Part shown: one piece after another, positions 1 through 64,000 of the stretch
Layout of the letters: every line of letters starts with the position of its first letter
Numbering within the stretch: position 1 is the stretch's first letter
Origin: a virus
IMG/VR virus record: IMGVR_UViG_3300045988_130745
Reading direction: 5' to 3' (one strand)
DNA: 64,000 nucleotides
Notes under the pieces: generated by a model
Seen by the model: only the letters and a program-made list of their open reading frames with translations
The model's database searches: none
Told to the model about the DNA's origin: nothing
Program-made: the position numbers and the translations under genes

Positions 1-57
1 AAATTATTGAATCCGCAGAAGCGGAGTTAATTGAATCTAAGGAGAAAGAATTAAAGG

Positions 58-1050
58 ATGGACAATCAAAGAGTTGATGTTATAATTCCTTTTTATAACC
101 AAAAAGATTTTTTAGTTAGATGCCTAAGTAGTATCCAAGTACAGACAATTTTAGACGATATAAATGTGACTATTATTGATGATTGTTCTGATGAAAATAT
201 TGATGATATTATTGCATTTTTTAAGCGTTTCTTAAATATAAATGTACTCCATTTAAATCGTAATAAAGGACCTGGCTATGCCCGCCAATTAGGGATAGAC
301 ATTACTTCCGCGCCCTATATTTGTTTTATAGATGCAGACGACATTTTTGAAAATGCTTATGCCGTAGAATATATGCGTGGGTTGATGCTTGTTAATAAGA
401 AAAGACCTGCTATATTCACATCATTTGTTGAAGAGTGTAGCAATGGACGGAAAATTCCTCATGTTAAAGATAATACATGGATATTTGGGAAAATTTACTC
501 TCGTGAGTTTCTTAATGAAAATAAAATTGTCTTTAGTGACAGTCGGGAAAATGAAGATAAAGGTTTTAATTGCGCGGTAATGCTTTGCGCGCAGAAAGAT
601 CCAAATAACGGGATTCGTTTTGAAGATCGTATTACTTACTCTTGGAAGTGGAATGAAAAATCCATCACAAGAGAAAATAATTTTGATTATCGCCATAGAG
701 ATTTAATTGGTTTTACTTATAACACTCTTGATGCTATTCAAATTGGAATTAAAGCAAATGCTCCGATAAATGCGATAGCAAGACAATCAACTGTTACCAT
801 GATATATCTTTATTACCGCTATCTTGAAAATTTAAAGACTAATGATTATTCTAATGAAGATATAATTAAATATTGTTATGATTTTTATATGCAAGCGTAT
901 AAAAATTATGGCTATAAACCAACAGATAGAGAATTTAAATTTATTAAAGATAATCAAATTACTGCATTTAGAAAAAGAAATTTGATAGATGTAGATAATG
1001 TTCCTATTTCTTTTGAAAATTTTATTCTAAATCTTGATGAAAATATTTGA
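58..1050 (+). CDS. family-2 (GT-A fold) glycosyltransferase
   Basis: 330-aa ORF with VIIPFYNQ, IIDDCSDE, GPGYARQ and FIDADD motifs typical of GT2. No in-frame TAG. Its TGA stop lies inside the next TTGACT box. Confidence 0.8.
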   Translation: MDNQRVDVIIPFYNQKDFLVRCLSSIQVQTILDDINVTIIDDCSDENIDDIIAFFKRFLNINVLHLNRNKGPGYARQLGIDITSAPYICFIDADDIFENAYAVEYMRGLMLVNKKRPAIFTSFVEECSNGRKIPHVKDNTWIFGKIYSREFLNENKIVFSDSRENEDKGFNCAVMLCAQKDPNNGIRFEDRITYSWKWNEKSITRENNFDYRHRDLIGFTYNTLDAIQIGIKANAPINAIARQSTVTMIYLYYRYLENLKTNDYSNEDIIKYCYDFYMQAYKNYGYKPTDREFKFIKDNQITAFRKRNLIDVDNVPISFENFILNLDENI

Positions 1051-1075
1051 CTTTTTACTCTATCTATGCTATAAT
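1047..1075 (+). promoter_or_regulatory. family promoter (-35 TTGACT, 17-nt spacer, TGnTATAAT)
   Basis: TTGACT 1047-1052 and TATAAT 1070-1075, followed by the conserved ATTTATAGAAA. Upstream of tRNA-His. Confidence 0.75.
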
Positions 1076-1120
1076 ATTTATAGAAAATCAAGAGAGGAAA
1101 TAAAATCCTCTCTTATCTAT

Positions 1121-1199
1121 GGCTTTAGTAGTGTAATGGTTTTAAGCACGCCAGTCTGTGGAACTGGTAGAGGGAGTTCGAATCTCCTCTTTAGCCCCA
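1121..1199 (+). tRNA. tRNA-His (GUG), with extra 5' G(-1)
   Basis: Cloverleaf by eye. Anticodon loop CTGTGGA, T loop TTCGAAT, G-1 opposite C73, CCA encoded. Two U-U mismatches in the acceptor stem. Confidence 0.65.
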
Positions 1200-1274
1200 A
1201 TAGAAAGGCTGTTATATGATTACAATTGCAGTTTTCTTCATTCTCCTTTTTGCTTTATGGTATATGTTTTTCTG

Positions 1275-1303
1275 TTGACTTTTTAAAAAATATATGCTAT
1301 AAT
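1275..1303 (+). promoter_or_regulatory. family promoter
   Basis: TTGACT 1275-1280 and TATAAT 1298-1303 with a 17-nt spacer. Upstream of tRNA(CAA). Confidence 0.7.
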
Positions 1304-1342
1304 ATTTAATGTAAGGTTGAGAAATAAATCTTACATTGATAT

Positions 1343-1420
1343 GCTCGCGTGGGCAAATTGGCAAAGCCGGCTGACTCAAAATCAGTAGTTTTGTGGGTTC
1401 AAATCCCACCGTGAGTACCA
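1343..1420 (+). tRNA. tRNA with CAA anticodon (Leu by anticodon) but a short variable region
   Basis: Acceptor gctcgcg/cgtgagt, anticodon loop CTCAAAA, T loop TTCAAAT, CCA encoded. Lacks the long variable arm expected of bacterial tRNA-Leu. Confidence 0.7.
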
Positions 1421-1626
1421 AGGGGTCTGGCTCCTCAACTAAAGAAATGCCAGGGTAGTGATGACTAAGGTTAAGAGCGCTAGATGCCCGGCTACTACCT
1501 AAAATAACAGACAGGGGAATGAGGTCGCTACGGTATCCTTTACTAATACGGTTGTGTACAGACTGTGGGTATAAAAAACAATGCCGCTAGATTGTTGATT
1601 GCTAAGTGGGGTCCTTAGCATTATAA

Positions 1627-1700
1627 TGGGGTATAACCTAATGGCAGGGTAGTGGACTTTGACTCCATATGTAAAGGTTCGATTCCTTTTACCCCAACCA
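1627..1700 (+). tRNA. tRNA-Gln (UUG)
   Basis: U1-A72 acceptor tggggta/tacccca, anticodon loop CTTTGAC, T loop TTCGATT, CCA encoded. Confidence 0.8.
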
Positions 1701-1702
1701 AT

Positions 1703-1776
1703 GTCGCATTAGTTTAATGGTAAAATGTTTCGTTGCCAACGAAAAGTTGGGAGTTCGATTCTCCTATGTGGCTCCA
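1703..1776 (+). tRNA. tRNA-Gly (GCC)
   Basis: Anticodon stem tttcg/cgaaa with loop TTGCCAA, T loop TTCGATT, CCA encoded. Confidence 0.8.
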
Positions 1777-1781
1777 TTTAT

Positions 1782-1872
1782 GCGCAAGTGTCCGAGTGGT
1801 TGAAGGAACCGATCTTGAAAATCGGAGGTCGTGATGAGCGGCCCGTGAGTTCGAATCTCACCTTGCGCGCCA
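1782..1872 (+). tRNA. tRNA-Ser (UGA), type II
   Basis: Acceptor gcgcaag/cttgcgc, anticodon loop CTTGAAA, long variable arm, T loop TTCGAAT, CCA encoded. Confidence 0.85.
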
Positions 1873-1957
1873 AGGGTAGCATTGATTAGCTGTCAATGAG
1901 AATAAGGTGCTCCTACACCGGCCTTTTATATTTTTATTTATCATAGGAGTGATAAAT

Positions 1958-2629
1958 ATGTCTATTTGCGGTATTTATAAGATAACTAATTAGATTAATG
2001 GAAAGTGTTATATTGGCTAGAGCGTAAACATTAAAAGACGCTGGTAGGAACATTATAAATTTAATTCAAGAGAATAGGATGCTGTTATTCATTAGGCTTT
2101 TAAAAAGTACGGAATAGAAAATTTTTCTTTTGAAATATTAGAAGAATGTTCCCAAAATTAGTTAGACGATTTAGAAATTAAATGGATAGCTTATTTTGAT
2201 AGTCAAAATCCAAATAAAGGATATAATTGCACATCTGGCGGGCAAGGAACTTCTTAGTGCGATATTAAACTTTCTAAAGAATAGGTTTTAAAAATTCAAG
2301 ACCTATTGATAAATTCTAGCTTATCTTAGAATGATATTGCTAAATAGTTTAATGTGAGTTATCAAACTATTTCAGATATAAATTAGGGAAAATCAAGAAT
2401 TGATGACTAGCAATTTTATCCTCTAAGAAAATGGTCAGTGCAATCAATCCCTTGTCCTTTAGATAGGGAAGATTTAAAAAGGGAAGTTTACACTAAGACT
2501 TTTGCAGAGCTTGGCAGAAGATTTTCTGTTAGACCAGAAGTTGTTTCAAAATGGTGTAAGAAATATGACCTTCCCTGCAAAAAGAAAGAAATTAATTCTA
2601 TCCCAAACGAAATTTGGGAATAGCTTTAA
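1958..2629 (+). CDS. GIY-YIG homing-endonuclease-like protein (copy a), about 12 in-frame TAG
   Basis: Translates as MSICGIYKITN[TAG]INGKCYIG[TAG]SVNIKRRW[TAG]EH, so TAG falls on conserved Gln positions. Frame is open to the TAA at 2627-2629. The ORF track shows only the last 61 aa. Confidence 0.85.
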
Positions 2630-2845
2630 TAATCAAATTAGATATAGTATAATAGACGATCAACAAAATATTACGCTTGCTTGTTGCGCCATAAGACAGA
2701 ATGAAATGGTTCTGTTGCGAGAAATCTGGTTGGAGAATCGGGAATACCAGTATCTAATTTATATGCAGATTAGGCTGAATTGTGTGAATCAGTAAATCTT
2801 CCATTAGCTGGACGGACTGATAGACCGAAAGCACTATCATTTTAT

Positions 2846-2920
2846 GCGAGTGTAGTTTAATGGTAAAATATCGGCCTCCAAAACCGTATGATTAAGGTTC
2901 AAATCCTTAGACTCGTGCCA
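2846..2920 (+). tRNA. tRNA-Trp (CCA)
   Basis: Acceptor gcgagtg/gactcgt with one mismatch, anticodon loop CTCCAAA, T loop TTCAAAT, CCA encoded. Anticodon stem is weak (3 bp). Confidence 0.65.
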
Positions 2921-2949
2921 TCAGAACAAATGAATTAAGGAGTGGTTTT

Positions 2950-3201
2950 ATGACTAGGACTGAAGATTTTAGACGCAAAGCCGCGAAGAAGCACATTCAC
3001 AAGCGCGAGAATATCATTAAAAATGTGTATTGTGATAAGGCTTGGTTTGACACAATTAAATCTCAATCACATCGCTTATCAAAAGGTAAAGTTCATTGTT
3101 CTTGTCCTCTTTGCGCCTTTCATGGTGAAACTCGCCAAGATTTGCGTAACCGTCTCGCGCAGATAAATAAGATTAAAGACTATATTGAGGAAGGATTCTA
3201 A
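2950..3201 (+). CDS. hypothetical small basic protein with a CxC...CxxC cluster
   Basis: 83-aa ORF from the track, ATG preceded by AAGGAG. Confidence 0.5.
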   Translation: MTRTEDFRRKAAKKHIHKRENIIKNVYCDKAWFDTIKSQSHRLSKGKVHCSCPLCAFHGETRQDLRNRLAQINKIKDYIEEGF

Positions 3202-3482
3202 TGTTTCGTGAAGTAACTATTGATTCTTTTCGACAGATTAGAGCGCTTCAAAGTACCGCGTGCTAGTATAATGTTCCTATTGGGATTCATGATGCAAATG
3301 GTTCTATTGCAGACGCAAAAAGCATTCTTGGTTTAATGAGTTTAGATTATTCTAAACCAGTAAAGATTGTCGTAGAAGATGAAGATAATTGTCTTTTAAA
3401 TATTCTTGCAAGATGTCTATCTGACGAAGATTGCTTGTGTGCGACTTTTGAACGCTTAAATCCTTGTTTGAAAAAGAATTAA
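3201..3482 (+). CDS. HPr-like domain protein lacking the phospho-His
   Basis: TAATG start overlap. Sequence ANGSIADAKSILGLMSLDYSKPVKIVVEDED resembles the HPr core. One in-frame TAG. No His at the HPr His15-equivalent position. Confidence 0.4.
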
Positions 3483-3486
3483 TAAT

Positions 3487-3515
3487 TTGACTTGAGAGTT
3501 AAATTATGATATACT
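3487..3515 (+). promoter_or_regulatory. family-type promoter (variant -10 TATACT) for the suppressor tRNA
   Basis: TTGACT 3487-3492, 17-nt spacer, TGATATACT. A leader hairpin tgagagatgaatttcatctctca follows. Confidence 0.65.
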
Positions 3516-3557
3516 AATTATAGAATCTGAGAGATGAATTTCATCTCTCAATTATAT

Positions 3558-3633
3558 TGACCTTTCAGATAATGGTTAGTCTAGGTGGCTCTAACCCACC
3601 ATGTCTCGGTTCGATTCCAGAGAAGGTCAGCCA
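3558..3633 (+). tRNA. amber-suppressor tRNA (anticodon CUA) with tRNA-Gln-like identity features
   Basis: Anticodon stem ggtgg/ccacc with loop CTCTAAC. Acceptor tgacctt/aaggtca gives U1-A72 and G73, as in bacterial tRNA-Gln. T loop TTCGATT, with a bulged A in the T stem. CCA encoded. Confidence 0.8.
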
Positions 3634-3637
3634 TAGC

Positions 3638-3690
3638 GAGACAGTCGCAGCAATTTATTTTGTATGGCATTTACAGAAAAAGCTGTCTTG
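3638..3690 (+). ncRNA. stem-CAGCAA element E0
   Basis: Terminal helix gagacag/ctgtctt with CAGCAA just inside the 5' strand and a 3' G. Member of a 10-copy family. Confidence 0.5.
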
Positions 3691-3709
3691 AAATAAAATA
3701 AGTTTATGT

Positions 3710-3740
3710 GTCTGGGATATTGCTATTCCAGACATTTTTT
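3710..3740 (+). terminator. intrinsic terminator
   Basis: Stem gtctgg/ccagac followed by a T6 run. Confidence 0.65.
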
Positions 3741-3752
3741 GTATGAGGTAAA

Positions 3753-4322
3753 ATGGAATATTTCACTGGAAAAGGACGTTTAGATTTTGTTAAAGCAATA
3801 ACTGAATTGTTTTGCACGGAATTTCCCTAGACATTGCTGTATTACCGAACTTTTTTTAATTAGTTTTGGTATAAAAGGATTGATAAAAACAATTTTTGGA
3901 TAGATTTATTTCTTGGAATTATTCAATTAGATTTACCAATAGAGAATAAATCTTTTGAAGAAATCGAACAAATTATTTAGAAAATTTTTGTTTTAAATGA
4001 TTAGTATTTAAAATTGGAGATTAACAAAGAAGCAAGAAAACAAATGATTTAGTTTATTTCTTTTTTAATCTGTTATTTCAATTTAAAAGATGTTTCAAAT
4101 TTATCCAATAAAATTCAAATTGTTCAATTAAATTCTTTCCCGCCTAATTCTTTTTTTGGGATATGGGCAATGGAAATTGCTCATAGTTTAAAAATTACAG
4201 ACGGCTGGGAAGAATCAATTATTAAAGAAAATTCTGCACTTGTAGAAGAAACAATAAAACGTTATTATCTGCGCCGGGAGGCTTATTATGAAGACATACT
4301 AGAATGTTAGGGCTAGGATTGA
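3753..4322 (+). CDS. hypothetical protein (TAG-rich), first gene of cluster A
   Basis: Open 190-codon frame only if TAG is sense. ATG 3753, TGA 4320-4322. Absent from the ORF track because of its TAG codons. Confidence 0.5.
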
Positions 4323-4365
4323 CATAGAAGAAGCGCGAAAATATAAGACTTTAAATTTTAAGAAT

Positions 4366-4590
4366 ATGAGTTTGCGTAATCTAATTCAATTAATTTTGAA
4401 AACTTGCCAAGATGAAAGCATAGACCCGACAATTTTGAAAGAATCTTTTGAAAAATATTCTCAAGATTATGTAAAAAATTCAGAAGAGCTTACTAATCTT
4501 GCGCGTGAAATAGCTTTTAAATATGCAGGTAATGTCCCTTGTAATAGAGAAACTAATAATCTTAATTATGTAATTTATCCAGAAGAATAG
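4366..4590 (+). CDS. hypothetical protein
   Basis: 74-aa ORF from the track, directly upstream of radical SAM gene A1. Confidence 0.5.
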   Translation: MSLRNLIQLILKTCQDESIDPTILKESFEKYSQDYVKNSEELTNLAREIAFKYAGNVPCNRETNNLNYVIYPEE

Positions 4591-4606
4591 GAGATAGTAT
4601 ATACTT

Positions 4607-5974
4607 ATGCCGCACAGATTTAAAACATACCAAGAAGAAGTTGCGGAAGCTTTACTTCCTGTTGATTTAGTTACAAAAGGAGATTATTATTTAGGAGCTT
4701 GCCGTGAAGTAACATTTTAGATTACTAATGCCTGTAATTTAAGATGTGATTATTGCTACGAATGTAATAAAAGTTCAGAGAATATGTCTCTTGAAACTGG
4801 CAAGAAAATTTGTGATTTAATTTTAAAAGAAATAGATAAGCCAGAAGGATTTTTAGGACGAAAAACTTTAAGAGGTTTAATTCTTGAATTCATTGGTGGT
4901 GAGCCTTTGCTTTGCCCAGATTTAATTGATGGAATTATGTCTTATTTTCTGCCGCGCTTATATATAATTCGCCCTGAACTTGTTCCTTTTGTGAGAATTA
5001 GCTTAACAACTAATGGACAAAATTATTTTGATTCAAAAGTACAGAAATTTTTGAAAAAATATGAAAGCATTATTAGTCTAACTGTTTCTATTGATGGAAT
5101 AAAGGAATTACATGACGCTCATAGAGTCACAATCGACGGTAAAGGCTCTTTTGATAAGGCTATCGCAGCTTTTGAAGACGCAAAAGCACGGGGATGGAGC
5201 TATAGCAAAATGACTTTTGTTCCTCAAAGTTTTCCTTATATTGCGGATTCAATTAAATTTTTAATCAGTGAAAGTATCCAAGATATTTTTTGTAATTATG
5301 CTTATGAACCTTATTATAATCAAAAGGACGCTAAAGAATTTTATTATCAAATGAAAGAAGTAAGTGATTATTTATTTGATAATAATTTAAAAGACATTTA
5401 TATTTCTTGTCTTGATATGCTTGCGGATGGTAAAAGCTCTATGGAGGGAAATTATTGCGGTGGCACTGGTAATATGCTTTCTTTTGATATGAAAGGTAGA
5501 ACTTTTCCTTGCCTACGCTATCATCCCACCTGTCTTGGAGAAGAACTTTCAAGTACCGTTTAGCTCGGAGATTACAATGGTCTTTATCAAACTGAAGCGC
5601 AATGTAAGGCAAGAGATTGTTTAAATTGTATTACTTATAAATCTCAATCAGAACAAAAATGTATTGATTGTCCTGTTAGTTCTAATTGTGGCTGGTGCAG
5701 TGCGAATAATTTGCAAATGACTGGTTCAATTAATAAACGAGTAACTAATATTTGCTGGGCACATAAAGGAAGAGTTTTAGCTGGGTATTATTATTCTGCC
5801 AAACGTTATTTATTATGGCATGATTTTCGTCCTATGAAAATTTGTTTACCAGACGAAGATGCACTTCAAATTATTTCTCAATCTGAGTGGGATGGATTAA
5901 AAGCATTGGTAAATGAAGCAATTACTGTCTTCGAGAAAGAAAAAGACCCTCTACTTATTTCTTAGGAGGGATGA
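4607..5974 (+). CDS. radical SAM / SPASM-domain maturase A1 (anaerobic sulfatase-maturase-like)
   Basis: VTF[TAG]ITNACNLRCDYCYE gives the CxxxCxxC motif. GGEPLL is present. C-terminal CIDCPVSSNCGWC is SPASM-like. Track fragments 4784-5563 and 5711-5965 join in frame through TAG codons. TGA at 5972-5974. Confidence 0.8.
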
Positions 5975-5977
5975 TTT

Positions 5978-6625
5978 ATGAGTTTAACAAAAGGCAGTAA
6001 AGTTGAAGCTTCAGATTGGAATAATCTCGCTGATGCTTATAATTCTGAAATTGTTGATCGTCGAAAGGTAACTAACGTTAAAATCACTGGCGCGCAGATA
6101 GAATAGCAGATTAATTCTAATTCTACTATTGAGCCTTTAATTGCGGGATTGACTGCAACTACAAATGGCAGAATGGTTAATGAAGATGGTTCTTTAAGTT
6201 CTAACACTTATTCAGTTGCAAAAGGTAGAGGGACTTTGATTTATCCTCTTGAAGATCATCAAAAAGTTCTTTTACAGCTTTCTAAAATTAGTGTTTTTGC
6301 AGAGCCAGGTAAGAGCGGTTGCTACGGTAGCTGTGCTGGGTTATGTGCAAGCGGATGTATGGGCAATTGTAAAAATACTTGTACTGCGGCTTGTAAAAAC
6401 GATTGCGAGGGAACTTGTAAAACAGGTTGTACTTCATGTACCGGCACTTGTTCTGGCGGTTGTTCTAGCTGTTAGGGTGGCTGTGAAGGTTCTTGTTCTG
6501 GCGGTTGTAAAGATAGTTGTGTCCAAGAATGTAAATCAAGTTGTCATGATGCTTGTATGGGTTGCCAAAGTTCTCATGCAAGTTAGGGTTGTTCTTATTG
6601 CGAATGTGGTAATTATCCAGGGTGA
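5978..6625 (+). CDS. Cys-rich CxxxC-repeat protein (candidate maturase substrate)
   Basis: 215 aa. About 100 N-terminal residues lack Cys. Then comes a run of more than 25 Cys, mostly spaced CxxxC (CYGSCAGLCASGCMGNCKNTCTAAC...). Three in-frame TAG. TGA at 6623-6625. Confidence 0.75.
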
Positions 6626-6630
6626 TTTAT

Positions 6631-7221
6631 ATGTATCAAGATGGATATGTTACGCGCAGGGGATTTCTTCAAAAAGTTAAAGATGCTATATTTGATATAG
6701 ATATTGATGGAGAATTAAACGATTTTATTTTTAATCGTAAATGTTATGGACCATCAGATTATTCTCTCTTGCCCTTATTATTTTTAAAACTTGTGGCTTT
6801 ACGAAAAATTAATCATGTTCATCTTGAAAAAAATATCCGTTTTATTGTTGATAAAGCGGATATTTATTTTAATTTAGTTTAGCCGCAATATCACAAAGAA
6901 TTTGTTAATCAATTATCTTTATTGCTTTTATTCTTAATGCGGAGTGATAAATTAGCAATTATATTGTCTCAGAATTAGCTAATTCAAGAGATACTCAATT
7001 TTAAATTATTAAATAATTATATTATTATTTATTTTGCTTATATAGTTTTTAAAGAATTTGAAAGTGTTTATTCCTAGGGGAAATATTTAAAGTATTTCCG
7101 CGCGAAAAATCTTTCAATTATTTCTAATCAACTTTATATTTTAAATAATCATATTGAACAAGTAGAATATTTAATTTATAAAGATTATGAAGAAACTTGG
7201 ATGTGGACTTATGGTGACTAA
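6631..7221 (+). CDS. hypothetical protein (cluster A)
   Basis: ATG 6631. The frame continues through several TAG codons to the TAA at 7219-7221. Confidence 0.5.
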
Positions 7222-7540
7222 AAGAGTTTTTTAGCTAAGTGAAAAAGATAGAATTGAATTGATAAATTTAAACCATAGTATTTAGTCATATGAATAGTTT
7301 ATAGCTTTTATTACTAAATAGTTCTATTCAGACACTTGTGTTATTGAGCATAGCGTTTTAAAAGATTGGCTAATTAATTATTCCGAATAGCTGATTGCTT
7401 GGATAGAATAGAGAAATAGATTATGGGAGTCTATTAATGCTCAATTTGAATATAATATTTTGACGATTCCGAAGATTAAAAATATTTCTTATTCTATTGA
7501 TGCAGAGAAAGGAGTAATTATTTATTGTTATGAAAATTGA
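7211..7540 (+). CDS. hypothetical protein (cluster A)
   Basis: ATG 7211. 110-codon frame is open only with TAG as sense. TGA 7538-7540. Overlaps both neighbours. Confidence 0.4.
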
Positions 7541-8810
7541 AAAACGCTTTGGAGCGATGGCTAATTCTGCTTCTATTGTTTTTTAGATTACGGAATCTTG
7601 TAATTTAAATTGCTCTTATTGCTACTAGCATTTTAAAAGTCCTCGGACATTAGATTTAAATACTGCAATAAAAGAATGTCAAGAAATAATTCGGCTTCTT
7701 GAACAAGAAAATGGAATTTTAGGTAAAAATAATGTAAAAGAATTGACTATTTCTTTTATTGGCGGCGAACCATTTCTTTATCCAGAAATAATGGATATGA
7801 TAATTTAGATGTTAATGTCAGGTATCTCTATTGTAAGACCGGATTTATTACCTTTCATAAGACTTTCATTAAATACCAATGGTACACTTTTATAGAGAGA
7901 AGATGTAAAAAAATTTATTCTTAAACATGAAGATATATTAAATATTGCTCTTTCTCTTGATGGTATTAAAGAATTGCATGATAAAAATAGAATTAACCAA
8001 AAAGGAGAAGGAAGTTTTGACAAGGCTTTTAAAAATGGTTTATGGCTAAAAAAGCATGGCCTAGACCATATTAAAATGACTTTTTCAAAAGAAGATATTA
8101 ATTATATAGCTCCCTCTTTAAAATTTTTTCTTGAAAATGGTTTTAAACATATTGTCAGTACACCTATTTACGAAGACATTTATACCAAAAAAGATGCCCA
8201 ATAGGTTTATAAACAATGTAAAGAAATTGGGCAATACGTAATTAGCAATAAAATTTGGGATGAAAGAATTAGTATTCTCAACGAATACCCCGGATAGATT
8301 CTTGATTTTTCTAATTACCCTTGTGAAATTTTCGGAGATTCATTTTGTTTTTCAGTTGATGGGAAAGCATATCCATGTTGTCGTTTTGCTTCAACTTCTT
8401 TAAATAATAATTGTATAAATTATTCAATAGGAGATTGTGAGAAAGGGATTTTTAATTCAAATGATACCCTTTCGCGCGAAGAATTGAAAAAAATGACAGT
8501 CAATACTTGGATTGATAATGAATGTTTGAATTGTCCAATTTCTGGTGGCTGTGGTTGGTGTCCTGCTTATTGCGCGGAATTAGGGCAATTTGGAAAACGC
8601 ACCAAAGGTAACTGTTGGTTTCATCGTGCAAAAATTTTAGCGCTTTATAATTATAAGAATTAGCGTTCGATTATTTTAGGAGACTGTCAACCAGAGCCTA
8701 TAAAAATTCCAGAAGAAATTGCTCTTAAAATTATATCCCAAGAAGAATATGATACTTTAAAAGAGCAATATAGAAAAGCAAAAATTGCGTAGGCTTCGCG
8801 CAATAAATAA
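7530..8810 (+). CDS. radical SAM / SPASM-domain maturase A2 (paralog of A1)
   Basis: IVF[TAG]ITESCNLNCSYCY[TAG] carries TAG at the same position as in A1. GGEPFL is present. CLNCPISGGCGWCPAYC is SPASM-like. 427 codons to the TAA at 8808-8810. Confidence 0.8.
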
Positions 8811-8811
8811 A

Positions 8812-8840
8812 TTGACTTTCCTTAATTCTTATGCTATAAT
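8812..8840 (+). promoter_or_regulatory. family promoter
   Basis: TTGACT 8812-8817 and TATAAT 8835-8840 plus ATTTATAGAAAATCAAGAGAG leader. Confidence 0.75.
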
Positions 8841-8879
8841 ATTTATAGAAAATCAAGAGAGAGAAAGGAATGATTAAGA

Positions 8880-9596
8880 ATGTATTTTCTTGGAGATGTT
8901 CATGCAGAATCTCCTTTAATGGAAGGTTTTCTTGAATCAAAAGAGAAATATTGCCTTCAATTAGGTGATTTCGGCTTTATTTTCAAGTATAATGATTGGA
9001 AATGGAATAAGTTTCTTAATCATTTCGCGCGAGATTATCCAGAAAAAATGATTTTCACTATTTTAGGTAATCACGAGAATTATGATTCTATTGAGAAAAT
9101 GCCAATTAAGACAATATTTGGTGCGCGGTGTAGAGAAATTCGTTCAAATGTGTACGCAGTAGAGCGTGGAGAAATCCTTTCTATTGAAGGACTGAATATT
9201 CTTTGTATTGGTGGCGCGGATTCTATTGATAAAGTATATCGAGAGCCTAAAGAATCTTGGTGGCATCAAGAAGCAATTACCAGTCAAGATGTTATTAAAA
9301 CCGTAGACAAAGGTTTAACTCATTCTTTTGATATGATTTGTTCTCATACAATGCCTGCATTTTTTATGGATAAAAAATTTGCAACGCTTTTTAACACAGG
9401 TTCAGAGTTTTCTCTTGAAAAAATTTATTGCGATATTGAAAACAATGATAAACATATTCCTTTGTGGCTTGGCGGCCACGTTCATGCTTCAATAAGTTTA
9501 TCTTATAATGATACTTTATTTCGTACTCTTAATATTGGAGAAGGAATTGAATATCGTCAAGGAGACTCAATTAAAGATAAATTTCTAATCCAATAA
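8880..9596 (+). CDS. calcineurin-like metallophosphoesterase
   Basis: GDVH, GDFG, GNHE and GGHVH motifs in canonical order. No TAG. Confidence 0.75.
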   Translation: MYFLGDVHAESPLMEGFLESKEKYCLQLGDFGFIFKYNDWKWNKFLNHFARDYPEKMIFTILGNHENYDSIEKMPIKTIFGARCREIRSNVYAVERGEILSIEGLNILCIGGADSIDKVYREPKESWWHQEAITSQDVIKTVDKGLTHSFDMICSHTMPAFFMDKKFATLFNTGSEFSLEKIYCDIENNDKHIPLWLGGHVHASISLSYNDTLFRTLNIGEGIEYRQGDSIKDKFLIQ

Positions 9597-9625
9597 TTGA
9601 CTTTTTAAAGATTATATGCTATAAT
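9597..9625 (+). promoter_or_regulatory. family promoter
   Basis: TTGACT 9597-9602 and TATAAT 9620-9625. Confidence 0.75.
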
Positions 9626-9657
9626 ATTTATAGAAAATCGGAAAGGAAATAAATTTT

Positions 9658-9873
9658 ATGGAAAAGATTAAGACTTCTCGCTATGCGCTTGGTACTAATT
9701 ATACTATGCCGGGTTCGGTGACTAATTTTGATAATTTCTTCATTGATAAGAAGAATGCTAAGGCAGTTTATACTAAATACACTCGTTTTGCCGCAAAGCG
9801 AGATAAGGAAATGGGTTTGATTACTGATGCGGCTTACAATGAGATTATGCGCCAGTTGAGTTTTAGGAAGTAA
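9658..9873 (+). CDS. hypothetical protein (GC-richer, TAG-free)
   Basis: 71-aa ORF with an SD-like GGAAAGGAAA upstream. CGT/GCT-rich codon usage like 10482-11972. Confidence 0.6.
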   Translation: MEKIKTSRYALGTNYTMPGSVTNFDNFFIDKKNAKAVYTKYTRFAAKRDKEMGLITDAAYNEIMRQLSFRK

Positions 9874-9885
9874 GAAATGAAATAA

Positions 9886-9914
9886 TTGACTTTCTATGAA
9901 TGTTATGATATAAT
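9886..9914 (+). promoter_or_regulatory. family promoter
   Basis: TTGACT 9886-9891 and TATAAT 9909-9914. Drives E1 and tRNA-Leu. Confidence 0.75.
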
Positions 9915-9930
9915 ATTTATAGAAACTTGA

Positions 9931-9989
9931 GAGACGATTACAGCAAGATTTAAACATAATGCTGTGAACTTATGGAAAAAATCGTCTCG
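9931..9989 (+). ncRNA. stem-CAGCAA element E1
   Basis: Helix gagacgatt/aatcgtctc, CAGCAA after the 5' strand, inner hairpin acagca/tgctgt, 3' G then TTTT. Confidence 0.5.
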
Positions 9990-9995
9990 TTTTAT

Positions 9996-10082
9996 GCTCG
10001 TGTGGTGGAATTGGCAGACACCAGGGACTTAAAATCCCTTGTTGGAAACAGCGTGCGGGTTCAAATCCCGCCATGAGCACCA
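9996..10082 (+). tRNA. tRNA-Leu (UAA), type II
   Basis: Acceptor gctcgtg/catgagc, anticodon loop CTTAAAA, long variable arm, T loop TTCAAAT, CCA encoded. Confidence 0.85.
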
Positions 10083-10216
10083 GTGGTTAGAACCAAACCA
10101 TTGACCAAAAGGTTCTCGAACGCCTTATCGTTACATGTGTGCTGACTTGGGCAGGTTCAAGATGAATCTGCGGCCTGGCACAGGCAGAAAAGAGCGTGGT
10201 TGCTCAGTGCTTATAT

Positions 10217-10295
10217 GGGGGATGGAATTGCTAGGAGTGATTGCCTGTTTTGCAAACAGGATAGCAGATGGGTTCGAATCCCATATCCTCCACCA
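10217..10295 (+). tRNA. tRNA-Ala (UGC)
   Basis: Anticodon stem cctgt/acagg with loop TTTGCAA. G3-U70 pair in acceptor gggggat/atcctcc. T loop TTCGAAT, CCA encoded. D arm is unusually long. Confidence 0.65.
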
Positions 10296-10374
10296 TTAAA
10301 TCTTTCCGAAACGGCGAGGGTCGTAGCGAATTATCTAAACGTAGCCAACGTTTTCTGGCGGCACAGGAAAGATT

Positions 10375-10455
10375 AAGACACATTTCAGCAAATTTTAATT
10401 ACCTTGCCATGTTTAAGGTATCCGACATTGCCGGATTTTATTATTTAGTGTCTTG
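10375..10455 (+). ncRNA. stem-CAGCAA element E2, in the 5' leader of the DUF2828/vWA gene
   Basis: Helix aagacac/gtgtctt and TTTCAGCAAA. Ends 27 nt before the ATG at 10482. Confidence 0.5.
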
Positions 10456-10481
10456 AGTTCCTCAAGAGAAAGGAAGAATAT

Positions 10482-11972
10482 ATGAATAAGTTTGTAAATG
10501 CTATTTCCAATGAGGCTTCTCTTAATGGTTCTGCGAAGTTGACCGAGAATGGTGCAATTGCTCGCTCTACCACTGGGGATTGTCTGCTTGATTTTTATGC
10601 GGTTTCTGGTGCGTTGCGTACTCGCAGTGAAGCTGATATTTTGAGTCTCTTTAAGAAGGCTTGGAATGAGAATCCTCTGTATGCGCTGAAGACTGTGTTT
10701 ATGACTCGTGATATTCGCGGTGGACGTGGAGAGCGTCGTACTGCTCGTATCATTCTGAAGTATCTGGCAGATGTCGCGCCGCAGACTGTTATCAAGAACT
10801 TTGATAATATCATGGAGATGGGTCGTGCTGATGACTTTTATGAGTTCGTTGGCACTTCTGTCGAATCTGCTATGTGGCAGTATTTGCGTAATCAGATTGT
10901 TGAAGACTTGAAGAATATGCGTGCGGAGAAGCCTATTTCTTTGACCGCAAAGTGGCTGAAGTCTATTAACACTTCTTCTAAGGAGTCTCGTGCGCTTGGT
11001 CGTAAGACTGCTCGTGCGCTTGGCCTGACCGAACGTGAATATCGTAAGACTCTTTCTCGGCTGCGTAATTACCTCAAGGTTGTTGAGGTAAAGATGTCTG
11101 CTGGCGAGTGGACCGATATTGATTATGCTGCGGTGCCTGCTGTAGCGATGAATCGTTATCGTAAGGCTTTTAAGCGTCATAATCCTTCTGCTTTCGATAC
11201 TTATATCGAAAAGGTCGAAAAGGGTGAAGAGAAGATTAATGCTTCTACTTTGTATCCTTATGACCTGGTAGAAAAGATTATGCAGAACAATAGCTACTGG
11301 TCTACTGATGTTAAGGAAGACCCCGTTATTGAAGCTCAGTGGAAGGCTTTGCCCAACTACATTGAGGGTGAGAATAACGTGCTGGTTATGGCTGACGTAA
11401 GTGGTTCTATGTATGGTCGTCCTATGGCTACTTCTGTTGGCTTGGCAATTTATTTTGCCGAGCGCAATAAGGGTGCTTTTAAGAACACTTACATGACCTT
11501 TACTAACTGTCCTCATTATATCCAGATTCAGCCTGGTCAGACTCTGGCGGAAAAGGTTGAAGCCGTGATGCGTACTGATGTCGGTTATAGCACTAATTTG
11601 GAGCGTGCATTTATGCAGGTTCTGGATACTGCCGTGATGAATCGTGTACCTCAGAAGGATATGCCTAAGGCAATGGTGGTTATTTCCGACATGGAAATTG
11701 ATCGCTACTTCCGTGGACAGGGACTTGATTTCGTGTCTGAGATGGTCCGTCGTTTCCGCGCGGCTGGCTATCAGATGCCTCGTCTGGTTCTTTGGAACGT
11801 ACAGGCTCGTTCCAACACTTTCCACGCCAACTCTACTAATCCTTATGTTACTTTTGCGAGTGGGCAGGGTGTTGCGGAGTTTAAGAATGTGTTGGCCGGC
11901 ATTTCTCTTGACGCTTATGCAGCAATGATGAAGGCTTTGGATGACGAGCGTTATGCTTCTGTTGTCCTGTAA
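10482..11972 (+). CDS. DUF2828-like protein with C-terminal vWA domain (TROVE/Ro60-like architecture)
   Basis: 496 aa. N-terminal helical region contains NPLYALKTVFMTRDIRGGRGERR. C-terminal MADVSGSM fits a DxSxS MIDAS motif. No TAG. Clearly higher GC than its neighbours. Confidence 0.7.
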   Translation: MNKFVNAISNEASLNGSAKLTENGAIARSTTGDCLLDFYAVSGALRTRSEADILSLFKKAWNENPLYALKTVFMTRDIRGGRGERRTARIILKYLADVAPQTVIKNFDNIMEMGRADDFYEFVGTSVESAMWQYLRNQIVEDLKNMRAEKPISLTAKWLKSINTSSKESRALGRKTARALGLTEREYRKTLSRLRNYLKVVEVKMSAGEWTDIDYAAVPAVAMNRYRKAFKRHNPSAFDTYIEKVEKGEEKINASTLYPYDLVEKIMQNNSYWSTDVKEDPVIEAQWKALPNYIEGENNVLVMADVSGSMYGRPMATSVGLAIYFAERNKGAFKNTYMTFTNCPHYIQIQPGQTLAEKVEAVMRTDVGYSTNLERAFMQVLDTAVMNRVPQKDMPKAMVVISDMEIDRYFRGQGLDFVSEMVRRFRAAGYQMPRLVLWNVQARSNTFHANSTNPYVTFASGQGVAEFKNVLAGISLDAYAAMMKALDDERYASVVL

Positions 11973-12065
11973 ATGAACGATTAAAAGGTGTTCTAAAATT
12001 TTCTTGCTTTGCAAGTTGGGTAAATAAGAAGTTAGGACCAAGTGATGGGAGTTCAAGCCTTTTAA

Positions 12066-12094
12066 TTGACTTTTTATGATTTCTATGATATAAT
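12066..12094 (+). promoter_or_regulatory. family promoter
   Basis: TTGACT 12066-12071 and TATAAT 12089-12094. Confidence 0.75.
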
Positions 12095-12111
12095 ATTTAT
12101 AGAAATCAATT

Positions 12112-12296
12112 AGATGGATTCAGCAATTAAAGTTTTTTAGATATAAATTATTATTTTAATTGTACAGATTTAGCTATTTTCTCGGTGAAATTTGGACATT
12201 TCATTTAGAGGTTGCTGTCAAGATGTTCTTATAGCTAAATCACCGCGCGGTACTTTTAACTTTTAACTTTTAACTTTTAACTTTTAATCCATCTAG
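12112..12296 (+). ncRNA. stem-CAGCAA element E3 (long variant)
   Basis: Helix agatggatt/aatccatct, which covaries relative to other copies. CAGCAA follows the 5' strand. Contains a 7-mer tandem repeat. Confidence 0.45.
12253..12287 (+). repeat. tandem repeat (CTTTTAA) x5
   Basis: Five perfect head-to-tail 7-nt units, read directly. Confidence 0.9.
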
Positions 12297-12305
12297 TTTT
12301 TATAT

Positions 12306-12381
12306 GACTTCGTAGCTCAGATGGTAGAGCAGTGGCCTGAAGAGCCGCGCGTCGAGGTCTCGAAAGCCTCCGAAGTCACCA
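12306..12381 (+). tRNA. tRNA-Phe (GAA)
   Basis: Acceptor gacttcg/cgaagtc, canonical D arm agctcagatggtagagc, anticodon loop CTGAAGA, CCA encoded. T loop CTCGAAA is atypical. Confidence 0.8.
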
Positions 12382-12390
12382 TTTATTATT

Positions 12391-12528
12391 AAGACGATTT
12401 CAGCAAATAATTTTTAAATATAATTAATAGCGTAGGGCTAGCAGTTATTGGTTCGAATCCAATCGACCCCACTTGAGGGGTTGTAGCTTAATTGGCAAAG
12501 CGGCTAATAAATTATTGATGTCGTCTTG
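12391..12528 (+). ncRNA. stem-CAGCAA element E4 enclosing a circularly permuted tRNA-like module
   Basis: Order: helix 5' strand aagacga, CAGCAA, small hairpin, T arm attgg-TTCGAAT-ccaat, acceptor 3' strand cgacccc, 6-nt loop, acceptor 5' strand ggggttg, D arm gctt-aattggca-aagc, helix 3' strand tcgtctt. There is no anticodon loop. Confidence 0.5.
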
Positions 12529-12534
12529 TTTTAT

Positions 12535-12625
12535 ACTCCCTTATCTCAACGGTAGAGAAGCGGACTTATAACCCGTATTAGCACCAGATTAGTGCATGAT
12601 GTCCGTTCGAATCGGACAGGGAGTA
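12535..12625 (+). tRNA. type-II-like tRNA with UAU anticodon (identity ambiguous)
   Basis: Acceptor actccct/agggagt, anticodon loop CTTATAA, 24-nt variable arm with a gcac/gtgc stem, T arm gtccg-TTCGAAT-cggac. No encoded CCA. Confidence 0.55.
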
Positions 12626-12632
12626 TTTATAT

Positions 12633-12708
12633 CGGGGATTAGCGCAGTTGGTAGCGTACTTGATTTGGGATCAAGGGGTCGCGAGTTCGAGTCTCGCATC
12701 TTCGACCA
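12633..12708 (+). tRNA. tRNA-Pro (UGG)
   Basis: Anticodon stem cttga/tcaag with loop TTTGGGA, T loop TTCGAGT, CCA encoded. Confidence 0.85.
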
Positions 12709-12793
12709 TTAGGGAAGCGCTGAGTAGCTACAGCGAGACTAAGGTGCCTTCACACCGGCCTTATATTTTATTTATTCTGAAGGAGAATAAATT

Positions 12794-13588
12794 ATGTATA
12801 ATCCTATTTGTGGTATTTATAAAATTACTAATTTGATTAATGGACATTGCTATATTGGGCAAAGTAGGAATATTAAGAAACGATGGGAAGAGCATCGAAC
12901 TAGAGCTTTTAATATTAAAGATGATGGATATAATTATCCTCTTTATAAAAGTTTTAGAAAATATGGTCTTTAGAACTTTTCTTTTGAAATAATTGAGCAA
13001 TGCTCAGAAAAGTAGTTAAACGAAAAAGAAAATTATTGGATTTAGTTTTATTAGGCAAATTATAATTAGACTATTGGACAAGATTATTAGGTAGTTCCTA
13101 AAAAATTAACAATAGAGGAAGTACAAGAAATACAAAATTACTTAATTGAAAGTTCAAATGATTCTTTAGATATTTCATTAAAATAGTTGGCAGAAAATTA
13201 TCATGTTTCTTAGCTTACTATTCGAGATATTAATGTAGGACGTTCTTGGGCTAATAGTAAATTAAAATATCCTTTGTACCAATCTAAATATAATCCGAAT
13301 AATAAAATAACTAATAACTATTGTCCTATTTGCGGATAGAAAATTTCTTAGAAAGCTAAATTTTGTCCTCAGTATTATTCAACTATAAATATCAGTCCTC
13401 GAAAAAGTAAAATTAATATCACAAGAGAAGAATTAAAAAGACGAATTAGAATAGAATCTTTTTCTTAGATAAGCAAAGATTTTAATGTTAGTGATAATGG
13501 TATAAGAAAGAAATGCCAAAAGCTAAATCTTCCTTATCGTAAGAAAGATATAGATACTTATTCTGATGAAGAATGGGCAAAACTTTAA
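12794..13588 (+). CDS. GIY-YIG homing-endonuclease-like protein (copy b)
   Basis: MYNPICGIYKITNLINGHCYIGQS... 265 codons are open only with TAG as sense (many TAG). C-terminus resembles copies a, c and d. Conserved leader upstream. Confidence 0.85.
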
Positions 13589-13611
13589 GAGGTTTTACCT
13601 CTTTTATATTG

Positions 13612-13688
13612 CGGGATGTAGCAGTAGTTCGCTAACGGGTCTCATAAGCCCGTGTAGGCCGTGAGCATAACCGGCTCCCGCATCCAAT
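13612..13688 (+). tRNA. tRNA with CAU anticodon (Met, fMet or Ile2)
   Basis: Acceptor tgcggga/tcccgca, D stem tagc/gcta, anticodon loop CTCATAA, CCA encoded. T arm is non-canonical. Confidence 0.6.
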
Positions 13689-13833
13689 AAAACCTTCGTT
13701 AAAACAACTCTCTAAACCTTTGGGTCTACGGTAGTGCTTTGACGGAAGCCTAGGTTAAGCGTAATGAGTTGACGAGACCTAGTTAATTACAGATAAGCCA
13801 GCGGGTTTCTGCGAAGGTCACCCGCAATCATAC

Positions 13834-13909
13834 GGGTATAGCTCAGTTGGTAGAGCATCTGGCTTACATCCAGAAGGTCAACAGTTCAAGCCTGTTTATC
13901 CGTTCCATT
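13834..13909 (+). tRNA. tRNA-Val (UAC)
   Basis: Acceptor acgggta/tatccgt, D arm agctcagttggtagagc, anticodon loop CTTACAT, T loop TTCAAGC, CCA encoded. Confidence 0.85.
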
Positions 13910-13913
13910 AGAG

Positions 13914-14000
13914 ACACATTTAAAACAGCAATTATTTTTGGTTAAAATACTAATCTGATAAATTGGTTAAGCAGTTCAAATCTGTAAGTTGTGTCTTGTT
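13914..14000 (+). ncRNA. stem-CAGCAA element E5 (contains one T-arm-like hairpin)
   Basis: Helix agacaca/tgtgtct, CAGCAA, internal gcag-TTCAAAT-ctgt hairpin, 3' TG then TTTT. Confidence 0.45.
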
Positions 14001-14004
14001 TTGC

Positions 14005-14093
14005 GGAGTGAACCAGTCGGGGAACTGGGTACGCCTGCTAAGCGTTACGACAGAGAGATCTGTTTGGGGTCGGCACCCACGCTCCGCGCCATA
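14005..14093 (+). tRNA. tRNA-Ser (GCU), type II
   Basis: Acceptor gcggagt/gctccgc, anticodon loop CTGCTAA, variable-arm hairpin acaga-gaga-tctgt, CCA encoded. T loop GTCGGCA is atypical. Confidence 0.7.
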
Positions 14094-14096
14094 AGC

Positions 14097-14173
14097 ATCT
14101 ATAGGCAAATTGGCAAAGCCGGCACATTTAGGATGTGCTGTTTAAGAGTTCAAGTCTCTTTGGATGCACCAAT
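14097..14173 (+). tRNA. tRNA with UAG anticodon (Leu by anticodon), short variable region
   Basis: Acceptor gcatcta/tggatgc, anticodon stem gcaca/tgtgc with loop TTTAGGA, T loop TTCAAGT, CCA encoded. Shares its D arm with tRNA(CAA) at 1343. Confidence 0.7.
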
Positions 14174-14241
14174 AGTCATATAATTGAAACGGAAATGGGC
14201 ATAAGTCGGAAATGGTTGATATTTTATGACTTTTTAATAAA

Positions 14242-14358
14242 GACGATTGCAGCAATAATTCTTAACAAGAATTTATCATCGGTTCAACTCCGATATTACC
14301 CGCCATTAAACAGAGTAATTAGCTCAATTGGTAGAGCGCTTCTTTTAATCGTCTTGAA
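14242..14358 (+). ncRNA. stem-CAGCAA element E6 enclosing a circularly permuted tRNA-like module
   Basis: Perfect 9-bp helix aagacgatt/aatcgtctt and GCAGCAA. Then hairpin aattctt-aac-aagaatt, T arm atcgg-TTCAACT-ccgat, acceptor 3' strand attaccc followed by GCCA, loop, acceptor 5' strand gagtaat, and D arm agctcaattggtagagc. Confidence 0.5.
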
Positions 14359-14398
14359 ATTGAATAATTCTAGTCAGACAATAACAGCTACCCAACGT

Positions 14399-14467
14399 CA
14401 GGATAGTGTAGAGGTTAGCACGCTGTGAAAGACCAGTATCCTGGGTTCGAATCCCAGTCCTGAGGAA
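14399..14467 (+). tRNA. tRNA-like gene with truncated or aberrant anticodon arm (possible pseudo-tRNA)
   Basis: Good D arm (gtgt-agaggtta-gcac), T arm (ctggg-TTCGAAT-cccag) and acceptor. The anticodon arm is 3-4 nt too short, with a loop near TGAAAGAC. No CCA. Confidence 0.4.
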
Positions 14468-14498
14468 ACGTACATTGTCTAGTTGAAAGGTATCTTAA

Positions 14499-14684
14499 AT
14501 GAGGATGAATGTATTTACGGGACGAGGTAATTCATATGACTCCGCCGCAGAACAAGCACAGGATGATTTAATCAATTATTGCCAAGTTAATTGTATATCT
14601 GGTAATGATGTGATTTCATTAGCACCAACAGTTGTTAGCGATCAATTCGGTTATATAATTTCTTTGTGGCTCTTGTTAAAGTGA
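14499..14684 (+). CDS. hypothetical small protein
   Basis: 61-aa ORF from the track. No recognisable motif. Confidence 0.35.
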   Translation: MRMNVFTGRGNSYDSAAEQAQDDLINYCQVNCISGNDVISLAPTVVSDQFGYIISLWLLLK

Positions 14685-14781
14685 TACTAGATTTAGATAC
14701 AAAATTCAATAGAACTACTAAATATATAGTAGGAAATGAAGCTCCAATTTTGTTGGGGCTTCTTTTTATAAGGAGGCTCCA

Positions 14782-17058
14782 ATGAATAAAGTTATTAAAA
14801 GAAATGGCTAGGAAGTTGATTTTAAGATTGAAAAAATTGAAAGAGCTATTTCTGCGGCAAATAATGAAGTCGAAGGTGCAGACAAAATAAGTGTAATTGG
14901 GTTACGCTCTATTGTTGATGAAGTTGAAAGACAATGTGAGAGAGCTACTCATGCGCTTAATGTAGAAGATATTCAGAATATTGTTGAAGAAACTATTATG
15001 GAAGAGGGATATTTTGAAGTCGCACGACATTATATTAAATATCGTTATCTCCATGAAATGATTCGTGACCAATATCAAGTTTTAATGAATGAAGTGTCTA
15101 AGAAACTTGACGCGACTGACATTCAAAATCAAAATGCAAACGTTGACGAAGCATCTTTCGGTGGGCGCCAAGGTGAGGCATCAAATTATTTAACTAGTCA
15201 ATATGCTCTTGATTATTGTATGTCAAAAATGGCAAGAGAAAATCATTTGAATAATGAAATTTATACTCATGATCTTTCTTCTTATGCTGTTGGTTGCCAT
15301 AATTGTTTGACAATTCCTTTTGATGATTTACTTGCAAAAGGTTTTAATACTCGTCAAACAGATGTTCGTCCCGCGCAATCGGTTAGTACTGCTTTTCAAT
15401 TAGTTGCAGTTATTTTTCAAATTCAATCATTGCAACAATTCGGTGGAGTTAGTGCAAGTCATCTTGATTGGACAATGGTTCCTTATGTAAGAAAGAGCTT
15501 CCGTAAGCATTATCGAGACGGTAGAAAATATATCTATTTTGATAATGAAGGGGATAGAGTCAGAGGAATTGCTGATGAAGCGGTCTTGGCTAAAGATGAT
15601 TTTAGTATTACCGATCCTATTTTTGAAAAATATTATCCAAAAGCATATAAATATGCAATGGATATGACTGAACGCGAAGTCCATCAAGCTGTTGAGGGAA
15701 TGTATCATAATCTTAATACTCTTCAGTCTCGCTCTGGCAATCAATTACCGTTTACTTCAATTAATTACGGGACTTGCACTTTACCCGAAGGACGCATGAT
15801 TACTAAAGCTTTGCTTGAAGTTTCTATTGACGGTATTGGAGAATTGCATAGAACTTCTATTTTCCCTTGTGGTATTTTTCAAGTAATGAAAGGTGTTAAT
15901 AAAGAGCCTGGTACTCCTAACTATGATTTGTATAGATTGGCTTTAAAGTCAACAGCTCAGAGACTTTATCCTAATTATGCCAATGTTGATTGGAGTGGTA
16001 ATGCTGGTTATGATAGGAATGATCCTCGTACTTACTTTTCAACCATGGGCTGTAGAACTGCAAATGGCTGGGACATTAATGGTTTTGGTCAATTAAAAGA
16101 TGGACGCGGAAATATTTGCCCAGTAACAATTATTCTTCCTACACTTGCAATGGAAGCAAAAGAGTATATTCTCAAACACTCTACTGGTGAAGATCTCGAA
16201 GGACAAACAGTTGATAAATTTTTGTCTGTTCTCGATCAAAAATTGTATGAAGCAAAAGATCAATTAATTGAGCGTTTTGAATGGATTTGTAAGCAAAGTC
16301 CAGAAGCCGCGAAATTCATGTATGAGAACAATGTTATGGCTGGATATAATCCAGAAGAAGGAATCCGCTCTGCTTTGAAACATGGTACTTTAGCTATTGG
16401 TTTATTAGGCATGGCAGAAACACTCCAAATTCTTATTGGATGCAATCAACTTGAACCAGAAGGTATGGAACTAGCTAAACGAATTTGCCAGTTGTATAAA
16501 ATTCGTTGTGCAGAATTTAAAGAGCAATATAAATTAAATTTTGGTGTTTACTACACTCCCGCTGAAAATTTATGTTATACTGCGATGAAGAAGTTCCAAA
16601 AAAAATACGGTAAGATTCCTAATATTTCTGATAGAGATTTCTTTACTAATTCTATTCATGTTCCTGTTTGGGAAGAAATAGATATTTTCAAAAAGATTGA
16701 CATTGAATCTCAATTAACTGGATATTCTAGCGCGGGTTGCATCACTTATATTGAACTTGACTCAGGCGCAAAACATAACATTGATGCTCTTGAAACAATA
16801 GTTAATTATGCAATGGACCATGATATTCCTTATTTTGCAATCAATGTTCCTAATGATATGTGTATGGATTGCGGCTATACTGATGAAATTGGTAACGATT
16901 GTCCTCAATGTCATGGCGAAAATATTCGTCGTTTGCGCAGAGTGACAGGATATTTAACTGGTGATTATAAAACTGCTTTTAATCCTGGCAAGCAAGCCGA
17001 AGCAGAAGCAAGATTTAAGCATAGTAAAATTACCAAATTTGGGAAAGGGAATAATTAA
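14782..17058 (+). CDS. nrdD: anaerobic ribonucleoside-triphosphate reductase with N-terminal ATP-cone
   Basis: MNKVIKRNG[TAG]EVDF is an ATP-cone start. C-terminal CMDCGY..CPQCHG zinc ribbon and RRVTGYL glycyl-radical motif. In frame with track ORF 14998-17058. Confidence 0.9.
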
Positions 17059-17777
17059 TGGTTTATCAAGGTTCAAAATCGAGAGTAGCTAAAGATATTT
17101 GTCCTATTATTCAAAAAGCAATAGATGAATCAAATTGTGATACATTTATTGATGCCTTTGTTGGCGGTGCGAACCTAATCTAGCATATTAAATGTGAAAA
17201 TAGAATTGGATATGATATTAATCCTTATCTGATTGCATTACTTAATAATTTAGATAAGATTCCAAATTTTGAAGTCCCTATTTCAAAAGAAGAGTATGAT
17301 ATTTGTCGAGCTGAGTGGCGCTCCGCTCAATTAACACATCCAGACTGGTATATTGGTGCCGTTGGCTATATTGCTTCTTTTGGTGGAAGATTTTATGATG
17401 GTGGATATGCAAAAGATGTTCCAGCAAGCGACCCAAAACGGCATGAACATCGTAATAGAAAGAATAACATTCTTAAACAGACACCAGAATTAACTGGTTG
17501 CAAATTTGAAGTAAAAGATTTCTTTTCTCTTGATTGCACGAATGCCATTATTTATTGCGATCCACCTTATAATGGAACTAAGCCTTATCCATATGATAAC
17601 TACGATAAAGAAGCGTTTTGGAATAAGGTTAGAGAATTATCTGAACATAACCAAGTCTTTATTTCTGAGTTGAGCGCACCAGATGATTTTAAGATGGTTT
17701 GGCATAAGAAAATTAAAAATACTGTCGGATTAAATAATTCTCTTGACCAAGTCGAGAAACTATTTATTAAGAAATAA
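17058..17777 (+). CDS. N6-adenine DNA methyltransferase (Dam-like, D12 class)
   Basis: YQGSKSR near the N-terminus and CDPPY catalytic motif. One in-frame TAG. TAATG overlap with nrdD. Confidence 0.75.
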
Positions 17778-17782
17778 CATTA

Positions 17783-17811
17783 GAAAGTCAGGCTTTAATG
17801 CTTGACTTTCT
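17783..17811 (+). terminator. hairpin terminator overlapping the next -35 box
   Basis: Stem agaaagtcaggc/gcttgactttct followed by a T run. Confidence 0.5.
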
Positions 17812-17830
17812 TTTTCTTTTGTGATATAAT
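17802..17830 (+). promoter_or_regulatory. family promoter
   Basis: TTGACT 17802-17807 and TATAAT 17825-17830. Confidence 0.75.
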
Positions 17831-17858
17831 ATTTATAGAAATATGAAAGAGGTGCTTT

Positions 17859-18989
17859 ATGGAATTAAGTATTGAACAGCAAATGGCTGTGGAAACCAAT
17901 GCTGAAAAAGTCCTGGTTATTAGCTGTGCGGGAGCAGGTAAAACCCGTACTCTAACTGAACGCGCGAAGTATTTGCTTCTTAATGGAGTAAAACCATCAG
18001 AGCTTATTCTTATTACATATACAAATAACGCTGCGCAGGAAATGAAAGATCGTTTATCTGATTGTCCTGGCTTTGATAAGGTGTCTATTGGTACAATCCA
18101 TAGTTATGCTGCGCAATTACTTTCGATGAACAAAATTGGATTGGATAATATTCTTGAACGCGCGCGCGAAGATGACGATTTTGATAGCCTTTTCCGCGAA
18201 GTGAAAAAGCATCTGAATACGATGTTTATTCCCACTATTGACCATCTGCTCATTGACGAGTTCCAAGACGTAGCTCCGCAAGAATATGAGTTCATTAAAA
18301 CAATTTTAAAGCCAAAACATTTTTTCGCCGTTGGTGACCCGCGTCAGATGATTTATTCTTTTAAGGGCAGTTCAAAAGAAGTATTCAATAGCCTATACAA
18401 TGATCCGCAAACAAAGATTTTTGAGCTGACTGAAAATTATCGTTCTCGTTCTGGCATTCTCAAAGTTGCACAACAAGCTATTCGAGATCTTGATGAAGCT
18501 GCGATTACAGATGTTGTTCCGATGAAGCGAGGAATGGCAGAAGTTACTTCTATGGCTTTTGATATTCCTGCAGTCGCATATATGCTTAAAGAACGTGGCG
18601 ATTATAAGGACTGGTTTGTTCTTGCGCGTTCAAATAAACTTGTCGCAGAAATTGCGGCAGAATTTGACGCATTAGGTGTTCCTTATGTCAATTTTCGCCA
18701 AGCAGAAAAAACGACTGAGGAAATCCATCAATTGATGAATGAGAATGTTGTTAAATTACTTACCATCCACTCTGCTAAAGGACTTGAATCTAAGAATGTT
18801 GTTCTGTTTGAGAATTTCTTAGGTAACAATCGTTATTCTCAGGAAGCAAGAGACGAGGAACGTCGTATCCGTTATGTCGGTATCACTCGTGCGGAAGATA
18901 AACTTGTACTTGTCAAGCAAAAGCGAGCAGGTCGTGCGAGGATGCAAAGACCTACAAATTTTAATTATGCTCGAGGTTTTGGATTTTGA
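17859..18989 (+). CDS. UvrD/PcrA-like superfamily-1 helicase (short form)
   Basis: Walker A CAGAGKTRT, DEFQD, GDPRQMIY and VGITRA motifs. Confidence 0.8.
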   Translation: MELSIEQQMAVETNAEKVLVISCAGAGKTRTLTERAKYLLLNGVKPSELILITYTNNAAQEMKDRLSDCPGFDKVSIGTIHSYAAQLLSMNKIGLDNILERAREDDDFDSLFREVKKHLNTMFIPTIDHLLIDEFQDVAPQEYEFIKTILKPKHFFAVGDPRQMIYSFKGSSKEVFNSLYNDPQTKIFELTENYRSRSGILKVAQQAIRDLDEAAITDVVPMKRGMAEVTSMAFDIPAVAYMLKERGDYKDWFVLARSNKLVAEIAAEFDALGVPYVNFRQAEKTTEEIHQLMNENVVKLLTIHSAKGLESKNVVLFENFLGNNRYSQEARDEERRIRYVGITRAEDKLVLVKQKRAGRARMQRPTNFNYARGFGF

Positions 18990-19498
18990 ATTATGCAGGA
19001 ATAAAGTATTTTGATATTGCAAATGCGCCGGGTGTTGGAGTAAGTCTTTTTGTGTCTGGATGTCCTCTTCATTGCGAGGGATGTTTTAATTCCGAAGCGC
19101 AAGATTATAATTTTGGAGAGCCTTATACAAATAAAACTACTTCTACTATTGTAGAGTTTTTTAAGAAGCATCCACAAGTGAAGAGCTTTTCCCTTCTTGG
19201 CGGGGAGCCTTTTGCATAGGACGTTAATGGACGTTCTCATATAGCCCACCTTGTGCAAAGGCTAAGAGATGAAACTCAATGTGAAAATTATTGGGTTTGG
19301 TCTGGACAGAAATTTGAAGATTTAATTCAAAAGCCAGAGGGTAAACTACTTTTGATGTTTGATGTGTTGGTGGATGGTCCTTTTGAACTCGATAAAAAAG
19401 ATCTCAGTCTGGCTCACAGAGGTTCTTCAAATCAGCGAATAATTGATTTAAAGCATTTCTTTAAAACGGGTGAGGTCGAATTATGGAGTGAATCTTAA
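18986..19498 (+). CDS. nrdG: anaerobic RNR activating enzyme (radical SAM)
   Basis: MNYAGIKYFDIANAPGVGVSLFVSGCPLHCEGCFN. Track ORFs 18986-19219 and 19253-19498 are in frame and join through one TAG. TTG start. Confidence 0.85.
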
Positions 19499-19821
19499 TG
19501 ACTTACACTTGTACAATATATTATTTGCATGATAGTTTTGTTAATTTAGCGCTGAATCGTTTTGGCAAAGAGATTGGGAAAAATCTTGATATGCCATTAA
19601 GTGCGACAATAGATAATGCCACATTTGCACTTGATGATAACAAAAGAATTGTTGTTTAGACAATTAAAGGTTTATCTCGTGGCTCAATAGCGAGTTGCAG
19701 GTCAACCTATGCTATTGTTGAAGGCGCACTTATAACACCAGAAACAGTGGATATTTACAATCAGTTGACCCAAACAACGGGTGAAATATTCCTTTGGGAA
19801 GAAAGAGAGTTGCAGGAGTAA
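19498..19821 (+). CDS. hypothetical protein
   Basis: TAATG overlap start. 108 codons with one in-frame TAG. Confidence 0.5.
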
Positions 19822-19829
19822 TGACGTAA

Positions 19830-20900
19830 ATGGGAATTTTGTTCTCTGTAATAGGAGCACTCGTTGGCGCAATTATAGTTTATATTATAATGCGCAGGCG
19901 CCAAGAAGAAATTAAACAAATCAATAGGGCGCAATTAGAAGCGTTTGATAAAGAAGTTCAAGAGAAAAAGGTAGTTACTTAGCGTTTAATAGATTCTTAT
20001 AATGAATCACTTGAGCGTGCAAAACAAGAAAATAATAAGGCGTTAGAACACGCGAGACGATACAATCAAGAACAATTAAAGCAAGTTCAATCAGATTATT
20101 ATAATAAAGTTCAAGATTATACTAATCAAGCGGAAGAACAAAAGACCTTTCTAAACAGGGATATTGCCGAGCTTCAGGCTAAGATTGTTGCTCTTGAAAA
20201 AGACTATGATCATAAGATTGCTGATTTTGATAGGCAATGGTAGTCTTTGATGAAAGAACGCCGTGAAGCGATGGATAAATTAGAAGAAGAGAATTTGGAT
20301 GATTACCTTGATTAGCAAATGTCTCTTGAATCTCAATATCAAAAGGACAAAGCAAAACTTTAGTCTGAGATCAATAATTTATCTGCTTTGCGCGCGAGCC
20401 TTATTGAAGCGCAAATTCGTGAACAAAAGCTAAAAGATGAACAAGACTTTTATCGTATTCATCTTTCTATTGATGCTCAAGAGGATATTGATAAATTACT
20501 TCGTTTTGCTAAAGAGTGCCACAGTCAACAACCTTTGCGCAAATTGATTTGGAGTGAATACTTCTTAAAGCCTTTCGGTGAAATGGCAGGACGTATCCTT
20601 GGTAAGGACAAAATTTCTGGCATTTACAAGATTACTAATATTAAAGACGGTAAAATATATATTGGGCAGAGTACGGATATAAAAACTCGTTGGTCCAATC
20701 ATATCAAAGCCGCGCTCAAAATAGATTCAATAGCTCATTCAAGAGTCCACGATGCGATGGGTGACGAAGGTATTTGGAACTTTACTTTTGAGTTATTGGA
20801 GCAATGCCCAAAGGAGAAGCTAAATGAGCGAGAGAAATATTACATAGAATTTTATCAATCAAATATCTATGGATATAATAAGACTATTGGTGGAGCTTAA
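19830..20900 (+). CDS. membrane-anchored coiled-coil protein with C-terminal GIY-YIG nuclease domain
   Basis: N-terminal TM helix MGILFSVIGALVGAIIVYIIM, about 180 aa of heptad-like Q/E/K-rich sequence with TAG codons, then GIYKITNIKDGKIYIGQSTDIKTRWSNH. Confidence 0.7.
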
Positions 20901-21226
20901 TGGATATTCTTAATAAAATGTACTTTCAAAGTGGGACTGCGAGATTAAGAAATGACGGACTTATTGATTTGTCTCTTAATTATATATACAATAATGGAAA
21001 AGAAGATAAGTCTTTTAGTTTAAAAGGAGTTGTCGATAATCCGGTTGTTACAATCGAGAATGCCTATCGCGGCCCGAAAGAAAGAACCGCAGAAATGTTG
21101 ACTGATAACCGTAATTATAAACTAAACGGAATTGTTTCCTTTGAATTTATAACAGATAAAGGCACAGGTAATCTTTATACGCTTGAAATAGCAGATATTC
21201 AAAAAATAGAGGGAATTGATAAATGA
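20900..21226 (+). CDS. hypothetical protein
   Basis: 108-aa ORF with a TAATG overlap. Confidence 0.6.
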   Translation: MDILNKMYFQSGTARLRNDGLIDLSLNYIYNNGKEDKSFSLKGVVDNPVVTIENAYRGPKERTAEMLTDNRNYKLNGIVSFEFITDKGTGNLYTLEIADIQKIEGIDK

Positions 21227-21552
21227 CTTATTCTGATATATTAAAAGAAATGAAACACCACGGAATGGATGATTTTTGTATTGAGCGTTATGAAGTTGAA
21301 GCAGTTGCGCGAAATAAATATCTTATTCATATCATTTTTGATAGCGAAAAGAAAAAAATGTATTTGACTGCACGGGCGACCGATATAATTGGATCTCATA
21401 CATTTGAATCTTTTTCTGCTTTTGGTGGGTATAATTCAGAGAAGATAATGGAATGCCAAGGTCCAATTATTAAATTTGGACTGGAAACTTCTATTGATTT
21501 TACTAAAGACAACCCCGTCACGATTTATTTCGTTGACAAGGAGAAAAACTAA
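21223..21552 (+). CDS. hypothetical protein
   Basis: 109-aa ORF with an ATGA overlap. Confidence 0.6.
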   Translation: MTYSDILKEMKHHGMDDFCIERYEVEAVARNKYLIHIIFDSEKKKMYLTARATDIIGSHTFESFSAFGGYNSEKIMECQGPIIKFGLETSIDFTKDNPVTIYFVDKEKN

Positions 21553-22382
21553 TGCAATTTGATAATACAAGAACTTTTAATTGGGAAGGTGCTTTTCATG
21601 GTATGAGAGCGCCACTTGAATCTTGGGCAAAATCGGATAGTATGTTTGGTCTTGCGCCAATGGAAAGTACATATGATTTAGAGATGCTAAATACTTGGCG
21701 TGATAAAGAATACCCTGACGGATTTAACACAGAACAAGAAAGGACCGCTTATAATGCAGAAAAAATTTCATGGATTGACAATAATGGCATTTTGTGTTGC
21801 GATAATAATTGCATGGAGTTTGCTTTTCTTGGACCGGCGGACTTGGATCTCGCTCAGCGATTAATTAAAGCTGGCCCAGAGCATAGAAAATTTTTGCGTC
21901 AGATTTTTGTTTCGGCTTATATTAGTCTACCTTTGTCTATATGGAAATAGCTTGATACATATAAAATTGGTACTGTAACCAATTCTACTTCTACTATGCA
22001 TAAAATTCAGTCTAAGCCGCTTACAAGAGAAAGCTTCGAGATTGAACAAATTCCTTATGAAGAACAGGAAGAAATGGAACAACGTGATGGTATTTACTGT
22101 GCGGGTGAACTAAGTGATTTGCTTGATGAAACAATTCAAACTTGTGAAGATTTGCGCAGAGCATTTAATCAAACAAAAGATAAACGCTATTGGCGTAAGC
22201 TAATTGAATTGCTCCCTGAATCTTATCTCCAAGCGCGTGAATATACCTTAAACTATGAGGTTCTTCGTTCTATTGTTCATCAGCGCAAAGGGCATAAGCT
22301 AGGCGAATGGCAGAAATTTATTCATTGGGTTCATACTTTACCTTATGCAGAGGAGTTAATTTTCTATGATGGAGACAAGTAA
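21552..22382 (+). CDS. ThyX-like (flavin-dependent thymidylate synthase family) protein
   Basis: Track ORFs 21552-21950 and 21996-22382 are in frame and join through TAG. EHRKFLRQIFVS...NSTSTMH resembles the ThyX RHR/S motif region. Confidence 0.5.
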
Positions 22383-22383
22383 T

Positions 22384-22725
22384 ATGAATTATGAGGAACG
22401 TTCTTTGAATACTTCTAAAGCTGTTGGGCAATGTGTTGACTAGATTTCATTGCTCGATCCTATTCAAGAGGACCCTGGCAATGAGCTTCATGAAGTTCCT
22501 AATGACATGGTAGACCATCCTAATCATTATCAAGCCGGTGGTCTTGAATGTATTGATGTTATGGAACAACTTTATGGACGTGAAGCAGTAGAGTCTTGGA
22601 TTAAACTAACTATCTTTAAGTATGTCTGGCGCGCGGATAAAAAAGATGGCGCACAAGATATTGATAAAATTCGATGGTACTCTGAGAAATTGGTTGAAAT
22701 GTTGAAAGAGGATGGAGAATATTGA
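22384..22725 (+). CDS. DUF3310-like phage protein
   Basis: HPNHYQAGGLECIDVME...KYVWRA is typical of DUF3310. N-terminus is extended through one TAG. Confidence 0.5.
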
Positions 22726-22928
22726 CTCGGAAGAGATTTATAAAGTCTATGATGGCAGTTGGCTGGCAGCGAAACGAAGCTAATGATTACGCTCGTTTAA
22801 AGCCGAGTTATCTTTCTTATTCTCGCTATTGGAGTATCTATTGTCAATGGATTAAAAAGATGAGATATGCGCTCGAGAACGATTCGACTGAGGAATTTAT
22901 AAAGGAGTATTATCTTGTCACAGATTAA
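22722..22928 (+). CDS. hypothetical protein (paralog of the next gene)
   Basis: MTRKRFIKSMMAVGWQRNEAN resembles MTKKRFIKLLMGIGIPRNQAE in the next gene. Confidence 0.55.
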   Translation: MTRKRFIKSMMAVGWQRNEANDYARLKPSYLSYSRYWSIYCQWIKKMRYALENDSTEEFIKEYYLVTD

Positions 22929-22953
22929 CTCTCTATTTTTGAAAGGACGAATC

Positions 22954-23187
22954 ATGACTAAGAAAAGATTTATTAAACTCCTAATGGGCATTGGGATTCC
23001 GCGGAATCAAGCGGAAGTATTTGCCTATTGGAAACATAAATGGCTTAAACCCTATGCTCAAAGCTGGAATGATTATGCTGCAACTCTTTCGCATAATCTT
23101 CGGTTTAGTTATTCACCAGGAGAGCCTGGTGAAGAGATTATTCTTCGAGATTTAAAATATTTGGAGTTACATAGAAATGAAAGATAA
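22954..23187 (+). CDS. hypothetical protein (paralog of the previous gene)
   Basis: An internal ATG aligns its N-terminus with the upstream paralog. Confidence 0.55.
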   Translation: MTKKRFIKLLMGIGIPRNQAEVFAYWKHKWLKPYAQSWNDYAATLSHNLRFSYSPGEPGEEIILRDLKYLELHRNER

Positions 23188-23338
23188 TAATCCCATGGGC
23201 AATTTGATTGATTTATTTTTTGATCCAGATTACGTCAAAGCTATGTCTCAACTTAACACTGTTGATGTAGGCAAGCTGAGCGATTCTGAAATAGCTAAAA
23301 TGATTGATCTACTTTGCAACGGAGCAAAAACAGAATAA
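23177..23338 (+). CDS. hypothetical small protein
   Basis: 53-aa ORF, below the track cutoff, followed by a terminator. Confidence 0.35.
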   Translation: MKDNNPMGNLIDLFFDPDYVKAMSQLNTVDVGKLSDSEIAKMIDLLCNGAKTE

Positions 23339-23348
23339 ATTATTTAAT

Positions 23349-23378
23349 TGCGTCGGATTTTATATCCGGCGCATTTTT
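23349..23378 (+). terminator. intrinsic terminator
   Basis: Stem tgcgtcgga/tccggcgca followed by T5. Confidence 0.65.
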
Positions 23379-23448
23379 ATTTAATACTTATAATTAATGC
23401 CCAAAAATCTTACTTTACCATTAGATAACTTCAATAGGAGGGAGAGGT

Positions 23449-23796
23449 ATGCTTTCTACACAAGGAACAAACATCACAATCACTCGTGGAGATAGTGCTT
23501 ATATCACAGTTTCCATTACTGATTCTAAAGGCAACCCCTATACTCCAGGTCCCGACGATAAGATTCGCGCGCAAGTTAGACAGGATGCTTCTGCCACAAA
23601 AATATTGTTTGAAAGTCAAATTCCTTACGATACTCTTGTTTGGCATATAAAACCAGAAGACACCGCTCAAGCGCAAATGGGCAAATCTTATGTTTATGAC
23701 ATGGAGATTGAGACTGCCGAAGGCGATGTTTTTACTTTTATTCCTTTGTCTAGTTTCACCGTAAGCAAGGAAGTGACTAGAATTGGAACAGAATGA
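23449..23796 (+). CDS. hypothetical structural-module protein
   Basis: 115-aa ORF with a GGAGGGAGAGG SD. First gene of the tail-fibre block. Confidence 0.55.
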   Translation: MLSTQGTNITITRGDSAYITVSITDSKGNPYTPGPDDKIRAQVRQDASATKILFESQIPYDTLVWHIKPEDTAQAQMGKSYVYDMEIETAEGDVFTFIPLSSFTVSKEVTRIGTE

Positions 23797-24370
23797 AATT
23801 TTATATGGTGCGATAAAAAATTAGTCTTCTCTTGAAGGTGTGCTTGATGCAACTTCACTAAGCGGTGACATTGCGTGCTATTCTACTTTATCTGGCGCTC
23901 TTGCGGCTGATGGTAGTATTTCTGGCGCGCTATCTAATCCTGTTTTACGTGGTTACTCTGCTTATGCTATTGCAGTCATGCATGGCTTTAAAGGCACAGA
24001 GAAAGAATGGCTAGATAGCTTAAAGCCTGTAAATGGAGTTGATTACTTCATTGATGAAGACAAAATCGTTGAAACGGTTAAAGCTGATTTAAAAGATACT
24101 TTTGTTGTAAGACGAGATGGCTATTCTTTAATCTCTTTAACCGATATTGCTAAATTAACTAATATTGCTGATAGAGCGACTCGCGTAGAACCATCTACTA
24201 TCAATGGTAATATCATTATCAATGGCAAAGAAACAAAGGTTTATCGCGGGCTTCCTCTTGATGATTCCGAATATATAAAGAACCAAGATGAGGTTCGATT
24301 GTGCTCTGGTGGCGCCGCAGATGATTATGGCTTCGGTAAAGAGGACGATACATTCATCTTTGAGGGGTGA
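23783..24370 (+). CDS. tail-fibre-module protein (paralogous N-terminus to 36792-37139)
   Basis: ILYGAIKN[TAG]SSLEG...[30 protein letters not shown] parallels the protein at 36792. The TTG start is uncertain. Confidence 0.5.
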
Positions 24371-24375
24371 GATAA

Positions 24376-26217
24376 ATGCCGGGTAAAACACTAAAAACTA
24401 GAATACAAAACAAAGTTGACTCATTAGCTAACTTACAAGCTAATAACCCCTATATTCTTGCGGGCGAGCTTGTAACTGCTTACACTACCGTTGGAGTTAA
24501 GCAAGAGGATGGTAATGTAGTTCAAAAGAGAGTCGCTTATATCTATGTAGGTCCGGGCAACTTTAACGACTTGTATCCTATTGTAGGACCTTCTGCCGAT
24601 GTTAAGGCTTGGGCCAAGGTCGATAATTTTGTCGATGTCGTTATTGAAAAATTAACTAAGACTGACGAGAAAGGCGACATTGCTGAGAATGATACAGTTA
24701 ATACAATGATTAACCGTATCAATAATAACTTCGCGCAAATTAAAACTGATATGCCATCTAAGACTTCTGATTTAACCAATGATGGCGAAGGTGCTGAAGT
24801 TCCTATTAAGGATTTCATTACTGGTTATGAGTCTTATTAGTTTGTAAGTCGAGATTCAGTTAAAAATTATATTAACACTTTTGGTTTGCAAGACCTAGAA
24901 GAAATCAAAAAGAAACTTGCCGAACTCGAAAAGAAAGTTGATGATAATTTAAAGGCGATTGATGAACGCTTTAAGTTATATTATACTAAGACTGAAATTA
25001 ACGATTTACTTGCTGGTTATCTTAAAGGTGTTTAGATTGGCGATAAAGATGGCGGAGTTGTACTCAGTCCTGCTTCTACTGTGGTCACTTCTGGACAGCT
25101 TTGGACTCAGATTAAAGATGCTTCTCAAAAGGATATTGAGAAGATTGCTGACGCAGCTGCTTCTACTGCTCTCAGTCAAGCTAAGACTTATACTGATACT
25201 AAGTTAAGTGAATTTATCACTATTTCTTATAAAGGCCCTTATGATTCTTATGCGGCTTTACTTGCAGACAATGTTGATGGCGGTAAAGCTGGTGTCATTT
25301 ATCTTGTAAGTCATAACCATAATGATAATGATAGTTATGATTCAACAGATAGTGATATATTTGATGAGTACATTTGGGTTACACGTCAAGATGGTGGGCA
25401 ACCTGGCTTTGAGAAAGTTGGTAATACAGATGTTAAGTTAAGCAGCTATCTCCAGGCCGCACTCAAAGAAGATAAAACTGGGGTTCTTGAAGGCGACGAA
25501 GGTTCTGTCTCTAAAATTGAGGTTGTTGAAGATCCTGTTGGTAGTGGCAACAAGTTCTTTAAAGTAACTTATAAGACTTTAATCAAGAGTGAGACATTTG
25601 ATGCTGGTAAGGTTGCTGTTGGTTTTGGTAATGGTGCATTAAAATCATCTGCTTTAGTCAATATTCCTTTAGCTGGTATCGTAGCAGGTAGCGCAGAATC
25701 TGATATTAACGAAACCACTACATTGGGTGGGGCAATTAGAAACTTAGAAACCAAGATTGCTGATGCAAAAGCCGACGGTGTTAAAGAGGTTGATATTGCT
25801 ACCGATGGCGGCGTTGATGTTAGTGGTGGCCCGATTACAAATAAGGGCACATTAAAGGTTAGCCACTCTTTAAGAGCAACTGCAACTTCTGCTGTCAGTG
25901 ATACTGTTGGTTCCGCAGATGAACGCACTTACGTTAAAGAAATTGCTCTCGATAAATATGGTCATATTGTTAATGTTACTACTGGTAAGGAAACAAATGT
26001 TGATAGTTATGCTACCGGTGGTTCATTTGCTGCGGATAATACAAAAATTGAATTAACCGTTACTGGCACTGGTCCTAATTTCAAAACATTTAAAGCAGGA
26101 CTTAATAAATTGCCTGCTATGTTATTATCTCAAACTGATGCCGAAGATGATTTTTTAGTACTTTATTGTGGCACCAGTAGCATTTTAGCTTCAACAGAAC
26201 AAATCAATTATACCTGA
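24376..26217 (+). CDS. tail fibre protein
   Basis: Track ORFs 24376-24840 and 25081-26217 are in frame and join through TAG codons (614 codons). Ala/Thr/Gly-rich fibre-like sequence. Confidence 0.65.
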
Positions 26218-26232
26218 TAAGGTGGTGAGTTG

Positions 26233-26634
26233 ATGCTCAAGGCTAGAATACAACTTAAAAAAGACACCAGCGAGGCTTGGCGCATCAATAATCCTGTTCT
26301 ATTGGATGGCGAAGCTGGTTATGAATCAGATACAAATTTAATGAAAGTTGGCGATGGGATTCATCGCTGGCTTGAATTAGACTATACAAACTCTGGTGCA
26401 ACTGCGATAGCAAGTACAGCTAACTATGCTATTAATGCTGGTGCGCTAGGCGGAACTTCTGCGGCTGATTGGGCTAAGAAGTTTGACAATTATGTTTTAA
26501 ATACTCGAATTGAAGCCGTTATGTCAACTGCTTCAGCCGCGGACAAAATACCAACCTCAATAGCAGTTACTAATTGGGTTAAGTCGCAAAATTTCGCGGG
26601 TGCCGGTGATATTACTACTTGGGAGGACTTTTAA
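26233..26634 (+). CDS. tail-fibre-like protein
   Basis: IQLKKDTSEAWRINNPVLLDGEAGYESDTNLMKVGDG resembles the N-terminal domain found in phage tropism and hyaluronidase-type fibres. Confidence 0.55.
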   Translation: MLKARIQLKKDTSEAWRINNPVLLDGEAGYESDTNLMKVGDGIHRWLELDYTNSGATAIASTANYAINAGALGGTSAADWAKKFDNYVLNTRIEAVMSTASAADKIPTSIAVTNWVKSQNFAGAGDITTWEDF

Positions 26635-28880
26635 TGGCTAATAAATTATTAAAACCAAAGAGAGGTAGGGTAGAGAACCTGCCTAAATTGGCTGTTGAAG
26701 ATGGCTCTCTTATTTTTGCTTATGATACCAAATCTCCCACTAGTACTGTTTTAGTTGATGTTGGAGAAACTAGATATGAATTATCTGCGGCGACGGCAAA
26801 GAAAGCAGATGATTCTAATGCTCTTGGCGGCAGTAGTCTTCAAAATATTGTTGACAAGATTGACAATGCGACGGGTGATGGAACTGCCTTTACTGGTTTA
26901 GATACTACTACTAATAATAAAGTAAAACTGACAAGAGCCAATGGAACTACAGTTGAAAAAACAATTAATAATGTTTCTAATGCTTCGACTGCTGATTACG
27001 CAAAAGTAAGCAATAAAATTGGAACTGGGACTATTGGTTCGTCAACTAAACCAGTTTATATTAATGCTGGTACCCCTACTGCGGTTAGCTCTATCCCATC
27101 TACTTTTGTTGCAGCATCGCAAATAAATGGTATTAATCTTGATACTTTGCGCACGCCAGGTATGTATTGGGCTGGTGGTGGCAATACTAATACTAATAAG
27201 CCCACGGGTATTGATGCTTTTGGTTTAGAAGTTCTTTAGAGTGCGGCCGGATGGTATACTCAAATTTGCTATGCTTCTGATGATTAGGAGAAACAATTCG
27301 TTCGTTATTATGATGCAGGAACAAAAGTTTGGAAAGATTGGGTTGAATAGAACCGTTTAAACACTAAAACTCAAAGTGGTTACGCCCCTGCACCGAATGC
27401 GGCAAATAAAGTTTATCGTACTGACGCGAGTGGCAATCCTGGTTGGGGCACATTAAACGACAGTTCTATTGGTAGACTTGCGTCTACTGTTACTTTTGGT
27501 GACGGTGGTCCTGCGGTAATTGATTAGAATAATGAAACTTATCGCCAGCGTATCAATATTTTCGATAATGCAACAGCTAATGACGCGGTATTTAGTTTCT
27601 AGCAATCAACAGATGCCGGTAAGACCTATAAAGATTTATTTGCTATTAATGATAATGGTACTGTTATTGCTGGTACATTTCAAGGCGCACTTAAAGGAAC
27701 AGCAGATTATTCAAAGAACTCTGGCGCTCTTGGTGGCAGTAGTTTAAAAAATATTATTGATAAAATTAATAGTTCTACTGGTGATGGTACCGCTTTTACT
27801 GGTTTAGATATAACTATAAACAATAAGGTTAAATTAACCAGAGCCAATGGTAGCACAGTTGAAAAGACAATCAATAATGTGTCTAATGCTTCAACTGCAA
27901 ACTATGCTAATAGCGCGGCAAATGCTTCGACAGCAGAGTATGCTAAAAGCGCACCACCAACCGTGAATTCTGTCAATTATGTCCGAGTTTATAATAGTTC
28001 CAATGTCGGTGGAAGCAATACTGTAACTGTCAATGATTTATCAAAGAAGCATTTTGCTCAAGGCATGATTAATTCTGCGACTGATAATCCATTAGGTAAA
28101 GCTGGCTGGGTTCATGTGCAAAGTATGGCTTGGGCAGATGGTAGTGATTAGTGGGCTTCTCAAATTGCTTTTGATGTTCAAAATGGTACTGGCGCTTACT
28201 ATCGTTCTTCTAACGGCAGTGGACATTTAGCTGGACGTGACTGGAATAAATTCCTTGATAGTTCAAATTATACAGAATATGCTGCTGATAGAACTGCTCT
28301 TGTAAGCGCTTTGGCATCCAGCTCAAAAGTCACTTTTACAAGGGCAAATGCGGGAACATTTGCTATCAATATTAACTATGTAGAAAATGCTTCGACAGCA
28401 AATAATGCAAACAAGCTAGGCGGACTTCCATCAAGTGAGTACGCCCTTAAAAGCCAATTAAGTGGTGATATTAATGCTTTGTCTGCTAAACGCTTGCCAT
28501 CTTATCAATCAATCTCTGTAGCTAACTCTTTCTTCTATCGTTACGGTACAGCTGGTAATACTTCTGATGGCGGAGCTTGGACTGGATTTCCTTCAGCGAT
28601 TCTCTACAATGCCGATTCAACTGTTAATGGCTTCGGCAATGCGCTTTTTCAAAAGAAAGTTGGTGTTCTTCACTTAGCAGCTGGTTCTTCTGCTCATGAC
28701 CTTGTATTTCAAGCTGGAGGTACCAATGGCGGTATTGCTTATGTTGCAACTGGACGTAATCCCGCATACATTCTCGACACTCTTAACTACAAAGATAAAG
28801 CATATACATTTAACAAATTAACTGCAACCAGTACATTTACGGCAACTGGTGGCGTAGTTATTGACGGGGGAAGTTATTAA
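26634..28880 (+). CDS. large tail fibre protein with an internal duplicated module
   Basis: 749 codons, assembled in frame from track ORFs 26619-27239, 27879-28151 and 28311-28880 through TAG codons. Confidence 0.65.
26820..27000 (+). repeat. intragenic repeat, copy 1 (about 180 nt)
   Basis: GGSSLQNIVDKIDNATGDGTAFTGLDTTTNNKVKLTRANGTTVEKTINNVSNASTADYA recurs with few changes at 27727-27907. Confidence 0.75.
27727..27907 (+). repeat. intragenic repeat, copy 2
   Basis: GGSSLKNIIDKINSSTGDGTAFTGLDITINNKVKLTRANGSTVEKTINNVSNASTANYA. Confidence 0.75.
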
Positions 28881-29683
28881 TGGCCTTACAATTAATGGGC
28901 GCAGCGCCTACGGCAAAAGAAATCGGAAGTTACTTGGACTTCCACGTGGACGCGAATAAAGGTGCGAAAGATTATGATGTAAGACTTCAAGCTAAAGATA
29001 GTGAACTTGATGTTATTGGTTCAAAAGGCGATTCAAGTACTATCCTCAAAGTTGGTAGCAATTTTATGGCTTGGACAGATTCCGAAGGTGGTAATATTCG
29101 TATCTATTCTCCATCTCAAGCCTATTTTTATGAGATGGATGCATATAATCATAGTTTAAGGATTGGTGGTAGAAAAGTAAGCAATGGTGCTTTTAAAAGT
29201 ATTACACTTCTTGACACTGATGGCTATTCAACTTTCAATCGCGCCTATAATGCTGTCTATAATGATTATGCTGAATTTTTCCCTCGTGGAGAAGACACAG
29301 AGCCTGGTGACATCATCGCTCTTGATGATTCTGTTGACCAAGAGCAATACGTTAAAGCCACTATTGATTCTTGTCGAGTCGTTGGAATTCATTCTAACGA
29401 ATATGCTTTTTTAATTGGTGGTGAAAATCCACCGGAAGGACAAGATTTTTACTCTTACAATATTTCTAAATATATCCCAGTTGGTTTAGCAGGACGTTGT
29501 AGAGTTAAAGTTCTCGGTCCCATTCGCAAAGGTTAGGATATAATTCCTACTTCTATCCCTGGTGTTGGACGTGCGTTTAATAAAGAAAAAGATAATCCGT
29601 CACTTCTTTATTTGTCTGTTGGTTTTGCTGTTGAAAACTCAACAGACGAGTCAATCAAATTAGTCCGCGTGAAATTAAAGTAA
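28880..29683 (+). CDS. tail-fibre-associated protein
   Basis: Track ORF 28880-29536 is extended through one TAG to the TAA at 29681-29683. YNDYAEFFPRGED..GDIIAL resembles fibre C-terminal chaperone or peptidase-like domains. Confidence 0.5.
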
Positions 29684-29694
29684 GGTGAAAATCA

Positions 29695-30633
29695 ATGGCT
29701 ATTCAAATGAAACGCCAAGGTGGAGGGGTATCGAATAATGCAACTGCGATTATTCCTACTGCTCTTGCTTATGGCGAAATTGGCATTGATAGTGCGGGTA
29801 ATATTTATTGCGGCAATGGTAAAACTCAAGTTACCTCACAAGTTAAAAATGCCGCTAATGTTCTTTTTTTATATAAAGGGACCTATAAGAAAAACGGGTG
29901 GATTGAGAATAGCGTAAATAGTACTTGGTCTTAGACAGTTACAATTACCGCTCAAGATGGTGGTCCTGCAATTAAAGCAGATTTTACATTGTCTGCGCCC
30001 ATGGCTGCGTAGACGGACAACCGTGAAACTAATGAGCAACGTCAAGATGCTCTTAGCGTAATTGCTGCAGGCAAATGTACTCCAAATGATAGCGGTCAAA
30101 TCACTTGTTTGGTTTTTGAAAAACCATCAATAGACCTTGATGTTTATTGGTATGCGCGATTGTCTGGCGGTTACGATTCAATGGTAGATGCACAAGGGGT
30201 CGGTTCTATTGTTGATTCTGCTGTAAATAAAGCAATAGATGATTTAAAATCAAATATTTCTTCTATTGTTGATAATGCAATTAATAGTAGTAATGTATAT
30301 ACTAAAATCAATGGTGTTTGTGCAGTTTATCGCGCGAAGTATTTAGCTTCAGGTTGGATGGCAGTATCTTCCGATGGTTATAATTACTATCAAGAGGTAA
30401 CTACTTCTAAGGTATCTGATGGTAGCGCCAATTTGAATGCGTCAAGTATATTCTTGACTCCTGGCTTCTTCTTACCGAGTGGCACAGCATCAACTGATGC
30501 AGCTTATGCACAAGCAATGGGTATTATCAATGATGGTTATTCAACAAGTGGTACAAATAGAATTATGACCTATACTACAGCTAAACCAATTAGCGATATA
30601 TGGGTTTATTGGGTGGTTAGAGAAGCGGTATGA
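29695..30633 (+). CDS. tail-module protein
   Basis: Track ORFs 29695-29934 and 30109-30633 are in frame and join through two TAG codons. Confidence 0.55.
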
Positions 30634-31202
30634 TTTATGATGAATTAACTGGTGAAGTAATTGAGAATCCAGACCTTACAAAAGGCAAAGTTTATACTGA
30701 AGAAAAAGTTATTGGACGCAAAGAAGCTCAACGGGTTCTTCTTGAAGGTAGTATAACTGACTTTGACCCAGAGGGCTGTTGGATGGAGATACCAGCCGAA
30801 GATATAACTGAGACTGTTGAAAAGTATCACAAATATACCATCGACGAATTGATTGCATAGCAGCAAGCCGCGATTAAGCCAAATGATACTTCAATTTCTC
30901 AAGAAAAAAAACTTGAGCTGTTGCTTAATGCTATACCCACTGCCGCTTATCCAACCGAATCACCTAAGGTAGGCTATAAATGGTCTCCAATGTATAATAA
31001 TGAAGCGGGATTTGGTTGGGAAATGGTAGCTGATCCAGACGCTTTTGGCACTCAAGAAAGACCTTTATATTGGAAAGAAGGTATGGAGGTTAAAGCTGGA
31101 TACTATTATACAGATAAAAGTGAACGGCTGATGCTTGCTGTTGAGAATGGAGTGCCTGATTATTTTGGTTAGTACACTTTTATGGAAGAAATGACTAGTT
31201 AA
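30630..31202 (+). CDS. tail-module protein
   Basis: Track ORFs 30630-30860 and 30921-31172 are in frame and join through TAG. TAA at 31200-31202. Confidence 0.5.
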
Positions 31203-31215
31203 GAGGTATAAGTTT

Positions 31216-31335
31216 ATGGGTACTTTATCTAGGGGGGGGGCTACAATGCCCTTACCTCGTTGTGTACATTTGGAAACGAACGGCTTAATCATTAGTTTGA
31301 CTTTTCTTTCTATTGATGGTATAATAAAATAGTAA
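31216..31335 (+). CDS. short ORF with a G9 tract after a conserved MG-x-L-S-R start
   Basis: MGTLSRGGG... shares its start with the two poly-C genes downstream. May be a remnant or a leader. Confidence 0.3.
31232..31240 (+). repeat. homopolymer G9
   Basis: Read directly from the sequence. Confidence 0.9.
31297..31325 (+). promoter_or_regulatory. family-like promoter
   Basis: TTGACT 31297-31302, 17-nt spacer, TGGTATAAT. Confidence 0.6.
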
Positions 31336-31357
31336 TTAAATATTGAGGGAGATAGTT

Positions 31358-31757
31358 ATGGGTAATATTCCAAGAACTACCCCCCCCCCCCGATACATCA
31401 TTAAGTCTATCGGGAGTGGCGGCAGATTCTAAAATAGTTGGCGATTAGATTTCAAATTTAACATCATCTTTAGATACTAAATTTTTTTCATCTGAAATTC
31501 CTGCTAATTCGACTTTAACCTAGTCGTTTGACAAATTACGTTATGGACATGGGCAATGCGGTTCTGTTTATCTGTCTGCATCAAATGGCGTGCCGGCTTC
31601 ATGGTATTGGTATATTTACATACCTCATCGAGATGGTGGCAATGTTAGTGGCAGCGATAATATGCAATATGGTGTTTTAATCTTAATTGATTTTTGGTCA
31701 AATGCTTTTTATATCGCACGTTATACAAATGGCACAATTAATGTCCGTTCAATTTAA
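31358..31757 (+). CDS. tail-module protein interrupted by a C12 tract (out of frame as sequenced)
   Basis: ATG 31358 gives MGNIPRTT then the poly-C tract. The long downstream frame (DTSLSLSGVAADSKIVGD... to the TAA at 31755-31757) is in another phase. C11 or C14 would fuse the two. Confidence 0.5.
31380..31391 (+). repeat. homopolymer C12
   Basis: Read directly from the sequence. Confidence 0.9.
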
Positions 31758-31776
31758 ATATTAAGGAGAAATTTTT

Positions 31777-32327
31777 ATGGGGAGTATTCCTAGAGCTAAT
31801 ACCCCCCCCCCGTAATAGATAAAACTCTATCGGTGGAGGGTGCAGTAGCAGAAAGTAAAGCGGTTGGTGACAAATTTAATTCAACAATTTTATCTTCGCC
31901 GTTATATAAATCAAAATTTGTTACCGGCTTAGGAATTTACAATTACAATTTTGGCCAACTTGCGACTAATGTAATTACAAAATATCAAGATGGTTCTTTT
32001 CTTGTTGAAATTACATTTGTAGGACATTAGCATAGCATTAGCTCAAATTCAGCTTTTGATTGGCTAAGCGGCAATGGCTTAACAGAAGACGCAAAAAGTC
32101 TAACTGGTAAAAGCAATTATAAACCAACAGCTAATTGTTTCCCCCTATTGGGCAAAGGAGTAATTCCTGCCGAAGAAGGATATAGTCCTTATGTTAGATT
32201 AACTGGAATTAATGGACATCTAAGAGTTGGACGTATTTATGAAGCAACTGCCAATCTAGGTGATTACCAGAACTCTGTATAGCACACTGGTAATTATAGT
32301 TTTAGAATTACTTTAATTCTTTATTAA
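31777..32327 (+). CDS. paralogous tail-module protein interrupted by a C10 tract (out of frame as sequenced)
   Basis: ATG 31777 gives MGSIPRAN then the poly-C tract. The downstream frame (VIDKTLSVEGAVAESKAVGD... to the TAA at 32325-32327) needs C8 or C11 to fuse. Confidence 0.5.
31802..31811 (+). repeat. homopolymer C10
   Basis: Read directly from the sequence. Confidence 0.9.
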
Positions 32328-32348
32328 TTATATAAAATTCTTAATGTT

Positions 32349-32380
32349 AGTGCTCTCCATATTGGAGGGCACTTTTATTT
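32349..32380 (+). terminator. intrinsic terminator
   Basis: Stem agtgctctcc/ggagggcact followed by a T-rich run. Confidence 0.65.
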
Positions 32381-32412
32381 TAGAACAAAATTTTTTATAG
32401 GAGGAAATCGCA

Positions 32413-34770
32413 ATGGATATACTCCTTTTCGGAACTCTCCGAAAATATATCGACGATACTCTTCAAGGCATGGGTGCGCTCAAAGGCGAAAAAGGCGATC
32501 GTGGAGAAAAAGGTGCCCAAGGTCCAAAAGGCGATAAAGGCGACAAGGGAGACAAAGGCGCACAAGGACTTCGCGGTATTCAAGGCTTAACTGGTGCCAC
32601 TGGCGCGAAAGGCGAACGTGGCGCTCAAGGTATCCAAGGTTTAACCGGCCCCCAAGGTATCCCTGGCGTGCAAGGCATCCAAGGTCCAAAAGGCGAGAAA
32701 GGTGACAAAGGTGAAACCGGTCCCGTTGGTAAACGCGGTGTCCCTGGAGTTAATTACAACATTAAATACTTCTTGTCTACTCTTAATGAATTAAATGCCA
32801 TCACTCCTGTTACCGGTTATGACGAAGCTATTTTCGCTTATGTTGCTGAGAATAAATCAATCTATTATTCTTATGAAAGTTCTCCTTGGGCTTTCTTTGC
32901 AGATGCGTCTAATCTTTAGTTTGCGCGCGGAGAGCAAGGTGAGCAAGGTCCTCAAGGTGAGAAAGGTGATAAAGGTGACCAAGGCATTCAAGGCATCCAA
33001 GGACCGCAAGGTATCCAAGGGCCTCAAGGTCTTCAGGGCATCCAAGGAGGTAAAGGAGATAAAGGCGACAAAGGCGACAAAGGCGACCCTCTCACTTGGA
33101 ATGAAGTTCCAGCAGCTGCGCGCAAAGAACTTAAAGGTGAGAAAGGCGACAAAGGCGACACTGGTGATTCTGGTGTTTATTATGGTCCAACTGAGCCAGA
33201 AATTGACCAAGAAAAACTCGTTTGGATTGATTCATCAGTAGAAGAATCGGCTACCACAATTGATATTGCCAACATTCCTGGACTTCAAAAAGAACTTGAT
33301 TCTAAAGTTCAACTCCCAGCCAAAATTGAAAATGATACTCAATTATTTCCCGTTGTAACTTCAAAAGGTACGTCATGGGTCACTCTTGAAGAAACTGTCA
33401 ACGGAATTGTTAGTGAATGTGTAAATATCATCGTGCGTGGCACAGACAATGCGACTCTTAAAGGCACTGAAATTTATCTTCACGATGTAACAACTGACAC
33501 TATATCTACTTTTGAATGGAATGGAACCAGTTTGACTATTTATGTTTTAAATGGACACAAATATTTTATCAGTGGCGCTGAAGTTGAAGGATATGAGCCT
33601 GCCGCGGATAGTTTACAATATATTGCGCGAGCTGCATAGACTCGTACAATCACTTTATCTTATCCGCGCTCAGAAGAAGCAGAATATGGCATCCGATTTT
33701 TAATTGAATCATCAGATCCATCATGTGAGCGTGTAGTAGTCAAAAATAATATTACAACTTATGGCGAAGATACGGGTTTGGTGGCTGCTATTGGTACCAA
33801 ACTCACTATGCCTAAAAACAGTTTTGACGACATCTATCCTTGGTCAGATATTCGCATTGTAACTGATTCTGATAATGCTGCCGAGGCTGCGCAAACGATG
33901 GTTAAAATTCCAAAATATTATGTCAAGGTCACTGTTGATGATACCTATGAAACTTGGATGATTAGTCGTTATAAAAAAGCAGGATACCGTGTCGCAAAAA
34001 TGTTTGCTCGTCCTGATGGAACCGAAGCAGACTATTATGAATATGCCCGTTACGAGACCAGTGACACTAATCGTTCTCAAACTGGCGTCACTCCTCAAAG
34101 TTCAACCACTATTGAAGCATTTAGAACTGCCGCTCTTGGATTAGGTGATAATTGGCATCCAGCTGGACTTGCAGATCGAACTGATGGACTTCAGATGCTA
34201 ATGACTATTGAATTTGCTACTCGCAACATTCAGTCAATAGCAGAAGGTTTGGTTAATTCTAAAACCGTTTCTGATTGCGGTTTGACCGATGGTTTAACTA
34301 TTACCGAAGATTCAAAGGGCATTAAGCCTTATTCTGGTATTGTTAAAAATGCTTTTTCTTATCGTGGAATTGAAAACCCTTACGGTAATTTACTTGAATA
34401 TGCTGATGGTATTATTTTAAACAATTCTCGTGTGTACTATTGCGACGATTGGACTCGTTGGAGTAATTCAATCAATTCAAGTTACGTTCAAGCCGTTGGT
34501 ACTATTCCAACTTTAAGCGGATTTATTACTAAATTGAATTATAATGAAGCTAATCCTTGGATGCGTTTGCCTAGCGAAGTAGTCACTACTGGCGATAGCG
34601 ATAGTAATTATGGCGACTATTATAATGCTCCAACCGCAGATTATACCTTGCCAGTTTATGGCGGTGGTTATTCTACCAATTTGCGTGCGGGCTTATTCCA
34701 CTGGAATTGTACTCGTACTTTTAATGAAACAAATAGAGACATTGGTTCTCGTTTGGCTCGTAGTTTTTAA
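32413..34770 (+). CDS. collagen-like (GXY repeat) tail fibre protein
   Basis: Track ORFs 32413-32919, 33433-33639 and 33778-34770 are in frame (786 codons) and join through TAG. Two GXY blocks ([19 protein letters not shown]...). Confidence 0.75.
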
Positions 34771-34782
34771 GAGGTGATTGAA

Positions 34783-35106
34783 ATGAGAATATCAAAAGCA
34801 ACAAGCGAAATTCGCCCTCAAGATATTATTGAGCAATTATCAGCTAATCGTTTTTCTTGTCGCATTTGCGCGGACATTATTGAAACTGATAATGGTTTTG
34901 ATTTCACTAGCTATCGTGATTCATTTAGCGCATCTTCTTATCCAGAATTACTTGTGAATATTATTCACACTCGTTATACCTATGACGATGAAAACAATTT
35001 TATCAATGATTATATCGCAGAAGGCATGACTAAAAAATATCAAGACTACCGCGATTTTGTTGCTTGGGCTAAATCCCAAGCAAAATCTTATTTTAAGGAG
35101 GACTAA
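34783..35106 (+). CDS. hypothetical protein (possible fibre accessory)
   Basis: ATG at 34783 with an AAGAGG SD. Confidence 0.5.
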   Translation: MRISKATSEIRPQDIIEQLSANRFSCRICADIIETDNGFDFTSYRDSFSASSYPELLVNIIHTRYTYDDENNFINDYIAEGMTKKYQDYRDFVAWAKSQAKSYFKED

Positions 35107-35109
35107 CCT

Positions 35110-35769
35110 ATGCCTATAATGCAGCTATATGATAAAAATACAAGCACTTGGCAAGAAGTTCCTGCCTTAAAAGGTAGTGCCGCGAAAGTAGAAGTTGGCA
35201 CAGTAAAAACAGTGCCAGCCGCGGGACAAGCAAAAGTAACTAATGTTGGTACAAATACTAATGCAATTTTTGATTTTTAGCTTCCTCGTGGTATGGATGG
35301 TATTACTCCTATTCGCGGTACTGATTACTGGACGGCTGCAGACCAATAGCAAATCGTTAAGGATGTTTCTGATAAAATGAATTATCAGTTTACAGATTTA
35401 ATGAATGCTATTCAAAATAAACCAGTCACTTACATTTTTGATGATAAGGCTTCTCTTGATGGCGCGCTCAATCTAACTAATAACACAGTTACCTATAATG
35501 AAAAAGTATGTAAGCTAAATCCTGGTGATGTATTTCTTTTGGTTTCAATTAACGAACCAGATTATTGGTTTGGCGAGGATTCCAATGGTGAGAAACTCCA
35601 TGAACTTGATGCACGAAAAATGGAATTAACTGAATATGTTAAATCAAGTCAATTTCAAGTGATGAATATTGATGCTTATAATGCTATTGCTACAAAAGAT
35701 CCAAATACATTTTATTTCATCATTGAAAAATCAGACCCGACTTCAAGCGATGGGGAGGCAACAATCTAA
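35110..35769 (+). CDS. tail-module protein
   Basis: 220 codons. The N-terminal part, with two TAG codons, is in frame with track ORF 35377-35769. Contains GMDGITPIRGTDYWTAAD. Confidence 0.55.
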
Positions 35770-36602
35770 TGCCTATCTTCATTAATAACAAGCGAGTTTA
35801 GCTCATTTACAAAGGCGAAACTCCTATTGAAGAAATCCACGCTCAAAACGCAACTATTTGGACTCCAAAAGCAGATTTCGCCACGGCTTCATGGGCTGAA
35901 ATTAAAAAGTGGATTGAAAAGGGCACTTGGAAAGAATAGAATTGGAGCGAAGGAGACGCTCATACTATTCATATGAAGGATGGCCATATTCTCACTGCTC
36001 GAATTCTTGCAATATATGATGGCCGTGAGGAAAAAGCAACTTACAAAGGTCAAATTGATAGAGATGAAAATAATGTAAAACCGCACATGGTTCTTGAACT
36101 AACTACTTGTTTACCAGATTTTTATTCTATCAATCTAGAGCCAGAAGTAGAAAATACTCCTCAATCTTGGGGCACTTCAAATCTTTACAAGCTAATGTCT
36201 CCTGGTGGCGAAATATATGACAATCTGCCAAATGAACTTCAATCAATGATTATCCCGGTAATGAAAAAATCTGGTATTAGTGGCAAGGTTCAAAATTCAA
36301 CTCCTGAAACCACTAAGTCCTATCTTTTCCCGCTCTCAATTCGAGAGTATGTCGCAAAAGACAATATTACAAGTGAAATTAATAACAGCGAGGGTTCTCA
36401 ATATCAATATTATATTGATCATCCTGGCTATGTTACTAAAAAAGAATATGCTGGCGATAAAAATATCGTCTATTACACTCGTTCCGCAATGCAAGCTGAA
36501 AATGAACTTTATGAATATTTTTGGGCTATTGGCGGTGCGAATAACTATGCAACTTATCCATCCTATATTAGTTTAGGGACAAGTTTTGCATTTTGTATTT
36601 AA
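35769..36602 (+). CDS. tail-module protein
   Basis: TAATG overlap start. In frame with track ORF 35973-36602 through two TAG codons. Confidence 0.55.
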
Positions 36603-36613
36603 GGAGGTCTATT

Positions 36614-36787
36614 ATGGGTTTTAGCACTTTTAAGCAAGGCGCAGATAGTTATTATGAGTTTGTTTGCGATTCTGTTGATGATATTGCTAGTCTTCCTACT
36701 GATTGCGCACCCGGCTCTGTTGCTTTTGTTATTGAAGGTTCAGTTTGCTATATGCTAAACAATCAAGAGACATGGAAGCCTATTTGA
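36614..36787 (+). CDS. hypothetical small protein
   Basis: AAGGAGG SD at 36601-36607 and ATG at 36614. Confidence 0.5.
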   Translation: MGFSTFKQGADSYYEFVCDSVDDIASLPTDCAPGSVAFVIEGSVCYMLNNQETWKPI

Positions 36788-36791
36788 TTTT

Positions 36792-37139
36792 ATGAAACTT
36801 TACGGAAGTATTGCGAATTATAACTCTATATCTGGCACAATTAATCCAGCGGGTGATATTTCCGGTGCGCTATCTAATCCGCTGGCGCGTGGTGCTTCAG
36901 CCTATGAAATTGCTGTTGCTAATGGCTATGTAGGAACTGAGGAGAAGTGGCTTGAATCACTCTAGGGGCGAACTCCTTAGCGTGGAGTTGATTATTGGAC
37001 GGCCGCAGATATAGAGCAAATGAAACAAGAGTTTAGAGAATAGATGGCTAATGAAATTCAATAGGCAGTCAAAAATTTAAACTTAGATGTTTCTTTTGAT
37101 ATTGAAGATGGACATTTATTTGTGGATATAAAGGGGTGA
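36792..37139 (+). CDS. tail-module protein (paralog of 23783-24370 N-terminus)
   Basis: [42 protein letters not shown]...[10 protein letters not shown]. Several in-frame TAG. TGA at 37137-37139. Confidence 0.5.
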
Positions 37140-37143
37140 GTTA

Positions 37144-37461
37144 ATGGACATAATTACACTTGCGTTGACTCGTAAGGCAGTTAGAGATGCTCACGTTGAC
37201 CATATAGGACCACAAGGACCGGTTGGACCGAAAGGTGAGAAAGGCGATAAAGGTGACCCATTTACTTGGAACGATCTCACTGCGGAGCAAAAGAAAGAAT
37301 TAACTGGTCCAAAAGGTGATAAAGGCGATACAGGTGGAGTTGGCTATGTCTCTTTTGAGAGTGGCAACGATGGACACTTGTACGCCGTTATTGCCGAAGG
37401 GACTGATGAAATCAGTTTCAGAATTTCCGATGATGGTAAGCTGGAGGTAATCTACGCATGA
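37144..37461 (+). CDS. small collagen-like protein
   Basis: 105 aa with [17 protein letters not shown] and [10 protein letters not shown] blocks. Confidence 0.6.
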
Positions 37462-39881
37462 GTAAAAGAATAGATTTAGGCGCAGTAACCGCTTACGCCA
37501 TTGCAGTTAAAAATGGATTTGAAGGCACAGAAGTAGCCTGGCTTGCAAGTCTTAAAGGTGCAAAGGGCGACAGGGGTGAAAAAGGCGAGCAAGGCGCGCC
37601 AGGTATTTAGGGAGAAAGAGGAGCAACTGGTGAAACTGGCCCTATTGGCCCTCAAGGTATCCAAGGACCAAGAGGTGCTCAAGGTGAGAAAGGAGATACT
37701 GGCAATGTCGGCCCAGCTGGTCCTCAAGGACTAAAAGGCGAAACTGGTGCAGTTGGACCAGCTGGGCCGCAAGGTAAGCAAGGCATCCAAGGTGAAAAAG
37801 GTGAAACTGGTGCTGCAGGCGCCCGAGGTGAACAAGGTCCGCAAGGTATTCAAGGCATTCAAGGTCCAAAAGGCGAGAAAGGCGATCCTTTCAGTATAAA
37901 GAAAATTTATGTTTCTGTTGCTGCAATGAATGCTGATTTTGACGGTACTGATACTTCTACTGGTGATTTTGTTCTTATTAACACTGGCAATGTTGCAGAT
38001 GAAGATAATGCAAAGCTCTATGTAAAAGGCGAGAGTGCTTTTACTTTTGTCACTGATTTGTCCGGCGCGGCTGGTATACAAGGTCCGCAAGGTCCTCAAG
38101 GAGTGCAGGGTGTTCAAGGAGAACAAGGTATTCCGGGTGTAAAGGGTGACAAAGGTGATCCAGGCTCTGATGCAACTGTCACTACTGATAATATCACCTC
38201 TGCTCTTGGCTATACTCCCGCAGATTCAACCAAAGTTTACACTAAAACTGAAGTTGACGGAATGATTGATGGTGTTTATGCTCAAGCCGTTCGCAATGCG
38301 ACTTCTGTTGCTCAAGTCAACGGCTTGTTCCAAGAGTGGTGGAAGAAAAATTGGGTTGAAGATACCTCCACCCACACTCAAATGCTTGAGCGTTGGTTTG
38401 GAAATGTTCTTACCAGTAGCAAGGTTTATGGTACCAAGCTACCTTTGTTTGCTACTTCAAATAGTGCAAATGGCGAGTATATTGACGATTCTGTTGGCAT
38501 GACTTGCACTCCTTCAACTAACGCAGTTCTTGGTCAAGATGACTTCGCATTCAAGCCAGAGTTCTGGTGCATCGAAGCATCTGGTGAGCATAATTCTGAC
38601 GGTTCAATTACTATCTATGCTGTTGAATTAATTGATGACATTGCTACCGTTCGTTCTGGCGAGCATTTGACTTGGGTTCTTCAAAAGAATACTTATTGGC
38701 ATGAATATACCAGTGAAGGTTATCATTTCGTCGAACTCAAATCAACTCCTGATGAAACTTGGCATCGTTGGCCGCAAGGTACATCAAAAGATGGTACAGT
38801 TCATGAGTTTATTGCTAACCCGAAGTATTATGCCGGAATGAAAGATGGAACTATTACTGTTGGCACTAATCTTCCTGCAATTAATTTTACTTCTCATCAA
38901 TCTGGCGTTGCTCTATGGCGCAAGCGTGGCAGTCAATACTCTGGCGCGAGTGGCAACCTTATCAAGTTCCTTGATATTATGATGAAGTTAAAGTATGCTA
39001 AGAAAGGTAACTCTGGGACTATTGAAGGTTGTTCAAACTATAACTGGCAATATACTACTCCTGTTGGCGAGACAGGCGTAGAACGTATTATTGTTACTAC
39101 CGCGCAGGGTGCAAATATTAAAGTTGGCTCAACTGTTATTATTGGTAAGAAAGGCGGCTCTACCGATCGTGGCGATAGTGCTATGAGAAGCCTTGTTTCA
39201 ATGAAGAAAGTCAAAAGTTTGGAGCCAGTCACTATTGATGATACTTCTTATACAGCCGTTAATATTGATAATGGCGGAACAACTTTTGATACAGTTGCGA
39301 GTGAGACAATGATTTCTTCTATGCCTTATCACTCTGGATACAATGACAACGTATTAGGTTATGATGGCAGTGCAACTAATTACACCAATGGTTCTGAACC
39401 TGGTTTGCTCCAGAAGATTGAGTTCCAGAATGGTGCTTATCTGATTATTTCAGATGAATTGTGGCAATGGAGCAAAGATGATACAAACTATATGTTTGAT
39501 TGCTATACTTGCCATGATTAGTCAAAAGTTACTACTAATGGAACAATTTCTTCTGACTATACAAAGCAAGCTGATTTGACTTTGAAGTGGGCAGTTGAGG
39601 GTGCTAATACAAGTTGGCACTGGGAATATATTGAAGATACTGCAATCGCTAATGATCCAGCAGTTTGCTGGCCAGCTAAAGTATCCACGACAGCTGGTAG
39701 CGGAACTGGTTGTAAAGCTGGCTTCGGCGTCGCTTTGGCGTCGTCTGGTGTGCGTGCTGGTTGGTGTTTCTGCGGTTTGTGGGGTGGCGGTCTTTGTGGT
39801 GTTTCAGCTCGTAACTCGGACGTTTCTCCTTCGTATTCTGGCTGGTACGGGGCGCTCGGCGGTCCAGGTCTTGCGGGGTGA
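37458..39881 (+). CDS. collagen-like tail fibre protein carrying the DGR variable region at its C-terminus
   Basis: ATGA overlap start. 807 codons in one frame, joining track ORFs 37926-39521 and 39576-39881 through TAG. GXY blocks are present. The last roughly 55 codons are the VR. Confidence 0.8.
39719..39865 (+). repeat. DGR variable repeat (VR)
   Basis: 147 nt align without gaps to 40222-40368. All 19 mismatches I counted sit at adenines of the other copy. Confidence 0.85.
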
Positions 39882-39920
39882 ATCGAAGCCTAGGAGCACG
39901 AAGTGCGGATAGGCAAGAGA

Positions 39921-39936
39921 GGGGACGCAAGTCCCC
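39921..39936 (+). promoter_or_regulatory. GC hairpin downstream of VR (candidate DGR target-recognition hairpin)
   Basis: ggggac-GCAA-gtcccc, a 6-bp stem with a GNRA-type loop, about 55 nt after the VR end. Confidence 0.45.
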
Positions 39937-40221
39937 GTTATAATGGAAACGACCCATCCGTGCGATACGCCCGACTGTTGACTCGATCTCAATTGAATGC
40001 AGCAATAGCATGATTTAATTGAACCATTAACTTTCAAGTCTTGTTTCATACGAAACCGAGATAGATTCAATGACTTTACCGCCATTCAAGAATCTATATA
40101 ACCTAGAATAAAATTCCAAGGATACGATTCAAAGTTTAGGGAAGGATTTCTCTACTACAAAATCCTCCATTCAGTTCTTTCGGCGCTTAACGAAAGTAGG
40201 GACGTATTCCGTTGGCAGATT

Positions 40222-40368
40222 TGGCTTCAACGTCAATTTGGCGTCGTCTGGTGTGCGTGCTGGTTGGTGTTTCTACAATTTGTAGAATGGCGGTAATTGT
40301 GGTGTTTCAGCTCGTAACTCGAACAATTCTCCTTCGAATTCTAACTGGAACGGGGCGCTCGGCGGTCC
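40222..40368 (+). repeat. DGR template repeat (TR)
   Basis: Adenine-rich copy with many AAC/AAT triplets. Invariant GC-rich end GGGGCGCTCGGCGGTCC is shared with VR (IMH-like). Confidence 0.85.
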
Positions 40369-40566
40369 TAGCCGGTCTTGCTTGCGGAGCAGTTTTACAA
40401 CAATAATGCGGATTACGTTCCTAGACTTATTTAGTTGAAATTGCTCCTGCGTAGTCAAGACCGGCTTATTTTTTTATTCAGAAAAGAATAAGCTTAACCG
40501 CGTCTAGTAGCTTCGGCGAAAGTCGCACGGGGAGACCGGCCAAAGGACTAATAAGGAGGGCTACTT

Positions 40567-41874
40567 ATAAAGACTTTTTGTAAGCCCGCAAATACTAATA
40601 TATGCGATCCAGAGTTTATTTACTGGGCGGTTTATGATTGTGTTAAGCATAAACTTTATCGTAATGATTTTCTTGATTTATTATGTACTCAAACAGGTAT
40701 ATCTCGCCGCGTAGTGATAAAGGAGCGTTCACAATTAAATGAATCAACTCCTATGATTGACGGCGCAATCAAGAAATTATCTGAAAAATGCGCTCAAATG
40801 ATTGCTGATAACAAACTTAAATTTAGAGAACTTCGTCAATTCAATCGAGTTGATGGTATTTCTGGAAAGAAAAGAGATATTTGTCAAGAATCTCCTCTCC
40901 AGCAAGTATTTGAATACATCGCGGTTTACGCACTTCAACCACTTTTTGATGCTAAAATTTTATATTGCCAATTTGGCAGTATCCCAGGTAAGGGACAAGT
41001 CAAGGGCGCGCAAAGAATTTCATATATTCTCAATAGTCCAAAGTTCAAAGACAAACGAGTGGACTGTATTAAATGTGACGTCCGCAAGGCTTATCCATCA
41101 ACAAAAGTAAGCACTGTTCATAATCTTATCACTAAATATTGCGGTAAGAATAAATAGTTAATTGGTTTAGTTGATGCTATCATGGCAAACTACCCTAATC
41201 ACCATTTAATTATTGGTGGCTACTTTTCCACTTGGACATTTAATTTAGTAATGAGTGAAGTTTTGCGTGAGTTTAATAAACTTTATAAAGAGCGCCGTGG
41301 ACAGCGAATTAAACTGGTCGAAAAAATTGTTTGCTATGCAGATGATTTTCTCTTGTTTGGATACAAGTCCAATTTGGAGCGTGCGATTAAGACAGTTGCT
41401 AAACGTATTAAAGCACAATTTGGTTTAGAAATCAAAAATGTCTGGACGATAATTCAATTCCCATCTAAAGAGGTTGAAAACCATCCTCGCTATAAAAATA
41501 CTTTTATTGATATGATGGGTTTCAGAATTTATCGCCATTACCGTGGCATCCGCAAGAAAATTTTTCGCAGAGCGCGTAGACAATTTATCCGTGCAAATCA
41601 ACTCTCTTATGTACCTGTTTGGAGAGCGCGAAAAGTTGCGGCATATAATAGCTGGCTTACATATTCTAAAAGTCGTGGAGTAATCCTCAATTATCATATA
41701 AATACCCTAATGAATCGTTCGAAGCAATCCATATCTAATCATTCTAGGGAGGAATTGACAAGTTATGAAAGAGACTTATTGCTCTATCCCGAAAGCTGTT
41801 TTGACTTTCCCCGTTGGCGGAAAAACCGACGTTATTTTGAGGAAAAATATCGAAAAAGTCACCAAACAGGGTAA
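40567..41874 (+). CDS. DGR reverse transcriptase
   Basis: YADDFLLFG gives the YxDD motif, and IPGKGQVKG is present. Track ORFs 40714-41157 and 41182-41874 are in frame and join through one TAG. The frame is open from 40555, just after AAGGAGG. No canonical start exists before the GTG at 40714, so the 5' end is uncertain. Confidence 0.75.
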
Positions 41875-42118
41875 TTCGGAAGAAGAAACCTATGATGCTT
41901 ACGAGTGCGACGAAGTTCAATTCCGTTATGATGGCGCGCTGACAGTAGAAGAAGTTGAAAATGATTTTGACTCTTGGTGGAATTATCCAGCCAAGGCTTC
42001 TATGACTCTTGACGAGCGTGTCTCCGCACTTGAAAATTCAAAAGCAGATAAATCAGATGTAGAACAAATTTACGATGCTATTGCTGCAGCCTATCAAGAA
42101 GGAGTGCAATCAGTATGA
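41765..42118 (+). CDS. hypothetical acidic protein
   Basis: 117-aa ORF. Its start overlaps the RT 3' end by about 110 nt. Confidence 0.45.
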   Translation: MKETYCSIPKAVLTFPVGGKTDVILRKNIEKVTKQGNSEEETYDAYECDEVQFRYDGALTVEEVENDFDSWWNYPAKASMTLDERVSALENSKADKSDVEQIYDAIAAAYQEGVQSV

Positions 42119-42552
42119 CAAGTAAAGATTTTATTTTGAATACTTTCCGCGCGAAAGGCAAAGCAGATGCTCAAGCACTTCAAAAGCAAGCAAAAAATTT
42201 AACTGGTACTGAAATTATTGCCAATGAAGGATGTATTCCCGAATGGGAACCTAATAAGGATTATTCTTCTTGGTTAGTTGGCGCGCCAGTTAAGTATGAC
42301 GAACAAGTATGGATTTTATTGGTTCCTCATACTGTTTCAGCAATTTCACCAAAAGAAGATCGTGAAAATTGGTCATTGTGCCATACAACAGATGCCTTCG
42401 CTGCAAAGAAATGGGTAGCTCCTGTTGGCAGCTATGGACACTACATGAAAGATGAAGTTTACGTTGATGATAATGGCTTCATCTGGAAATGCTTACAAGA
42501 TGACACAATTCTTTCTGCGGCCGACTATGCTGATGCTTGGATTGAAGTTTGA
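42115..42552 (+). CDS. hypothetical protein (Trp/Tyr-rich, possible carbohydrate-binding)
   Basis: 145-aa ORF with an ATGA overlap. Confidence 0.55.
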   Translation: MTSKDFILNTFRAKGKADAQALQKQAKNLTGTEIIANEGCIPEWEPNKDYSSWLVGAPVKYDEQVWILLVPHTVSAISPKEDRENWSLCHTTDAFAAKKWVAPVGSYGHYMKDEVYVDDNGFIWKCLQDDTILSAADYADAWIEV

Positions 42553-42560
42553 CATATATT

Positions 42561-42589
42561 GGGTTGGAAGAAATTCCAGCCCATTTTTT
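42561..42589 (+). terminator. intrinsic terminator
   Basis: Stem gggttggaa/ttccagccc followed by T6. Confidence 0.7.
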
Positions 42590-42592
42590 GTA

Positions 42593-42621
42593 TTGACTCC
42601 CGCACAAAGATATGATATAAT
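42593..42621 (+). promoter_or_regulatory. family promoter
   Basis: TTGACT 42593-42598 and TATAAT 42616-42621. Confidence 0.75.
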
Positions 42622-42642
42622 ATTTATAGAAAGTTAAGGAGA

Positions 42643-42948
42643 ATGATTATGACAAAGTTTAAAATTTATGCTGGTTTGAAGCGCCCTTATGCGCCATTGC
42701 ATTTAGTTGATGAAAAAGAATTTTTGACTAATCGAGAAGCAAAATGGTATGCTCGTGAGTGCGCGAGAAAGATTTATCGCGATCATGAACCTTATGATTC
42801 TGCTCTTGTGACTAAAGAAGAAATTCGTGAGCATCCAACTGATTTTGGCATTTATCCTTTGGAAGAGGAAGATTTCTTTGAGTCCGATGTTGAGCTTGAG
42901 TATCTTCACGCAATGGATAATTGGTTGCTTTTTGATGTGGAATTTTAA
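42643..42948 (+). CDS. hypothetical protein
   Basis: 101-aa ORF behind a promoter and a TAAGGAG SD. Confidence 0.6.
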   Translation: MIMTKFKIYAGLKRPYAPLHLVDEKEFLTNREAKWYARECARKIYRDHEPYDSALVTKEEIREHPTDFGIYPLEEEDFFESDVELEYLHAMDNWLLFDVEF

Positions 42949-42957
42949 TTATTCCTA

Positions 42958-42986
42958 TTGACTTTTTAAGATATATATGATATAAT
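42958..42986 (+). promoter_or_regulatory. family promoter
   Basis: TTGACT 42958-42963 and TATAAT 42981-42986. Confidence 0.75.
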
Positions 42987-43019
42987 ATATATAGAAAATC
43001 AAGAGAGGAAGAATGAGTA

Positions 43020-43328
43020 TTGGGTTTTGATTTTGTTATCTACGATTATGAGAATCAAAAAACTATTTGTCATGTTGAAGGGTACGATATATCCGATATT
43101 AAAGAAATTTTTATTTGGATTGTAGCTGGTGATGAAACTGGCAGTCTAACAATGCAAGATGGCACTGTTTATGATTTTGATGCCTCGGATAATCGTTTTG
43201 CAGATTTTAATGATGGCTCCTATACTGTTGAAGGGAAGGAAAACATCGAGAAGTGGCTTAATTTTCAACCGACTGAAAAGGAGTCTCATCTCACTTTTTC
43301 TTATGTGCGCCAAGGGAAATGGGGTTAA
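43020..43328 (+). CDS. hypothetical protein
   Basis: 102-aa ORF with a TTG start after GAGAGGAAG. Confidence 0.5.
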   Translation: MGFDFVIYDYENQKTICHVEGYDISDIKEIFIWIVAGDETGSLTMQDGTVYDFDASDNRFADFNDGSYTVEGKENIEKWLNFQPTEKESHLTFSYVRQGKWG

Positions 43329-43537
43329 TATCAATGTGGCTTGTTCGTTATAAAGCAAAAGCAGATACTAGCTGGGCGACTTTCATTTCCAATGCCGCTT
43401 TGATGAATTTTGCTGCACAGGATTTTATTGATTACTGGTTTAAACGGCATGATAAAATTCCGCCGCAGATTAAAGATTTTCACGAAGCTCGAAAAATTAT
43501 GTGGAATGAAGGTATAGATTTTTATATTACCTTGTAA
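43319..43537 (+). CDS. hypothetical protein
   Basis: 72-aa ORF. Alternative start at the ATG at 43334. Confidence 0.5.
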   Translation: MGLISMWLVRYKAKADTSWATFISNAALMNFAAQDFIDYWFKRHDKIPPQIKDFHEARKIMWNEGIDFYITL

Positions 43538-43552
43538 GAAAGGAAGATTATT

Positions 43553-44002
43553 TTGATTGTTTCTGAGATTGAAATGAATATGAAAGCCGCGCTGAAACAG
43601 GATAGAATGGAAGATAAGAATGATTATTCTTATCTTTTATCTCGCTTTCGCGCGAAAGAAGTTGAGCTTCGCCGTGAATTGACTAATGACGAAGCTATCG
43701 ACGTTATCCGCAAGGAAGTCAAACAGATGCAGAAAGATTATGACGCAATGTCTGGCGATTTGCTCAACACTCATTATGCTAAGGGCTTGAAGCGTCAGAT
43801 TGACCTTTATTCCATCTACTTGCCTAAAATGATGTCTTATGATGAGGTTTTGGATTATCTGCGTGGAATGGATGCTGAGTGTATGCTCCCAACTGCTTTT
43901 GGCGCAGCGATGAAAGCTGTTCGCGCGGAGATTGGCGCAAAAGCAGATGGTAAGACCATCTCTCAGGCGTTGAAAAATTATATGGCTCAGGAGAAAAAGT
44001 AA
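43553..44002 (+). CDS. GatB/YqeY-domain protein
   Basis: The length (149 aa) and the pattern MKAALKQD...LLSRFRAKEVE...IDVIRKEVKQ...YLPKMMSYDEV...KTISQALKNYM match YqeY-type proteins. Confidence 0.55.
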   Translation: MIVSEIEMNMKAALKQDRMEDKNDYSYLLSRFRAKEVELRRELTNDEAIDVIRKEVKQMQKDYDAMSGDLLNTHYAKGLKRQIDLYSIYLPKMMSYDEVLDYLRGMDAECMLPTAFGAAMKAVRAEIGAKADGKTISQALKNYMAQEKK

Positions 44003-44305
44003 ATGAAGATTTTTAGAATGAAACGTGGAGAAGGCAAAACCTCTCGTCTGATCGAGGAGAGCGCAAATTCTGGCGTTCCTATTTTTGCTATTGATGACCA
44101 TCGGCGACGTATTCTGATGGAAAAGGCAAATGTGATGGGTTATAAGATTCCTTCGCCTGTTACTTTTGATGACCTTGCTGCGGATAAGACAATTGAAAAA
44201 ATCATTGTAGACGATGCAGAATATACTTTGCCTGCTATCATTGAGTATTTCCTTGGTATCCACATTACAGCCGAAGCTTTTTCTACTAACACTCTTGAAG
44301 ATTAA
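44003..44305 (+). CDS. hypothetical protein
   Basis: 100-aa ORF immediately after the YqeY-like gene. Confidence 0.55.
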   Translation: MKIFRMKRGEGKTSRLIEESANSGVPIFAIDDHRRRILMEKANVMGYKIPSPVTFDDLAADKTIEKIIVDDAEYTLPAIIEYFLGIHITAEAFSTNTLED

Positions 44306-44334
44306 TTGACTTTAGAACGATTTTATGCTATAAT
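44306..44334 (+). promoter_or_regulatory. family promoter
   Basis: TTGACT 44306-44311 and TATAAT 44329-44334. Confidence 0.75.
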
Positions 44335-44367
44335 ATTTATAGAAAGTTAAGAAAGGATATTTAAATT

Positions 44368-44898
44368 ATGACTAAGTTTATTCCTGCTGTTCCTCGTTTG
44401 ACCGCTAAGCGTGACGGCGACATCGCTTATCACAAGCCGAGTTTTTCGTATTACATTGACCGAGATAAAACTGGATGTATCAATGGTCAGCTGTATCATG
44501 GCGTCGTAGTCGCTAAGCTGAGTGGCGGTGTTCGCGATCTGGTAAATATTTGGACTAAGCGTGACGCTTTTAGGATTTGTGAGCTAGGGGAGATTGCCTC
44601 TCTACTCCATGTTAATTCCGACCTTGGTCCTGCTTATTGCGTGTTTGAGGGCAAGGCTTACTGTTCGGTTGATGATAAGTGGGACGAGAACGAGGGTATG
44701 AAGATTGCTCGTCGCAAGGCTTGGACTCAGTATTACCATGCTCTGGCAAATTATACCTATGATTATCAGAAGCGTGTCGCTGCGCTGTATGAGCAGATTA
44801 CCAAGTATGCTGATTTTGCGGTAAAGCGCAGTTGCGAGCTAGATATGGAGAATACTGAAGTCCAGAAGATGCTTGAAGGAATGTCGGAAACTGTTTAA
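44368..44898 (+). CDS. hypothetical protein (GC-richer, TAG-free)
   Basis: 176-aa ORF with the same CGT/GCT-rich codon style as 10482-11972. Confidence 0.6.
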   Translation: MTKFIPAVPRLTAKRDGDIAYHKPSFSYYIDRDKTGCINGQLYHGVVVAKLSGGVRDLVNIWTKRDAFRICELGEIASLLHVNSDLGPAYCVFEGKAYCSVDDKWDENEGMKIARRKAWTQYYHALANYTYDYQKRVAALYEQITKYADFAVKRSCELDMENTEVQKMLEGMSETV

Positions 44899-44927
44899 TT
44901 GACTTTTTCTAAAAATTGTGATATAAT
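44899..44927 (+). promoter_or_regulatory. family promoter
   Basis: TTGACT 44899-44904 and TATAAT 44922-44927. Drives tRNA-Cys. Confidence 0.75.
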
Positions 44928-45008
44928 ATTTATAGAGTTTGGGAATTGATTCCTACTCTTTTTATACATACCTCTTTCTTTTAGGGAGAAGCAATTCTCC
45001 CTTTATAT

Positions 45009-45092
45009 GCGACTGTGGCCCAGTGGACAAAGGCGGGTGCCTGCAAAGCACTTAATTTTTTATCGTTGGTTCAAATCCAACCAGTCGCTCCA
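45009..45092 (+). tRNA. tRNA-Cys (GCA) with an enlarged variable region
   Basis: Acceptor gcgactg/cagtcgc, anticodon stem ggtgc/gcact with loop CTGCAAA, 12-nt AT-rich variable region, T loop TTCAAAT, CCA encoded. Confidence 0.65.
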
Positions 45093-45104
45093 AGGAGTTT
45101 TGCT

Positions 45105-45881
45105 ATGAAAGATGTAATAGGAATTTATAAAATCACAAATTAGATTTCTGGGAAAGTCTATATCGGGTAGTCTAGGCATATCCATAAAAGATGGCAGGAA
45201 CATTGTTAGCCTTCTTCAGATTCAGTTATTTCAAGAGCTATTAAAAAGTACGGTCAAGAAAATTTTACTTTCGAAATAATTGAAGAATGCCCGTTAGAAT
45301 CGTTAAATGAGAGAGAAGAATTTTATATTAAAAAATATAATTCTTGTGTACCTAATGGCTATAATGTTATGTCTTCTTCAAATGGAATCTAGTCTAAATT
45401 CTTTCTTTTAGAAGAAAAGCAACTAGATAAAGTAATTTAGTTTTTACAAGCTGATGATAAAACCTATTCTCAGATTGCTGATTTAACTGGTTTAGATATT
45501 TCTACTATTTCAAGAATTAATAATGGCGAAATTCATTATAATGAGAATCTTTCTTATCCTATTTCAAAGAGAGATGCTGGTAAATGGTTAAAAGTAAATC
45601 ATTATTGCATTGATTGCGGTACACCCATTTGTCGATAGGCGATCCGTTGTAAAAAATGTAATGTTATATTTTTAACTAAAAATAAAATTTCTAGTCCAAG
45701 ACTTGAATGTCCAGCAAGAGAAATTTTAAAACAGGAAGTATTTTCTTTACCTTTAGAAGCGGTTGGAAGAAAATATGGAGTAACTGGTAGTGCAGTTAAA
45801 AAATGGTTGGGAAAATATAATTTGCCAACTCGGAAAAGTGATATTTCATCTTATTCAAAAGAAGAATGGGATAAATTATAA
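45105..45881 (+). CDS. GIY-YIG homing-endonuclease-like protein (copy c)
   Basis: MKDVIGIYKITN[TAG]ISGKVYIG[TAG]SRHIHKRWQEH. 259 codons with several TAG. Starts 13 nt after tRNA-Cys. Confidence 0.8.
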
Positions 45882-46040
45882 TATGCAGTTAGTGAGTTTG
45901 ACTCTCACCCGCTGCTCCAGAACGGAGTTCCCTATTAGATTTCCAATGGGAATTGAGCTTCACGGTTTGATTGAGTTAGTCCGTCGTCCTCAGTATTGAA
46001 TAGGCAATCAAGAGGAGAAGATACGAAAATTCTTCATTAT

Positions 46041-46116
46041 GCGCGAGTAGTCGAACGGCATAGACACTACGCTAAGGACGTAGGATTTGTGGGTTCAAAT
46101 CCCACCTTGCGCACCA
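46041..46116 (+). tRNA. tRNA with AAG anticodon (Leu by anticodon), short variable region
   Basis: Acceptor gcgcgag/cttgcgc, anticodon stem ctacg/cgtag with loop CTAAGGA, T loop TTCAAAT, CCA encoded. Confidence 0.65.
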
Positions 46117-46134
46117 ATAGGAAGGAGAGTTATT

Positions 46135-46365
46135 ATGGGCAAATTGAAGACGACCAAGATGGTTTATGGTCGAGCAATGGTTGGAACTGATGCTTACAAA
46201 AAGAATTTGTCTAGTAAGCGCTCAAGGCGTAGTGATCAGAAGAGAAAACAAAACTATTGTTCAGCCGCGATTAAAACCAATCTGACTTGGGAACAGAAAC
46301 TAATTCGATGGTTTGAAAAAATTGAGCGCTGGTTTTTAGATTATTTTGAAAGGTTTTTTAATTGA
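46135..46365 (+). CDS. hypothetical basic protein
   Basis: GGAAGGAGAG SD and ATG at 46135, in frame with track ORF 46087-46365. Confidence 0.5.
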   Translation: MGKLKTTKMVYGRAMVGTDAYKKNLSSKRSRRSDQKRKQNYCSAAIKTNLTWEQKLIRWFEKIERWFLDYFERFFN

Positions 46366-46655
46366 TGAAAATTTTGACTGCGCCAGTTGTTAGTTATGAA
46401 GTTCTTCAAGATGATTTGATTCATGCCAACATTATTAAAAGAGAAGATGTTGATAATGATTATTCATACGTCCTTGGTTTGCTTTTTGCTGATAATTGGA
46501 GTTACGATTGCTATTTGAAACTTTATCTAAATGGCAAACCCATTCCAGAGAATCTTGATATAAGCGCAACTGCTTATCTGAAGAAGTGCAATGAGATTTA
46601 TACTTATTTACGCGAGAAGGCTCCGGGTTATGATTTTATTTTGATTGAGACTTAA
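46362..46655 (+). CDS. hypothetical protein
   Basis: 97-aa ORF with an ATGA overlap. Confidence 0.55.
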   Translation: MMKILTAPVVSYEVLQDDLIHANIIKREDVDNDYSYVLGLLFADNWSYDCYLKLYLNGKPIPENLDISATAYLKKCNEIYTYLREKAPGYDFILIET

Positions 46656-46681
46656 AATCTATAAAAAAGTGGGATGAAGTA

Positions 46682-46915
46682 ATGGAACAGACTATATTCT
46701 ATGAGACAGGTTGGTATGAACCTGAGATTTTGGGGTCTGGCGGTTCCTATACCGGAGTTGCAAAAACGACTTCTGAGGAGGAAGCGTTACAACGGTTGTT
46801 GAAATATTCTGCCAATTATGCATATCGTATTACTGTATATAAAAAAGATGGCAAAATCATAAAGCGGGAAATTGCCGAGTATGATCAATGGGAAAAGAGA
46901 TGGAGAGCAACCTGA
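46682..46915 (+). CDS. hypothetical protein
   Basis: 77-aa ORF. Confidence 0.55.
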   Translation: MEQTIFYETGWYEPEILGSGGSYTGVAKTTSEEEALQRLLKYSANYAYRITVYKKDGKIIKREIAEYDQWEKRWRAT

Positions 46916-47015
46916 TGAAGTAGAAATTTATACTGAGTAACGGAGCAATCCATAGAAATTAAAAGTCTTGAAATTTATAATCACTTGTGCGAGAAGGCTT
47001 AAAGAAAGGATTAAA

Positions 47016-47426
47016 ATGAGTAAGAGGAAAAAGAATACTCCTGTAAGTGATTGGGTTTATGATGATTTGATGAATTATTTTGAGTTCTGTTTTGGTGGCG
47101 CTCATGTATTTCGTTCAAATAAAGCGAAGAAGTATCTTTTTGAAATTCTTACTCACGATTCTAACTGGACTGTTGAAAATGTGCATAATGAATATTATGT
47201 TCTTTATCATAATCCAGTTTATCAACCTCGCGCGAAGATTCATGTTCAAGCAAAAGATACCAATTTGATTTGGCTTTTGTGGATTGCATATACGCATGAT
47301 TTCTACAAGTATAACAAACTTCCTTTTGAAAAAGGAAAAGGCAAAGATTATTGGCGTTTCGTTGAAGATTTTAAACACTATCTTACTTATAAAGGTCTTC
47401 ATTGGACAGAAGATGATTTTCAATGA
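47016..47426 (+). CDS. hypothetical protein
   Basis: Internal ATG of track ORF 46968-47426, preceded by AAGAAAGGA. Confidence 0.5.
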   Translation: MSKRKKNTPVSDWVYDDLMNYFEFCFGGAHVFRSNKAKKYLFEILTHDSNWTVENVHNEYYVLYHNPVYQPRAKIHVQAKDTNLIWLLWIAYTHDFYKYNKLPFEKGKGKDYWRFVEDFKHYLTYKGLHWTEDDFQ

Positions 47427-47427
47427 T

Positions 47428-47456
47428 TTGACTTTTGATAGATAATATGCTATAAT
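47428..47456 (+). promoter_or_regulatory. family promoter
   Basis: TTGACT 47428-47433 and TATAAT 47451-47456. The transcript into 47457-47612 has no ORF. Confidence 0.7.
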
Positions 47457-47614
47457 ATTTATAGAAAATGAGATTCATTCGTAGATAAGAATTAAAAATC
47501 GCTAAAGACAATAATGTTGCTCTAATGTGGGAACGTGAAGGCTACGACATATCCGATACTGTTAAACGAAATCCCTATGAGCTTGCGTGAGATTGAAACT
47601 GCTCACCGAATGAA

Positions 47615-47643
47615 TTGACTTTTTATGATTTCTATGATATAAT
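47615..47643 (+). promoter_or_regulatory. family promoter
   Basis: TTGACT 47615-47620 and TATAAT 47638-47643. Confidence 0.75.
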
Positions 47644-47658
47644 ATATATAGAAAATGA

Positions 47659-47725
47659 AAGACAGAAGCAGCAAAATACTTACAATCAGAACTTAAAATT
47701 CTAATATTGGTAAGAAGCTGTCTTG
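47659..47725 (+). ncRNA. stem-CAGCAA element E7a
   Basis: Helix aagacag/ctgtctt, AAGCAGCAAA, 3' G. Confidence 0.5.
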
Positions 47726-47747
47726 ATATGGGATGAAATGAGATTCT

Positions 47748-47817
47748 AAGACGATTTCTGCAAAACTTTTGATGTTTTAACAATATGGATGATAAAACAA
47801 AATGAAAAATCGTCTTG
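47748..47817 (+). ncRNA. stem-CAGCAA element E7b (CTGCAA variant)
   Basis: Perfect helix aagacgatt/aatcgtctt, TCTGCAAA, 3' G. Confidence 0.45.
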
Positions 47818-47828
47818 ATTTTTATTAT

Positions 47829-47903
47829 GGATGGTTCGTACAACGGCTAGTACAAGAGACTGTTAATCTCCTAATGGGGTTTCGACTACCTCACCGTCCG
47901 CCA
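47829..47903 (+). tRNA. tRNA-Asn (GUU)
   Basis: Acceptor ggatggt/accgtcc, anticodon loop CTGTTAA, T loop TTCGACT, CCA encoded. Confidence 0.85.
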
Positions 47904-48026
47904 AGAGCGTTGATGGGACGCTTCTTAATATCCCATTGCCAATAGGGGAGCATTAACGACGGTTAATGAGATTAAGGTGCCTCCACACCGGCCTTATATT
48001 TTATTTATTCTGGAGGAGAATAAATT

Positions 48027-48773
48027 ATGCATAATCCTATTTGTGGTATTTATAAAATTACTAATTTGATTAATGGAAAATGTTACATCGGTTAGAGTGT
48101 GAATATCAAACAAAGATGGAGAGATCATCGTTCAAGGGCCATATCCAAAGGTTCAGAAGGGTTTGAGAGTTATTTTTATCGTTCTATTAGAAAATATGGA
48201 CTAGAGAATTTTTCTTTTGAAATCTTGGAAGAATGTCCTAAAGAATAGTTAAATGAAAAAGAGCAATTTTATATTGCAAAGTATCATTCAAATCAAGAAA
48301 GTTTTGGTTACAATTTAACTGAAGGCGGCGATTCTGTAGGAGGAAAAGCAAAGAAACTTTCTGATAAAGAGTTGCAAAGCATAATTTATGATTTGAAGAA
48401 TACGTTGTTATCATAGGCTGAAATTGGGTAGAAATACCATATTGCTTAGACTACAGTTAGTGGTATTAATCGAGGAGAATTTCGTTATTAGGACAATGAA
48501 ATTTATCCATTAAGGACAAGAAATGTTTTAAAAGAACGTGGTTTTGTTGATGGCTATAAGACTTGCCCAATTTGCGGAAAGAAATTTCAAGGCAAAGCTA
48601 AAACTTGTTCGATTGAATGTGGTAAAATTCGTGTAAGAAAAATAAAAGTAATTCCTAAACGAAGTGCTTTAAAATATCTAATTCGTAATTATTCATTTGA
48701 ATGGATTGGTCATCAATTCGGAGTAAGTAGTAACACAATAAAGAAATATTGTGATAAAGCTAATTTACCTTGA
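48027..48773 (+). CDS. GIY-YIG homing-endonuclease-like protein (copy d), ending at a premature-looking TGA
   Basis: MHNPICGIYKITNLINGKCYIG[TAG]SVNIKQRW. The conserved C-terminal tail (SYSDGEWEKV) continues in frame after the TGA at 48771-48773 up to the TAA at 48822-48824. Confidence 0.75.
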
Positions 48774-48852
48774 ACAAAGACTTTAATCAATTCTTATTCA
48801 GATGGAGAATGGGAAAAGGTTTAAAATTCTGCCAGGTAACTGGCATTTATAT

Positions 48853-48928
48853 GCGCGTGTAGTTTAATGGTAAAATCGCGGACTTTTAATCCGTCAGACT
48901 GGAAGTTCAAGTCTTCTCACGCGCACCA
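48853..48928 (+). tRNA. tRNA-Lys (UUU)
   Basis: Acceptor gcgcgtg/cacgcgc, anticodon loop CTTTTAA, T loop TTCAAGT, CCA encoded. Confidence 0.85.
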
Positions 48929-48961
48929 TTAGCTCGTCTACCATGCGTAGAAAGAGTTTTT

Positions 48962-48987
48962 GAAACCGTTTGCGCGGTTTCTGTTTT
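48962..48987 (+). terminator. terminator-like hairpin between two tRNAs
   Basis: Stem gaaaccg/cggtttc followed by a T-rich run. Confidence 0.4.
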
Positions 48988-48989
48988 AT

Positions 48990-49073
48990 CCCTCATTAGA
49001 CCATAAGGATTGGGGTGGGTCTGTAAAACCCATGCGTTTCGCCGGGATGGTTCGATACCATCATGAGGGACCA
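48990..49073 (+). tRNA. tRNA-Tyr (GUA), type II
   Basis: Acceptor ccctcat/atgaggg, anticodon stem tgggt/accca with loop CTGTAAA, long variable arm, T arm gatgg-TTCGATA-ccatc, CCA encoded. Confidence 0.8.
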
Positions 49074-49096
49074 CTTATTTTAAGAAAGGATATATT

Positions 49097-49381
49097 ATGG
49101 ACTTTTTTGTTGGGAATTTTACTGACTGGTTCAATAGTTATGCTAAGGATAAGTTGTTTCGTCTTTGGTATAAAGAGGACGAAAAACTTGGTCTGGATGA
49201 TGGCTATGATGGAGTTTGTCAGTATGTTTATCTGAGACAGGCAATCAATCTTGGTAACGATTGGTTGATTGGTTATGCTGTATTTGATGAACGCGAAAAG
49301 GATAATATGTATCCTAGTTTGAACTGGGTTAAGTTGAGTGAAATTGATTTAGCTTGGTACAAAGGTGACGAGGAAAAGTAA
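49097..49381 (+). CDS. hypothetical protein
   Basis: 94-aa ORF with an AAGAAAGGA SD. Confidence 0.55.
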   Translation: MDFFVGNFTDWFNSYAKDKLFRLWYKEDEKLGLDDGYDGVCQYVYLRQAINLGNDWLIGYAVFDEREKDNMYPSLNWVKLSEIDLAWYKGDEEK

Positions 49382-49395
49382 TTTCCTCATTTTAT

Positions 49396-49471
49396 GGCTC
49401 TGTAGTTCAGTGGCTAGAACAGCGGACTGTCTCTCCGAAGGTCGGGAGTTCGAATCTCCCCAGAGTCGCCA
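49396..49471 (+). tRNA. tRNA-Asp (GUC)
   Basis: Acceptor ggctctg/cagagtc, anticodon loop CTGTCTC, T loop TTCGAAT, CCA encoded. Confidence 0.8.
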
Positions 49472-49741
49472 ATGTAGTTCGGAAGGACTACGAGCCTTGC
49501 GCCTAGGAGATAAGGCGTCAAACTCGCGAGGTTTGGACCTAGATAAGTCGTTAAAAACTGTCCAGTCAACACCGCTAAGACTAGTAAATTTGCGGAGACC
49601 GAGATAGGATGGATTCGAGGTAAACTACCACCGGCGCTTAGCGATATGTGGCTTAGTCATTTGGAATCGGTCTATAAAACAAAGAAAACGAAAGTAACCT
49701 CCAATGGACGTGAGGGATAGTCTGAAAACTCCCTCTTATAT

Positions 49742-49816
49742 GTGCGAGTGGTATAACGGCAATTATTCCTGCCCTCCAAGCAGGTGACGAGGGTTCGACT
49801 CCCTTTTCGCACACCA
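49742..49816 (+). tRNA. tRNA, probably Gly (UCC), with C at position 33
   Basis: Acceptor gtgcgag/ttcgcac, anticodon stem cctgc/gcagg with loop CCTCCAA, T loop TTCGACT, CCA encoded. D arm is weak. Confidence 0.5.
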
Positions 49817-50351
49817 TTAATCAAAGTTTTTAATTAGGTTTAACCCTTTCGAAGGATTATAGCTGAAGTGGAGCAATGCCTGAGCTAGACACGCATTGTA
49901 TGGTACACTGAAACACCAAATAAACCGCGGTATAATAGGTGTTATAATGCCGAACACTTAATTAAAGTAAAAGAACGCCAATCTTTGATTAAATTGGGCT
50001 GGAGTTTATCTCCTTGGTCCACTAATCCAGTGGAATTTCTACTGGCGGCTTTACGACAGACCCGTAAGAAATCTGTCCCTCTGAATAGATACTCGCATAG
50101 CAGCAAACTCTTTCTAGTTGGAAGAATAAAAGTAAGTATTACTTGATAATGCTTTGATCGCTCGCCCATTCAAACTGGGAGTATCTAGTAATAAAAGAGG
50201 TCTGGGATGAATGTGCGAGTAAAATTTTTAATAGCTGGGTTTAGAATGACCGCTATTGAAAATAGGTTTTCATTACCTAAGTGTGAACCTTTGCAGGGCA
50301 GGTATCCTTTGCAAGTATGAATCCTTGTGGGGTGGGTATCCCCTGCTTTAT
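49817..50351 (+). ncRNA. about 535-nt ORF-poor segment between two tRNAs (candidate large structured RNA)
   Basis: No credible + strand ORF even with TAG as sense. Many local inverted repeats. Flanked directly by tRNA genes. Confidence 0.3.
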
Positions 50352-50424
50352 GTCTCCTGAGCTGGGAACTCACGGATGTTTCATAAGCAACCTATGCACA
50401 GTTCGATTCTGTGAGGAGACACCA
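50352..50424 (+). tRNA. tRNA with CAU anticodon (second copy)
   Basis: Acceptor gtctcct/aggagac, anticodon loop TTCATAA, T arm cacag-TTCGATT-ctgtg, CCA encoded. D arm is poor. Confidence 0.55.
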
Positions 50425-50470
50425 TTGGCAAAGTTTGATGTAAAGATAGACACATTACGTTTATGGAGAA

Positions 50471-50503
50471 AAGACCTTAGAGTAAAATCTGAGGTCTTTT
50501 TTT
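50471..50503 (+). terminator. intrinsic terminator
   Basis: Stem aagacctta/tgaggtctt followed by T7. Confidence 0.65.
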
Positions 50504-50504
50504 A

Positions 50505-50533
50505 TTGACTTTAGAACAAATTTATGATATAAT
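50505..50533 (+). promoter_or_regulatory. family promoter
   Basis: TTGACT 50505-50510 and TATAAT 50528-50533. Confidence 0.75.
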
Positions 50534-50564
50534 ATTTATAGAAAATCAAGAGAGGAAGACGAAA

Positions 50565-50789
50565 ATGACAGTTAAAGATTTGCTCGATGTGCTGTGTAAG
50601 TATCAGTGGATTGAGATTGCTGGCGATCGTTATAGTGAAAGTCCTCATTTTGTAGGAACTGTGAAAGATTTGATGAACAATAATGAATATGAGTTCCTTT
50701 GTGCGCAGAAAGTAAATGGAATATTATCTCAAAGTGAGGATAAAAATCATTATATCCTTATTTATTACAATGATTTTGAGTTAGGGTAG
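50565..50789 (+). CDS. hypothetical protein
   Basis: ATG after the AGAGAGGAAG leader. The track ORF start at 50505 lies inside the promoter. Confidence 0.55.
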   Translation: MTVKDLLDVLCKYQWIEIAGDRYSESPHFVGTVKDLMNNNEYEFLCAQKVNGILSQSEDKNHYILIYYNDFELG

Positions 50790-50801
50790 GTGTAGTAATT
50801 T

Positions 50802-51050
50802 ATGTTGGTTAAAGAGTTTATTGCAGCGGCATATCCAGAAGATTTGGAAATTAGTATTCGAGCAAACGCCACGATTGATCGGTATGGAAATAATCCTATG
50901 TATTTTGGAAAAATTAAAGACTTTGGCAAAGAAAAATTCCATGGATACATTGGTGATTTAGAAGTCGCAGGATTCTTTTTGCCTACTGAATTTACGAACA
51001 ATAAAGGATTTATTGATTTATACTATAAGTTAAATTCTTATAACGAATAA
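50802..51050 (+). CDS. hypothetical protein
   Basis: 82-aa ORF. Confidence 0.55.
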   Translation: MLVKEFIAAAYPEDLEISIRANATIDRYGNNPMYFGKIKDFGKEKFHGYIGDLEVAGFFLPTEFTNNKGFIDLYYKLNSYNE

Positions 51051-51062
51051 AAGAGAAAACTG

Positions 51063-51272
51063 ATGAAAATTAAAAAGCTATTTAAAATCTTCCCAAGTGT
51101 CGAAAGAATTAGAATTATTGATAATATTACTTTTAAAGAACTTTATTCTGGCGATATGGGCCACTTGCCTGGTGGACTTCTTGAGTTTTCTATAGATTGC
51201 GCGAGAAGTGCAATTGATTTGAAAGAGAATAAACCAATGCTGTACGTCTATATAAGAAAGGCAGAAGAATGA
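51063..51272 (+). CDS. hypothetical protein
   Basis: 69-aa ORF. Confidence 0.55.
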   Translation: MKIKKLFKIFPSVERIRIIDNITFKELYSGDMGHLPGGLLEFSIDCARSAIDLKENKPMLYVYIRKAEE

Positions 51273-51487
51273 TTTTTAATGGGAAAAAAGTTGGAGAACT
51301 TCATCATTTAACTTTTCGCCACAATAAATTCCCTAATAAGCAAAATTTTGATCCAACTGATTTATTTGGCGTAAAGAAATTTTTATATGAACATCCCGAA
51401 GTTAATGTACTTGACTTTTCACAATTTTGCTCAGACGGTGTGGTTTATACTACTATTTGGTATACTGTCCCGCGCGATCAAAATTAA
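51269..51487 (+). CDS. hypothetical protein
   Basis: 72-aa ORF with an ATGA overlap. Confidence 0.55.
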   Translation: MIFNGKKVGELHHLTFRHNKFPNKQNFDPTDLFGVKKFLYEHPEVNVLDFSQFCSDGVVYTTIWYTVPRDQN

Positions 51488-51506
51488 ACTCAAAAGGAGG
51501 AGCATT

Positions 51507-51698
51507 ATGGAAATGTTTGTTTGGACTTTGTATTACACGTATACTAAGGACGGTAAATCCACTCGACGAGTTTCTACCATTAATGCTCCTACTCTTGGAC
51601 GAGCATTTCAAATTTTGCGTCATCGAATGATTAAGAATCCTGATGAACATATTACTAATTTATGCGCCAAGCGCAAGAAAATTGAGAAAGAGGATTAA
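51507..51698 (+). CDS. hypothetical protein
   Basis: AAAGGAGGAG SD, then an ATG at 51507 inside track ORF 51387-51698. Confidence 0.5.
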   Translation: MEMFVWTLYYTYTKDGKSTRRVSTINAPTLGRAFQILRHRMIKNPDEHITNLCAKRKKIEKED

Positions 51699-51699
51699 A

Positions 51700-52209
51700 G
51701 TGAAAGAATTTTTAAAAACGGCAATATCAGTTATTCTGTCAGCTATAATTATTTTTGGGTGTTGTTTTTACACTTATGCCGATAGGGAATTGCCTGGTAG
51801 GACAAAACAAATTACTGTCACGTCAGAATATAATGACAATGTGACTATTAAAAAGTTGGCTAAGCAATATCGAGAAGCGTGGAAAGAGGGAACGGATTTT
51901 TCTCCCGCCGCGAAAAGAATGGATTTGAAGTTTGAAGGTAAAATTAAAGCTGACCAAATTTCTGTCTCTGAAGATGGACGATTGATTGTTTCTACCGAAG
52001 ATTTTTATTGGGACTATGGCGGAATTCCTGGTTTCTTTGTCGTTGCTAATACTGAAAGTGATCCTTCTCCCTATGGCGCAAAGATTGTAATTTATCTCAA
52101 TAGCACTAATCAAAAAAAGTTCAGTACAGGGCAGACTATTAAATTTAAAGCTGACTTTTGGGGCATGGATGGACGTACAATGGTTTTAACGAATGGAGTA
52201 CTTGAATAA
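51700..52209 (+). CDS. hypothetical secreted or membrane-anchored protein
   Basis: GTG after GAGG. N-terminal hydrophobic segment AISVILSAIIIFGCCFY. Confidence 0.5.
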   Translation: MKEFLKTAISVILSAIIIFGCCFYTYADRELPGRTKQITVTSEYNDNVTIKKLAKQYREAWKEGTDFSPAAKRMDLKFEGKIKADQISVSEDGRLIVSTEDFYWDYGGIPGFFVVANTESDPSPYGAKIVIYLNSTNQKKFSTGQTIKFKADFWGMDGRTMVLTNGVLE

Positions 52210-52838
52210 TGCTTTTGCTTTTGATTGTCCATGTTATAATTTTTGTTATAATGGGAATTATTTCTGCTTTATGCGGCGTGACATATGACGAAGATGAATT
52301 TATGTCTATGGTATGTCCTTTTATTGGAATTGCCACAACTATTTATGCTATTCCAACAGCAATAGAAAAGAAATTAGATAAATATGATTTGATTGATGTT
52401 GATTTTGAGGATTCAAATGATAATATTATCCGAGAAAATGCCAGGTCGATTCATATAGACCATAAAGTATGCTTGTCTTACAAACAGTTTGTCGATTTTT
52501 ATTCTGTTAATCCAGCACGCTGGGACGTTACTAAGCAAAGGTGTCCTGAAAGACGTTATTTGAGATTTAAAAATGGCGAGACTTGGTACTGGATTTATTT
52601 TAAAACTGCTAAGGAATATAAGGCCGCAGTAAAATATTATTATATGCGAGAAGAAGTAAAAAATGGTTCTCACGCAGTTGATTATGACTCGCAAGAAAAA
52701 GAAAAACTCGATAAAGATACAGTTGCTTTGCTTCGTTGCGTCCAAACTGATATTAATAAAATTAAATTTCAGGCTGAATCTGAAATCAATGAAGCTACTG
52801 GCGGCATCCAGAAAATTTCAGAACGTCTAAATAATTAA
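52209..52838 (+). CDS. hypothetical membrane protein
   Basis: Two N-terminal hydrophobic helices. TAATG overlap. Confidence 0.55.
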   Translation: MLLLLIVHVIIFVIMGIISALCGVTYDEDEFMSMVCPFIGIATTIYAIPTAIEKKLDKYDLIDVDFEDSNDNIIRENARSIHIDHKVCLSYKQFVDFYSVNPARWDVTKQRCPERRYLRFKNGETWYWIYFKTAKEYKAAVKYYYMREEVKNGSHAVDYDSQEKEKLDKDTVALLRCVQTDINKIKFQAESEINEATGGIQKISERLNN

Positions 52839-52842
52839 TTTT

Positions 52843-52876
52843 AAGTCAATAGGTATCTAGCCTATTGACTTTTTTG
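52843..52876 (+). terminator. hairpin terminator overlapping the next -35 box
   Basis: Stem aagtcaatagg/cctattgactt followed by T6. Confidence 0.6.
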
Positions 52877-52893
52877 TTTATATATGATATAAT
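52865..52893 (+). promoter_or_regulatory. family promoter
   Basis: TTGACT 52865-52870 and TATAAT 52888-52893. Confidence 0.75.
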
Positions 52894-52926
52894 ATTTATA
52901 GAAAATGAGAAAGGAAGAATGATGGA

Positions 52927-53748
52927 ATGGTAATGAAAGAACTTGCTACTTTTGATGAAAATGTTTTTAATCAGATGATGCGTCATGTCAAGTTCGCGCA
53001 GTTAAAAGGTTATGACGTAATTGTAGCGTCTATTTACGGCTCTCAGAATTACGCGCTTGAGACTGAAGAATCTGATGTCGATTCTTATCTGATTGTCATG
53101 CCTTCTCTTGAAGATTTGGCTTTGAATCGTAAGCCTGTTTCAAAAGAATTGATGTACGTTGACGAAAATGGCACTCCCAATGGCGAGCATATCGTAGTTA
53201 AAGATTTTCGTATTTTTGTTGAAGCACTGATGAATGCGGATTTCCATGCCCTTGAAGTCGCAAGTTCTAAATATACTACTATTATGCGTTGGACTGATGC
53301 TGGCGAAGGAGTAAATCCTTTTGAGGATATGGATTGTTTTACTGCGGTTTTATTTAAGTTTTACTGGCGCGTGGTGAATTGCCTTGAGGGCGCGCTCAAG
53401 AGTAAGAAGTTTGAACGGTTGGATTGGGATAAGAAAGGCGACCGCAAAACTCTCGTTGATATTGTTTTGCATTATTTTGTTTTTCTCCATGCTTTTGAGC
53501 GAGACGAGTATCCTTATTCTACTTATTCTAAAAATTTGCGTGATGCTCTTCTTGAAATTAAAAATGGTTCAATGTCTAAAGAAGATGCTCTTGCAATGTT
53601 TGATTTAAATACCATGCTCTATAACGTGCGCGACCGTTGGGAGCATGACCAGCCCGCAGACAAAGGTAAAACTGAAAATCAGCTTCGTAAAGAGTTAAAT
53701 CAAATGCTGATTAATCAGTTTGAAGCAAAATTTGAGGAGTTGAAATAA
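52927..53748 (+). CDS. Pol-beta-superfamily nucleotidyltransferase (type often linked to RNA-repair loci)
   Basis: IYGSQNYALETEESDVDSYLIV fits the GS-x-YG...SD-x-D nucleotidyltransferase signature. Confidence 0.6.
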   Translation: MVMKELATFDENVFNQMMRHVKFAQLKGYDVIVASIYGSQNYALETEESDVDSYLIVMPSLEDLALNRKPVSKELMYVDENGTPNGEHIVVKDFRIFVEALMNADFHALEVASSKYTTIMRWTDAGEGVNPFEDMDCFTAVLFKFYWRVVNCLEGALKSKKFERLDWDKKGDRKTLVDIVLHYFVFLHAFERDEYPYSTYSKNLRDALLEIKNGSMSKEDALAMFDLNTMLYNVRDRWEHDQPADKGKTENQLRKELNQMLINQFEAKFEELK

Positions 53749-54128
53749 TGAGTCATCCTCGAACTCGTGCAGAACGTCGAGTTGCAAAAAGAAAAGAATT
53801 TAATAGGAAATACTTTTTAAGCCAGAATACTGGCTACCCGGCACCTTATTTTTTAACTTATGCTCGGAACAAAGGTCGGCGTCGGACTTTACACACTAAA
53901 CCTCCTGTTGATTATGATTTTAAAGTACCTGGAGAGTATAGAGATTATTATTCTTGGCGCGGAAAGTACAGAGCTGAAAAAATTTATTTTCGTCAGCTTG
54001 GTCATGCCAGTCGTTATCATTATTTCAAGAGAAAAGCGAATCAAGCTGTGCGTAGGAGCAAGAATTTTTCGACTCGAAAGAGTAATGATTATCGTAAAGT
54101 TTATGAATATGCTTGGATGGTGGATTAA
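53748..54128 (+). CDS. hypothetical highly basic protein
   Basis: 126 aa, rich in Arg, Lys and Tyr. TAATG overlap. Confidence 0.55.
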   Translation: MSHPRTRAERRVAKRKEFNRKYFLSQNTGYPAPYFLTYARNKGRRRTLHTKPPVDYDFKVPGEYRDYYSWRGKYRAEKIYFRQLGHASRYHYFKRKANQAVRRSKNFSTRKSNDYRKVYEYAWMVD

Positions 54129-54424
54129 TGGATAATTATATTGTAAGTGTTTCGCTTCCCGCCGCACCGGTAATGACTCCTCAAGGGGTAACTTTGCCGA
54201 CTGATAGTTTAGTAACTTTCTTTTGTTCTTGCGGCGGGCGCATTGATTTTGCTAATGCGAATATTGCTAGTGAAGCAGTTAATGAGGATAAAATTGTTTG
54301 TCCCCAATGTTTTCAAAAGCATAAAAGAAAAGATTACATGTGGCTGTTTAGTGGGAAAGGACAATTTATCACCCTGCCGCAATCAATGTACAAAGAGGTA
54401 GAAAATGAAAACGAAGAAGAATGA
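54128..54424 (+). CDS. hypothetical zinc-ribbon protein
   Basis: CSCGG...CPQC pairs. TAATG start inside track ORF 54113-54424. Confidence 0.5.
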   Translation: MDNYIVSVSLPAAPVMTPQGVTLPTDSLVTFFCSCGGRIDFANANIASEAVNEDKIVCPQCFQKHKRKDYMWLFSGKGQFITLPQSMYKEVENENEEE

Positions 54425-54602
54425 TAATTTTCAGTTGACTCCCGATGGGAAGAGATTTAAAAATTACCTGACAGATATGTTGAACGGTGAGCAGTATAGA
54501 GTGGCCCTTTTTGAAGAGAATATTAAAGAATTGGGTGATAAAATGGGGCTTGAGCGTATGGATATGATTAAGGCTTTTCTGGAAGTAATGGAGGAACTTT
54601 AA
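54405..54602 (+). CDS. hypothetical protein
   Basis: 65-aa ORF. Confidence 0.45.
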   Translation: MKTKKNDNFQLTPDGKRFKNYLTDMLNGEQYRVALFEENIKELGDKMGLERMDMIKAFLEVMEEL

Positions 54603-54988
54603 TGGCTTATTTGATTTTGTTTTCGATGCTGTTTCTTCATTTGATTGCTGATTATAACCTTCAAGGTGTACTCGCGCAATTTAAACAGAAAAAGTGGTGG
54701 AAAGAGAATTACCCGCAGGCTCAGTATAAGAACGACTGGATGATTGCTCTTGTTGAACATTCTTTTATGTGGAGCTTTTTGGTTTGTTTGCCGTTGTTGG
54801 GCTATATGGGAATGACTAGTGGATGGAATGAGGCTGGTTGGCTGTTTAGCGCGCTGGTTGGATTCAACACGGTGGTTCACGCGATGGTGGATAATGAGAA
54901 GGCCAATAAAGGAACTTTTAATTTGATTGAGGATCAGCTGGTACATTTTGTTCAGATTTGGACGAGTTGGATGTTACTTTTTCATTGA
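54602..54988 (+). CDS. hypothetical membrane protein (DUF3307-like)
   Basis: LHLIADYNLQG and HSFMW motifs with hydrophobic helices. Confidence 0.45.
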   Translation: MAYLILFSMLFLHLIADYNLQGVLAQFKQKKWWKENYPQAQYKNDWMIALVEHSFMWSFLVCLPLLGYMGMTSGWNEAGWLFSALVGFNTVVHAMVDNEKANKGTFNLIEDQLVHFVQIWTSWMLLFH

Positions 54989-54999
54989 GGTGAATATCA

Positions 55000-55245
55000 A
55001 TGGAAAAAGATTATTTTAAAATATCTCGTAATGAATTAAGGCGACTTCTTATCTTAGAAATGTATTTTGATGCAATTATAAAATTATCTCCTGTTGGAGA
55101 TTTTTATGGAGAATTGTATAAAAATACAACTGGAGAAGAATTAGAAGAAGAGCTTTCTCAAGATGAATGTCGAGAAAAAGCAAATATGGCGGTTGAAGAG
55201 AAATCTTCAGAAATTATAAGAACTAAATTTGAGAGCTTAGAGTAA
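55000..55245 (+). CDS. hypothetical protein (paralog of 60694-60993)
   Basis: DFYGELYKNTTGEELEEE parallels DFYGEIYRGLTGEELTIP in the other copy. Confidence 0.55.
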   Translation: MEKDYFKISRNELRRLLILEMYFDAIIKLSPVGDFYGELYKNTTGEELEEELSQDECREKANMAVEEKSSEIIRTKFESLE

Positions 55246-55262
55246 AATCTAAGCTCTTTTTT
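55233..55262 (+). terminator. intrinsic terminator
   Basis: Stem agagcttag/ctaagctct followed by T6. Confidence 0.65.
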
Positions 55263-55289
55263 GACATAAACATAATTTTATGTTATAAT
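55261..55289 (+). promoter_or_regulatory. sigma70-type promoter of cluster B (TTGACA variant)
   Basis: TTGACA 55261-55266, 17-nt spacer, TGTTATAAT. Lacks the family ATTTATAGAAA tail. Confidence 0.65.
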
Positions 55290-55311
55290 GATTATAAAAG
55301 GGGTGAAACAA

Positions 55312-55848
55312 ATGGCTTGGACTTAGGGTGGGGCAATAGGAGCTTCTGAAGTTAATAATTGGTATACTAGTCTTAATAAAACTATTGGAAGTTATGGCGG
55401 TGGAATTGCATAGCTATCTAATCCTATAAGAGCGGGAAGAGACGTATATGCTTCTGATTTAAATAATTTAATAACTAAATTAAACGAATTAAAAAGAGAC
55501 GAATATTTAAGCTAGGCAAGTTATGGTAGTTATAGCTCAGTTTCTGTTGGATAGATTATTCGCGCATCAGATTGGACTGGAATAAATTCAAGTATTTCTA
55601 GTTTGACTGGTGTAAAATGTCGGAATAGAGCTACTTATACAAATGGCGCATCTACAACTACTAATGGTAATGGAGTATGTCGGCAAGGCTATGATAGTAA
55701 TGGAACAGATTAGAATGGCGGAATGTGGGCGAATACTTGCACGAACGGTTGGTATGATAATTCTTCAAATTCTCATGGCACAAATAGCGCTAGTCCAAAT
55801 CGTAATGGCAGTAGGGTAGATATATGGTGTCAAAATAGCACGGGGTAA
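55312..55848 (+). CDS. Gly/Ser/Asn-rich protein with C-terminal Cys residues (candidate substrate of cluster B)
   Basis: 178 aa, with six in-frame TAG, so invisible in the ORF track. GASEVNNWYTSL and IRASDWTGINSSI echo EASDWNNLADAY of the protein at 5978-6625. C-terminal region has 5 Cys among N/G/S/T. Confidence 0.6.
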
Positions 55849-55850
55849 AA

Positions 55851-57197
55851 ATGAATAAAAAAGATACTGCAATTTTTTATAGCTGCGGAATTTGTAATTT
55901 AAATTGCAATTATTGCTGTATAGATAAAAATCCAATTTTGAAAGAGATAGATAAAGAATTAGGAGAAAGTTTTTAGGGAGACTATTATTTTAATCAAGTA
56001 AAAAAATATTTCCCATTACCAGGTTCTCTTCGCCAAATTGAAACTTGGGGAGGCGAACCATTTTTAAAAATGGAACGAATGCATAATTTAATTCGTCAAT
56101 TATGCGATTATTATTTTTATTTTAATAGTTTTTATAGTTCTACAAATTTCTCATTTCCTCAATGGGCAGATAAAGTTTTAGATCTATTGAAGGTTTTTGG
56201 GGAATTTTCTCCGCGTCGCTTTACGATACATTTACAGCTTTCTATTGACGGACCAGAATATATTAATGACAGAAATAGAGGCATTGGGACTACTCAAAAA
56301 TGTTTAAATAATTTTAATATTTTGATTTCTCGTTTGCCAAATGAGTTGCCTAAAAATATAAATTTGATAATTACAACTAAAGAAACTTTAGATAATTCTT
56401 CTATTATGGCTTTAGATTCTAAAAATAAAGTCATAGAATATTATCAATTTATTGAAAATAATTTTATTAGAAAAATAGATTTACTTAATTTGGACAATGT
56501 TAAAATAGAATTTTGTATTCCTAATACAGCAGATCCTTCTCCAGTTACAAAAGAAATAGGAAAGCATTTTGCAAATATCTGTAAATGGTGCAGAGAAATA
56601 GAACAAGAAAATGAAAAATATGGCTATTTTAGATATTATAAATCAATTACTCCTTTTTCTTAGAATGTTGACAATTTAAAATTGTCTTATAATTATCCAA
56701 ATTACACTTGCGGGACTGGTTATAATATGATTGGATTTTTACCGAATAATATGATTGCTAGTTGTCATGAAAGTTTTGTTTACTTAATTGAAAAATATAA
56801 AGATTTTGCAAAAGAATAGATGTCAACTGAAGTAGATAAAACCATTAATTTTAATAATTTTATTTCTAATTGTAATGCTTGTAAAATGTGTATGTCCGAG
56901 AAAAATTTCCCTGAGCATGAAAGATGTATGTCGTATTATAATCAATCTAATACGATGTTTAGATTAGCAAATATTACAAATGAAATTATGTGTTTAGCAT
57001 TGGCAAAACAAATAGATCCTAAATATGCTGAAGAAGAAAAAGCTCTTTCTGCGGCGATTTATCTTCAATCCGCTACCGCTTACTGTATAAAAAATAATTA
57101 TGAAATGACAGGAAGCTATAGTTTAGTTTCAGATGGGATATTAAAATTATTATTTAACGGAGCAGCAGATATTATTGAGGGAATAAATGATGTATAA
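55851..57197 (+). CDS. radical SAM enzyme B1
   Basis: YSCGICNLNCNYCC gives the CxxxCxxC motif and WGGEPFL is present. Track ORFs 56070-56663 and 56820-57197 are in frame (449 codons) and join through TAG. Confidence 0.75.
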
Positions 57198-58606
57198 CGC
57201 AATAACAAACAAAAGAATATATCAAGAAGAGCAAAATGAATTATTATATAATCTTTTGTAGAAAAGATTTTTTCAATTCTGGGAAAAACCTGAACTTTTC
57301 CAAGATAATACTTCTTTGAGTAATAATTCTAATATAGAACTATTTATTACTCCATATTGTAACCAATCTTGTTCTTATTGTTATTTAGTTAAATATCCAG
57401 AATTATATCCTAAAGGAATTTCGAATGATAAAATTTTAGAAAATTTAAAAATTTTTTTAAATTGGATTAACGAAAAAAATTTTTATCTTCCCGATATTGA
57501 TTTATTTTCTGGAGAAATTTGGCATACAAAATTAGGTTTTGATATTTTAGATATAATTTTAGATTATTGTAAAAATAATAAATTAAAAATTAAGCAATTA
57601 ATGATTCCAACAAATGGAACGTTTTTAAAATCAGATGAAACTTTTTATAAAATGCAAAATTTTATAGATGATTTTAAAGAAATAGGCGTTCGGCTTTGTA
57701 TTTCTTTATCAATTGATGGAGCAATTATAGAAAATAAAACACGTCCTTTGAATAATAAAGAATTAAAAACAGATTCTTTTTATGAGAGAGCTTTTGCATT
57801 TGCTAAATATAATAATTTTGCCTTTCATCCAATGATAAGTGCGGTTTCTGTAAAAGACTGGGTGGAAAATTATAAATGGTGGAAATCAGAATGTAAAAAA
57901 TATGATTTGAATATTTATGATTTAATGATGCTAGAAGTGAGAAATAGTGATTGGACAGAAGAATCAATTCAAGATTATAATCATTTTTTAAATTTTTTAT
58001 TACAAGATTTTTTATCTGATTGTAAATCTGTTGATGAAGCAGTTCAATGTCTATTCAATTTAAGTCCTTCTATAAAAAAATCAATAAATTTAAACAATAA
58101 TAATTATTTACCCTATGCTATTACTAAAAGTAATACATATCCTGCTTGTACTATTGCCACACACCTCTGTGTAAGGTTAGGAGATTTAGCTATTTCTCCA
58201 TGCCATAGAGCTGGATATGAAAAAAAATATTTATGGATATTTTCAAATTGAAAACAATAGAATTGTTGGTATAAAAGCGAATAACCCTTATATGGCAATG
58301 AGAATTTTATTTGGTAATAATACTATTTGTTCTCCAAAATGTGACACTTGCGATTTTAATAAAGTTTGTTTACAAGGCTGTTTTGGCGCGCAAATGGAAT
58401 ATAATCAAGATCCTTTTATGCCAATCCCCGAAGTATGCACTTTCTTTAAAAGTAAATATATTAATCTTGTAAGACAATATAAAAAATTAGGGATTTTAAA
58501 TGCTTTAGAAAAATATCATTCTTTAGAATGCATCCAATATCCTATGGCACATTTTGTTTTAAATTTTTGCAATGGAGTGCTAGATAAATATGGCATGGAA
58601 TCTTGA
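57187..58606 (+). CDS. radical SAM / SPASM enzyme B2, split by a frameshift in an A8 run
   Basis: ELFITPYCNQSCSYCY gives the CxxxCxxC motif. The C-terminal CDTCDFNKVCLQGC (SPASM-like) lies in track ORF 58217-58606, in the next frame. Removing one A at 58220-58227 fuses ...SPCHRAGYEK to NIYGYFQIENN... Confidence 0.65.
58220..58227 (+). repeat. homopolymer A8 at the B2 frameshift site
   Basis: Read directly from the sequence. Confidence 0.9.
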
Positions 58607-58886
58607 CACTATTTTTAATTTAGGTCCTATATTTTCTTTAGAATATGGCAATATTACTAAAGAAGATTTTGTAAATTAGGATATTAAAAGTATGTCTTTT
58701 GATTGTTGTACTCTTGAAAGACAAATGCTAGGAAGTATCGAACGGACTTTTATAAAAGAGGATGGCACAGTTAAAAGGGAAAAGGTTTATAATCTCTATC
58801 CAGAAGGAGCATTAAAGCAATCTTCAAGGTGCCTGAACGCATTTGGGGAAACCGTTTTTAATTGGGAGAATAAAAATGAATTTTAA
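58590..58886 (+). CDS. hypothetical small protein of cluster B
   Basis: ATG at 58590. One TAG joins it to track ORF 58692-58886. 98 aa. Confidence 0.4.
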
Positions 58887-60636
58887 TTTTAATACGAAAT
58901 ATAAAGCAAGAACTCCAGAAGATACAATTTCTATAGTAAAACATTTTTTCGAGGGAAGAGGTTATACCCTTACAGAAGTTACTTTTTAGACTGAGGCTGG
59001 CACATGGACGGTTCATATTGAACTTTTTGATAAAGGATTTTATATTCTTCAATCTAATGGAAAGGGCATGACTAAATTATTTAGTTTGGCTAGTGGATAT
59101 GCTGAACTATATGAACGTTATTGCAATATGCATCCTATTCTTTCCAATAGAATTTTCCAGAAAAGATTTTTCAATAGTAATTTTGAGAAAAACGGTTTTT
59201 ATTTTTAGAAAGGAGAAAAAGAAATTTCTTATACAGAAATGTTCCAGTCGAACCCAGAAATTAAAGACTTTTTTTATAAAATTTTAAAAACCCCTCAAAA
59301 TGTTCAAAGATTTTTTAAAGAAAGTTTTAATAATAAATTCATTGGAGTTCCTTTTGTTTCGACTAAAAATGATTCAGATATTATTTATATAGACCCAAGA
59401 ATTTCCGCTTTAATTTGGACTTCAATTGGATTAGCTGCAGGAAATAGTATTGAAGAAGCATTAACTCAAGGCCTTTCTGAAATTTGTGAAAGAATTGGTT
59501 TGGTAAATTTTTATTTTAAACCTCAAGAACGATTTTATGCTATAGATTTAACTAAAATTAAAAATAAAGATTTAAAAGATAAAATAGATAAAATTAATAA
59601 AGCTGGATATTTATTTTATGTTATTGATTTATCCTATAATTTTAATGTCCCTACTTTAATGTCTATTTTGATTGATCCAATAAGTTTACTTACATCAGTT
59701 GATTTTGGTTCTTATCCAGTCTTTAATATTGCTTTTGAAAGAGTAATTACAGAAATTTATCAAGGTGTTGCGACTTTTAAAAATAAAGAAATTAATATCC
59801 AAACACCTTATTCTCCTAATGGAGCAATTGGATTTTTAAATAGTGCATTAAATAATATTTCAGAAGCTAATAGTATTGATGAAAATTTCTTTTCTAAAGT
59901 TACTTTTGTAGAATCTTGCAATAAAAAAATTTTTTTAGAAGAAGCTATAGATTTTTCGTCATTGATAAAATATTTAAATAATATTTTCGATAATCTTGGA
60001 TATAAATGTTATTATGCAAATATGAGCTTATCAAAAGATATTGCTGCTATTCGTATTAATGTTCCTGGATTATATTTAATGAATGAAAAAATTGAACTTT
60101 TAAGTAAAGCTAGTTCTTTGATTGTAGAAGATTGTTTGGATATAATTAAAAATATTAACAATAACATGGATAAATTGCTTTCTTTGAACGAAAATGTTAC
60201 TTCGGACGAATTAAAAGAAATTTATCAATGTTTTTATAAAATATCTGATAAACAAGAATCTATGCCACCTATTACAGGAGCAATTATTGGGACTTTACTT
60301 TTTTCTAATCCTTATATGGTTTTTGGACAAAGTAATAGTAATATAATTCATTCTTTAAAAAATTGGCCGGATATTTTTCTTTTTGAATATAAACATTCGT
60401 ATTGGATGCCTGATTTAAAGAAATATTTAACTTTAGTAAGATATAAACAAAATAAATGCTATTCTAAAGAATAGACAATTAACTTTTTTGCTGCTCTAGG
60501 AAGTTATATTTCAGAAGAAGATTATGATAATGCTTTAAATTCAGATTATATTTTTTCTCAAATCTTTATTAACGGGACTTTAAAATTATATTACAGTTCT
60601 TTTTATGACGAACTTATTTAGAAGTTTCTTTATTGA
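58876..60636 (+). CDS. YcaO-domain protein
   Basis: NGKGMTKLFSLASGYAELYERY and SIGLAAGNSIEEALTQGLSEICERIG match the two YcaO ATP-binding signature regions. In frame with track ORF 59239-60474. Extends through TAG codons at both ends to the TGA at 60634-60636. Confidence 0.75.
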
Positions 60637-60661
60637 CTTTTCTCTAATCTTATGCTATAAT
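60633..60661 (+). promoter_or_regulatory. family promoter
   Basis: TTGACT 60633-60638 (contains the YcaO stop) and TATAAT 60656-60661. Confidence 0.75.
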
Positions 60662-60693
60662 TATTATAGAAAATGAGGAAAGGAAATGAGATT

Positions 60694-60993
60694 ATGAGCG
60701 AAAAGAATTATGAGACTAAATGGCATACTGTTCGTGAATCTTATCTTCGAATGCTTATTGGTAAAGCCATGAAATATGACATTCTTATGGATGATTTTTC
60801 TAAAATCGAAATCAATAGTGAAGATTTTTATGGTGAAATTTATCGAGGTTTAACTGGTGAGGAACTCACTATTCCCAATGATCAAGCTCACTTTATCAAG
60901 CGCGTAAATTTCGTCAATGGCGAAATCATCAAGCAGACCGATGAGACTCTTGAAAAACTTGATCTTGCCGCTAAGAAACACGGATTTGAATAA
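60694..60993 (+). CDS. hypothetical protein (paralog of 55000-55245)
   Basis: An internal ATG aligns with the paralog N-terminus. Confidence 0.55.
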   Translation: MSEKNYETKWHTVRESYLRMLIGKAMKYDILMDDFSKIEINSEDFYGEIYRGLTGEELTIPNDQAHFIKRVNFVNGEIIKQTDETLEKLDLAAKKHGFE

Positions 60994-61022
60994 TTGACTT
61001 TTCTTCAAATCTATGCTATAAT
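60994..61022 (+). promoter_or_regulatory. family promoter
   Basis: TTGACT 60994-60999 and TATAAT 61017-61022. Drives a long non-coding leader and then a tRNA array. Confidence 0.75.
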
Positions 61023-61029
61023 ATTTATA

Positions 61030-61508
61030 GAAAGTTAAGGAAAGATTACTTAATTTTTACGACAGTTTTGTTGGCAGACACTTCACTGAGCAAAAAAATG
61101 TGAGCTGCTAGGTTTTACGAGAGGGGTCACAGGCTACCAGAAATGGAGCTGAACCGAGCCAAACCTCCTAACGCAGAAGTTGCGTTCATAAATTACTTGT
61201 AATCTTAGCCTAAAGTGACAGGGTGCTAAAAGATTACTTCGCCACTCTTAATTGAGTGGTAAGGTTCGCTATAATTGATACCTCCACGCGGTGCGAACTG
61301 GACAATCTGATGAACTTGGAAGTCAGATTGACGAAAATCAATAGACATGAAAGACGAAATGAATACAAGCTCTCTTTCGTCAGTTAAATTGCACCAGCTT
61401 CGATGGTAGAATGGATTAACGTTCTGATAATTGTCGGCGCAATGCGCATCTACGGCACGGGTAAAGACGTCCCTTGCAAAAGCAATTAGACCATGTCGTT
61501 TTTATTAT
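61030..61508 (+). ncRNA. about 480-nt non-coding transcript segment between a promoter and tRNA-Glu (candidate large structured RNA)
   Basis: No ORF in any + frame even with TAG as sense. GC is above local background. Multiple hairpins, for example gacgaaa...tttcgtc. Confidence 0.3.
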
Positions 61509-61584
61509 GACCCCTTCGTCTAAAGGTGAGGATAGGAGGCCTTCAACCTCCAGATGCAGAGTTCGACTCTCGCAGGGGCCACCA
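61509..61584 (+). tRNA. tRNA-Glu (UUC) with C at position 33
   Basis: The 5' half ccccttcgtctaaagg is typical of tRNA-Glu. Anticodon stem ggagg/cctcc with loop CCTTCAA. T stem has a bulged A. A2-C71 mismatch. CCA encoded. Confidence 0.6.
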
Positions 61585-61587
61585 TAT

Positions 61588-61662
61588 ACTTCCGTAGTCT
61601 AACGGTTAGGACACGGTCCTGATAAGGCCGATACACTAGTTCAACTCTAGTCGGAAGTACCA
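61588..61662 (+). tRNA. tRNA-Ile (GAU)
   Basis: Acceptor acttccg/cggaagt, anticodon stem cggtc/ggccg with loop CTGATAA, T loop TTCAACT, CCA encoded. Confidence 0.85.
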
Positions 61663-61796
61663 GTTGCGTGACAGTCGTAGAACTCCTATCGGCTGTTTAA
61701 AAAACTAGGGTAGGACTTATGAGTGGAGTTCGCTTGTAAGACGCGCGAGAAAACGTCGCCCAGAGTATTTGCTTCAAAGTCACTCGCGCATTATAA

Positions 61797-61874
61797 CGGC
61801 CAGTAAAGGAAATGGCTAAACTTACTTCCCTCTCAAGGAAGAATTTGGCGGTTCAAATCCGCCCTGGTCGACCA
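61797..61874 (+). tRNA. tRNA with CUC anticodon (Glu by anticodon), poor D arm
   Basis: Acceptor cggccag/ctggtcg, anticodon stem cttcc/ggaag with loop CTCTCAA, T arm ggcgg-TTCAAAT-ccgcc, CCA encoded. Confidence 0.5.
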
Positions 61875-62056
61875 AGGTGTTGATACCTGCAAGCCTCAAG
61901 AAACGATTTAATAGGATACTAGTTACCTATTGAATTAAAGTATTGAGAAACTACAAATCAAAAGATACGTTGTGGAACGGGAATGATACTAACCGGAAAG
62001 CGTAAATCGTATTAGAGAAAAATGGTCTGGAACTCTTTAAATTATCGGACTACCGA

Positions 62057-62132
62057 GCTGGAGTGGCGCAATTGGTAGCGCAGCTGATTTGTAATCAGAA
62101 GGTTGCGGGTTCAAGTCCTGTTTCCAGCACCA
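62057..62132 (+). tRNA. tRNA-Thr (UGU)
   Basis: Acceptor gctggag/ttccagc, D arm gcgc-aattggta-gcgc, anticodon loop TTTGTAA, CCA encoded. Confidence 0.8.
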
Positions 62133-62136
62133 TTAT

Positions 62137-62211
62137 GCGTTTGTAGTTCAATGGAAGAATCGCAGACTCTTAATCTGTCAGATGCAGGTTCAAATCCTGT
62201 CAAGCGCACCA
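62137..62211 (+). tRNA. tRNA-Lys (CUU)
   Basis: Acceptor gcgtttg/caagcgc, anticodon loop CTCTTAA, T loop TTCAAAT, CCA encoded. Confidence 0.8.
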
Positions 62212-62215
62212 TTTA

Positions 62216-62338
62216 AAGACCATCACAGCATCTGAAATTGGCTTGTAACCCGCTTGTCGTCGAGTTCGATTCTCGACAGTATCTTCTCTTAAATGGGAAC
62301 ACTTAGCTCAGTGGTAGAGCAGCGTATTGTTGGTCTTG
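62216..62338 (+). ncRNA. stem-CAGCA element E8 enclosing a circularly permuted tRNA-like module
   Basis: Helix aagacca/tggtctt and CACAGCA. T arm gtcgag-TTCGATT-ctcgac, imperfect acceptor tcttctc / loop ttaaat / gggaaca, canonical D arm tagctcagtggtagagca. Confidence 0.45.
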
Positions 62339-62344
62339 TCTTAT

Positions 62345-62419
62345 GCGCTCATAGTTCAACGGAGAGAATATTGGTCTACGAAACCAAAGATGGAAGTTCG
62401 ATTCTTCTTGGGCGTACCA
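62345..62419 (+). tRNA. tRNA-Arg (ACG)
   Basis: Acceptor gcgctca/tgggcgt, anticodon stem ttggt/accaa with loop CTACGAA, T loop TTCGATT, CCA encoded. Confidence 0.8.
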
Positions 62420-62493
62420 CTTGTAATTTCTACGAATCTTATACAAATCTCCTTGTCGTTTGCGGCTCGACGCTAATAAAGCCGCACTCCTAT

Positions 62494-62570
62494 GCGGCTG
62501 TAATTCAGTTGGATAGAATATCGGACTTCTAATCCGAAAGCCAAGAGTTCAAGTCTCTTCAGCCGTACCA
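62494..62570 (+). tRNA. tRNA-Arg (UCU)
   Basis: Acceptor gcggctg/cagccgt, anticodon stem tcgga/tccga with loop CTTCTAA, T loop TTCAAGT, CCA encoded. Confidence 0.85.
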
Positions 62571-62620
62571 TTTTATCCTTTCTATCGTTCTGGCGCGATG
62601 AAAATAATGCCAGATTTTAT

Positions 62621-62697
62621 ACGGTTGTAGCTTAATAGGATAAAGCTGCGTGATTCCTAATCCGTCTATACCAGTTCAAATCTGGTCAGCCGTTCCA
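62621..62697 (+). tRNA. tRNA, probably Arg (CCU), with a bulge in the anticodon stem
   Basis: Acceptor acggttg/cagccgt, loop TTCCTAA if one stem nucleotide is bulged, T loop TTCAAAT, CCA encoded. Close relative of the Arg(UCU) gene. Confidence 0.55.
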
Positions 62698-62736
62698 CGA
62701 TTAACTAATAAGTGTCTCCTTTCTTTTCTCATCTTG

Positions 62737-62767
62737 GAGCCTAGCCTGTAATGGGCTAGGCTCTTTT
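62737..62767 (+). terminator. intrinsic terminator
   Basis: Stem gagcctagcc/ggctaggctc followed by TTTT. Confidence 0.7.
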
Positions 62768-62770
62768 CTA

Positions 62771-62799
62771 TTGACTTGCGCGAAAAGATATGATATAAT
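62771..62799 (+). promoter_or_regulatory. family promoter
   Basis: TTGACT 62771-62776 and TATAAT 62794-62799. Confidence 0.75.
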
Positions 62800-62828
62800 A
62801 TTTATAGAAAGTTAAGAAAGGAATAGTT

Positions 62829-63083
62829 ATGTTTTATTCTAACTCTAACTCTAACTCTAATTCTAAAGATACTGGTATTTATGGGGTTGTGCTTGAAATT
62901 CTTCCTAATGATTTTAGAAAAGTAAAAATACTCAATGGCACGCGAGTAAATGAAATTGTTAATGCAAAAATATCTTCTGAATTAAAAATTGAGTTTATTT
63001 ATATACTTCCAGATGATAAAGTTGCATTAAAAATGGACTCAAATAGAATAACTATTGTGTGGAGAATGGATTTACTTCCTTAA
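62829..63083 (+). CDS. hypothetical protein with an N-terminal (Ser-Asn)4 repeat
   Basis: 84-aa ORF. (TCTAAC)-type hexamer repeat at 62838-62864. Confidence 0.55.
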   Translation: MFYSNSNSNSNSKDTGIYGVVLEILPNDFRKVKILNGTRVNEIVNAKISSELKIEFIYILPDDKVALKMDSNRITIVWRMDLLP

Positions 63084-63112
63084 TTAAATATATAATGTAA
63101 AGGAGATAAGTT

Positions 63113-63367
63113 ATGACCATTCGAGAATTTGTTGAAAAATGCTCAGTTATTACCGAGATTGGCATTACCAAATGCGGTGATGAAGATGCACTTTATTCTT
63201 ACAAAATCGAAGATTTCGATGCTATTGGTTTCAACAGACAAATTCTTGAAGGTAAGCGCGGAAAGTATGTTCGTGATAATGGTATTTTAGACAAAGAAGT
63301 TTACGCTTTTCGAGATACTACAGATTTGTATGACCCATTCCAAGGCATTGTCGTAGTTTATAAATAA
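63113..63367 (+). CDS. hypothetical protein
   Basis: 84-aa ORF with an AAAGGAGA SD. Confidence 0.55.
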   Translation: MTIREFVEKCSVITEIGITKCGDEDALYSYKIEDFDAIGFNRQILEGKRGKYVRDNGILDKEVYAFRDTTDLYDPFQGIVVVYK

Positions 63368-63382
63368 GAAAGGTTGGATTTT

Positions 63383-64000
63383 ATGCTAACTTTAAATGGC
63401 AAATATGGTTCCGCGCGAGTTTATACCGATTTGATTGAGCAAGAAGCTATTGCACAGATTATTGAGATGCTGAATCAGTCCTTTGCAGAAAATGCAAATG
63501 TGGCTATTATGCCCGATGTTCATGCCGGCGCTGGTTGTACCATTGGTACTACTATGCGAATTTCTGATTGCGTTGTCCCGAATCTGGTTGGCGTGGACAT
63601 TGGTTGTGGTATGATTTGTGCAAAGCTTACTCATTTGCATAAAGAAGAAGTCGATTTTGAAAAATTGGATAAGGTTATTCGAGAGCATATCCCTTCTGGT
63701 ATGTCTATCCGCGATAAAATGGTTAATATTAAAATGTCTAATCGCGCGGGTGTCAACGCAAAAGATTGGGCAAATCAACTTCATCAACTGAAATGTTGGG
63801 ACGCAATCAAAACTAAAGAAGATTACTTTTTGAAGTCTATTGACACTCTTGGAGGTGGCAATCACTTTATTGAAATGAATGTTGATGAAGATAATCAATG
63901 TTATCTTGTTGTTCATTCTGGCTCTCGTAATCTTGGTATTCAGGTTTGCAAATATTACCAGAAATTAGCTGAAACTGATTACCAAAAGGCTTGTAGCAAA
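63383..64000 (+). CDS. rtcB: RtcB-family RNA 3'-phosphate ligase (5' part, runs off the window)
   Basis: MLTLNGKYGSARVYTDLIEQEAIAQI...AIMPDVHAGAGCTIGTT...PNLVGVDIGCGM...GGGNHFIE are hallmark RtcB motifs. The track shows only a spurious antisense ORF here. Confidence 0.85.
   Translation, partial: MLTLNGKYGSARVYTDLIEQEAIAQIIEMLNQSFAENANVAIMPDVHAGAGCTIGTTMRISDCVVPNLVGVDIGCGMICAKLTHLHKEEVDFEKLDKVIREHIPSGMSIRDKMVNIKMSNRAGVNAKDWANQLHQLKCWDAIKTKEDYFLKSIDTLGGGNHFIEMNVDEDNQCYLVVHSGSRNLGIQVCKYYQKLAETDYQKACSK

What the first reader, a model, noticed from the sequence alone, without database searches (positions are those of the whole stretch)
10375..11972. DUF2828-like helical plus vWA (MIDAS) protein with a family RNA element in its 5' leader
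- The 496-aa protein combines an all-helical N-terminal region (RDIRGGRGERR signature) with a C-terminal vWA fold whose DVSGS motif fits a MIDAS site. Ro60/Rsr uses the same two-part plan.
- Its mRNA leader is one of the stem-CAGCAA elements, ending 27 nt before the ATG. That suggests autoregulation or co-assembly.
- The gene sits inside a tRNA array and is compositionally unlike its neighbours.
Basis: inference. Interest (0 to 1): 0.7.

Follow-up and report, generated by a model that had tools for sequence, protein, structure and literature searches.

The report
Phage Ro60-like protein with Y-RNA partners
A gut phage encodes a ring-shaped RNA-binding protein of the Ro60 type together with at least twelve small RNAs that share one docking-like stem motif; one copy sits in the protein's own mRNA leader, and the same protein-RNA pairing recurs in many tRNA-rich phages where these RNAs have not been described.

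Summary
ORF 10482-11972 (496 aa) is a DUF2828+DUF7788 protein. Its AlphaFold model (pLDDT 93.7) matches Ro60/TROVE structures over its full length, and its MIDAS residues are invariant.

The leader element is real and ends 27 nt before the ATG. It is one of 12 same-strand copies of a frame: 5'-(A)AGAC-helix, 0-7 nt, CAGCAA ... helix-GUCUU-G-3'. Shuffles give 0.37 copies and the minus strand has none.

Three copies (E5, E7, E12) enclose a permuted tRNA-like module, the architecture of bacterial YrlA Y RNAs. A covariance model built only from other phages finds them at E = 4e-13 to 5e-6.

A frame copy lies in the leader in 12 of 12 relatives. Helix-CAGCAA RNAs also flank DUF2828 genes in Felix O1, Listeria, Bacillus, Staphylococcus, Enterococcus, Mycobacterium and Synechococcus phages. 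An RNA-only pattern search of IMG/VR recovers a DUF2828 gene in 70 of 120 loci, always on the same strand.

Best reading: a divergent Ro60/Y-RNA-type ribonucleoprotein system tied to phage tRNA arrays. The leader copy is either a co-transcribed Y-like RNA or an autoregulatory operator. Binding itself is inferred, not shown. I class it as a new variant of a known kind.

The parts
10482..11972 (+). Gene for a 496-aa DUF2828+DUF7788 protein: an N-terminal alpha-helical repeat region (about residues 1-290) plus a C-terminal vWA domain with MIDAS residues D305, S307, S309, T371 and D403. The fold is Ro60-like.
   Evidence: (PHROG 850 'RNA-binding protein', 3e-131).
10373..10456 (+). E3, the frame element in the mRNA leader. 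P1 pairs (UU)AAGACAC with GUGUCUU(GA). CAGCAA is at 10386-10391. Two internal hairpins lie at 10400-10419 and about 10420-10436.
   Evidence: An orthologous element lies upstream of the gene in 12/12 relatives, with TGTCTTG invariant. R1 gives a full-length hit at 20.6 bits.
10452..10466 (+). P2 hairpin CUUGAG-UUC-CUCAAG. It shares CUU with the 3' arm of P1 and contains a UUCCUC stretch complementary to the Shine-Dalgarno region (10470-10476).
   Evidence: The hairpin is kept with different sequences in L001, L016, L003, L002, L013, L014 and L015. Its role as a switch is inferred.
3637..3690 (+). E1, a short frame RNA. It follows the suppressor tRNA(CUA) and precedes a terminator.
9931..9988 (+). 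E2, a short frame RNA. It begins about 10 nt after the start site of promoter 9886-9914 and heads the transcript that carries tRNA-Leu, tRNA-Ala, E3 and the gene.
   Evidence: (z = -4.2).
12109..12297 (+). E4, a long frame RNA (UAGAUGGAUU/AAUCCAUCUA). It lies directly after promoter 12066-12094 and contains (ACTTTTA)n repeats.
   Evidence: (z = -4.3).
12390..12528 (+). E5, a YrlA-like RNA: the frame helix and CAGCAA enclose a T arm, the acceptor 3' strand, a loop, the acceptor 5' strand and a D arm.
   Evidence: Rfam YrlA 32.8 bits over the full model. R1 83 bits, E 3.5e-13. Covariation.
13911..13997 (+). E6, a frame RNA with a weak tRNA-like core.
   Evidence: (tRNA 25.8 bits).
14240..14355 (+). 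E7, a YrlA-like RNA whose acceptor loop contains G-CCA.
   Evidence: Rfam YrlA 25.3 bits. R1 80.2 bits, E 1.2e-12. The orthologue L003:2889-3010 has compensatory changes in the acceptor stem.
14376..14480 (+). E10, a frame (AGACAAU/AUUGUCU, CAGCUA) that encloses a non-permuted tRNA-like sequence at 14397-14465.
47659..47724 (+). E8, a short frame RNA in a second tRNA array.
   Evidence: 23 bits.
47747..47817 (+). E9, a short frame RNA with the CUGCAA variant.
50087..50186 (+). E11, a frame RNA (AGAUACUC/GAGUAUCU).
62217..62336 (+). E12, a YrlA-like RNA (CAGCAU variant) between tRNA-Lys and tRNA-Arg.
   Evidence: R1 43.9 bits, E 4.9e-6.
9886..9914 (+). Promoter TTGACT-17-TATAAT. It is the nearest upstream consensus promoter for the gene.

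Best explanation
**What it is.**
- The gene encodes a divergent Ro60-type protein: a helical-repeat ring plus a vWA/MIDAS domain, from the DUF2828/DUF7788 family.
- The phage also encodes a set of at least 12 small Y-RNA-like RNAs, transcribed within its tRNA arrays or directly after strong promoters.
- Each RNA is closed by a helix formed from its 5' and 3' ends. The helix has a conserved base (AAGAC/GUCUU-G), and an invariant CAGCA(A) sits on the 5' side of the adjoining internal loop.

**How it most likely works (inferred).**
- This frame is the docking site for the Ro-like protein.
- The variable interior is the effector module: a simple hairpin, a permuted tRNA mimic as in YrlA, or a whole tRNA-like fold.
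- By analogy with Rsr/YrlA/PNPase and the rsr-yrlBA-rtcBA operon, the particles act on tRNA-like substrates. That could be quality control, processing or repair of the phage's tRNAs, or neutralising host factors that attack them.
- The frame copy in the gene's own leader lets the protein bind its mRNA. Full P1 formation competes with hairpin P2 for CUU, which would free a UUCCUC anti-SD stretch and dampen translation.

**Shown versus inferred.**
- Shown: the fold, the structure and covariation of the RNA family, and the genomic linkage in both directions.
- Inferred: the binding, the target and the autoregulation.
For: **Protein.**
- Pfam DUF2828 at 2e-47 and DUF7788 at 7e-31.
- The model has pLDDT 93.7 and pTM 0.92.
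- The top 8 PDB matches are all Ro60/TROVE at full length.
- The MIDAS residues are invariant.

**RNA family in the window.**
- 12 frames on the + strand, 0 on the - strand, 0.37 expected.
- The flank pair that the scan did not select for is AU:30, UA:8, GC:2, GU:2 and unpaired in 4.

**YrlA-like class.**
- Sub-threshold, full-length Rfam YrlA hits occur in the window and in the Enterococcus and Mycobacterium phages. The hit in L002 covers only model positions 23-88 of 114.
- RNAalifold on 15 sequences from five or more lineages gives the frame helix, T arm, acceptor stem and D arm. 21 of 24 pairs show compensatory changes, and CAGCA is invariant.
- Model R1, built without any window sequence, finds E5, E7 and E12 at E = 3.5e-13, 1.2e-12 and 4.9e-6. 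It also finds eight of the other nine frames at full length (E11 is not among its hits), all on the + strand.

**Linkage to the protein.**
- A leader element is present in 12/12 relatives down to 56% protein identity.
- Helix-CAGCAA RNAs lie next to the gene in 7/7 distant lineages.
- An RNA-only pattern in IMG/VR gives at least 120 loci. 70 of them carry a DUF2828 homologue within a median of about 9 kb, and 73/73 instances are on the same strand. Only 709 of 50,697 phage records carry the family at all.
- A T5-like phage with about 30 tRNAs and no DUF2828 hit in the first 100 kb of its 114-kb genome has no helix-CAGCAA frame among the tRNA genes of its array.

**Gene context.** RtcB lies near the gene in the Listeria phage. 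Band-7 lies near it in the mycobacteriophage and L002. Rnl1, a kinase-like gene and PTH2 lie near it in L001.

**Precedent.** Thermus phage phiLo Ro60 binds two Yrl RNAs encoded upstream of its gene (PMC12135203). Bas63 gp130, of a Felixounavirus, is Ro60-like, sits upstream of tRNA genes and counters the Ppl defence (bioRxiv 10.1101/2024.10.10.617714).
Against: - No binding data exist for any DUF2828 protein with these RNAs.
- The Pfam TROVE model is not matched by any of 78 family members at E <= 1. A sequence profile of the family hits only vWA chains in the PDB.
- TM-scores to Ro60 are moderate (0.5-0.6, rmsd 8-10 A).
- The frame lacks the CGAA motif reported for canonical Y RNAs.
- All YrlA hits are well below Rfam's gathering score (25-45 bits against 69).
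- Bas63 gp130 rescued T7 from Ppl without any phage RNA, so at least one activity of the family may not need the RNAs.
- 50 of the 120 pattern loci show no DUF2828 gene within the stretch fetched.
- The P1/P2/anti-SD switch rests on inspection of a handful of leaders. In the window itself the MFE fold leaves the SD free.
Confidence: 0.66

Rival explanations
1. The leader element E3 is not a regulatory operator. It is simply one more Y-like RNA gene that happens to lie upstream of the protein gene, is co-transcribed with it and is then cut out, so that protein and RNA are made together. This is co-assembly rather than autoregulation.
For: - Yrl1 and Yrl2 lie upstream of the Ro60 gene in Thermus phage phiLo (PMC12135203).
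- In Listeria, Enterococcus and Bacillus phages, one to three frame RNAs lie in series upstream of the gene.
- E3 has the same frame as the free-standing copies.
Against: - The 3' arm is followed at once by a covarying hairpin and the SD in every close relative. The spacing to the AUG is narrow, 27-49 nt.
- The leader copies are the smallest and most sequence-constrained members (TGTCTTG is invariant), which suggests a constraint tied to the mRNA.
Confidence: 0.3
2. The frames are processing signals for polycistronic tRNA transcripts. They would be sites for a host RNase or another phage nuclease, and have nothing to do with the DUF2828 protein.
For: - Frames abut tRNA genes with spacers of 2-10 nt and also sit at transcript 5' ends.
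- Some enclose whole tRNA-like sequences (E10; L002 12522-12640).
Against: - The same motif is conserved in phages of Proteobacteria, Firmicutes, Actinobacteria and Cyanobacteria, whose RNase sets differ. That points to a phage-encoded partner.
- The frames are absent among the tRNA genes of the T5-like phage array.
- The frames track DUF2828 in the reverse search.
- A frame is present in the protein's own leader, where there is no tRNA to release.
Confidence: 0.1
3. The tRNA-like frame RNAs are circularly permuted tRNA genes. They would be matured into working tRNAs by end-joining and by RNase P and Z cuts in the acceptor loop, and the Ro-like protein would act as a chaperone for this.
For: - The acceptor 3' strand is followed by N-CCA inside the loop in E7 and in many relatives.
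- RNA ligases (Rnl1, RtcB) are encoded near the gene in related phages.
Against: - No anticodon arm exists in E5, E7 or E12. The frame helix and CAGCAA occupy that place.
- Most frame RNAs have no tRNA-like module at all.
- No RNA ligase was found among the 14 window ORFs scanned.
Confidence: 0.04
4. The protein is an ordinary vWA/MIDAS protein, for example a chelatase-like or adhesin-like one, and the Ro60 resemblance is superficial.
For: There are weak Pfam VWA_2 and CoxE hits. PDB sequence searches hit only vWA chains.
Against: - Full-length structural matches to eight Ro60/TROVE entries rank ahead of every vWA-only match.
- YrlA-like RNAs lie next to the gene in many lineages.
Confidence: 0.03

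Closest known systems
Ro60/Rsr with Y RNAs, especially bacterial Rsr-YrlA (Rfam RF02553; Chen et al. 2014, PMC4201824) and Thermus phage phiLo Ro60 with Yrl1/Yrl2 (PMC12135203; PDB 9KOP, 9L5Y)
   Same: - Two-part protein plan: a helical-repeat ring plus vWA/MIDAS.
- The partner RNAs are closed by a 5'/3' terminal helix with a conserved internal loop.
- Some RNAs carry a permuted tRNA-like module (T arm, acceptor stem, D arm).
- The RNAs are encoded next to the protein gene on the same strand.
- Neighbours include RtcB, band-7 and RNA-ligase genes.
   Different: - The protein belongs to Pfam DUF2828/DUF7788, not TROVE, with no TROVE HMM hit at E <= 1.
- The conserved RNA motif is helix plus CAGCAA, not the CGAA-containing bulged helix.
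- The RNAs score 25-45 bits against YrlA's gathering score of 69, and lack the two extra helices of the YrlA consensus.
- There are 12 or more RNA copies per genome, spread through the tRNA arrays.
- A copy sits in the protein's own leader, directly against the SD region.
Bas63 gp130, a Felixounavirus Ro60-like protein that counters the Ppl defence (bioRxiv 10.1101/2024.10.10.617714), and the SEA-PHAGES annotation 'Ro-like RNA binding protein' in cluster L mycobacteriophages
   Same: - Probably the same protein family. Felix O1 ORF86 is 35% identical to the window protein and sits directly upstream of the tRNA array. The mycobacteriophage protein is 36% identical.
- The authors guessed that some neighbouring 'tRNAs' might be Y RNAs.
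   Different: - No partner RNAs were identified there. Here four helix-CAGCAA RNAs are located between the Felix O1 tRNA genes and three after the mycobacteriophage gene.
- That gp130 is the Felix O1 ORF86 orthologue is my inference; I did not retrieve the Bas63 record.
Autoregulatory mRNA operators that mimic a protein's primary RNA ligand, such as ribosomal-protein leaders and T4 RegA or gp32 (from general knowledge)
   Same: A copy of the ligand motif sits in the 5' leader close to the SD of the protein's own gene.
   Different: Nothing has been tested. The leader copy could be a processed RNA product instead.

Membership tests
DUF2828/DUF7788 (PF11443 + PF25043; PHROG 850) | Matches both Pfam models above their gathering scores | tested here: met
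   162.3 bits against a cutoff of 29, and 107.7 bits against 27.1. PHROG 850 at 3e-131.
Ro60/TROVE | Sequence match to the Pfam TROVE model (PF05731) | tested here: not met
   No TROVE hit at E <= 1 for the query or for any of the 78 family members. A PDB sequence profile search finds only vWA chains.
Ro60/TROVE | Helical-repeat ring followed by a vWA domain (overall fold) | tested here: met
   The top 8 Foldseek PDB hits are Ro60/TROVE entries aligned over 517-563 columns, with E 1e-9 to 1e-7, TM 0.48-0.60 and probability 1.0. The model has pLDDT 93.7. Ring closure itself was not inspected.
Ro60/TROVE | MIDAS motif in the vWA domain | tested here: met
   D305, S307, S309, T371 and D403 are invariant in 78 sequences.
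Ro60/TROVE | Binds Y RNA on the outer surface and misfolded RNA 3' ends in the central hole | not testable with these tools
   Needs biochemistry or a structure of the complex.
YrlA (Rfam RF02553) | Score at or above the gathering threshold (69 bits) | tested here: not met
   E5 32.8 bits and E7 25.3 bits. Relatives score 34-45 bits.
YrlA (Rfam RF02553) | Terminal 5'/3' helix enclosing a T arm, acceptor-like stem and D arm in permuted order | tested here: met
   RNAalifold on 15 sequences gives 21/24 pairs with compensatory changes. The Rfam matches in the window and in the Enterococcus and Mycobacterium phages span the full model, positions 1-114.
YrlA (Rfam RF02553) | Encoded within about 4 kb of a Ro60 orthologue on the same strand (criterion of Chen et al. 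2014) | tested here: inconclusive
   Met with respect to the DUF2828 gene: E5 lies 0.4 kb and E7 2.3 kb downstream on the same strand. But the neighbour is not a TROVE-annotated Ro60.
Canonical Y RNA | Conserved Ro-binding helix with a CGAA-type motif | tested here: not met
   The frames have AGAC...CAGCAA. CGAA appears only in one mycobacteriophage copy (UGGUCA-CGAA-CAGCAA).
Autoregulatory leader operator | The protein binds its own leader and lowers translation | not testable with these tools
   Only the anatomy is available: the frame lies 27 nt from the AUG, and P2 and an anti-SD stretch are present.

The most novel reading that the evidence does not exclude
The helix-CAGCAA frame is a universal handle. 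It lets one Ro-like ring carry a panel of different tRNA mimics and hairpins, so that tRNA-rich phages can guard, repair or decoy their tRNA pool against host tRNA-targeting defences.
- The protein would limit its own synthesis through a copy of the handle in its mRNA.
- The gene would be recoded to avoid A-ending codons (AAA, CAA, AGA and TTA are all absent). That would keep it translatable when the tRNAs that read those codons (anticodons starting with U) are missing or cleaved.
- This would define a pan-phage ribonucleoprotein class parallel to Ro60/Y RNA. It is present in Felix O1-like, P100/A511-like, Tsamsa-like, cluster L and many uncultured phages.
Probability: 0.15. Interest if true: 0.85.

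Novelty: new variant of a known kind. Interest (0 to 1): 0.66.

Why it matters
- **Scope.** Ro60/Y-RNA particles are known from animals, some bacteria and a few phages. Their bacterial and phage roles are still poorly understood.
- **Distribution.** The DUF2828 family is present in 709 of 50,697 deposited phage genomes. These include the model phage Felix O1 and relatives of the Listeria phages P100 and A511. It also occurs in giant viruses.
- **Annotation.** It is usually labelled 'hypothetical', 'vWFA' or loosely 'RNA-binding'.
- **What is new.** This work gives the family concrete candidate RNA partners with a simple, mutable signature: a closing helix plus CAGCAA.
- **Open question made testable.** One family member already has a counter-defence phenotype (Bas63 gp130 against Ppl). 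The RNAs allow a direct test of whether that activity, or tRNA protection, is RNA-guided.
- **Annotation consequences.** The RNAs explain many unannotated gaps and 'pseudo-tRNAs' in phage tRNA arrays, and supply a new RNA family for Rfam-type annotation.

Tried and rejected
- **Motif alone.** CAGCAA and TTCAGCAA are not enriched on their own. Only the combination with the closing helix is significant.
- **Sequence routes to Ro60.** phmmer and a family profile against PDB sequences and Pfam TROVE gave nothing. Only the fold comparison shows the relation.
- **Rfam at gathering thresholds.** It finds only tRNAs in the window. YrlA appears only with E-value thresholds.
- **Terminator-like hairpin inside E3** (10420-10436 plus a U-tract). 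I considered it as an attenuator but it is not kept outside the closest relatives, so I dropped it.
- **'Host-adapted codons' as the reason for the odd composition.** This could not be tested. The nearest cultured relatives by NrdD are Thomasclavelia ramosa phages (70.7% identity). From memory that host is AT-rich, which would not favour the idea. The anomaly stays unexplained.
- **Bas63 record.** My guessed accession returned Bas27, a T5-like phage. I used it as the negative control instead.
- **Supplement of Chen et al. 2014.** The phage list is not held, so I could not check which 22 phages they covered.
- **Model R1.** The RNAalifold consensus used for it lost the closing helix because MAFFT misaligned the 3' ends. 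Its scores therefore rest on sequence plus the T and acceptor stems.
Full report
**1. What is at the coordinates**

ORF 10482-11972 (+, 496 aa) is the only long ORF there apart from an antisense shadow ORF. It matches Pfam DUF2828 (2.2e-47) and DUF7788 (6.9e-31), with weak VWA_2 and CoxE hits. It also matches PHROG 850 'RNA-binding protein' at 3e-131.

The window is a phage-like genome piece.
- It has 28 or more tRNA genes, including a CUA suppressor tRNA.
- It carries repeated TTGACT-N17-TATAAT promoters.

The gene lies between tRNA-Ala (10217-10295) and tRNA-Phe (12306-12381). The nearest upstream consensus promoter is at 9886-9914. The gene therefore appears to be co-transcribed with E2, tRNA-Leu, tRNA-Ala and E3.

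**2. The protein**

The family is large.
- About 8,000 candidates were scored in the 90% clusters.
- There are 6,311 representatives at E <= 0.001 in the 50% clusters.
- 709 phage records carry a homologue: Felix O1-like phages of E. coli and Salmonella, and phages of Listeria, Bacillus, Staphylococcus, Enterococcus, Campylobacter, Vibrio, Aeromonas, Mycobacterium and Synechococcus.
- Annotators call it 'hypothetical', 'vWFA protein', 'DUF2828', 'RNA-binding protein' or, for mycobacteriophages, 'Ro-like RNA binding protein'.

In a 78-sequence alignment the MIDAS residues D305, S307, S309, T371 and D403 are invariant. The RDIRGGxGER motif is nearly so.

The structural evidence places it with Ro60.
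- An AlphaFold2 model from this alignment has mean pLDDT 93.7 and pTM 0.92.
- The eight best Foldseek matches in the PDB are all Ro60/TROVE structures aligned over the whole chain: 9KOP and 9L5Y (Thermus phage phiLo), 2I91, 1YVP and 1YVR (Xenopus), and 9NF8 and 9NEP (human). They have E 1e-9 to 1.4e-7 and TM 0.48-0.60.
- Isolated vWA domains follow only after these.
- Against predicted viral structures the model matches DUF2828/DUF7788 proteins of phages and giant viruses (TM up to 0.89). At lower scores it matches TROVE and 'Ro-like' phage proteins.

At sequence level there is no TROVE signal.
- No Pfam TROVE hit was found for any of 78 members at E <= 1.
- No Ro60 was found by phmmer or by a profile against PDB sequences.

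The protein therefore has the Ro60 architecture but belongs to a separate sequence family.

**3. The RNA element and its family**

- AAGACAC (10375-10381) pairs with GTGTCTT (10448-10454).
- CAGCAA follows the 5' arm after 4 nt.
- The element ends 27 nt before the ATG.

The same frame recurs on the + strand at 3637, 9931, 12109, 12390, 13911, 14240, 14376, 47659, 47747, 50087 and 62217.
- A strict scan gives 12 copies on the + strand and none on the - strand. 200 dinucleotide shuffles give a mean of 0.37 and a maximum of 3.
- The upper part of the helix differs from copy to copy while staying paired: GACAG/CUGUC, GACGAUU/AAUCGUC, GAUGGAUU/AAUCCAUC and others.
- Across 46 distinct frames from the window and relatives, the base pair just outside the scanned helix was not selected for by the scan. 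It is AU in 30, UA in 8, GC in 2, GU in 2 and unpaired in 4.

**4. Some copies are YrlA-like tRNA mimics**

Between the arms of E5, E7 and E12 lie, in order:
- a T arm (GGTTCGAATCC type);
- the 3' strand of an acceptor-like stem, often followed by N-CCA;
- a loop;
- the 5' strand of that stem;
- a D arm.

This is the permuted order that defines bacterial YrlA.

Three lines of evidence support the assignment.
- Rfam's YrlA model aligns end to end with E5 (32.8 bits) and E7 (25.3 bits), below its gathering score of 69.
- An alignment of 15 such RNAs comes from the window, four related metagenomic phages, and the Enterococcus, Mycobacterium, Felix O1 and Bacillus Tsamsa phages. RNAalifold folds it into the frame helix, T arm, acceptor stem and D arm. 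21 of 24 pairs show compensatory changes, and C-A-G-C-A is invariant.
- A covariance model built only from non-window sequences finds E5 (83 bits, E 3.5e-13), E7 (80 bits, 1.2e-12) and E12 (44 bits, 4.9e-6). It also finds eight of the other nine frames as weaker full-length matches (E11 is not among its hits), all on the + strand.

Other copies carry different cargo.
- A whole tRNA-like sequence: E10, and L002 12522-12640.
- A tRNA core whose acceptor stem is replaced by the frame: L003 4221-4310.
- Only a small hairpin: E1, E2, E8 and E9.

**5. Linkage to the protein**

(a) In 12 of 12 relatives, from 98% down to 56% protein identity, a frame lies directly upstream of the DUF2828 gene. TGTCTTG is invariant in these leaders.

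(b) In all seven distant, cultured phage lineages I opened, helix-(2-4 nt)-CAGCAA RNAs lie beside the gene on its strand.

| Phage | Copies | Position relative to the gene |
|---|---|---|
| Felix O1 | 4 | between the first tRNAs downstream |
| Mycobacterium phage AvadaKedavra | 3 | directly downstream |
| Listeria phage LMTA-148 | 3 | directly upstream |
| Bacillus phage Tsamsa | 5 | upstream, in or after the tRNA array |
| Synechococcus phage B23 | 2 | one upstream, one downstream |
| Staphylococcus phage S-CoN_Ph1 | 3 | directly downstream |
| Enterococcus phage phiSHEF13 | 3 | upstream |

Sub-threshold YrlA hits coincide with two of them: Enterococcus at 44.9 bits and Mycobacterium at 39.8 bits.

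(c) The reverse test used an RNA-only pattern, AAGACAC-N2-4-CAGCAA-N25-55-GTGTCTTG.
My estimate of the chance expectation is a few.
- 70 of the 120 loci contain a DUF2828 homologue (35-58% identical to the queries) within the stretch fetched, which has a median of about 9 kb.
- All 73 pattern instances in those loci are on the gene's strand.
- About 24 of them lie within 100 nt upstream of the gene.
- For comparison, 1.4% of phage records carry the family at all.

(d) A negative control is the T5-like phage Bas27, which has about 30 tRNAs.
- tblastn found no DUF2828 homologue in the first 100 kb of its 114-kb genome.
- Its array has no such frame among the tRNA genes on their strand.

The motif is conserved across phages whose hosts have different RNase repertoires. 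Its partner is therefore more likely phage-encoded, and the DUF2828 protein is the only consistent neighbour.

**6. The leader**

In every close relative the 3' arm is followed at once by a hairpin, P2, that begins inside the conserved UCUUG and covaries.
- CUUGAG/CUCAAG in the window.
- CUUGAGGA/UCCUCAAG in L001 and L016.
- CUUGGA/UCCAAG in L003.
- UGRCAGG/CCUGUCA in L002 and L013.
- UGUUAGG/CCUAACA in L014 and L015.

The Shine-Dalgarno sequence and the AUG follow 27-49 nt after the frame.

Two features suggest a switch.
- P2 and the base of P1 compete for CUU.
- P2 hides a pyrimidine stretch (UUCCUC or UUUCUUCCU) that is complementary to the SD. In L002, L013 and L003 the MFE fold pairs it with the SD.

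A protein that fixes P1 could therefore free the anti-SD and reduce translation. This is an inference from anatomy only. The alternative is that E3 is a co-transcribed and processed Y-like RNA, as in phiLo (PMC12135203), and it is equally compatible with the data.

**7. Context and likely role**

- RtcB ligase genes lie 1.3 kb downstream in the Listeria phage.
- Band-7 genes precede the gene in the mycobacteriophage and in L002.
- Rnl1, a KTI12/AAA_33 kinase-like gene, PTH2 and an RlaP-like gene follow it in L001.
- A metallophosphoesterase is a recurrent upstream neighbour: window 8880-9596, and L002, L014 and L015.
- The window also holds a YqeY-like gene and an RlaP-like nucleotidyltransferase.

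These are the neighbours known for Rsr in the rsr-yrlBA-rtcBA RNA-repair operon (PMC7790460, PMC4201824). They are also those that Iyer et al. describe for ROT/TROVE proteins in jumbo phages (PMC7824862).

Together with the consistent placement in or next to tRNA arrays, this points to an RNP that acts on tRNA-like RNAs. One Felixounavirus protein, Bas63 gp130, is Ro60-like and lies directly upstream of the tRNAs. It counters the Ppl defence system and does so even when moved into T7 without phage RNAs (bioRxiv 10.1101/2024.10.10.617714).

**8. Novelty**

Already known:
- Ro60/Y-RNA systems.
- YrlA tRNA mimicry.
- Phage Ro60 with Yrl RNAs.
- The loose 'Ro-like' labelling of this family.

Not found in Rfam 15 or in the held literature:
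- the helix-CAGCAA RNA class;
- its pan-lineage coupling to DUF2828 proteins;
- its multiplicity within tRNA arrays;
- the conserved copy in the protein's own leader.

Chen et al. searched only next to TROVE-annotated genes. I therefore class this as a new variant of a known kind.

**9. Composition**

The gene is a strong codon-usage outlier.
- Third-position A is 7%, against 17-38% in all but one of the other 33 ORFs tabulated.
- AAA, CAA, AGA and TTA are all absent.
- One other ORF shares the bias: 44368-44898, which has its own promoter and no family match.
- The close relatives of the gene share it as well.

I have no tested explanation for this.

Noticed in passing
window 10482-11972 and 44368-44898: Extreme avoidance of A-ending codons. 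In the DUF2828 gene third-position A is 0.07, AAA:AAG is 0:31, CAA:CAG is 0:14, and AGA and TTA are absent. ORF 44368-44898 (176 aa, no family, own promoter at 44306) has A3 of 0.08. All other ORFs of at least 130 aa tabulated have A3 of 0.17-0.38. Close relatives of the gene share the bias (A3 0.08-0.11).
   Followed up: partly
window 3558-3633; ORFs 1959-2630 and 12796-13590: A suppressor tRNA with anticodon CUA is present, and there are in-frame TAG codons inside two GIY-YIG homing-endonuclease-like ORFs. For example, 'YGL-TAG-NFSFEI' aligns with 'YGIENFSFEI' of the paralogue. TAG seems to be read as a sense codon in part of this genome. The DUF2828 gene has no in-frame TAG.
   Followed up: partly
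window 1047, 1275, 3487, 8812, 9597, 9886, 12066, 17802, 44306, 44900: A highly repeated promoter cassette, TTGACTTT-N-TATAAT-ATTTATAGAAA, occurs ten or more times. Several frame RNAs start about 10 nt after it, so they would form the 5' ends of primary transcripts.
   Followed up: partly
window 11981-12059: A structured 3' UTR follows the stop codon. The closing helix UUAAAAGG/CCUUUUAA encloses a T-loop-like GAUGGGAGUUCAAGCC. In L003 (2567-2645) the equivalent has a covarying closing helix (AAAAAUAGG/CCUAUUUUU) and the same inner motif. It is absent in L002.
   Followed up: partly
L020 1969-2520 (Listeria phage LMTA-148): A ROOL RNA match (90 bits, gathering score 99.1, E 7.5e-17) lies among the tRNAs about 1 kb upstream of the DUF2828 gene and its three helix-CAGCAA RNAs.
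   Followed up: no
L024 2880-2932, 3070-3118, 3250-3300 (Enterococcus phage phiSHEF13): Each of the three Y-like RNAs is preceded by the same conserved hairpin unit (GGTTTTG...GTTCC-N-GGAAC-ATAAAGAA). It may be a processing or promoter-associated element.
   Followed up: no
window 1421-1626, 2640-2845, 10083-10216, 13600-13830; L021 2985-3165: GC-rich, apparently structured spacers between tRNA genes match no Rfam family. 13600-13680 looks like a tRNA-Met-like sequence with an aberrant T arm.
   Followed up: no
window 1898-1935 and 12735-12772: A conserved roughly 40-nt element (GAGAATAAGGTGC-YYC-ACACCGGCC) lies just upstream of both GIY-YIG ORFs, each directly after a tRNA gene.
   Followed up: no
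L029 122-714 (IMG/VR giant-virus MAG contig GVMAG-M-3300017963-53): Three tandem exact matches to the frame pattern lie on one strand of a contig labelled as a giant-virus MAG. No DUF2828 hit was found in the stretch fetched.
   Followed up: no
window 12534-12626 and 62621-62697: Two odd tRNA calls: a 93-nt tRNA-Ile(UAU), and a tRNA that ARAGORN reports with an undetermined two-base anticodon.
   Followed up: no
window 14998-17058: The closest cultured relatives of the NrdD protein are Thomasclavelia ramosa phages TR-TP1 and TR-TP2 (70.7% identity). This hints at a Firmicutes (Erysipelotrichales-like) gut host.
   Followed up: partly

What the first reader, a model, noticed from the sequence alone, without database searches (positions are those of the whole stretch)
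12391..14358. Circularly permuted tRNA-like modules closed by the family helix (Y-RNA/YrlA-like layout, or permuted tRNA genes)
- Inside elements E4 (12391-12528), E6 (14242-14358) and E8 (62216-62338) the order is: helix strand, small hairpin, canonical T arm (TTCGAAT, TTCAACT or TTCGATT loops), acceptor 3' strand, short closing loop, acceptor 5' strand, canonical D arm with the GG dinucleotide, helix strand.
- This is a complete tRNA elbow and acceptor stem in permuted order. The family helix takes the place of the anticodon stem, and there is no anticodon loop.
- E6 even keeps GCCA after the acceptor 3' strand.
- Bacterial Y RNAs (YrlA) are known to have this architecture, a tRNA-like domain attached to a protein-binding stem. 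They partner with Ro60-type (TROVE plus vWA) proteins and often sit beside rtcB.
- This window encodes a helical-plus-vWA protein with a family element in its own leader, and also an RtcB.
- The alternative is true permuted tRNA genes matured by cleavage and RtcB ligation, which would be unprecedented for a phage.
Basis: partly seen in the sequence, partly recalled or inferred. Interest (0 to 1): 0.9.

Follow-up and report, generated by a model that had tools for sequence, protein, structure and literature searches.

The report
Phage tRNA-like RNAs with Ro-protein handle
These three elements are tRNA-derived small RNA genes written in scrambled (circularly permuted) order, each carrying a conserved extra "handle" arm found next to a Ro60-like ring protein gene in hundreds of phages, so they are most likely that protein's long-missing partner RNAs rather than working tRNAs.

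Summary
E4, E6 and E8 each run handle strand, small hairpin, T arm, acceptor 3' strand, linker, acceptor 5' strand, D arm, handle strand. E6 encodes GCCA.

The shared "family helix" is a 7-9 bp stem followed by single-stranded (U/A)ACAGCAA. The window holds at least 11 copies, all on the + strand; shuffles give about 0.1.

One correction: the small hairpin is the remnant of the anticodon arm. The handle is an extra arm inserted at tRNA positions 26-29.

The gene at 10482-11972 (Pfam DUF2828 plus a vWA-like domain) models as a Ro60 ring. Handle elements lie beside its homologues in gut phages and in Bacillus, Listeria, Mycobacterium and Felix-O1-like phages. In other clades the same RNA occurs in normal tRNA order.

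All three elements hit Rfam YrlA only below threshold and lack its GNCGAA motif.

Once the handle is cut out in silico, they are called as tRNAs. However, anticodon loops drift or vanish between orthologues, so a decoding role is unlikely.

Verdict: a new variant of Y-RNA/YrlA-type tRNA mimics. True permuted tRNA genes remain a minority possibility.

The parts
12391..12527 (+). E4, a permuted tRNA-like handle RNA. In order: handle 5' strand AAGACGAU, UUCAGCAA motif, spacer, split anticodon arm (UAG-CGUAGGG-CUAGC, completed by G27 C28 after the D arm), T arm, closed 7-bp acceptor stem, D arm, spacer, handle 3' strand.
   Evidence: Sequence read. Fold z-score -3.3. Rfam YrlA 32.8 bits. Model R1 65.1 bits. 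Close relatives show compensatory changes in the split stem. After in-silico handle removal ARAGORN calls a tRNA with anticodon UAG.
14240..14355 (+). E6, a permuted tRNA-like handle RNA. In order: handle, UGCAGCAA motif, 7-bp hairpin, T arm, acceptor 3' strand, encoded GCCA, 7-nt linker, acceptor 5' strand, D arm, U-rich spacer, handle.
   Evidence: Sequence read. Fold z-score -3.05. YrlA 25.3 bits. R1 77.2 bits. Orthologues L011, L012, L013, L014 and L026 keep GCCA (close relatives L001 and L003 have ACCA), while the acceptor stem, D stem and hairpin covary.
62216..62337 (+). E8, a permuted tRNA-like handle RNA. Handle AAGACCA/UGGUCUU, CACAGCAU motif, split anticodon arm with the Thr-like loop CUUGUAA, T arm, imperfect closed acceptor stem, D arm.
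   Evidence: YrlA 24.7 bits. R1 30.8 bits. Relative L099 has three changes in the acceptor 5' strand that keep or improve pairing. After handle removal ARAGORN calls tRNA-Thr(UGU).
10482..11972 (+). Gene for a Ro60-fold protein (Pfam DUF2828 plus DUF7788/vWA-like), the proposed binding partner of the handle.
   Evidence: Pfam PF11443 (162 bits) and PF25043 (108 bits). AlphaFold2 model with pLDDT 90.8. The top nine Foldseek PDB hits are all Ro60/TROVE (9kop, 9l5y, 2i91, 1yvr, 1yvp; E 1e-9 to 1e-7, TM 0.5-0.6).
10373..10456 (+). Short handle element (AAGACACAU-UUCAGCAA ... GUGUCUUG) in the leader of the Ro-like gene.
   Evidence: A handle element sits in the same position in nearly all homologous loci.
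9931..9988 (+). Short handle element, the first thing transcribed from the consensus promoter at 9886-9914. tRNA-Leu(UAA) follows.
   Evidence: (z-score -4.4).
12112..12294 (+). Long handle element (AGAUGGAU-UCAGCAA ... AUCCAUCUAG) just after the promoter at 12066-12094. It contains an (ACTTTTA)x5 repeat.
13912..13996 (+). Handle element enclosing a degenerate tRNA-like body in standard order, with an Ile-like CUGAUAA loop.
   Evidence: Rfam tRNA 25.8 bits, below the 29-bit gathering score.
14376..14480 (+). Handle (AGACAAU ... AUUGUCU, AACAGCUA motif) formed by the leader and trailer of a tRNA-like gene in standard order with an abnormal anticodon loop.
   Evidence: Rfam tRNA 40.6 bits at 14397-14465. 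ARAGORN does not call it.
3637..3690 (+). Short handle element directly after the suppressor tRNA(CUA) at 3558-3633.
47659..47724 (+). Short handle element just after the promoter at 47615-47643. It has an anticodon-loop-like hairpin (CUUAAAA).
47749..47815 (+). Short handle element (AAGACGAUU-UCUGCAA ... AAUCGUCUUG) upstream of tRNA-Asn.
   Evidence: (z-score -3.05).
63383..64000 (+). RtcB RNA ligase gene, N-terminal half only; it runs off the window end.
   Evidence: HSGSR motif. Pfam PF01139, 114.8 bits.
8880..9596 (+). Calcineurin-like phosphoesterase gene. It keeps its position upstream of the Ro-like gene in relatives and may heal RNA ends.
   Evidence: Pfam Metallophos. The same neighbour is present in L011, L012 and L014. 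The function is inferred.

Best explanation
E4, E6 and E8 belong to a large family of phage non-coding RNAs built from two modules.

**Module 1, the handle.** A 7-9 bp helix with a conserved GAC/GUC core and covarying outer and inner pairs, then single-stranded (U/A)ACAGCAA on the 5' strand side and a 3' overhanging G. I infer that this is the docking site for the phage's Ro60-fold ring protein (10482-11972).

**Module 2, the cargo.** In these three elements the cargo is a whole tRNA body: D arm, T arm, acceptor stem and a more or less decayed anticodon arm. The handle enters the body at positions 26-29.

**Gene order.** In this phage clade the gene is circularly permuted. The handle is open and its strands are the two ends of the element. 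The acceptor stem is closed by a 5-7 nt linker. In other clades the identical architecture is written in normal tRNA order with the handle closed by a 3-8 nt loop.

**Inferred steps**
- The RNAs are co-transcribed with the tRNA arrays from the phage's consensus promoters.
- RNase P and 3' trimming open the acceptor linker. E6's conserved GCCA becomes a mature 3' end. This parallels M. smegmatis YrlA and two-piece tmRNA.
- The result is a two-piece tRNA mimic held together by the handle and bound by the Ro-like protein.
- The particle then acts on tRNA or RNA metabolism during infection, in RNA repair or surveillance with RtcB or in counter-defence, rather than in decoding.

**Shown here:** the structures, their covariation, the permutation between clades, the Ro60 fold, and the genomic linkage.

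**Inferred only:** protein binding, processing and function.
For: **Real structured family**
- 10 strict copies on the + strand, 0 on the - strand, about 0.1 expected in shuffles.
- Across 79 non-redundant loci the motif [TA]ACAGCAA occurs 224 times on the gene strand and 39 times on the opposite strand.
- 57% of the gene-strand copies are closed by a helix from the arm just upstream. The figure is 8% on the opposite strand and 14% with shuffled arms.

**tRNA-like core**
- 95.6% of cells paired, 12 of 16 pairs with changes on both sides, all 7 acceptor pairs covary.

**Resemblance to YrlA**
- YrlA is the only non-tRNA Rfam family hit, and all three elements hit it.

**Protein**
- The model has a Ro60 fold.

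**Linkage to the Ro-like gene**
- A handle element lies 5-170 nt upstream of the gene in most viral loci down to 45% identity.
- In bacterial MAG or prophage loci, 54 of 80 have one upstream against 2 of 80 for the antisense control.
- Handle elements are also present beside the gene in Bacillus phage Tsamsa, Listeria phage 20422-1 (with RtcB 1.3 kb downstream), Mycobacterium phage AvadaKedavra (YrlA 39.8 bits) and Felix-O1-like phage EC6.
- In L059, L061, L064 and L090 the handle 3' strand lies between the Shine-Dalgarno sequence and the ATG of the Ro-like gene. That is an autoregulatory layout.

**Same RNA in standard order**
- 57 of 96 closed-handle loci have a matching 7-bp acceptor partner and a D arm upstream. 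The control gave 9 of 480.

**Non-decoding**
- The E4 anticodon loop differs at 5 of 7 positions between roughly 98% related genomes, while the stem changes compensate.
- E6 orthologues have 3-5 nt loops.
- Orthologues L087 and L088 differ in the loop.
- E4 with anticodon UAG lacks the long variable arm of a bacterial tRNA-Leu.

**Literature**
- YrlA RNAs lie within 4 kb of Ro60 on the same strand. M. smegmatis YrlA is cut by RNase P and receives CCA (PMC4201824).
- Phage phiLo Ro60 binds phage-encoded Y-like RNAs (PMC12135203).
- In the Felix-O1-like phage Bas63 the Ro60-like gp130 sits upstream of the tRNA genes, counters the Ppl defence system, and was only guessed to use tRNA-like Y RNAs (PMC11482910).
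Against: - No binding, expression or processing data exist. The link between handle and protein rests on synteny and analogy.
- Scores against YrlA are well below its gathering score, and the YrlA and metazoan Ro-binding motif (GNCGAA / GGUCCGA) is absent.
- By sequence profile the protein shows no relation to Ro60 chains in the PDB. The similarity is at fold level only.
- Several handle elements lie 35-50 kb from the Ro-like gene (3.6, 47.7 and 62.2 kb). Some enclose or follow ordinary-looking tRNAs, which would also suit a cis-acting processing signal.
- After in-silico excision of the handle, E4, E6, E8 and relatives such as L003 and L113 give clean cloverleaves. A precursor-tRNA role therefore cannot be excluded.
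Confidence: 0.55

Rival explanations
1. True permuted or interrupted tRNA genes. The handle arm is an intervening sequence. An unknown endonuclease cuts at its base and the phage RtcB joins positions 28|29, passing through a circular intermediate for permuted genes. RNase P and 3' processing then open the acceptor linker and release functional decoding tRNAs. This would be a phage counterpart of the archaeal and algal intron / split / permuted tRNA triad.
For: - After rotation and removal of the handle arm, ARAGORN at default settings calls E4 as tRNA(UAG), its L003 orthologue as tRNA-Pro(UGG), E8 as tRNA-Thr(UGU), E6 as tRNA-Val(AAC), and the L113 leader element as a perfect tRNA-Thr(UGU).
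- The split anticodon stem of E4 is kept by two compensatory changes.
- All 39 standard-order units tested become callable tRNAs with diverse anticodons once a 29-57 nt insert is deleted. That test was permissive.
- The same insertion point occurs in standard-order and permuted genes.
- RtcB is encoded in the window.
- E6 keeps GCCA across clades (close relatives L001 and L003 have ACCA).
Against: - Simple circularisation gives no tRNA.
- No BHB motif is seen at the junction, and no splicing endonuclease was found among the proteins scanned.
- Anticodon loops are not under decoding constraint. E4 has CGUAGGG (with G33) where near-identical genomes have UUUGGGA. E6 orthologues have GAAA, AAGGA or UAAAU loops. 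L087 and L088 differ.
- E4(UAG) has a short variable loop, which is incompatible with bacterial tRNA-Leu.
- E6 would carry an A34 Val anticodon and has an A-C mismatch in its acceptor stem. The E8 acceptor stem has two mismatches.
- Intact tRNA-Pro(UGG), tRNA-Thr(UGU) and tRNA-Val(UAC) genes sit beside these elements.
- Many family members carry no tRNA part at all.
Confidence: 0.15
2. The handle is a cis-acting punctuation, processing or stability element of the polycistronic tRNA-array transcripts. A host or phage nuclease or chaperone other than the Ro-like protein recognises it. The tRNA-like bodies it flanks are incidental. The Ro-like gene is nearby only because it sits in the tRNA region.
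For: - Elements sit directly after tRNA CCA ends or directly after promoters.
- Some handles are formed by the leader and trailer of standard-order tRNAs (window 14376-14480; L011 12523-12639 around tRNA-Val(CAC)).
- Copies occur far from the Ro-like gene.
Against: - A handle lies upstream of the Ro-like gene even where no tRNA is nearby (L015, L016).
- The linkage is kept from Actinobacteria phages to Firmicutes and Enterobacteria phages.
- The helix is too short (7-9 bp) for RNase III.
- The covarying, permutation-tolerant tRNA body points to a folded functional RNA, not just a cleavage signal.
Confidence: 0.15
3. Non-functional debris. These are decaying tRNA pseudogenes produced by tandem duplication and deletion, or by homing-endonuclease-driven rearrangement. 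The handle would be the inverted repeat of a small selfish insertion (MITE-like) that targets tRNA genes.
For: - Three GIY-YIG homing endonuclease genes lie in the tRNA arrays.
- Anticodon loops and the E8 acceptor stem are degenerate.
- The terminal inverted repeat looks superficially like the ends of a transposable element.
Against: - Compensatory changes maintain the stems.
- GCCA in E6 is invariant across the 56-66% identity clades.
- ACAGCAA is conserved on one strand only, 224 versus 39 copies.
- The position upstream of one particular gene is conserved across phyla.
- No target-site duplications were seen.
Confidence: 0.07

Closest known systems
YrlA, the bacterial tRNA-like Y RNA (Rfam RF02553; Chen et al. 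2014, PMC4201824), partner of the Ro60 orthologue Rsr and often found in rsr-yrlBA-rtcBA operons
   Same: - The 5' and 3' ends pair into a stem carrying the presumed protein site.
- The rest of the RNA is a tRNA mimic with canonical T and D arms and an acceptor-like stem closed by a loop.
- It is encoded near a Ro60-fold protein on the same strand, with RtcB in the neighbourhood.
- Shorter cargo-less paralogues exist, comparable to YrlB.
- M. smegmatis YrlA has a 7-bp acceptor stem, is cut by RNase P and receives CCA. E6's encoded GCCA parallels this.
   Different: - Scores are 25-33 bits against the 69-bit gathering score.
- The GNCGAAN0-1G motif is absent, and a different invariant motif (ACAGCAA after a GAC/GUC helix) takes its place.
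- The partner protein is DUF2828, not Pfam TROVE.
- The handle is an extra arm at positions 26-29 beside a retained anticodon arm, not an extension of the anticodon stem.
- There are at least 11 copies per 64 kb, embedded in tRNA arrays.
- The same RNA occurs in permuted and non-permuted gene orders.
Phage Ro60 systems: Thermus phage phiLo Ro60 with Yrl1/Yrl2 (PMC12135203), and Felix-O1-like phage Bas63 gp130 (PMC11482910)
   Same: - A phage-encoded Ro60-fold protein has candidate Y-like RNAs encoded next to it.
- Bas63 gp130 lies directly upstream of the tRNA array, as in phage EC6 here. Its authors speculated that some of the annotated tRNAs are Y RNAs.
   Different: - phiLo Ro60 is a canonical TROVE protein whose RNAs carry the CGAA motif and no tRNA body.
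- For Bas63 no RNA was identified. The handle elements defined here are concrete candidates.
- That Bas63 gp130 is the orthologue of the EC6 DUF2828 protein is inferred from taxonomy and gene position. It was not checked here.
Circularly permuted tRNA genes of red and green algae and Thermofilum (Soma et al. 2007), related to archaeal non-canonical introns and split tRNAs. This comparison rests on my own knowledge.
   Same: - The 3' half lies upstream of the 5' half and the acceptor strands are joined by a short linker.
- The flanks pair with each other.
- Related genomes carry the same tRNA body interrupted at the same position in normal gene order.
- An RtcB-type ligase is available.
   Different: - The junction does not reconstitute a tRNA unless a 40-60 nt arm is removed.
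- No BHB motif and no splicing endonuclease were found.
- The anticodon is not conserved.
- The flanking helix carries its own conserved sequence motif and also exists without any tRNA part.
Two-piece (circularly permuted) tmRNA of alpha-proteobacteria and cyanobacteria (Rfam RF04321). This comparison rests on my own knowledge.
   Same: It is a bacterial precedent for a permuted tRNA-like domain. The segment linking the CCA 3' end to the 5' acceptor strand is excised, which leaves a two-chain RNA.
   Different: - No tag reading frame, no pseudoknots and no alanine identity.
- The Rfam hit is only 15.2 bits against a gathering score of 47.
- ARAGORN finds no tmRNA.

Membership tests
YrlA / bacterial Y RNA (Rfam RF02553) | Reaches the Rfam gathering score (69 bits) | tested here: not met
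   E4 scores 32.8 bits, E6 25.3 and E8 24.7. The metazoan Y_RNA model gave no hit at E <= 10.
YrlA / bacterial Y RNA (Rfam RF02553) | Conserved 5' motif GNCGAAN0-1G, the presumed Ro60 contact (PMC4201824) | tested here: not met
   Some window copies read GACGAUU, but relatives read GGCGCAU, GACACUU, GAUGCUU and so on. The invariant motif is (U/A)ACAGCAA instead.
YrlA / bacterial Y RNA (Rfam RF02553) | tRNA-like domain with T arm, D arm and a closed acceptor-like stem | tested here: met
   U8, A14, G18G19, the UUCRAnU T loop and G53-C61 are present. Covariation of all three helices was shown.
YrlA / bacterial Y RNA (Rfam RF02553) | Encoded within about 4 kb of a Ro60 orthologue, on the same strand | tested here: met
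   E4 starts 419 nt and E6 2.3 kb downstream of the gene's end, on the same strand. E8 is 50 kb away. The linkage is conserved. Caveat: the protein is related to Ro60 by fold, not by the Pfam TROVE model.
YrlA / bacterial Y RNA (Rfam RF02553) | Bound by the Ro60 protein | not testable with these tools
   Needs RIP or EMSA experiments.
Ro60 / TROVE proteins (for the 10482-11972 product) | HEAT-repeat ring plus C-terminal vWA domain fold | tested here: met
   AlphaFold2 model with pLDDT 90.8 and pTM 0.90. The top nine Foldseek PDB hits are Ro60/TROVE over about 515-560 columns with TM 0.5-0.6.
Ro60 / TROVE proteins (for the 10482-11972 product) | Sequence-level match to TROVE or to Ro60 chains | tested here: not met
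   Pfam gives DUF2828 plus DUF7788 only. A profile search of PDB sequences finds no Ro60 chain.
Circularly permuted tRNA genes | 3' half upstream of 5' half, with complementary acceptor strands joined by a short linker | tested here: met
   E4 pairs 7/7, E6 6/7, and E8 is imperfect.
Circularly permuted tRNA genes | Joining the ends reconstitutes a complete cloverleaf with a 7-nt anticodon loop | tested here: inconclusive
   Plain circularisation fails. After an additional 40-60 nt handle arm is removed, ARAGORN calls all three.
Circularly permuted tRNA genes | BHB splice motif formed by the flanks | tested here: not met
   By inspection the flanks form a 7-9 bp helix followed by a one-sided ACAGCAA segment. 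There are no paired 3-nt bulges separated by 4 bp.
Circularly permuted tRNA genes | Anticodon and identity elements conserved among orthologues, as expected for a decoding tRNA | tested here: not met
   The E4 loop is CGUAGGG where close relatives have UUUGGGA. E6 orthologues have 3-5 nt loops. ARAGORN does not call L012 after splicing.
Circularly permuted tRNA genes | Circular RNA intermediate and a ligated mature tRNA | not testable with these tools
   Needs RNA-seq or RT-PCR on infected cells.
HDV-like theta ribozymes of recoded gut phages (PMC10879173) | Nested double-pseudoknot fold with the cleavage site abutting a tRNA 3' end | tested here: not met
   The context is the same, directly after tRNA CCA ends. 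However, the handle pairs the first and last segments of the element, which does not fit the HDV P1/P2 topology. No HDV-family Rfam hit appeared at E <= 10. No dedicated descriptor search was run.

The most novel reading that the evidence does not exclude
The handle arm is a new kind of bacterial or phage tRNA intervening sequence. Phages of Firmicutes, Actinobacteria and Enterobacteria would then carry interrupted and circularly permuted tRNA genes. These would be matured by excision of the handle, possibly guided by the Ro60-like protein, followed by RtcB ligation. For permuted genes such as E4, E6 and E8 this would pass through a circular intermediate. That would be a viral counterpart of the archaeal and algal intron / split / permuted tRNA system, possibly used to gate tRNA supply during infection.
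Probability: 0.12. Interest if true: 0.95.

Novelty: new variant of a known kind. Interest (0 to 1): 0.7.

Why it matters
**How widespread the protein is**
- Ro60-like DUF2828 proteins occur in at least 692 sequenced isolate phages, including Felix-O1-like coliphages, Listeria P100-like phages, Bacillus Tsamsa-like phages, 70-76 kb Bron-like mycobacteriophages, and Enterococcus, Staphylococcus, Campylobacter and Vibrio phages.
- They also occur in thousands of metagenomic phages.
- No partner RNA has been described for them.
- One member, Bas63 gp130, was recently shown to counter a bacterial defence system. Its authors could only guess that "some tRNA genes" might be Y RNAs (PMC11482910).

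**What this finding adds**
- It supplies a concrete, searchable RNA signature: a GAC/GUC helix followed by ACAGCAA, with tRNA-derived cargo.
- That signature makes the idea directly testable in tractable model phages.

**Wider points**
- The same structured RNA tolerates circular permutation of its gene.
- tRNA bodies appear to be repeatedly recruited as cargo, which bears on how tRNA mimics evolve.
- Unannotated, odd-looking "tRNAs" in phage tRNA arrays may belong to this class.

Tried and rejected
- **Rfam at gathering thresholds** found only tRNAs. At E <= 10 the only relevant non-tRNA family was YrlA, below threshold.
- **ARAGORN on rotated, circularised elements** gave nothing without introns. 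With the intron option it gave arbitrary calls. Plain end-joining therefore does not make a tRNA.
- **E6's small hairpin as an anticodon arm.** I first read it this way (possible loop UUAACAA). I rejected it because orthologues have GAAA, AAGGA and UAAAU loops on 6-7 bp stems.
- **A second UAGC/GCUA pairing in E4** as an "anticodon-stem-like" helix, which is how cmscan aligned it. I rejected it because relatives lose it and instead keep the split-stem register by compensatory change.
- **Profile search of PDB sequences** with the protein alignment found no Ro60. Only the fold search did.
- **First regex attempts to find standard-order units** were mis-registered. They were replaced by the acceptor-partner search.
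- **Model R1 also scores junctions between adjacent ordinary tRNAs** at about 20-38 bits. Only hits above roughly 43 bits, or hits with no overlapping tRNA, were used.
- **Ochrobactrum phage vB_OspM_OC** has a DUF2828 homologue annotated as Ro sixty-related. Its upstream region shows no clear ACAGCAA handle.
- **Two reviews on bacterial Y RNAs** and the supplements of Chen et al. 2014 were not available.
- **A guessed accession for Bas63** turned out to be a different phage.
- **HDV-like, RNase III-site and MITE readings** were considered and rejected on topology, helix length and strand asymmetry.

Full report
**Setting**

The window comes from a phage that reads TAG as a sense codon.
- Treating TAG as coding raises + strand ORF content from 9,378 to 16,378 codons.
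- A suppressor tRNA(CUA) sits at 3558-3633.
- The window carries 28 or more tRNA genes in several arrays.
- It also has about 20 copies of one consensus promoter, TTGACTTT...TATAAT-ATTTATAGAAA, all on the + strand.
- Close relatives are roughly 110-180 kb IMG/VR contigs.
- More distant relatives of the key protein lie in gut and rumen Bacillota MAGs.

**Checking the observation**

All three elements have the stated order of parts at the stated coordinates.

| Element | Fold z-score | Acceptor pairing | Other |
|---|---|---|---|
| E4 | -3.3 | 7/7 | |
| E6 | -3.05 | 6/7 | GCCA follows the acceptor 3' strand |
| E8 | -1.2 | imperfect | |

- It is a 7-9 bp helix with a GAC/GUC core.
- Single-stranded (U/A)ACAGCAA follows on the 5' side, and there is a 3' overhanging G.
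- A strict scan finds 10 copies on the + strand, none on the - strand, and 0-1 in shuffles. With 13912-13996 that makes at least 11 copies.

A test that does not presuppose the helix gives the same answer.
- Across 79 non-redundant related loci, [TA]ACAGCAA occurs 224 times on the gene strand and 39 times on the other strand.
- The 7 nt just upstream find a complementary partner within 190 nt in 57% of gene-strand cases.
- The figures are 8% on the opposite strand and 14% after shuffling the arm.

**The tRNA-like core is a conserved structure**

I built a covariance model of T arm, closed acceptor stem and D arm. It recovered 17 unambiguous elements from divergent phages.
- On their alignment 95.6% of cells pair.
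- 12 of 16 pairs show changes on both sides, including all seven acceptor pairs.
- Sliding the partner columns drops pairing to 26-53%.

E6 has clear orthologues in lineages whose Ro-like protein is only 56-66% identical: L011, L012, L013, L014 and L026.
- The acceptor stems are completely different in sequence but still pair.
- The D stems and small hairpins covary.
- The GCCA after the acceptor 3' strand is invariant in those lineages. Close relatives L001 and L003 have ACCA.

**Correcting the anatomy**

The "small hairpin" is what remains of the anticodon arm.
- **E4.** G27 C28 lie just after the D arm and G26. U29 A30 G31 lie just before the loop. Together they pair with C39-C43.
  - Close relatives have G27 U28 plus CAG pairing with CUGAC, which is two compensatory changes.
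  - Their loop is UUUGGGA, identical to the loop of the phage's own tRNA-Pro. The window has CGUAGGG.
- **E8.** GC plus UGG pairs with CCCGC (4 of 5 pairs) around CUUGUAA, a canonical Thr(UGU) loop.
- **E6.** The hairpin is self-contained, so the handle enters at 26/27.

The handle is therefore an extra arm inserted at positions 26-29. It is not a substitute for the anticodon stem.

**The same RNA occurs unpermuted**

In the clades whose protein is 45-50% identical, the handle is a closed hairpin (nGUCAUG-loop-GUGACn) followed by ACAGCAA. It sits between a D arm and an anticodon hairpin plus T arm in normal tRNA order.
- 57 of 96 such loci have a perfect 7-bp acceptor partner and a D arm at the right distance upstream. 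Controls with a shuffled acceptor strand gave 9 of 480.
- The window's elements are thus circular permutations of a widespread architecture. Here the handle loop is opened and the acceptor end is closed by a linker.

Other family members carry different cargo:
- no cargo at all;
- an anticodon-like hairpin alone;
- a T arm alone;
- a handle formed by the leader and trailer of a whole tRNA.

**The protein**

- The 10482-11972 product matches Pfam DUF2828 and DUF7788.
- A confident AlphaFold2 model (pLDDT 90.8) has Ro60/TROVE structures as its nine best PDB matches. These include Ro60 of Thermus phage phiLo and Xenopus Ro60, and the matches cover the whole chain.
- Sequence profiles alone do not find Ro60.

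**Linkage between handle and protein**

- A handle element lies 5-170 nt upstream of the gene in most viral loci examined, down to 45% identity. Often there are two or three in tandem.
- It is present even where no tRNA is nearby (L015, L016).
- In bacterial genome contigs, 54 of 80 loci have one against 2 of 80 for the antisense control. By eye, several of the "none" cases carry variants.
- Homologues of the protein occur in 692 isolate phage records. Handle elements sit beside the gene in four that I inspected:
  - Bacillus phage Tsamsa (two copies);
  - Listeria phage 20422-1 (three in tandem, with RtcB 1.3 kb downstream);
  - Mycobacterium phage AvadaKedavra (three, one a permuted tRNA-like element scoring 39.8 bits on YrlA);
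  - Felix-O1-like phage EC6 (four in the tRNA array just downstream, one permuted).
- In four loci the handle's 3' strand lies between the Shine-Dalgarno sequence and the start codon of the Ro-like gene, which is an autoregulatory layout.
- In the window, RtcB starts at 63383.
- A calcineurin-like phosphoesterase keeps its place upstream of the Ro-like gene in relatives.
- Other relatives carry Rnl1, kinase-like and PTH2 genes close by.

**Y-like RNA or precursor tRNA?**

The outcome is mixed.
- Plain circularisation fails.
- Once the handle arm is also removed at the split-stem junction, ARAGORN at default settings makes these calls:

| Construct | ARAGORN call |
|---|---|
| E4 (window) | tRNA with anticodon UAG |
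| E4 orthologue in L003 | tRNA-Pro(UGG) |
| E8 | tRNA-Thr(UGU) |
| E6 | tRNA-Val(AAC) |
| L113 leader element | flawless tRNA-Thr(UGU) |

The bodies are therefore complete tRNAs. Several points still argue that those in this window do not decode.
- The E4 loop differs at 5 of 7 positions between genomes about 98% related, while the stems are maintained.
- Its UAG version has G33 and a short variable loop, unlike any bacterial tRNA-Leu.
- The E6 hairpin has 3-5 nt loops in all other clades, and L012 is not callable.
- The E8 acceptor stem has mismatches.
- Orthologues L087 and L088 differ in the loop.
- Intact tRNA-Pro, tRNA-Thr and tRNA-Val genes sit alongside.
- No BHB motif or splicing endonuclease was seen.

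I therefore favour tRNA mimics whose bodies were recruited from tRNAs. I keep the precursor-tRNA reading as a live minority view.

**Comparison with what is known**

- Chen et al. 2014 (PMC4201824) defined YrlA. It has a terminal stem with GNCGAAN0-1G and a tRNA-like domain, and it lies within 4 kb of a TROVE-annotated Ro60 on the same strand.
  - They found it in 254 bacteria and 22 phages.
  - M. smegmatis YrlA is cut by RNase P and has CCA added.
- PMC12135203 shows that a phage Ro60 binds phage-encoded Y-like RNAs and the host exoribonuclease PNPase.
- PMC7824862 notes ROT/TROVE proteins in jumbo phages.
- PMC11482910 reports that Bas63 gp130 is Ro60-like, lies upstream of the tRNA genes and counters the Ppl defence system. 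Its authors speculate that some tRNA genes are Y RNAs.
- None of these papers describes the ACAGCAA handle, the DUF2828 pairing or the permutation.
- A full-text search for DUF2828 returned only unrelated papers.

I therefore class the finding as a new variant of a known kind.

**Limits**

Binding, expression, processing and function are all inferred. That Bas63 gp130 is the orthologue of the EC6 protein is inferred from taxonomy and gene position, not tested. The reverse test was not feasible with the tools available. That test asks whether handles occur in phages that lack the protein.

Noticed in passing
window 3558-3633 and genome-wide: TAG is read as a sense codon. ORF content nearly doubles when TAG is treated as coding, and a suppressor tRNA(CUA) is encoded. 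A handle element (3637-3690) follows that tRNA directly.
   Followed up: partly
window 1958-2629, 12794-13588, 45105-45881: Three paralogous GIY-YIG homing-endonuclease genes lie inside the tRNA arrays. Each has 6-13 in-frame TAG codons, so they would be translated only once the suppressor tRNA is active.
   Followed up: partly
window, 20 sites, e.g. 1047-1075, 9886-9914, 12066-12094, 47615-47643: A highly uniform promoter-like motif, TTGACTTT-N-(T)ATG(C/A)TATAAT followed by ATTTATAGAAA, occurs on the + strand only. Three copies fire straight into handle elements.
   Followed up: partly
window 1421-1560 and 13688-13830: Two copies of an unassigned structured-looking segment share GGTAGTG...GAC...AGGTTAAG.GCG. 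Each follows a tRNA or tRNA-like gene. There was no Rfam hit at E <= 10 for the second copy. It may be a ribozyme or processing element.
   Followed up: no
window 13611-13687: A tRNA-Met(CAU)-like sequence with an aberrant 10-nt T loop is missed by both ARAGORN and Rfam. Relatives L005 and L009 carry a canonical tRNA at the corresponding place.
   Followed up: no
window 12534-12626: tRNA-Ile(UAU) carries a roughly 21-nt insertion in the variable region, giving it a long extra arm that is unusual for an Ile tRNA.
   Followed up: no
window 62621-62697: ARAGORN calls a tRNA with an undetermined two-base "anticodon" (cc). Rfam tRNA scores it at 49.4 bits. The anticodon loop geometry is odd.
   Followed up: no
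window 12251-12288: A perfect (ACTTTTA)x5 tandem repeat lies inside the long handle element 12112-12294.
   Followed up: no
window 4607-8810 and 55824-60636: Two or three radical-SAM (SPASM-like) enzymes, a very Cys-rich 215-aa protein (5978-6625) and a YcaO-domain protein (59239-60474) together look like a peptide-modification (RiPP-like) gene set in a phage.
   Followed up: no
window about 31370-31390: A run of 12 C residues sits just inside the start of an ORF downstream of the promoter at 31297-31325. It could be a slippage or phase-variation site.
   Followed up: no
L029, L038, L048, L069, L083 (upstream of the Ro-like gene): Many short handle elements carry a hairpin with a canonical anticodon-type loop, CUUUUAA (Lys-like) or CUGUUAA (Asn-like). 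These are the anticodon loops targeted by known anticodon nucleases, so they may act as decoys.
   Followed up: no
L013 4696-4818: A permuted element has an intact Phe(GAA) anticodon arm placed after the D arm. The break point is therefore between the anticodon arm and the variable region, a different permutation point from E4, E6 and E8.
   Followed up: partly

Follow-up and report, generated by a model that had tools for sequence, protein, structure and literature searches.

Homopolymeric tracts and the probable phase variation of modular fibre-tip genes in a recoded human-gut phage

In bacteria such as Campylobacter, Neisseria and Haemophilus, poly-G/C tracts near the 5′ end of genes for surface structures form contingency loci. 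Phages Mu and P1 switch their tail fibres with invertible G/C segments, and Bordetella phage BPP-1 uses a diversity-generating retroelement. To our knowledge, the switching of receptor-binding genes driven by homopolymers has been studied experimentally only in the Fletchervirus phages of Campylobacter. According to the account of these phages in PMC12633550, their receptor-binding genes contain polyG tracts of about 7–11 nt (Sorensen et al. 2021, Cell Rep 35:109214, via PMC12633550; also cited in PMC12823448), the length of which shifts the reading frame and generates subpopulations with different receptor-binding proteins. The same account reads the switching as bet-hedging against variable host surfaces (PMC12633550). 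Polymerase-slippage frameshifts at homopolymers also produce population heterogeneity in coliphages T2 and T4, where genes including agt and rIIA carry repeats of at least 6 nt that act against host defence (Gomez, Barrick & Waters 2025, PMC12633550). Such repeats are under-represented (0.77-fold) in coliphage tail-fibre genes (PMC12633550).

The locus described here lies in a 64-kb stretch of DNA (the window) from an uncultured phage of the human gut, with a genome of about 175–183 kb. The host probably belongs to the Bacillota. As in the Fletchervirus phages, to the extent that the above account describes them, G:C homopolymers are found in receptor-binding or tail genes and shift the frame by their length. 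The likeness is one of mechanism: the family-B proteins presented below are unrelated in sequence to those of Fletchervirus, as judged by tblastn against 50,697 GenBank phage records. Unlike Fletchervirus, the present phage is recoded, uncultured and known from sequence alone, its tracts follow the ATG of small stand-alone modular tip genes in arrays of up to five, and poly-C as well as poly-G is found on the coding strand. Unlike in T2 and T4, long tracts occur here in fibre-tip genes only.

With bacterial contingency loci, the array shares a tract just 3′ of the start codon, ON/OFF frameshifting, conserved flanks, the accessory nature of the surface-interaction genes, and the presence of several independent loci that yield combinations. 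It differs from them in being virus-borne. A genome with an altered tract would leave the cell in a particle made mostly from the parental genotype, so that the phenotype of the new length should appear one infection cycle later. The output would be the same as that of Mu, P1 and BPP-1, namely alternative or diversified fibre tips in one phage population, and a diversity-generating retroelement like that of BPP-1 is also present in the window. The means differ, as those phages use site-specific inversion or mutagenic retrohoming, whereas repeat slippage would operate here. The mechanism is already known from Fletchervirus; the unrelated phage lineage and the unrelated proteins are new.

The array is best explained, with a probability of about 0.78, as contingency loci in which slipped-strand changes of tract length switch modular fibre-tip genes ON and OFF. 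The array would consist of small, separately translated tail-fibre tip genes. In each cassette, a Shine-Dalgarno sequence, an ATG and 5–8 leader codons precede a G:C tract encoding Gly-Gly or two to four prolines, followed by a single unit of a widespread fibre repeat (xDxTLSxxGxAADxKxVGD) or by a Gp10_C N-terminus, and then by a variable head domain. Slipped-strand mispairing during phage DNA replication would add or remove tract bases and thereby change whether the head is read in the frame of the ATG, so that the population would carry heritable and reversible ON/OFF combinations of alternative tips. Slippage presumably takes place at replication, switching within a lineage would be fast and reversible, and the tip proteins are expected to sit on the virion and to bind receptors. 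Such a contingency locus most likely hedges host recognition.

Tracts, leaders and reading frames in the window

The array and its immediate flanks comprise the following features.

30630–31202, + strand: conserved 190-aa gene, directly 5′ of the cassette array, serving as synteny anchor
31216–31240, + strand: ORF 1 leader (MGTLSR) and G9 tract, 5′ end of a family-A, Gp10_C-type tip cassette, the rest of which is lost in the window
31241–31288, + strand: 3′ remnant of a family-A gene (LQCPYLVVYIWKRTA, followed by the stop), out of frame with the ATG at 31216; deletion junction
31297–31325, + strand: sigma-70-like promoter by sequence match (TTGACT, 17-nt spacer, TATAAT, TG upstream of the −10), before the family-B cassettes
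31358–31379, + strand: gene 2 leader, MGNIPRT(T); ATG at 31358, Shine-Dalgarno GAGGGAG at 31345–31351; leader common to 12 related contigs
31380–31391, + strand: gene 2 tract, C12; OFF in the window, ON with C8, C11 or C14
31392–31757, + strand: gene 2 body; fibre-repeat motif (DTSLSLSGVAADSKIVGD), then a head domain of about 95 aa; stop TAA at 31755
31777–31801, + strand: gene 3 leader, MGSIPRAN(T); ATG at 31777, Shine-Dalgarno AAGGAG at 31763–31768
31802–31811, + strand: gene 3 tract, C10; OFF in the window, ON with C8, C11 or C14
31812–32327, + strand: gene 3 body; fibre-repeat motif (VIDKTLSVEGAVAESKAVGD), then a head domain of about 150 aa; stop TAA at 32325
32349–32373, + strand: intrinsic-terminator-like hairpin and T run that end the family-B unit; 11-bp stem with 6 G-C pairs, conserved in two relatives (L001 and L002)

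All three tracts are located 16–25 nt 3′ of an ATG, and every ATG has a Shine-Dalgarno sequence upstream. ORF 1 starts at 31216, reads MGTLSR and enters the G9 tract at 31232–31240. The body frame of gene 2 has its first base at 31392, 34 nt after the ATG and out of phase with it, and the ATG frame stops after 24 codons. In gene 3 the first base of the body frame is at 31812, 35 nt after the ATG, and the ATG frame stops after 12 codons. The tract coordinates and leader sequences reported in an earlier note on this DNA match those found here, and the out-of-frame state that it claimed for both long genes is confirmed, with 8, 11 or 14 C restoring the frame. The tip genes are small (130–185 aa), and the peptides made by OFF alleles in the array have 12–39 aa. 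Among alleles with identical bodies, translation from the ATG yields 131–183 aa when ON and 12–24 aa when OFF. Peptides that would span the junction include GSIPRANTPPPVIDK and GNIPRTTPPPDTSLSLSGVAADSK.

The long downstream frames pointed out in the same note are present out of phase, but they stay open solely where TAG is decoded as a sense codon. Gene 2 contains in-frame TAG codons at 31446 and 31521, and gene 3 at 32028 and 32280. A tRNA that would read them is encoded at a distance.

3558–3633, + strand: suppressor tRNA with anticodon CUA (ARAGORN), required for decoding TAG within the tip-gene frames

In both the upstream gene and gene 3, TAG of the window aligns with CAA in a relative (L001), and an ORF of 753 codons with six TAGs gives an example of the load. 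The features by which genetic code 15 is recognized, in-frame TAG codons, a CUA tRNA and TAG opposite CAA or CAG in relatives, were all found. The phage is predicted on these grounds to read TAG as glutamine.

Apart from G9, C12 and C10, no run of G or C in the 64 kb exceeds 5 nt. Runs of C have a length of 4 in 18 cases and 5 in two cases, then just 10 and 12; runs of G have a length of 4 in 53 cases and 5 in two cases, then just 9. With independent bases, the expected counts are 0.036 for G≥9, 4 × 10−4 for C≥10 and 1 × 10−5 for C≥12. These run-length counts and expected numbers indicate that the tracts did not arise by chance, which bears out the earlier suspicion. The tracts are built from the rarest proline and glycine codons, CCC and GGG representing 7.9% of the Pro codons and 6.1% of the Gly codons, respectively, in the long ORFs of the window. 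All three are 5′ coding homopolymers within the range (about 7 or more G/C) that characterizes simple-sequence contingency loci.

In ORF 1, one Gp10_C-type tip gene contributes the 5′ leader with its tract, to which the last 15 codons of another such gene are joined. The final 11 residues of the remnant, MPPYLVVYIWKRTA, also end the product of the third family-A gene in two relatives (L005 and L012). In L004 and L005, the same leader and G9 head an in-frame, full-length Gp10_C protein of 153–162 aa. Full-length family-A relatives match Pfam PF21939 (Gp10_C) with 52–78 bits (cut-off 27). Family A also matches tail-fibre PHROGs and is 42–46% identical to the C-termini of “antireceptor” proteins of Lactobacillus delbrueckii phages. 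ORF 1 of the window, reduced to the leader plus the final 15 codons and without a match in Pfam, is classed on its sequence as a deletion remnant of a Gp10_C-type tip gene and not as a member of the Gp10_C family. A third paralogous gene at 31216 was considered and rejected on account of this deletion. The “three tandem ORFs” of the earlier note are consequently not of one kind, ORF 1 being a leftover from a different protein family. Each of the two family-B genes of the window is OFF (C12 and C10), and a remnant is all that deletion has left of its family-A genes.

Tract length among related genomes

Relatives were drawn from ENA and Logan contigs and were de-duplicated by neighbouring genes, so that the ON/OFF frequencies are not population frequencies. 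In assembled contigs, a tract length taken singly could result from misassembly or PCR stutter. The close comparison set consists of 12 contigs from other human-gut samples that are 99.6–100% identical to the window. The comparison of tract lengths across related genomes, which the earlier note had named as a check, revealed ON and OFF alleles of both genes. Of 35 tract comparisons, 23 gave a length other than that of the window, the difference reaching 6 nt. Outside the tracts, 102.8 kb of the same 12 contigs contain 117 substitutions but only 2 indel sites. The control runs A8 (30904–30911) and T7 (31482) are invariant in near-identical contigs. Samples that carry the phage include ERR636409, ERR636410, SAMEA2784508, ERR13612645 and ERR11504327, and between ERR636409 and ERR636410 the tracts are the sole difference.

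In the near-identical contigs, the tract of ORF 1 is G6, G8, G9 or G10, that of gene 2 ranges from C6 to C13, and that of gene 3 from C8 to C13. Among the relatives, gene 2 is ON with C8 and C7TC3, and OFF with C6, C9, C10, C12 and C13; gene 3 is ON with C8, C11, C5TC2 and CCCGTCCCCC, and OFF with C10 and C13. The tracts are hypermutable compared with their flanks, and intact genes exist as ON and OFF alleles. As in contingency loci, the tracts are polymorphic within conserved flanks, and their length toggles between an intact ORF and early termination. A more diverged relative (L033), with a gene 2 homologue of 66% protein identity, has G9, G10, C11 and C9 at the same position behind different leaders. 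Up to five tip genes occur in one row; of the five cassettes with a tract in L005, three are ON and the other two OFF.

All true genomes might be in frame, the out-of-frame lengths being homopolymer miscalls. G/C homopolymers of ≥10 nt readily give rise to errors and to PCR stutter, and the window differs from one relative (L022) by a single C; both L022 and L023 have no mismatch with the window over 9.3 kb, the gene 3 tract being the sole difference. However, the lengths are up to 6 nt apart (C6 versus C12; G6 versus G10), which is beyond miscalls of plus or minus 1. The same OFF lengths are also found in independent assemblies: C10 of gene 3 recurs in the window, L005, L020, L027 and L032, and C12 of gene 2 in the window, L022, L023 and L026. 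There are, moreover, in-frame lengths separated by 3 nt (C8, C11, C14), and A8 and T7 never vary. Sequencing or assembly artefact is regarded as a highly improbable source of the polymorphism.

Alternatively, the frame could be restored during decoding, by slippage of the RNA polymerase or by +1/−1 ribosomal slippage of tRNA-Pro on the C tract, with set expression whatever the DNA length. On a CCC run, peptidyl-tRNA-Pro can pair anew in each of the frames, ribosomes stall at consecutive prolines, and the phage itself encodes a tRNA-Pro(UGG) at 12633–12708. Programmed sites, however, have a fixed sequence and offset, whereas both vary here among near-identical genomes, with 6 to 14 nt and all three offsets, and many alleles are simply in frame. 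Leaky expression of OFF alleles is possible, yet it leaves the polymorphism unexplained. A programmed frameshift site was rejected because length and offset vary. An RNA or DNA structure formed by pairing of poly-G with poly-C is a further, unsupported idea. Transcriptional or translational slippage, which the earlier note had put beside phase variation, is superfluous for the data; it may make a minor contribution, but it is very unlikely to be the explanation.

Tip proteins, selection and gene neighbourhood

The exact product of gene 3 repaired to C11 exists as a public protein (P0016), present on 7 contigs, and another (P0053) is 100% identical to the C11-repaired product of gene 2. Together with the tracts of the relatives, these two proteins support slipped-strand phase variation of two alternative fibre-tip proteins, as initially proposed. 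Public gene 2 proteins include TTPP, TTPPP and TTPPPP variants. Public proteins combine the gene 3 leader with six or more unrelated head domains, and long fibre-like proteins contain as many as 11 copies of the family-B motif.

Genes 2 and 3 have no match in Pfam or PHROGs, and a related tip, B1, matched the C-terminal end of one tail-fibre PHROG only weakly (E = 0.0035). Sequence and profile searches of the PDB with the family-B proteins returned no match, nor did tblastn with both proteins against 50,697 GenBank phage records at E ≤ 0.01. AlphaFold2 models of the two, from shallow alignments, are of low confidence (mean pLDDT of 48.8 and 32.4). There was no relative of gene 2 among the representative bacterial and archaeal genomes scanned, and hence no prophage or host clue by that route. 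Pattern scans of IMG/VR for a leader followed by poly-C retrieved this lineage alone, plus one likely chance match.

The dN/dS ratio is 0.15–0.23 for the gene 2 body, including comparisons between alleles assembled as OFF, and 0.05–0.30 for the gene 3 body, which has few differences. By this estimate the gene bodies are under purifying selection, and the tracts are conserved at the nucleotide level. These results bear on the proposal that the tracts are neutral hot spots, with real length variation in dispensable, decaying accessory genes but no selected switch. Signs of decay are present. The window has a remnant cassette, and every cassette in it is OFF or deleted; whole cassettes are also deleted in L006 and L028. 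The B1 tracts are contracted to C4–C6 in L007–L010, B1 has an early stop codon in L011, and gene 2 has a second frameshift in L021 and L024. Against decay, the low dN/dS of the gene 2 body holds with OFF alleles included, and OFF bodies are identical to the ON proteins P0016 and P0053. Uninterrupted runs of CCC or GGG, the rarest codons, persist both in diverged alleles and, at the same position, in two unrelated protein families; the 64 kb are otherwise free of G/C runs longer than 5 nt. Neutral hot spots are unlikely to account for the locus as a whole. Nevertheless, as many cassettes are OFF and some are decaying, part of the tract variation may be neutral decay of dispensable genes and not adaptive switching.

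The promoter that the earlier note had placed at 31297 is real as a sequence match. It agrees with 11 of 12 consensus positions, has an extended −10 TG, and is conserved in L005, L006 and L012, where it precedes the first family-B cassette. The 190-aa gene has no match among Pfam families; it is 89–95% identical in 8 IMG/VR contigs, and the array comes next in every case. Collagen-like fibre genes are the neighbours of the array. Neither megablast of 30000–34000 nor tblastn with a 613-aa tail protein encoded nearby matched any GenBank phage. A second diversifying element is found further along.

37458–41874: diversity-generating retroelement, 7 kb downstream of the tip genes

It contains 147-nt repeats at 39719–39865 and 40222–40368, with 19 of 19 mismatches being A in the second copy, and an ORF at 40753–41874 that matches RVT_1 (37 bits; cut-off 29.6). 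Adenine-only repeat differences and an adjoining reverse transcriptase are the features of such retroelements.

Significance

Genes 2 and 3 are both ON in none of the 14 genomes that carry both (hypergeometric p about 0.005 to 0.02, the samples not being independent). A rather doubtful extension of the contingency-locus reading is combinatorial tip selection, in which tips with a shared N-terminal adaptor of about 35 aa would compete for one docking site, and the tracts would usually keep only one of them ON. The in-frame length steps (PP, PPP, PPPP) could, in addition, tune a linker. If so, the tip genes and the retroelement would provide two tiers of host range, by head switching and by continuous mutagenesis of another fibre.

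As contingency loci, the tracts would mean that the switch described in Fletchervirus has arisen independently in a widespread human-gut phage, with natural ON and OFF alleles across the metagenomes of many people. Fibre genes that are frameshifted in phages assembled from metagenomes ought not to be written off as errors or pseudogenes, and existing read sets offer a concrete system in which the phase variation of phages could be measured in vivo. More generally, contingency loci may give gut phages a plastic host range.

Tracts and reading frames at the fibre-tip genes

Three small ORFs of the tail module carry a G or C homopolymer (tract) just after the start codon. The positions listed in an earlier note on this sequence, which had proposed phase variation of fibre-tip genes, match exactly:

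ORF 1: ATG at 31216, leader MGTLSR, G9 at 31232-31240
gene 2: ATG at 31358, leader MGNIPRTT, C12 at 31380-31391
gene 3: ATG at 31777, leader MGSIPRAN, C10 at 31802-31811

Each ATG is preceded at 6-9 nt by a Shine-Dalgarno sequence (AAGAGG for ORF 1, GAGGGAG for gene 2, AAGGAG for gene 3). That such tracts are unlikely to arise by chance, as the note had argued, was borne out. No other G or C run in the 64 kb exceeds 5 nt (C: 18 runs of 4 nt, two of 5 nt, one each of 10 and 12 nt; G: 53 runs of 4 nt, two of 5 nt, one of 9 nt), and the expected counts with independent bases are at most 0.036. In the long ORFs of the window, Pro and Gly are least often encoded by CCC (7.9%) and GGG (6.1%), so the tracts are not a side-effect of Pro/Gly coding.

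Genes 2 and 3 are both out of frame (OFF) as sequenced, as the note had also claimed. The bodies start at 31392 and 31812, which is 34 and 35 nt past the respective ATG, and the ATG frames encode nothing more than MGNIPRTTPPPRYIIKSIGSGGRF (gene 2) and MGSIPRANTPPP (gene 3), each followed by a stop. A tract of 8, 11 or 14 C puts either gene in frame (ON).

ORF 1 is not a third member of the same kind, contrary to the first description of three tandem ORFs. In the related contigs L004 and L005, the MGTLSR leader and G9 open a reading frame that continues in phase for 153-162 aa; the protein matches Pfam Gp10_C (52 bits, cut-off 27) and tail-fibre PHROGs. In the window, G9 is followed in a different frame by LQCPYLVVYIWKRTA and a stop, which is how the last of the Gp10_C genes in the L005 and L012 arrays ends. 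Cassettes of this family (family A) have thus been deleted from the window, and ORF 1 is a deletion remnant consisting of leader, tract and tail only. Family A comprises tips of the Gp10_C or collar type, whose best homologues from cultured phages are C-terminal regions of 'antireceptor' proteins of Lactobacillus delbrueckii phages (42-46% identity).

The long downstream frames of genes 2 and 3 are open only with TAG readthrough (in-frame TAGs at 31446 and 31521, and at 32028 and 32280, respectively). In-frame TAGs are common in ORFs of this region, with six in one 753-codon ORF. A tRNA with a CUA anticodon lies at 3558-3633, one of 28 tRNA genes found by ARAGORN in 64 kb; it is absent from the Rfam list at the gathering threshold. 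Because this tRNA is present and relatives show CAA at TAG positions of the window in both gene 3 and the upstream gene, the phage is predicted to read TAG as Gln. Many late or structural ORFs contain in-frame TAGs and several others have none (58-1050, 10482-11972 and 17859-18989, for example). The tRNA at 62621-62697 (Rfam score 49 bits) was called by ARAGORN with an irregular two-base anticodon loop, 'cc'. Interspersed with the tRNA clusters are ORFs at 4607-5974, 7530-8810, 55824-57197, 57187-58251 and 58876-60636, several with radical-SAM-like CxxxCxxC motifs and a large one YcaO-like by eye, which could be a putative peptide-modification or maturase set.

Tract lengths in near-identical genomes

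A look-up with the 107-aa product of 34783-35103, a neighbour that does not depend on the tracts, gave ten contigs from different samples (L020-L029); across 9.3 kb, their identity to the window is 99.6-99.99%. L015 and L032 were added from two separate look-ups.

Table. Tract lengths in the window and near-identical contigs (ORF 1 G tract; gene 2 C tract; gene 3 C tract)
Window: 9; 12; 10
L020: 10; 8 (ON); 10
L021: 9; 10; C5TC2 (ON)
L022: 9; 12; 11 (ON)
L023: 9; 12; 8 (ON)
L024: 10; 10; C5TC2 (ON)
L025: 8; 9; 11 (ON)
L026: 9; 12; 8 (ON)
L027: 10; 8 (ON); 10
L028: 9; gene deleted; 13
L029: 6; 6; 11 (ON)
L015: 10; 13; 11 (ON)
L032: 9; C7TC3 (ON); 10

The tracts are hypermutable. The earlier note had suggested comparing lengths across relatives, and 23 of 35 tract comparisons differ from the window. 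The 102.8 kb alignment contains 117 substitutions, and all indels but those at two sites fall within the three tracts. L022 and L023 show zero mismatches to the window and differ solely in the gene 3 tract. Poly-G length also varies in the dead ORF 1 remnant, so the variation is mutational in origin and not made by selection. Assembly error cannot explain length differences of 2-6 nt, the recurrence of the same OFF lengths in independent assemblies, or the invariance of an A8 run (30904) and a T7 run (31482). Transcriptional or translational slippage was the note's alternative; a programmed site of that kind would hold a fixed length and offset, and neither is fixed here. OFF alleles may still be decoded leakily on a CCC run.

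In-frame forms are on record as public proteins. P0016 is the C11-repaired gene 3 product, on seven contigs, and P0053 is the gene 2 product at C11 length. Two series advance in 3-nt steps: TPP (P0051), TPPP (P0008), TPPPP (P0052); and TTPP (P0060), TTPPP (P0053), TTPPPP (P0054). Interrupted tracts (TPSP, YPSP, C7TC3) also occur, and should lock the gene ON. With tract-length variation and ON forms across relatives, the slipped-strand phase variation originally proposed is upheld as the best explanation: mispairing at replication would add or remove tract bases, and the length change would reversibly frameshift accessory tip genes, acting as contingency loci.

Neutral decay accounts for some cassettes. 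Tracts of B1, another cassette of the gene 2/gene 3 family (family B) in relatives, have shrunk to C4-C6. In L021 and L024, the gene 2 tract is OFF and the body has a further T5-to-T4 frameshift (window 31706 equivalent), which is secondary decay of a cassette that stayed OFF. However, decay does not account for pure CCC/GGG runs being kept in alleles that have diverged and in two protein families, nor for the purifying selection on the bodies (dN/dS 0.15-0.23 for gene 2, OFF alleles of the window and L012 versus ON in L005; 0.05-0.30 for gene 3, with few differences).

Among 14 genomes with both genes, gene 2 is ON in four, gene 3 in nine, neither in one and both in none (hypergeometric p about 0.02 in a less biased subset of 11, the genomes being related). 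The pattern suggests selection of one tip at a time. Given the relatedness of the genomes, the retrieval of some of them through ON proteins and the two other family-B genes that are ON together in L005, mutual exclusion is a lead, not a result.

A variable array of modular cassettes

Eight IMG/VR contigs (111-179 kb) share the locus, as do many contigs from human-gut samples in ENA and Logan. A conserved 190-aa gene and a gene for a collagen-like fibre flank an array of variable content, built from two families of small genes. Those of family A have poly-G after leaders such as MGTLSR or MASLAR, except for one member that lacks a tract; those of family B have poly-C after MGxIP leaders. The L005 array comprises six cassettes (G9 ON, G9 OFF, tractless, C10 ON, C12 ON, C10 OFF). 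In L033, the homologue of gene 2 shares just 66% protein identity with it, yet tracts (G9, G10, C11 ON, C9 OFF) occupy the same position, part of them behind different leaders. Recombination between genes 2 and 3, at their similar leaders and tracts (window 31333-31391 and 31754-31812), has deleted gene 2 from L006 (10756-11304) and L028 (about 1470-1530) and left a hybrid or single cassette; leaders and tracts thus also serve as direct repeats for cassette loss.

No homologue of family B was found in Pfam, PHROG, PDB or cultured phages, and its AlphaFold models are of low confidence. The motif at its N-terminus, xDxTLSxxGxAADxKxVGD, recurs in up to 11 copies in long fibre-like proteins and matches 1,123 representative clusters (E ≤ 1e-3). 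The N-terminal module of about 35 aa (leader, tract and motif) recurs near-identically in tips whose C-terminal heads, of at least six or seven kinds, are unrelated (P0006-P0012, P0073-P0075; L005 12035-12487), and one head occurs behind both leader types, which indicates frequent recombination just past the VGD(K) motif. We read family B as probable modular mini-fibres, a short adaptor followed by a variable head; this modular fibre context suggests receptor binding.

The promoter that the note placed at 31297 is a promoter-like match (31297-31325, upstream of gene 2; 11 of 12 positions plus TG). It is kept in relatives, as is a terminator-like hairpin downstream of gene 3 (32349-32373). The strong Shine-Dalgarno sequences, promoter type and best hits point weakly to a Bacillota host; the helicase and family-A tips have their best hits in phages of Bacillota.

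Relation to known switches and fibre diversification

This kind of switch is already known. In Campylobacter Fletchervirus, polyG tracts of 7-11 nt in receptor-binding genes generate subpopulations (Sorensen et al. 2021, as summarised in PMC12633550; also cited in PMC12823448). PMC12633550 also describes contingency loci in other genes of T2 and T4, and depletion of repeats of at least 6 nt in coliphage tail-fibre genes. G/C tracts in tail or receptor-binding genes are shared with Fletchervirus, but the gut-phage proteins have no sequence relationship to it, the phage is uncultured and recoded, and the tract directly follows a conserved leader in an array of small modular genes. No description of this array was found in the literature searched.

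A diversity-generating retroelement (DGR, 37458-41874) lies 7 kb downstream:

39719-39865: variable repeat, 3' end of a collagen-like fibre gene (37458-39881)
40222-40368: template repeat, with A at all 19 mismatched positions
40753-41874: reverse transcriptase ORF, YADD motif, Pfam RVT_1 37 bits

With tract switching and the DGR, one phage would therefore combine two fibre-diversifying mechanisms.
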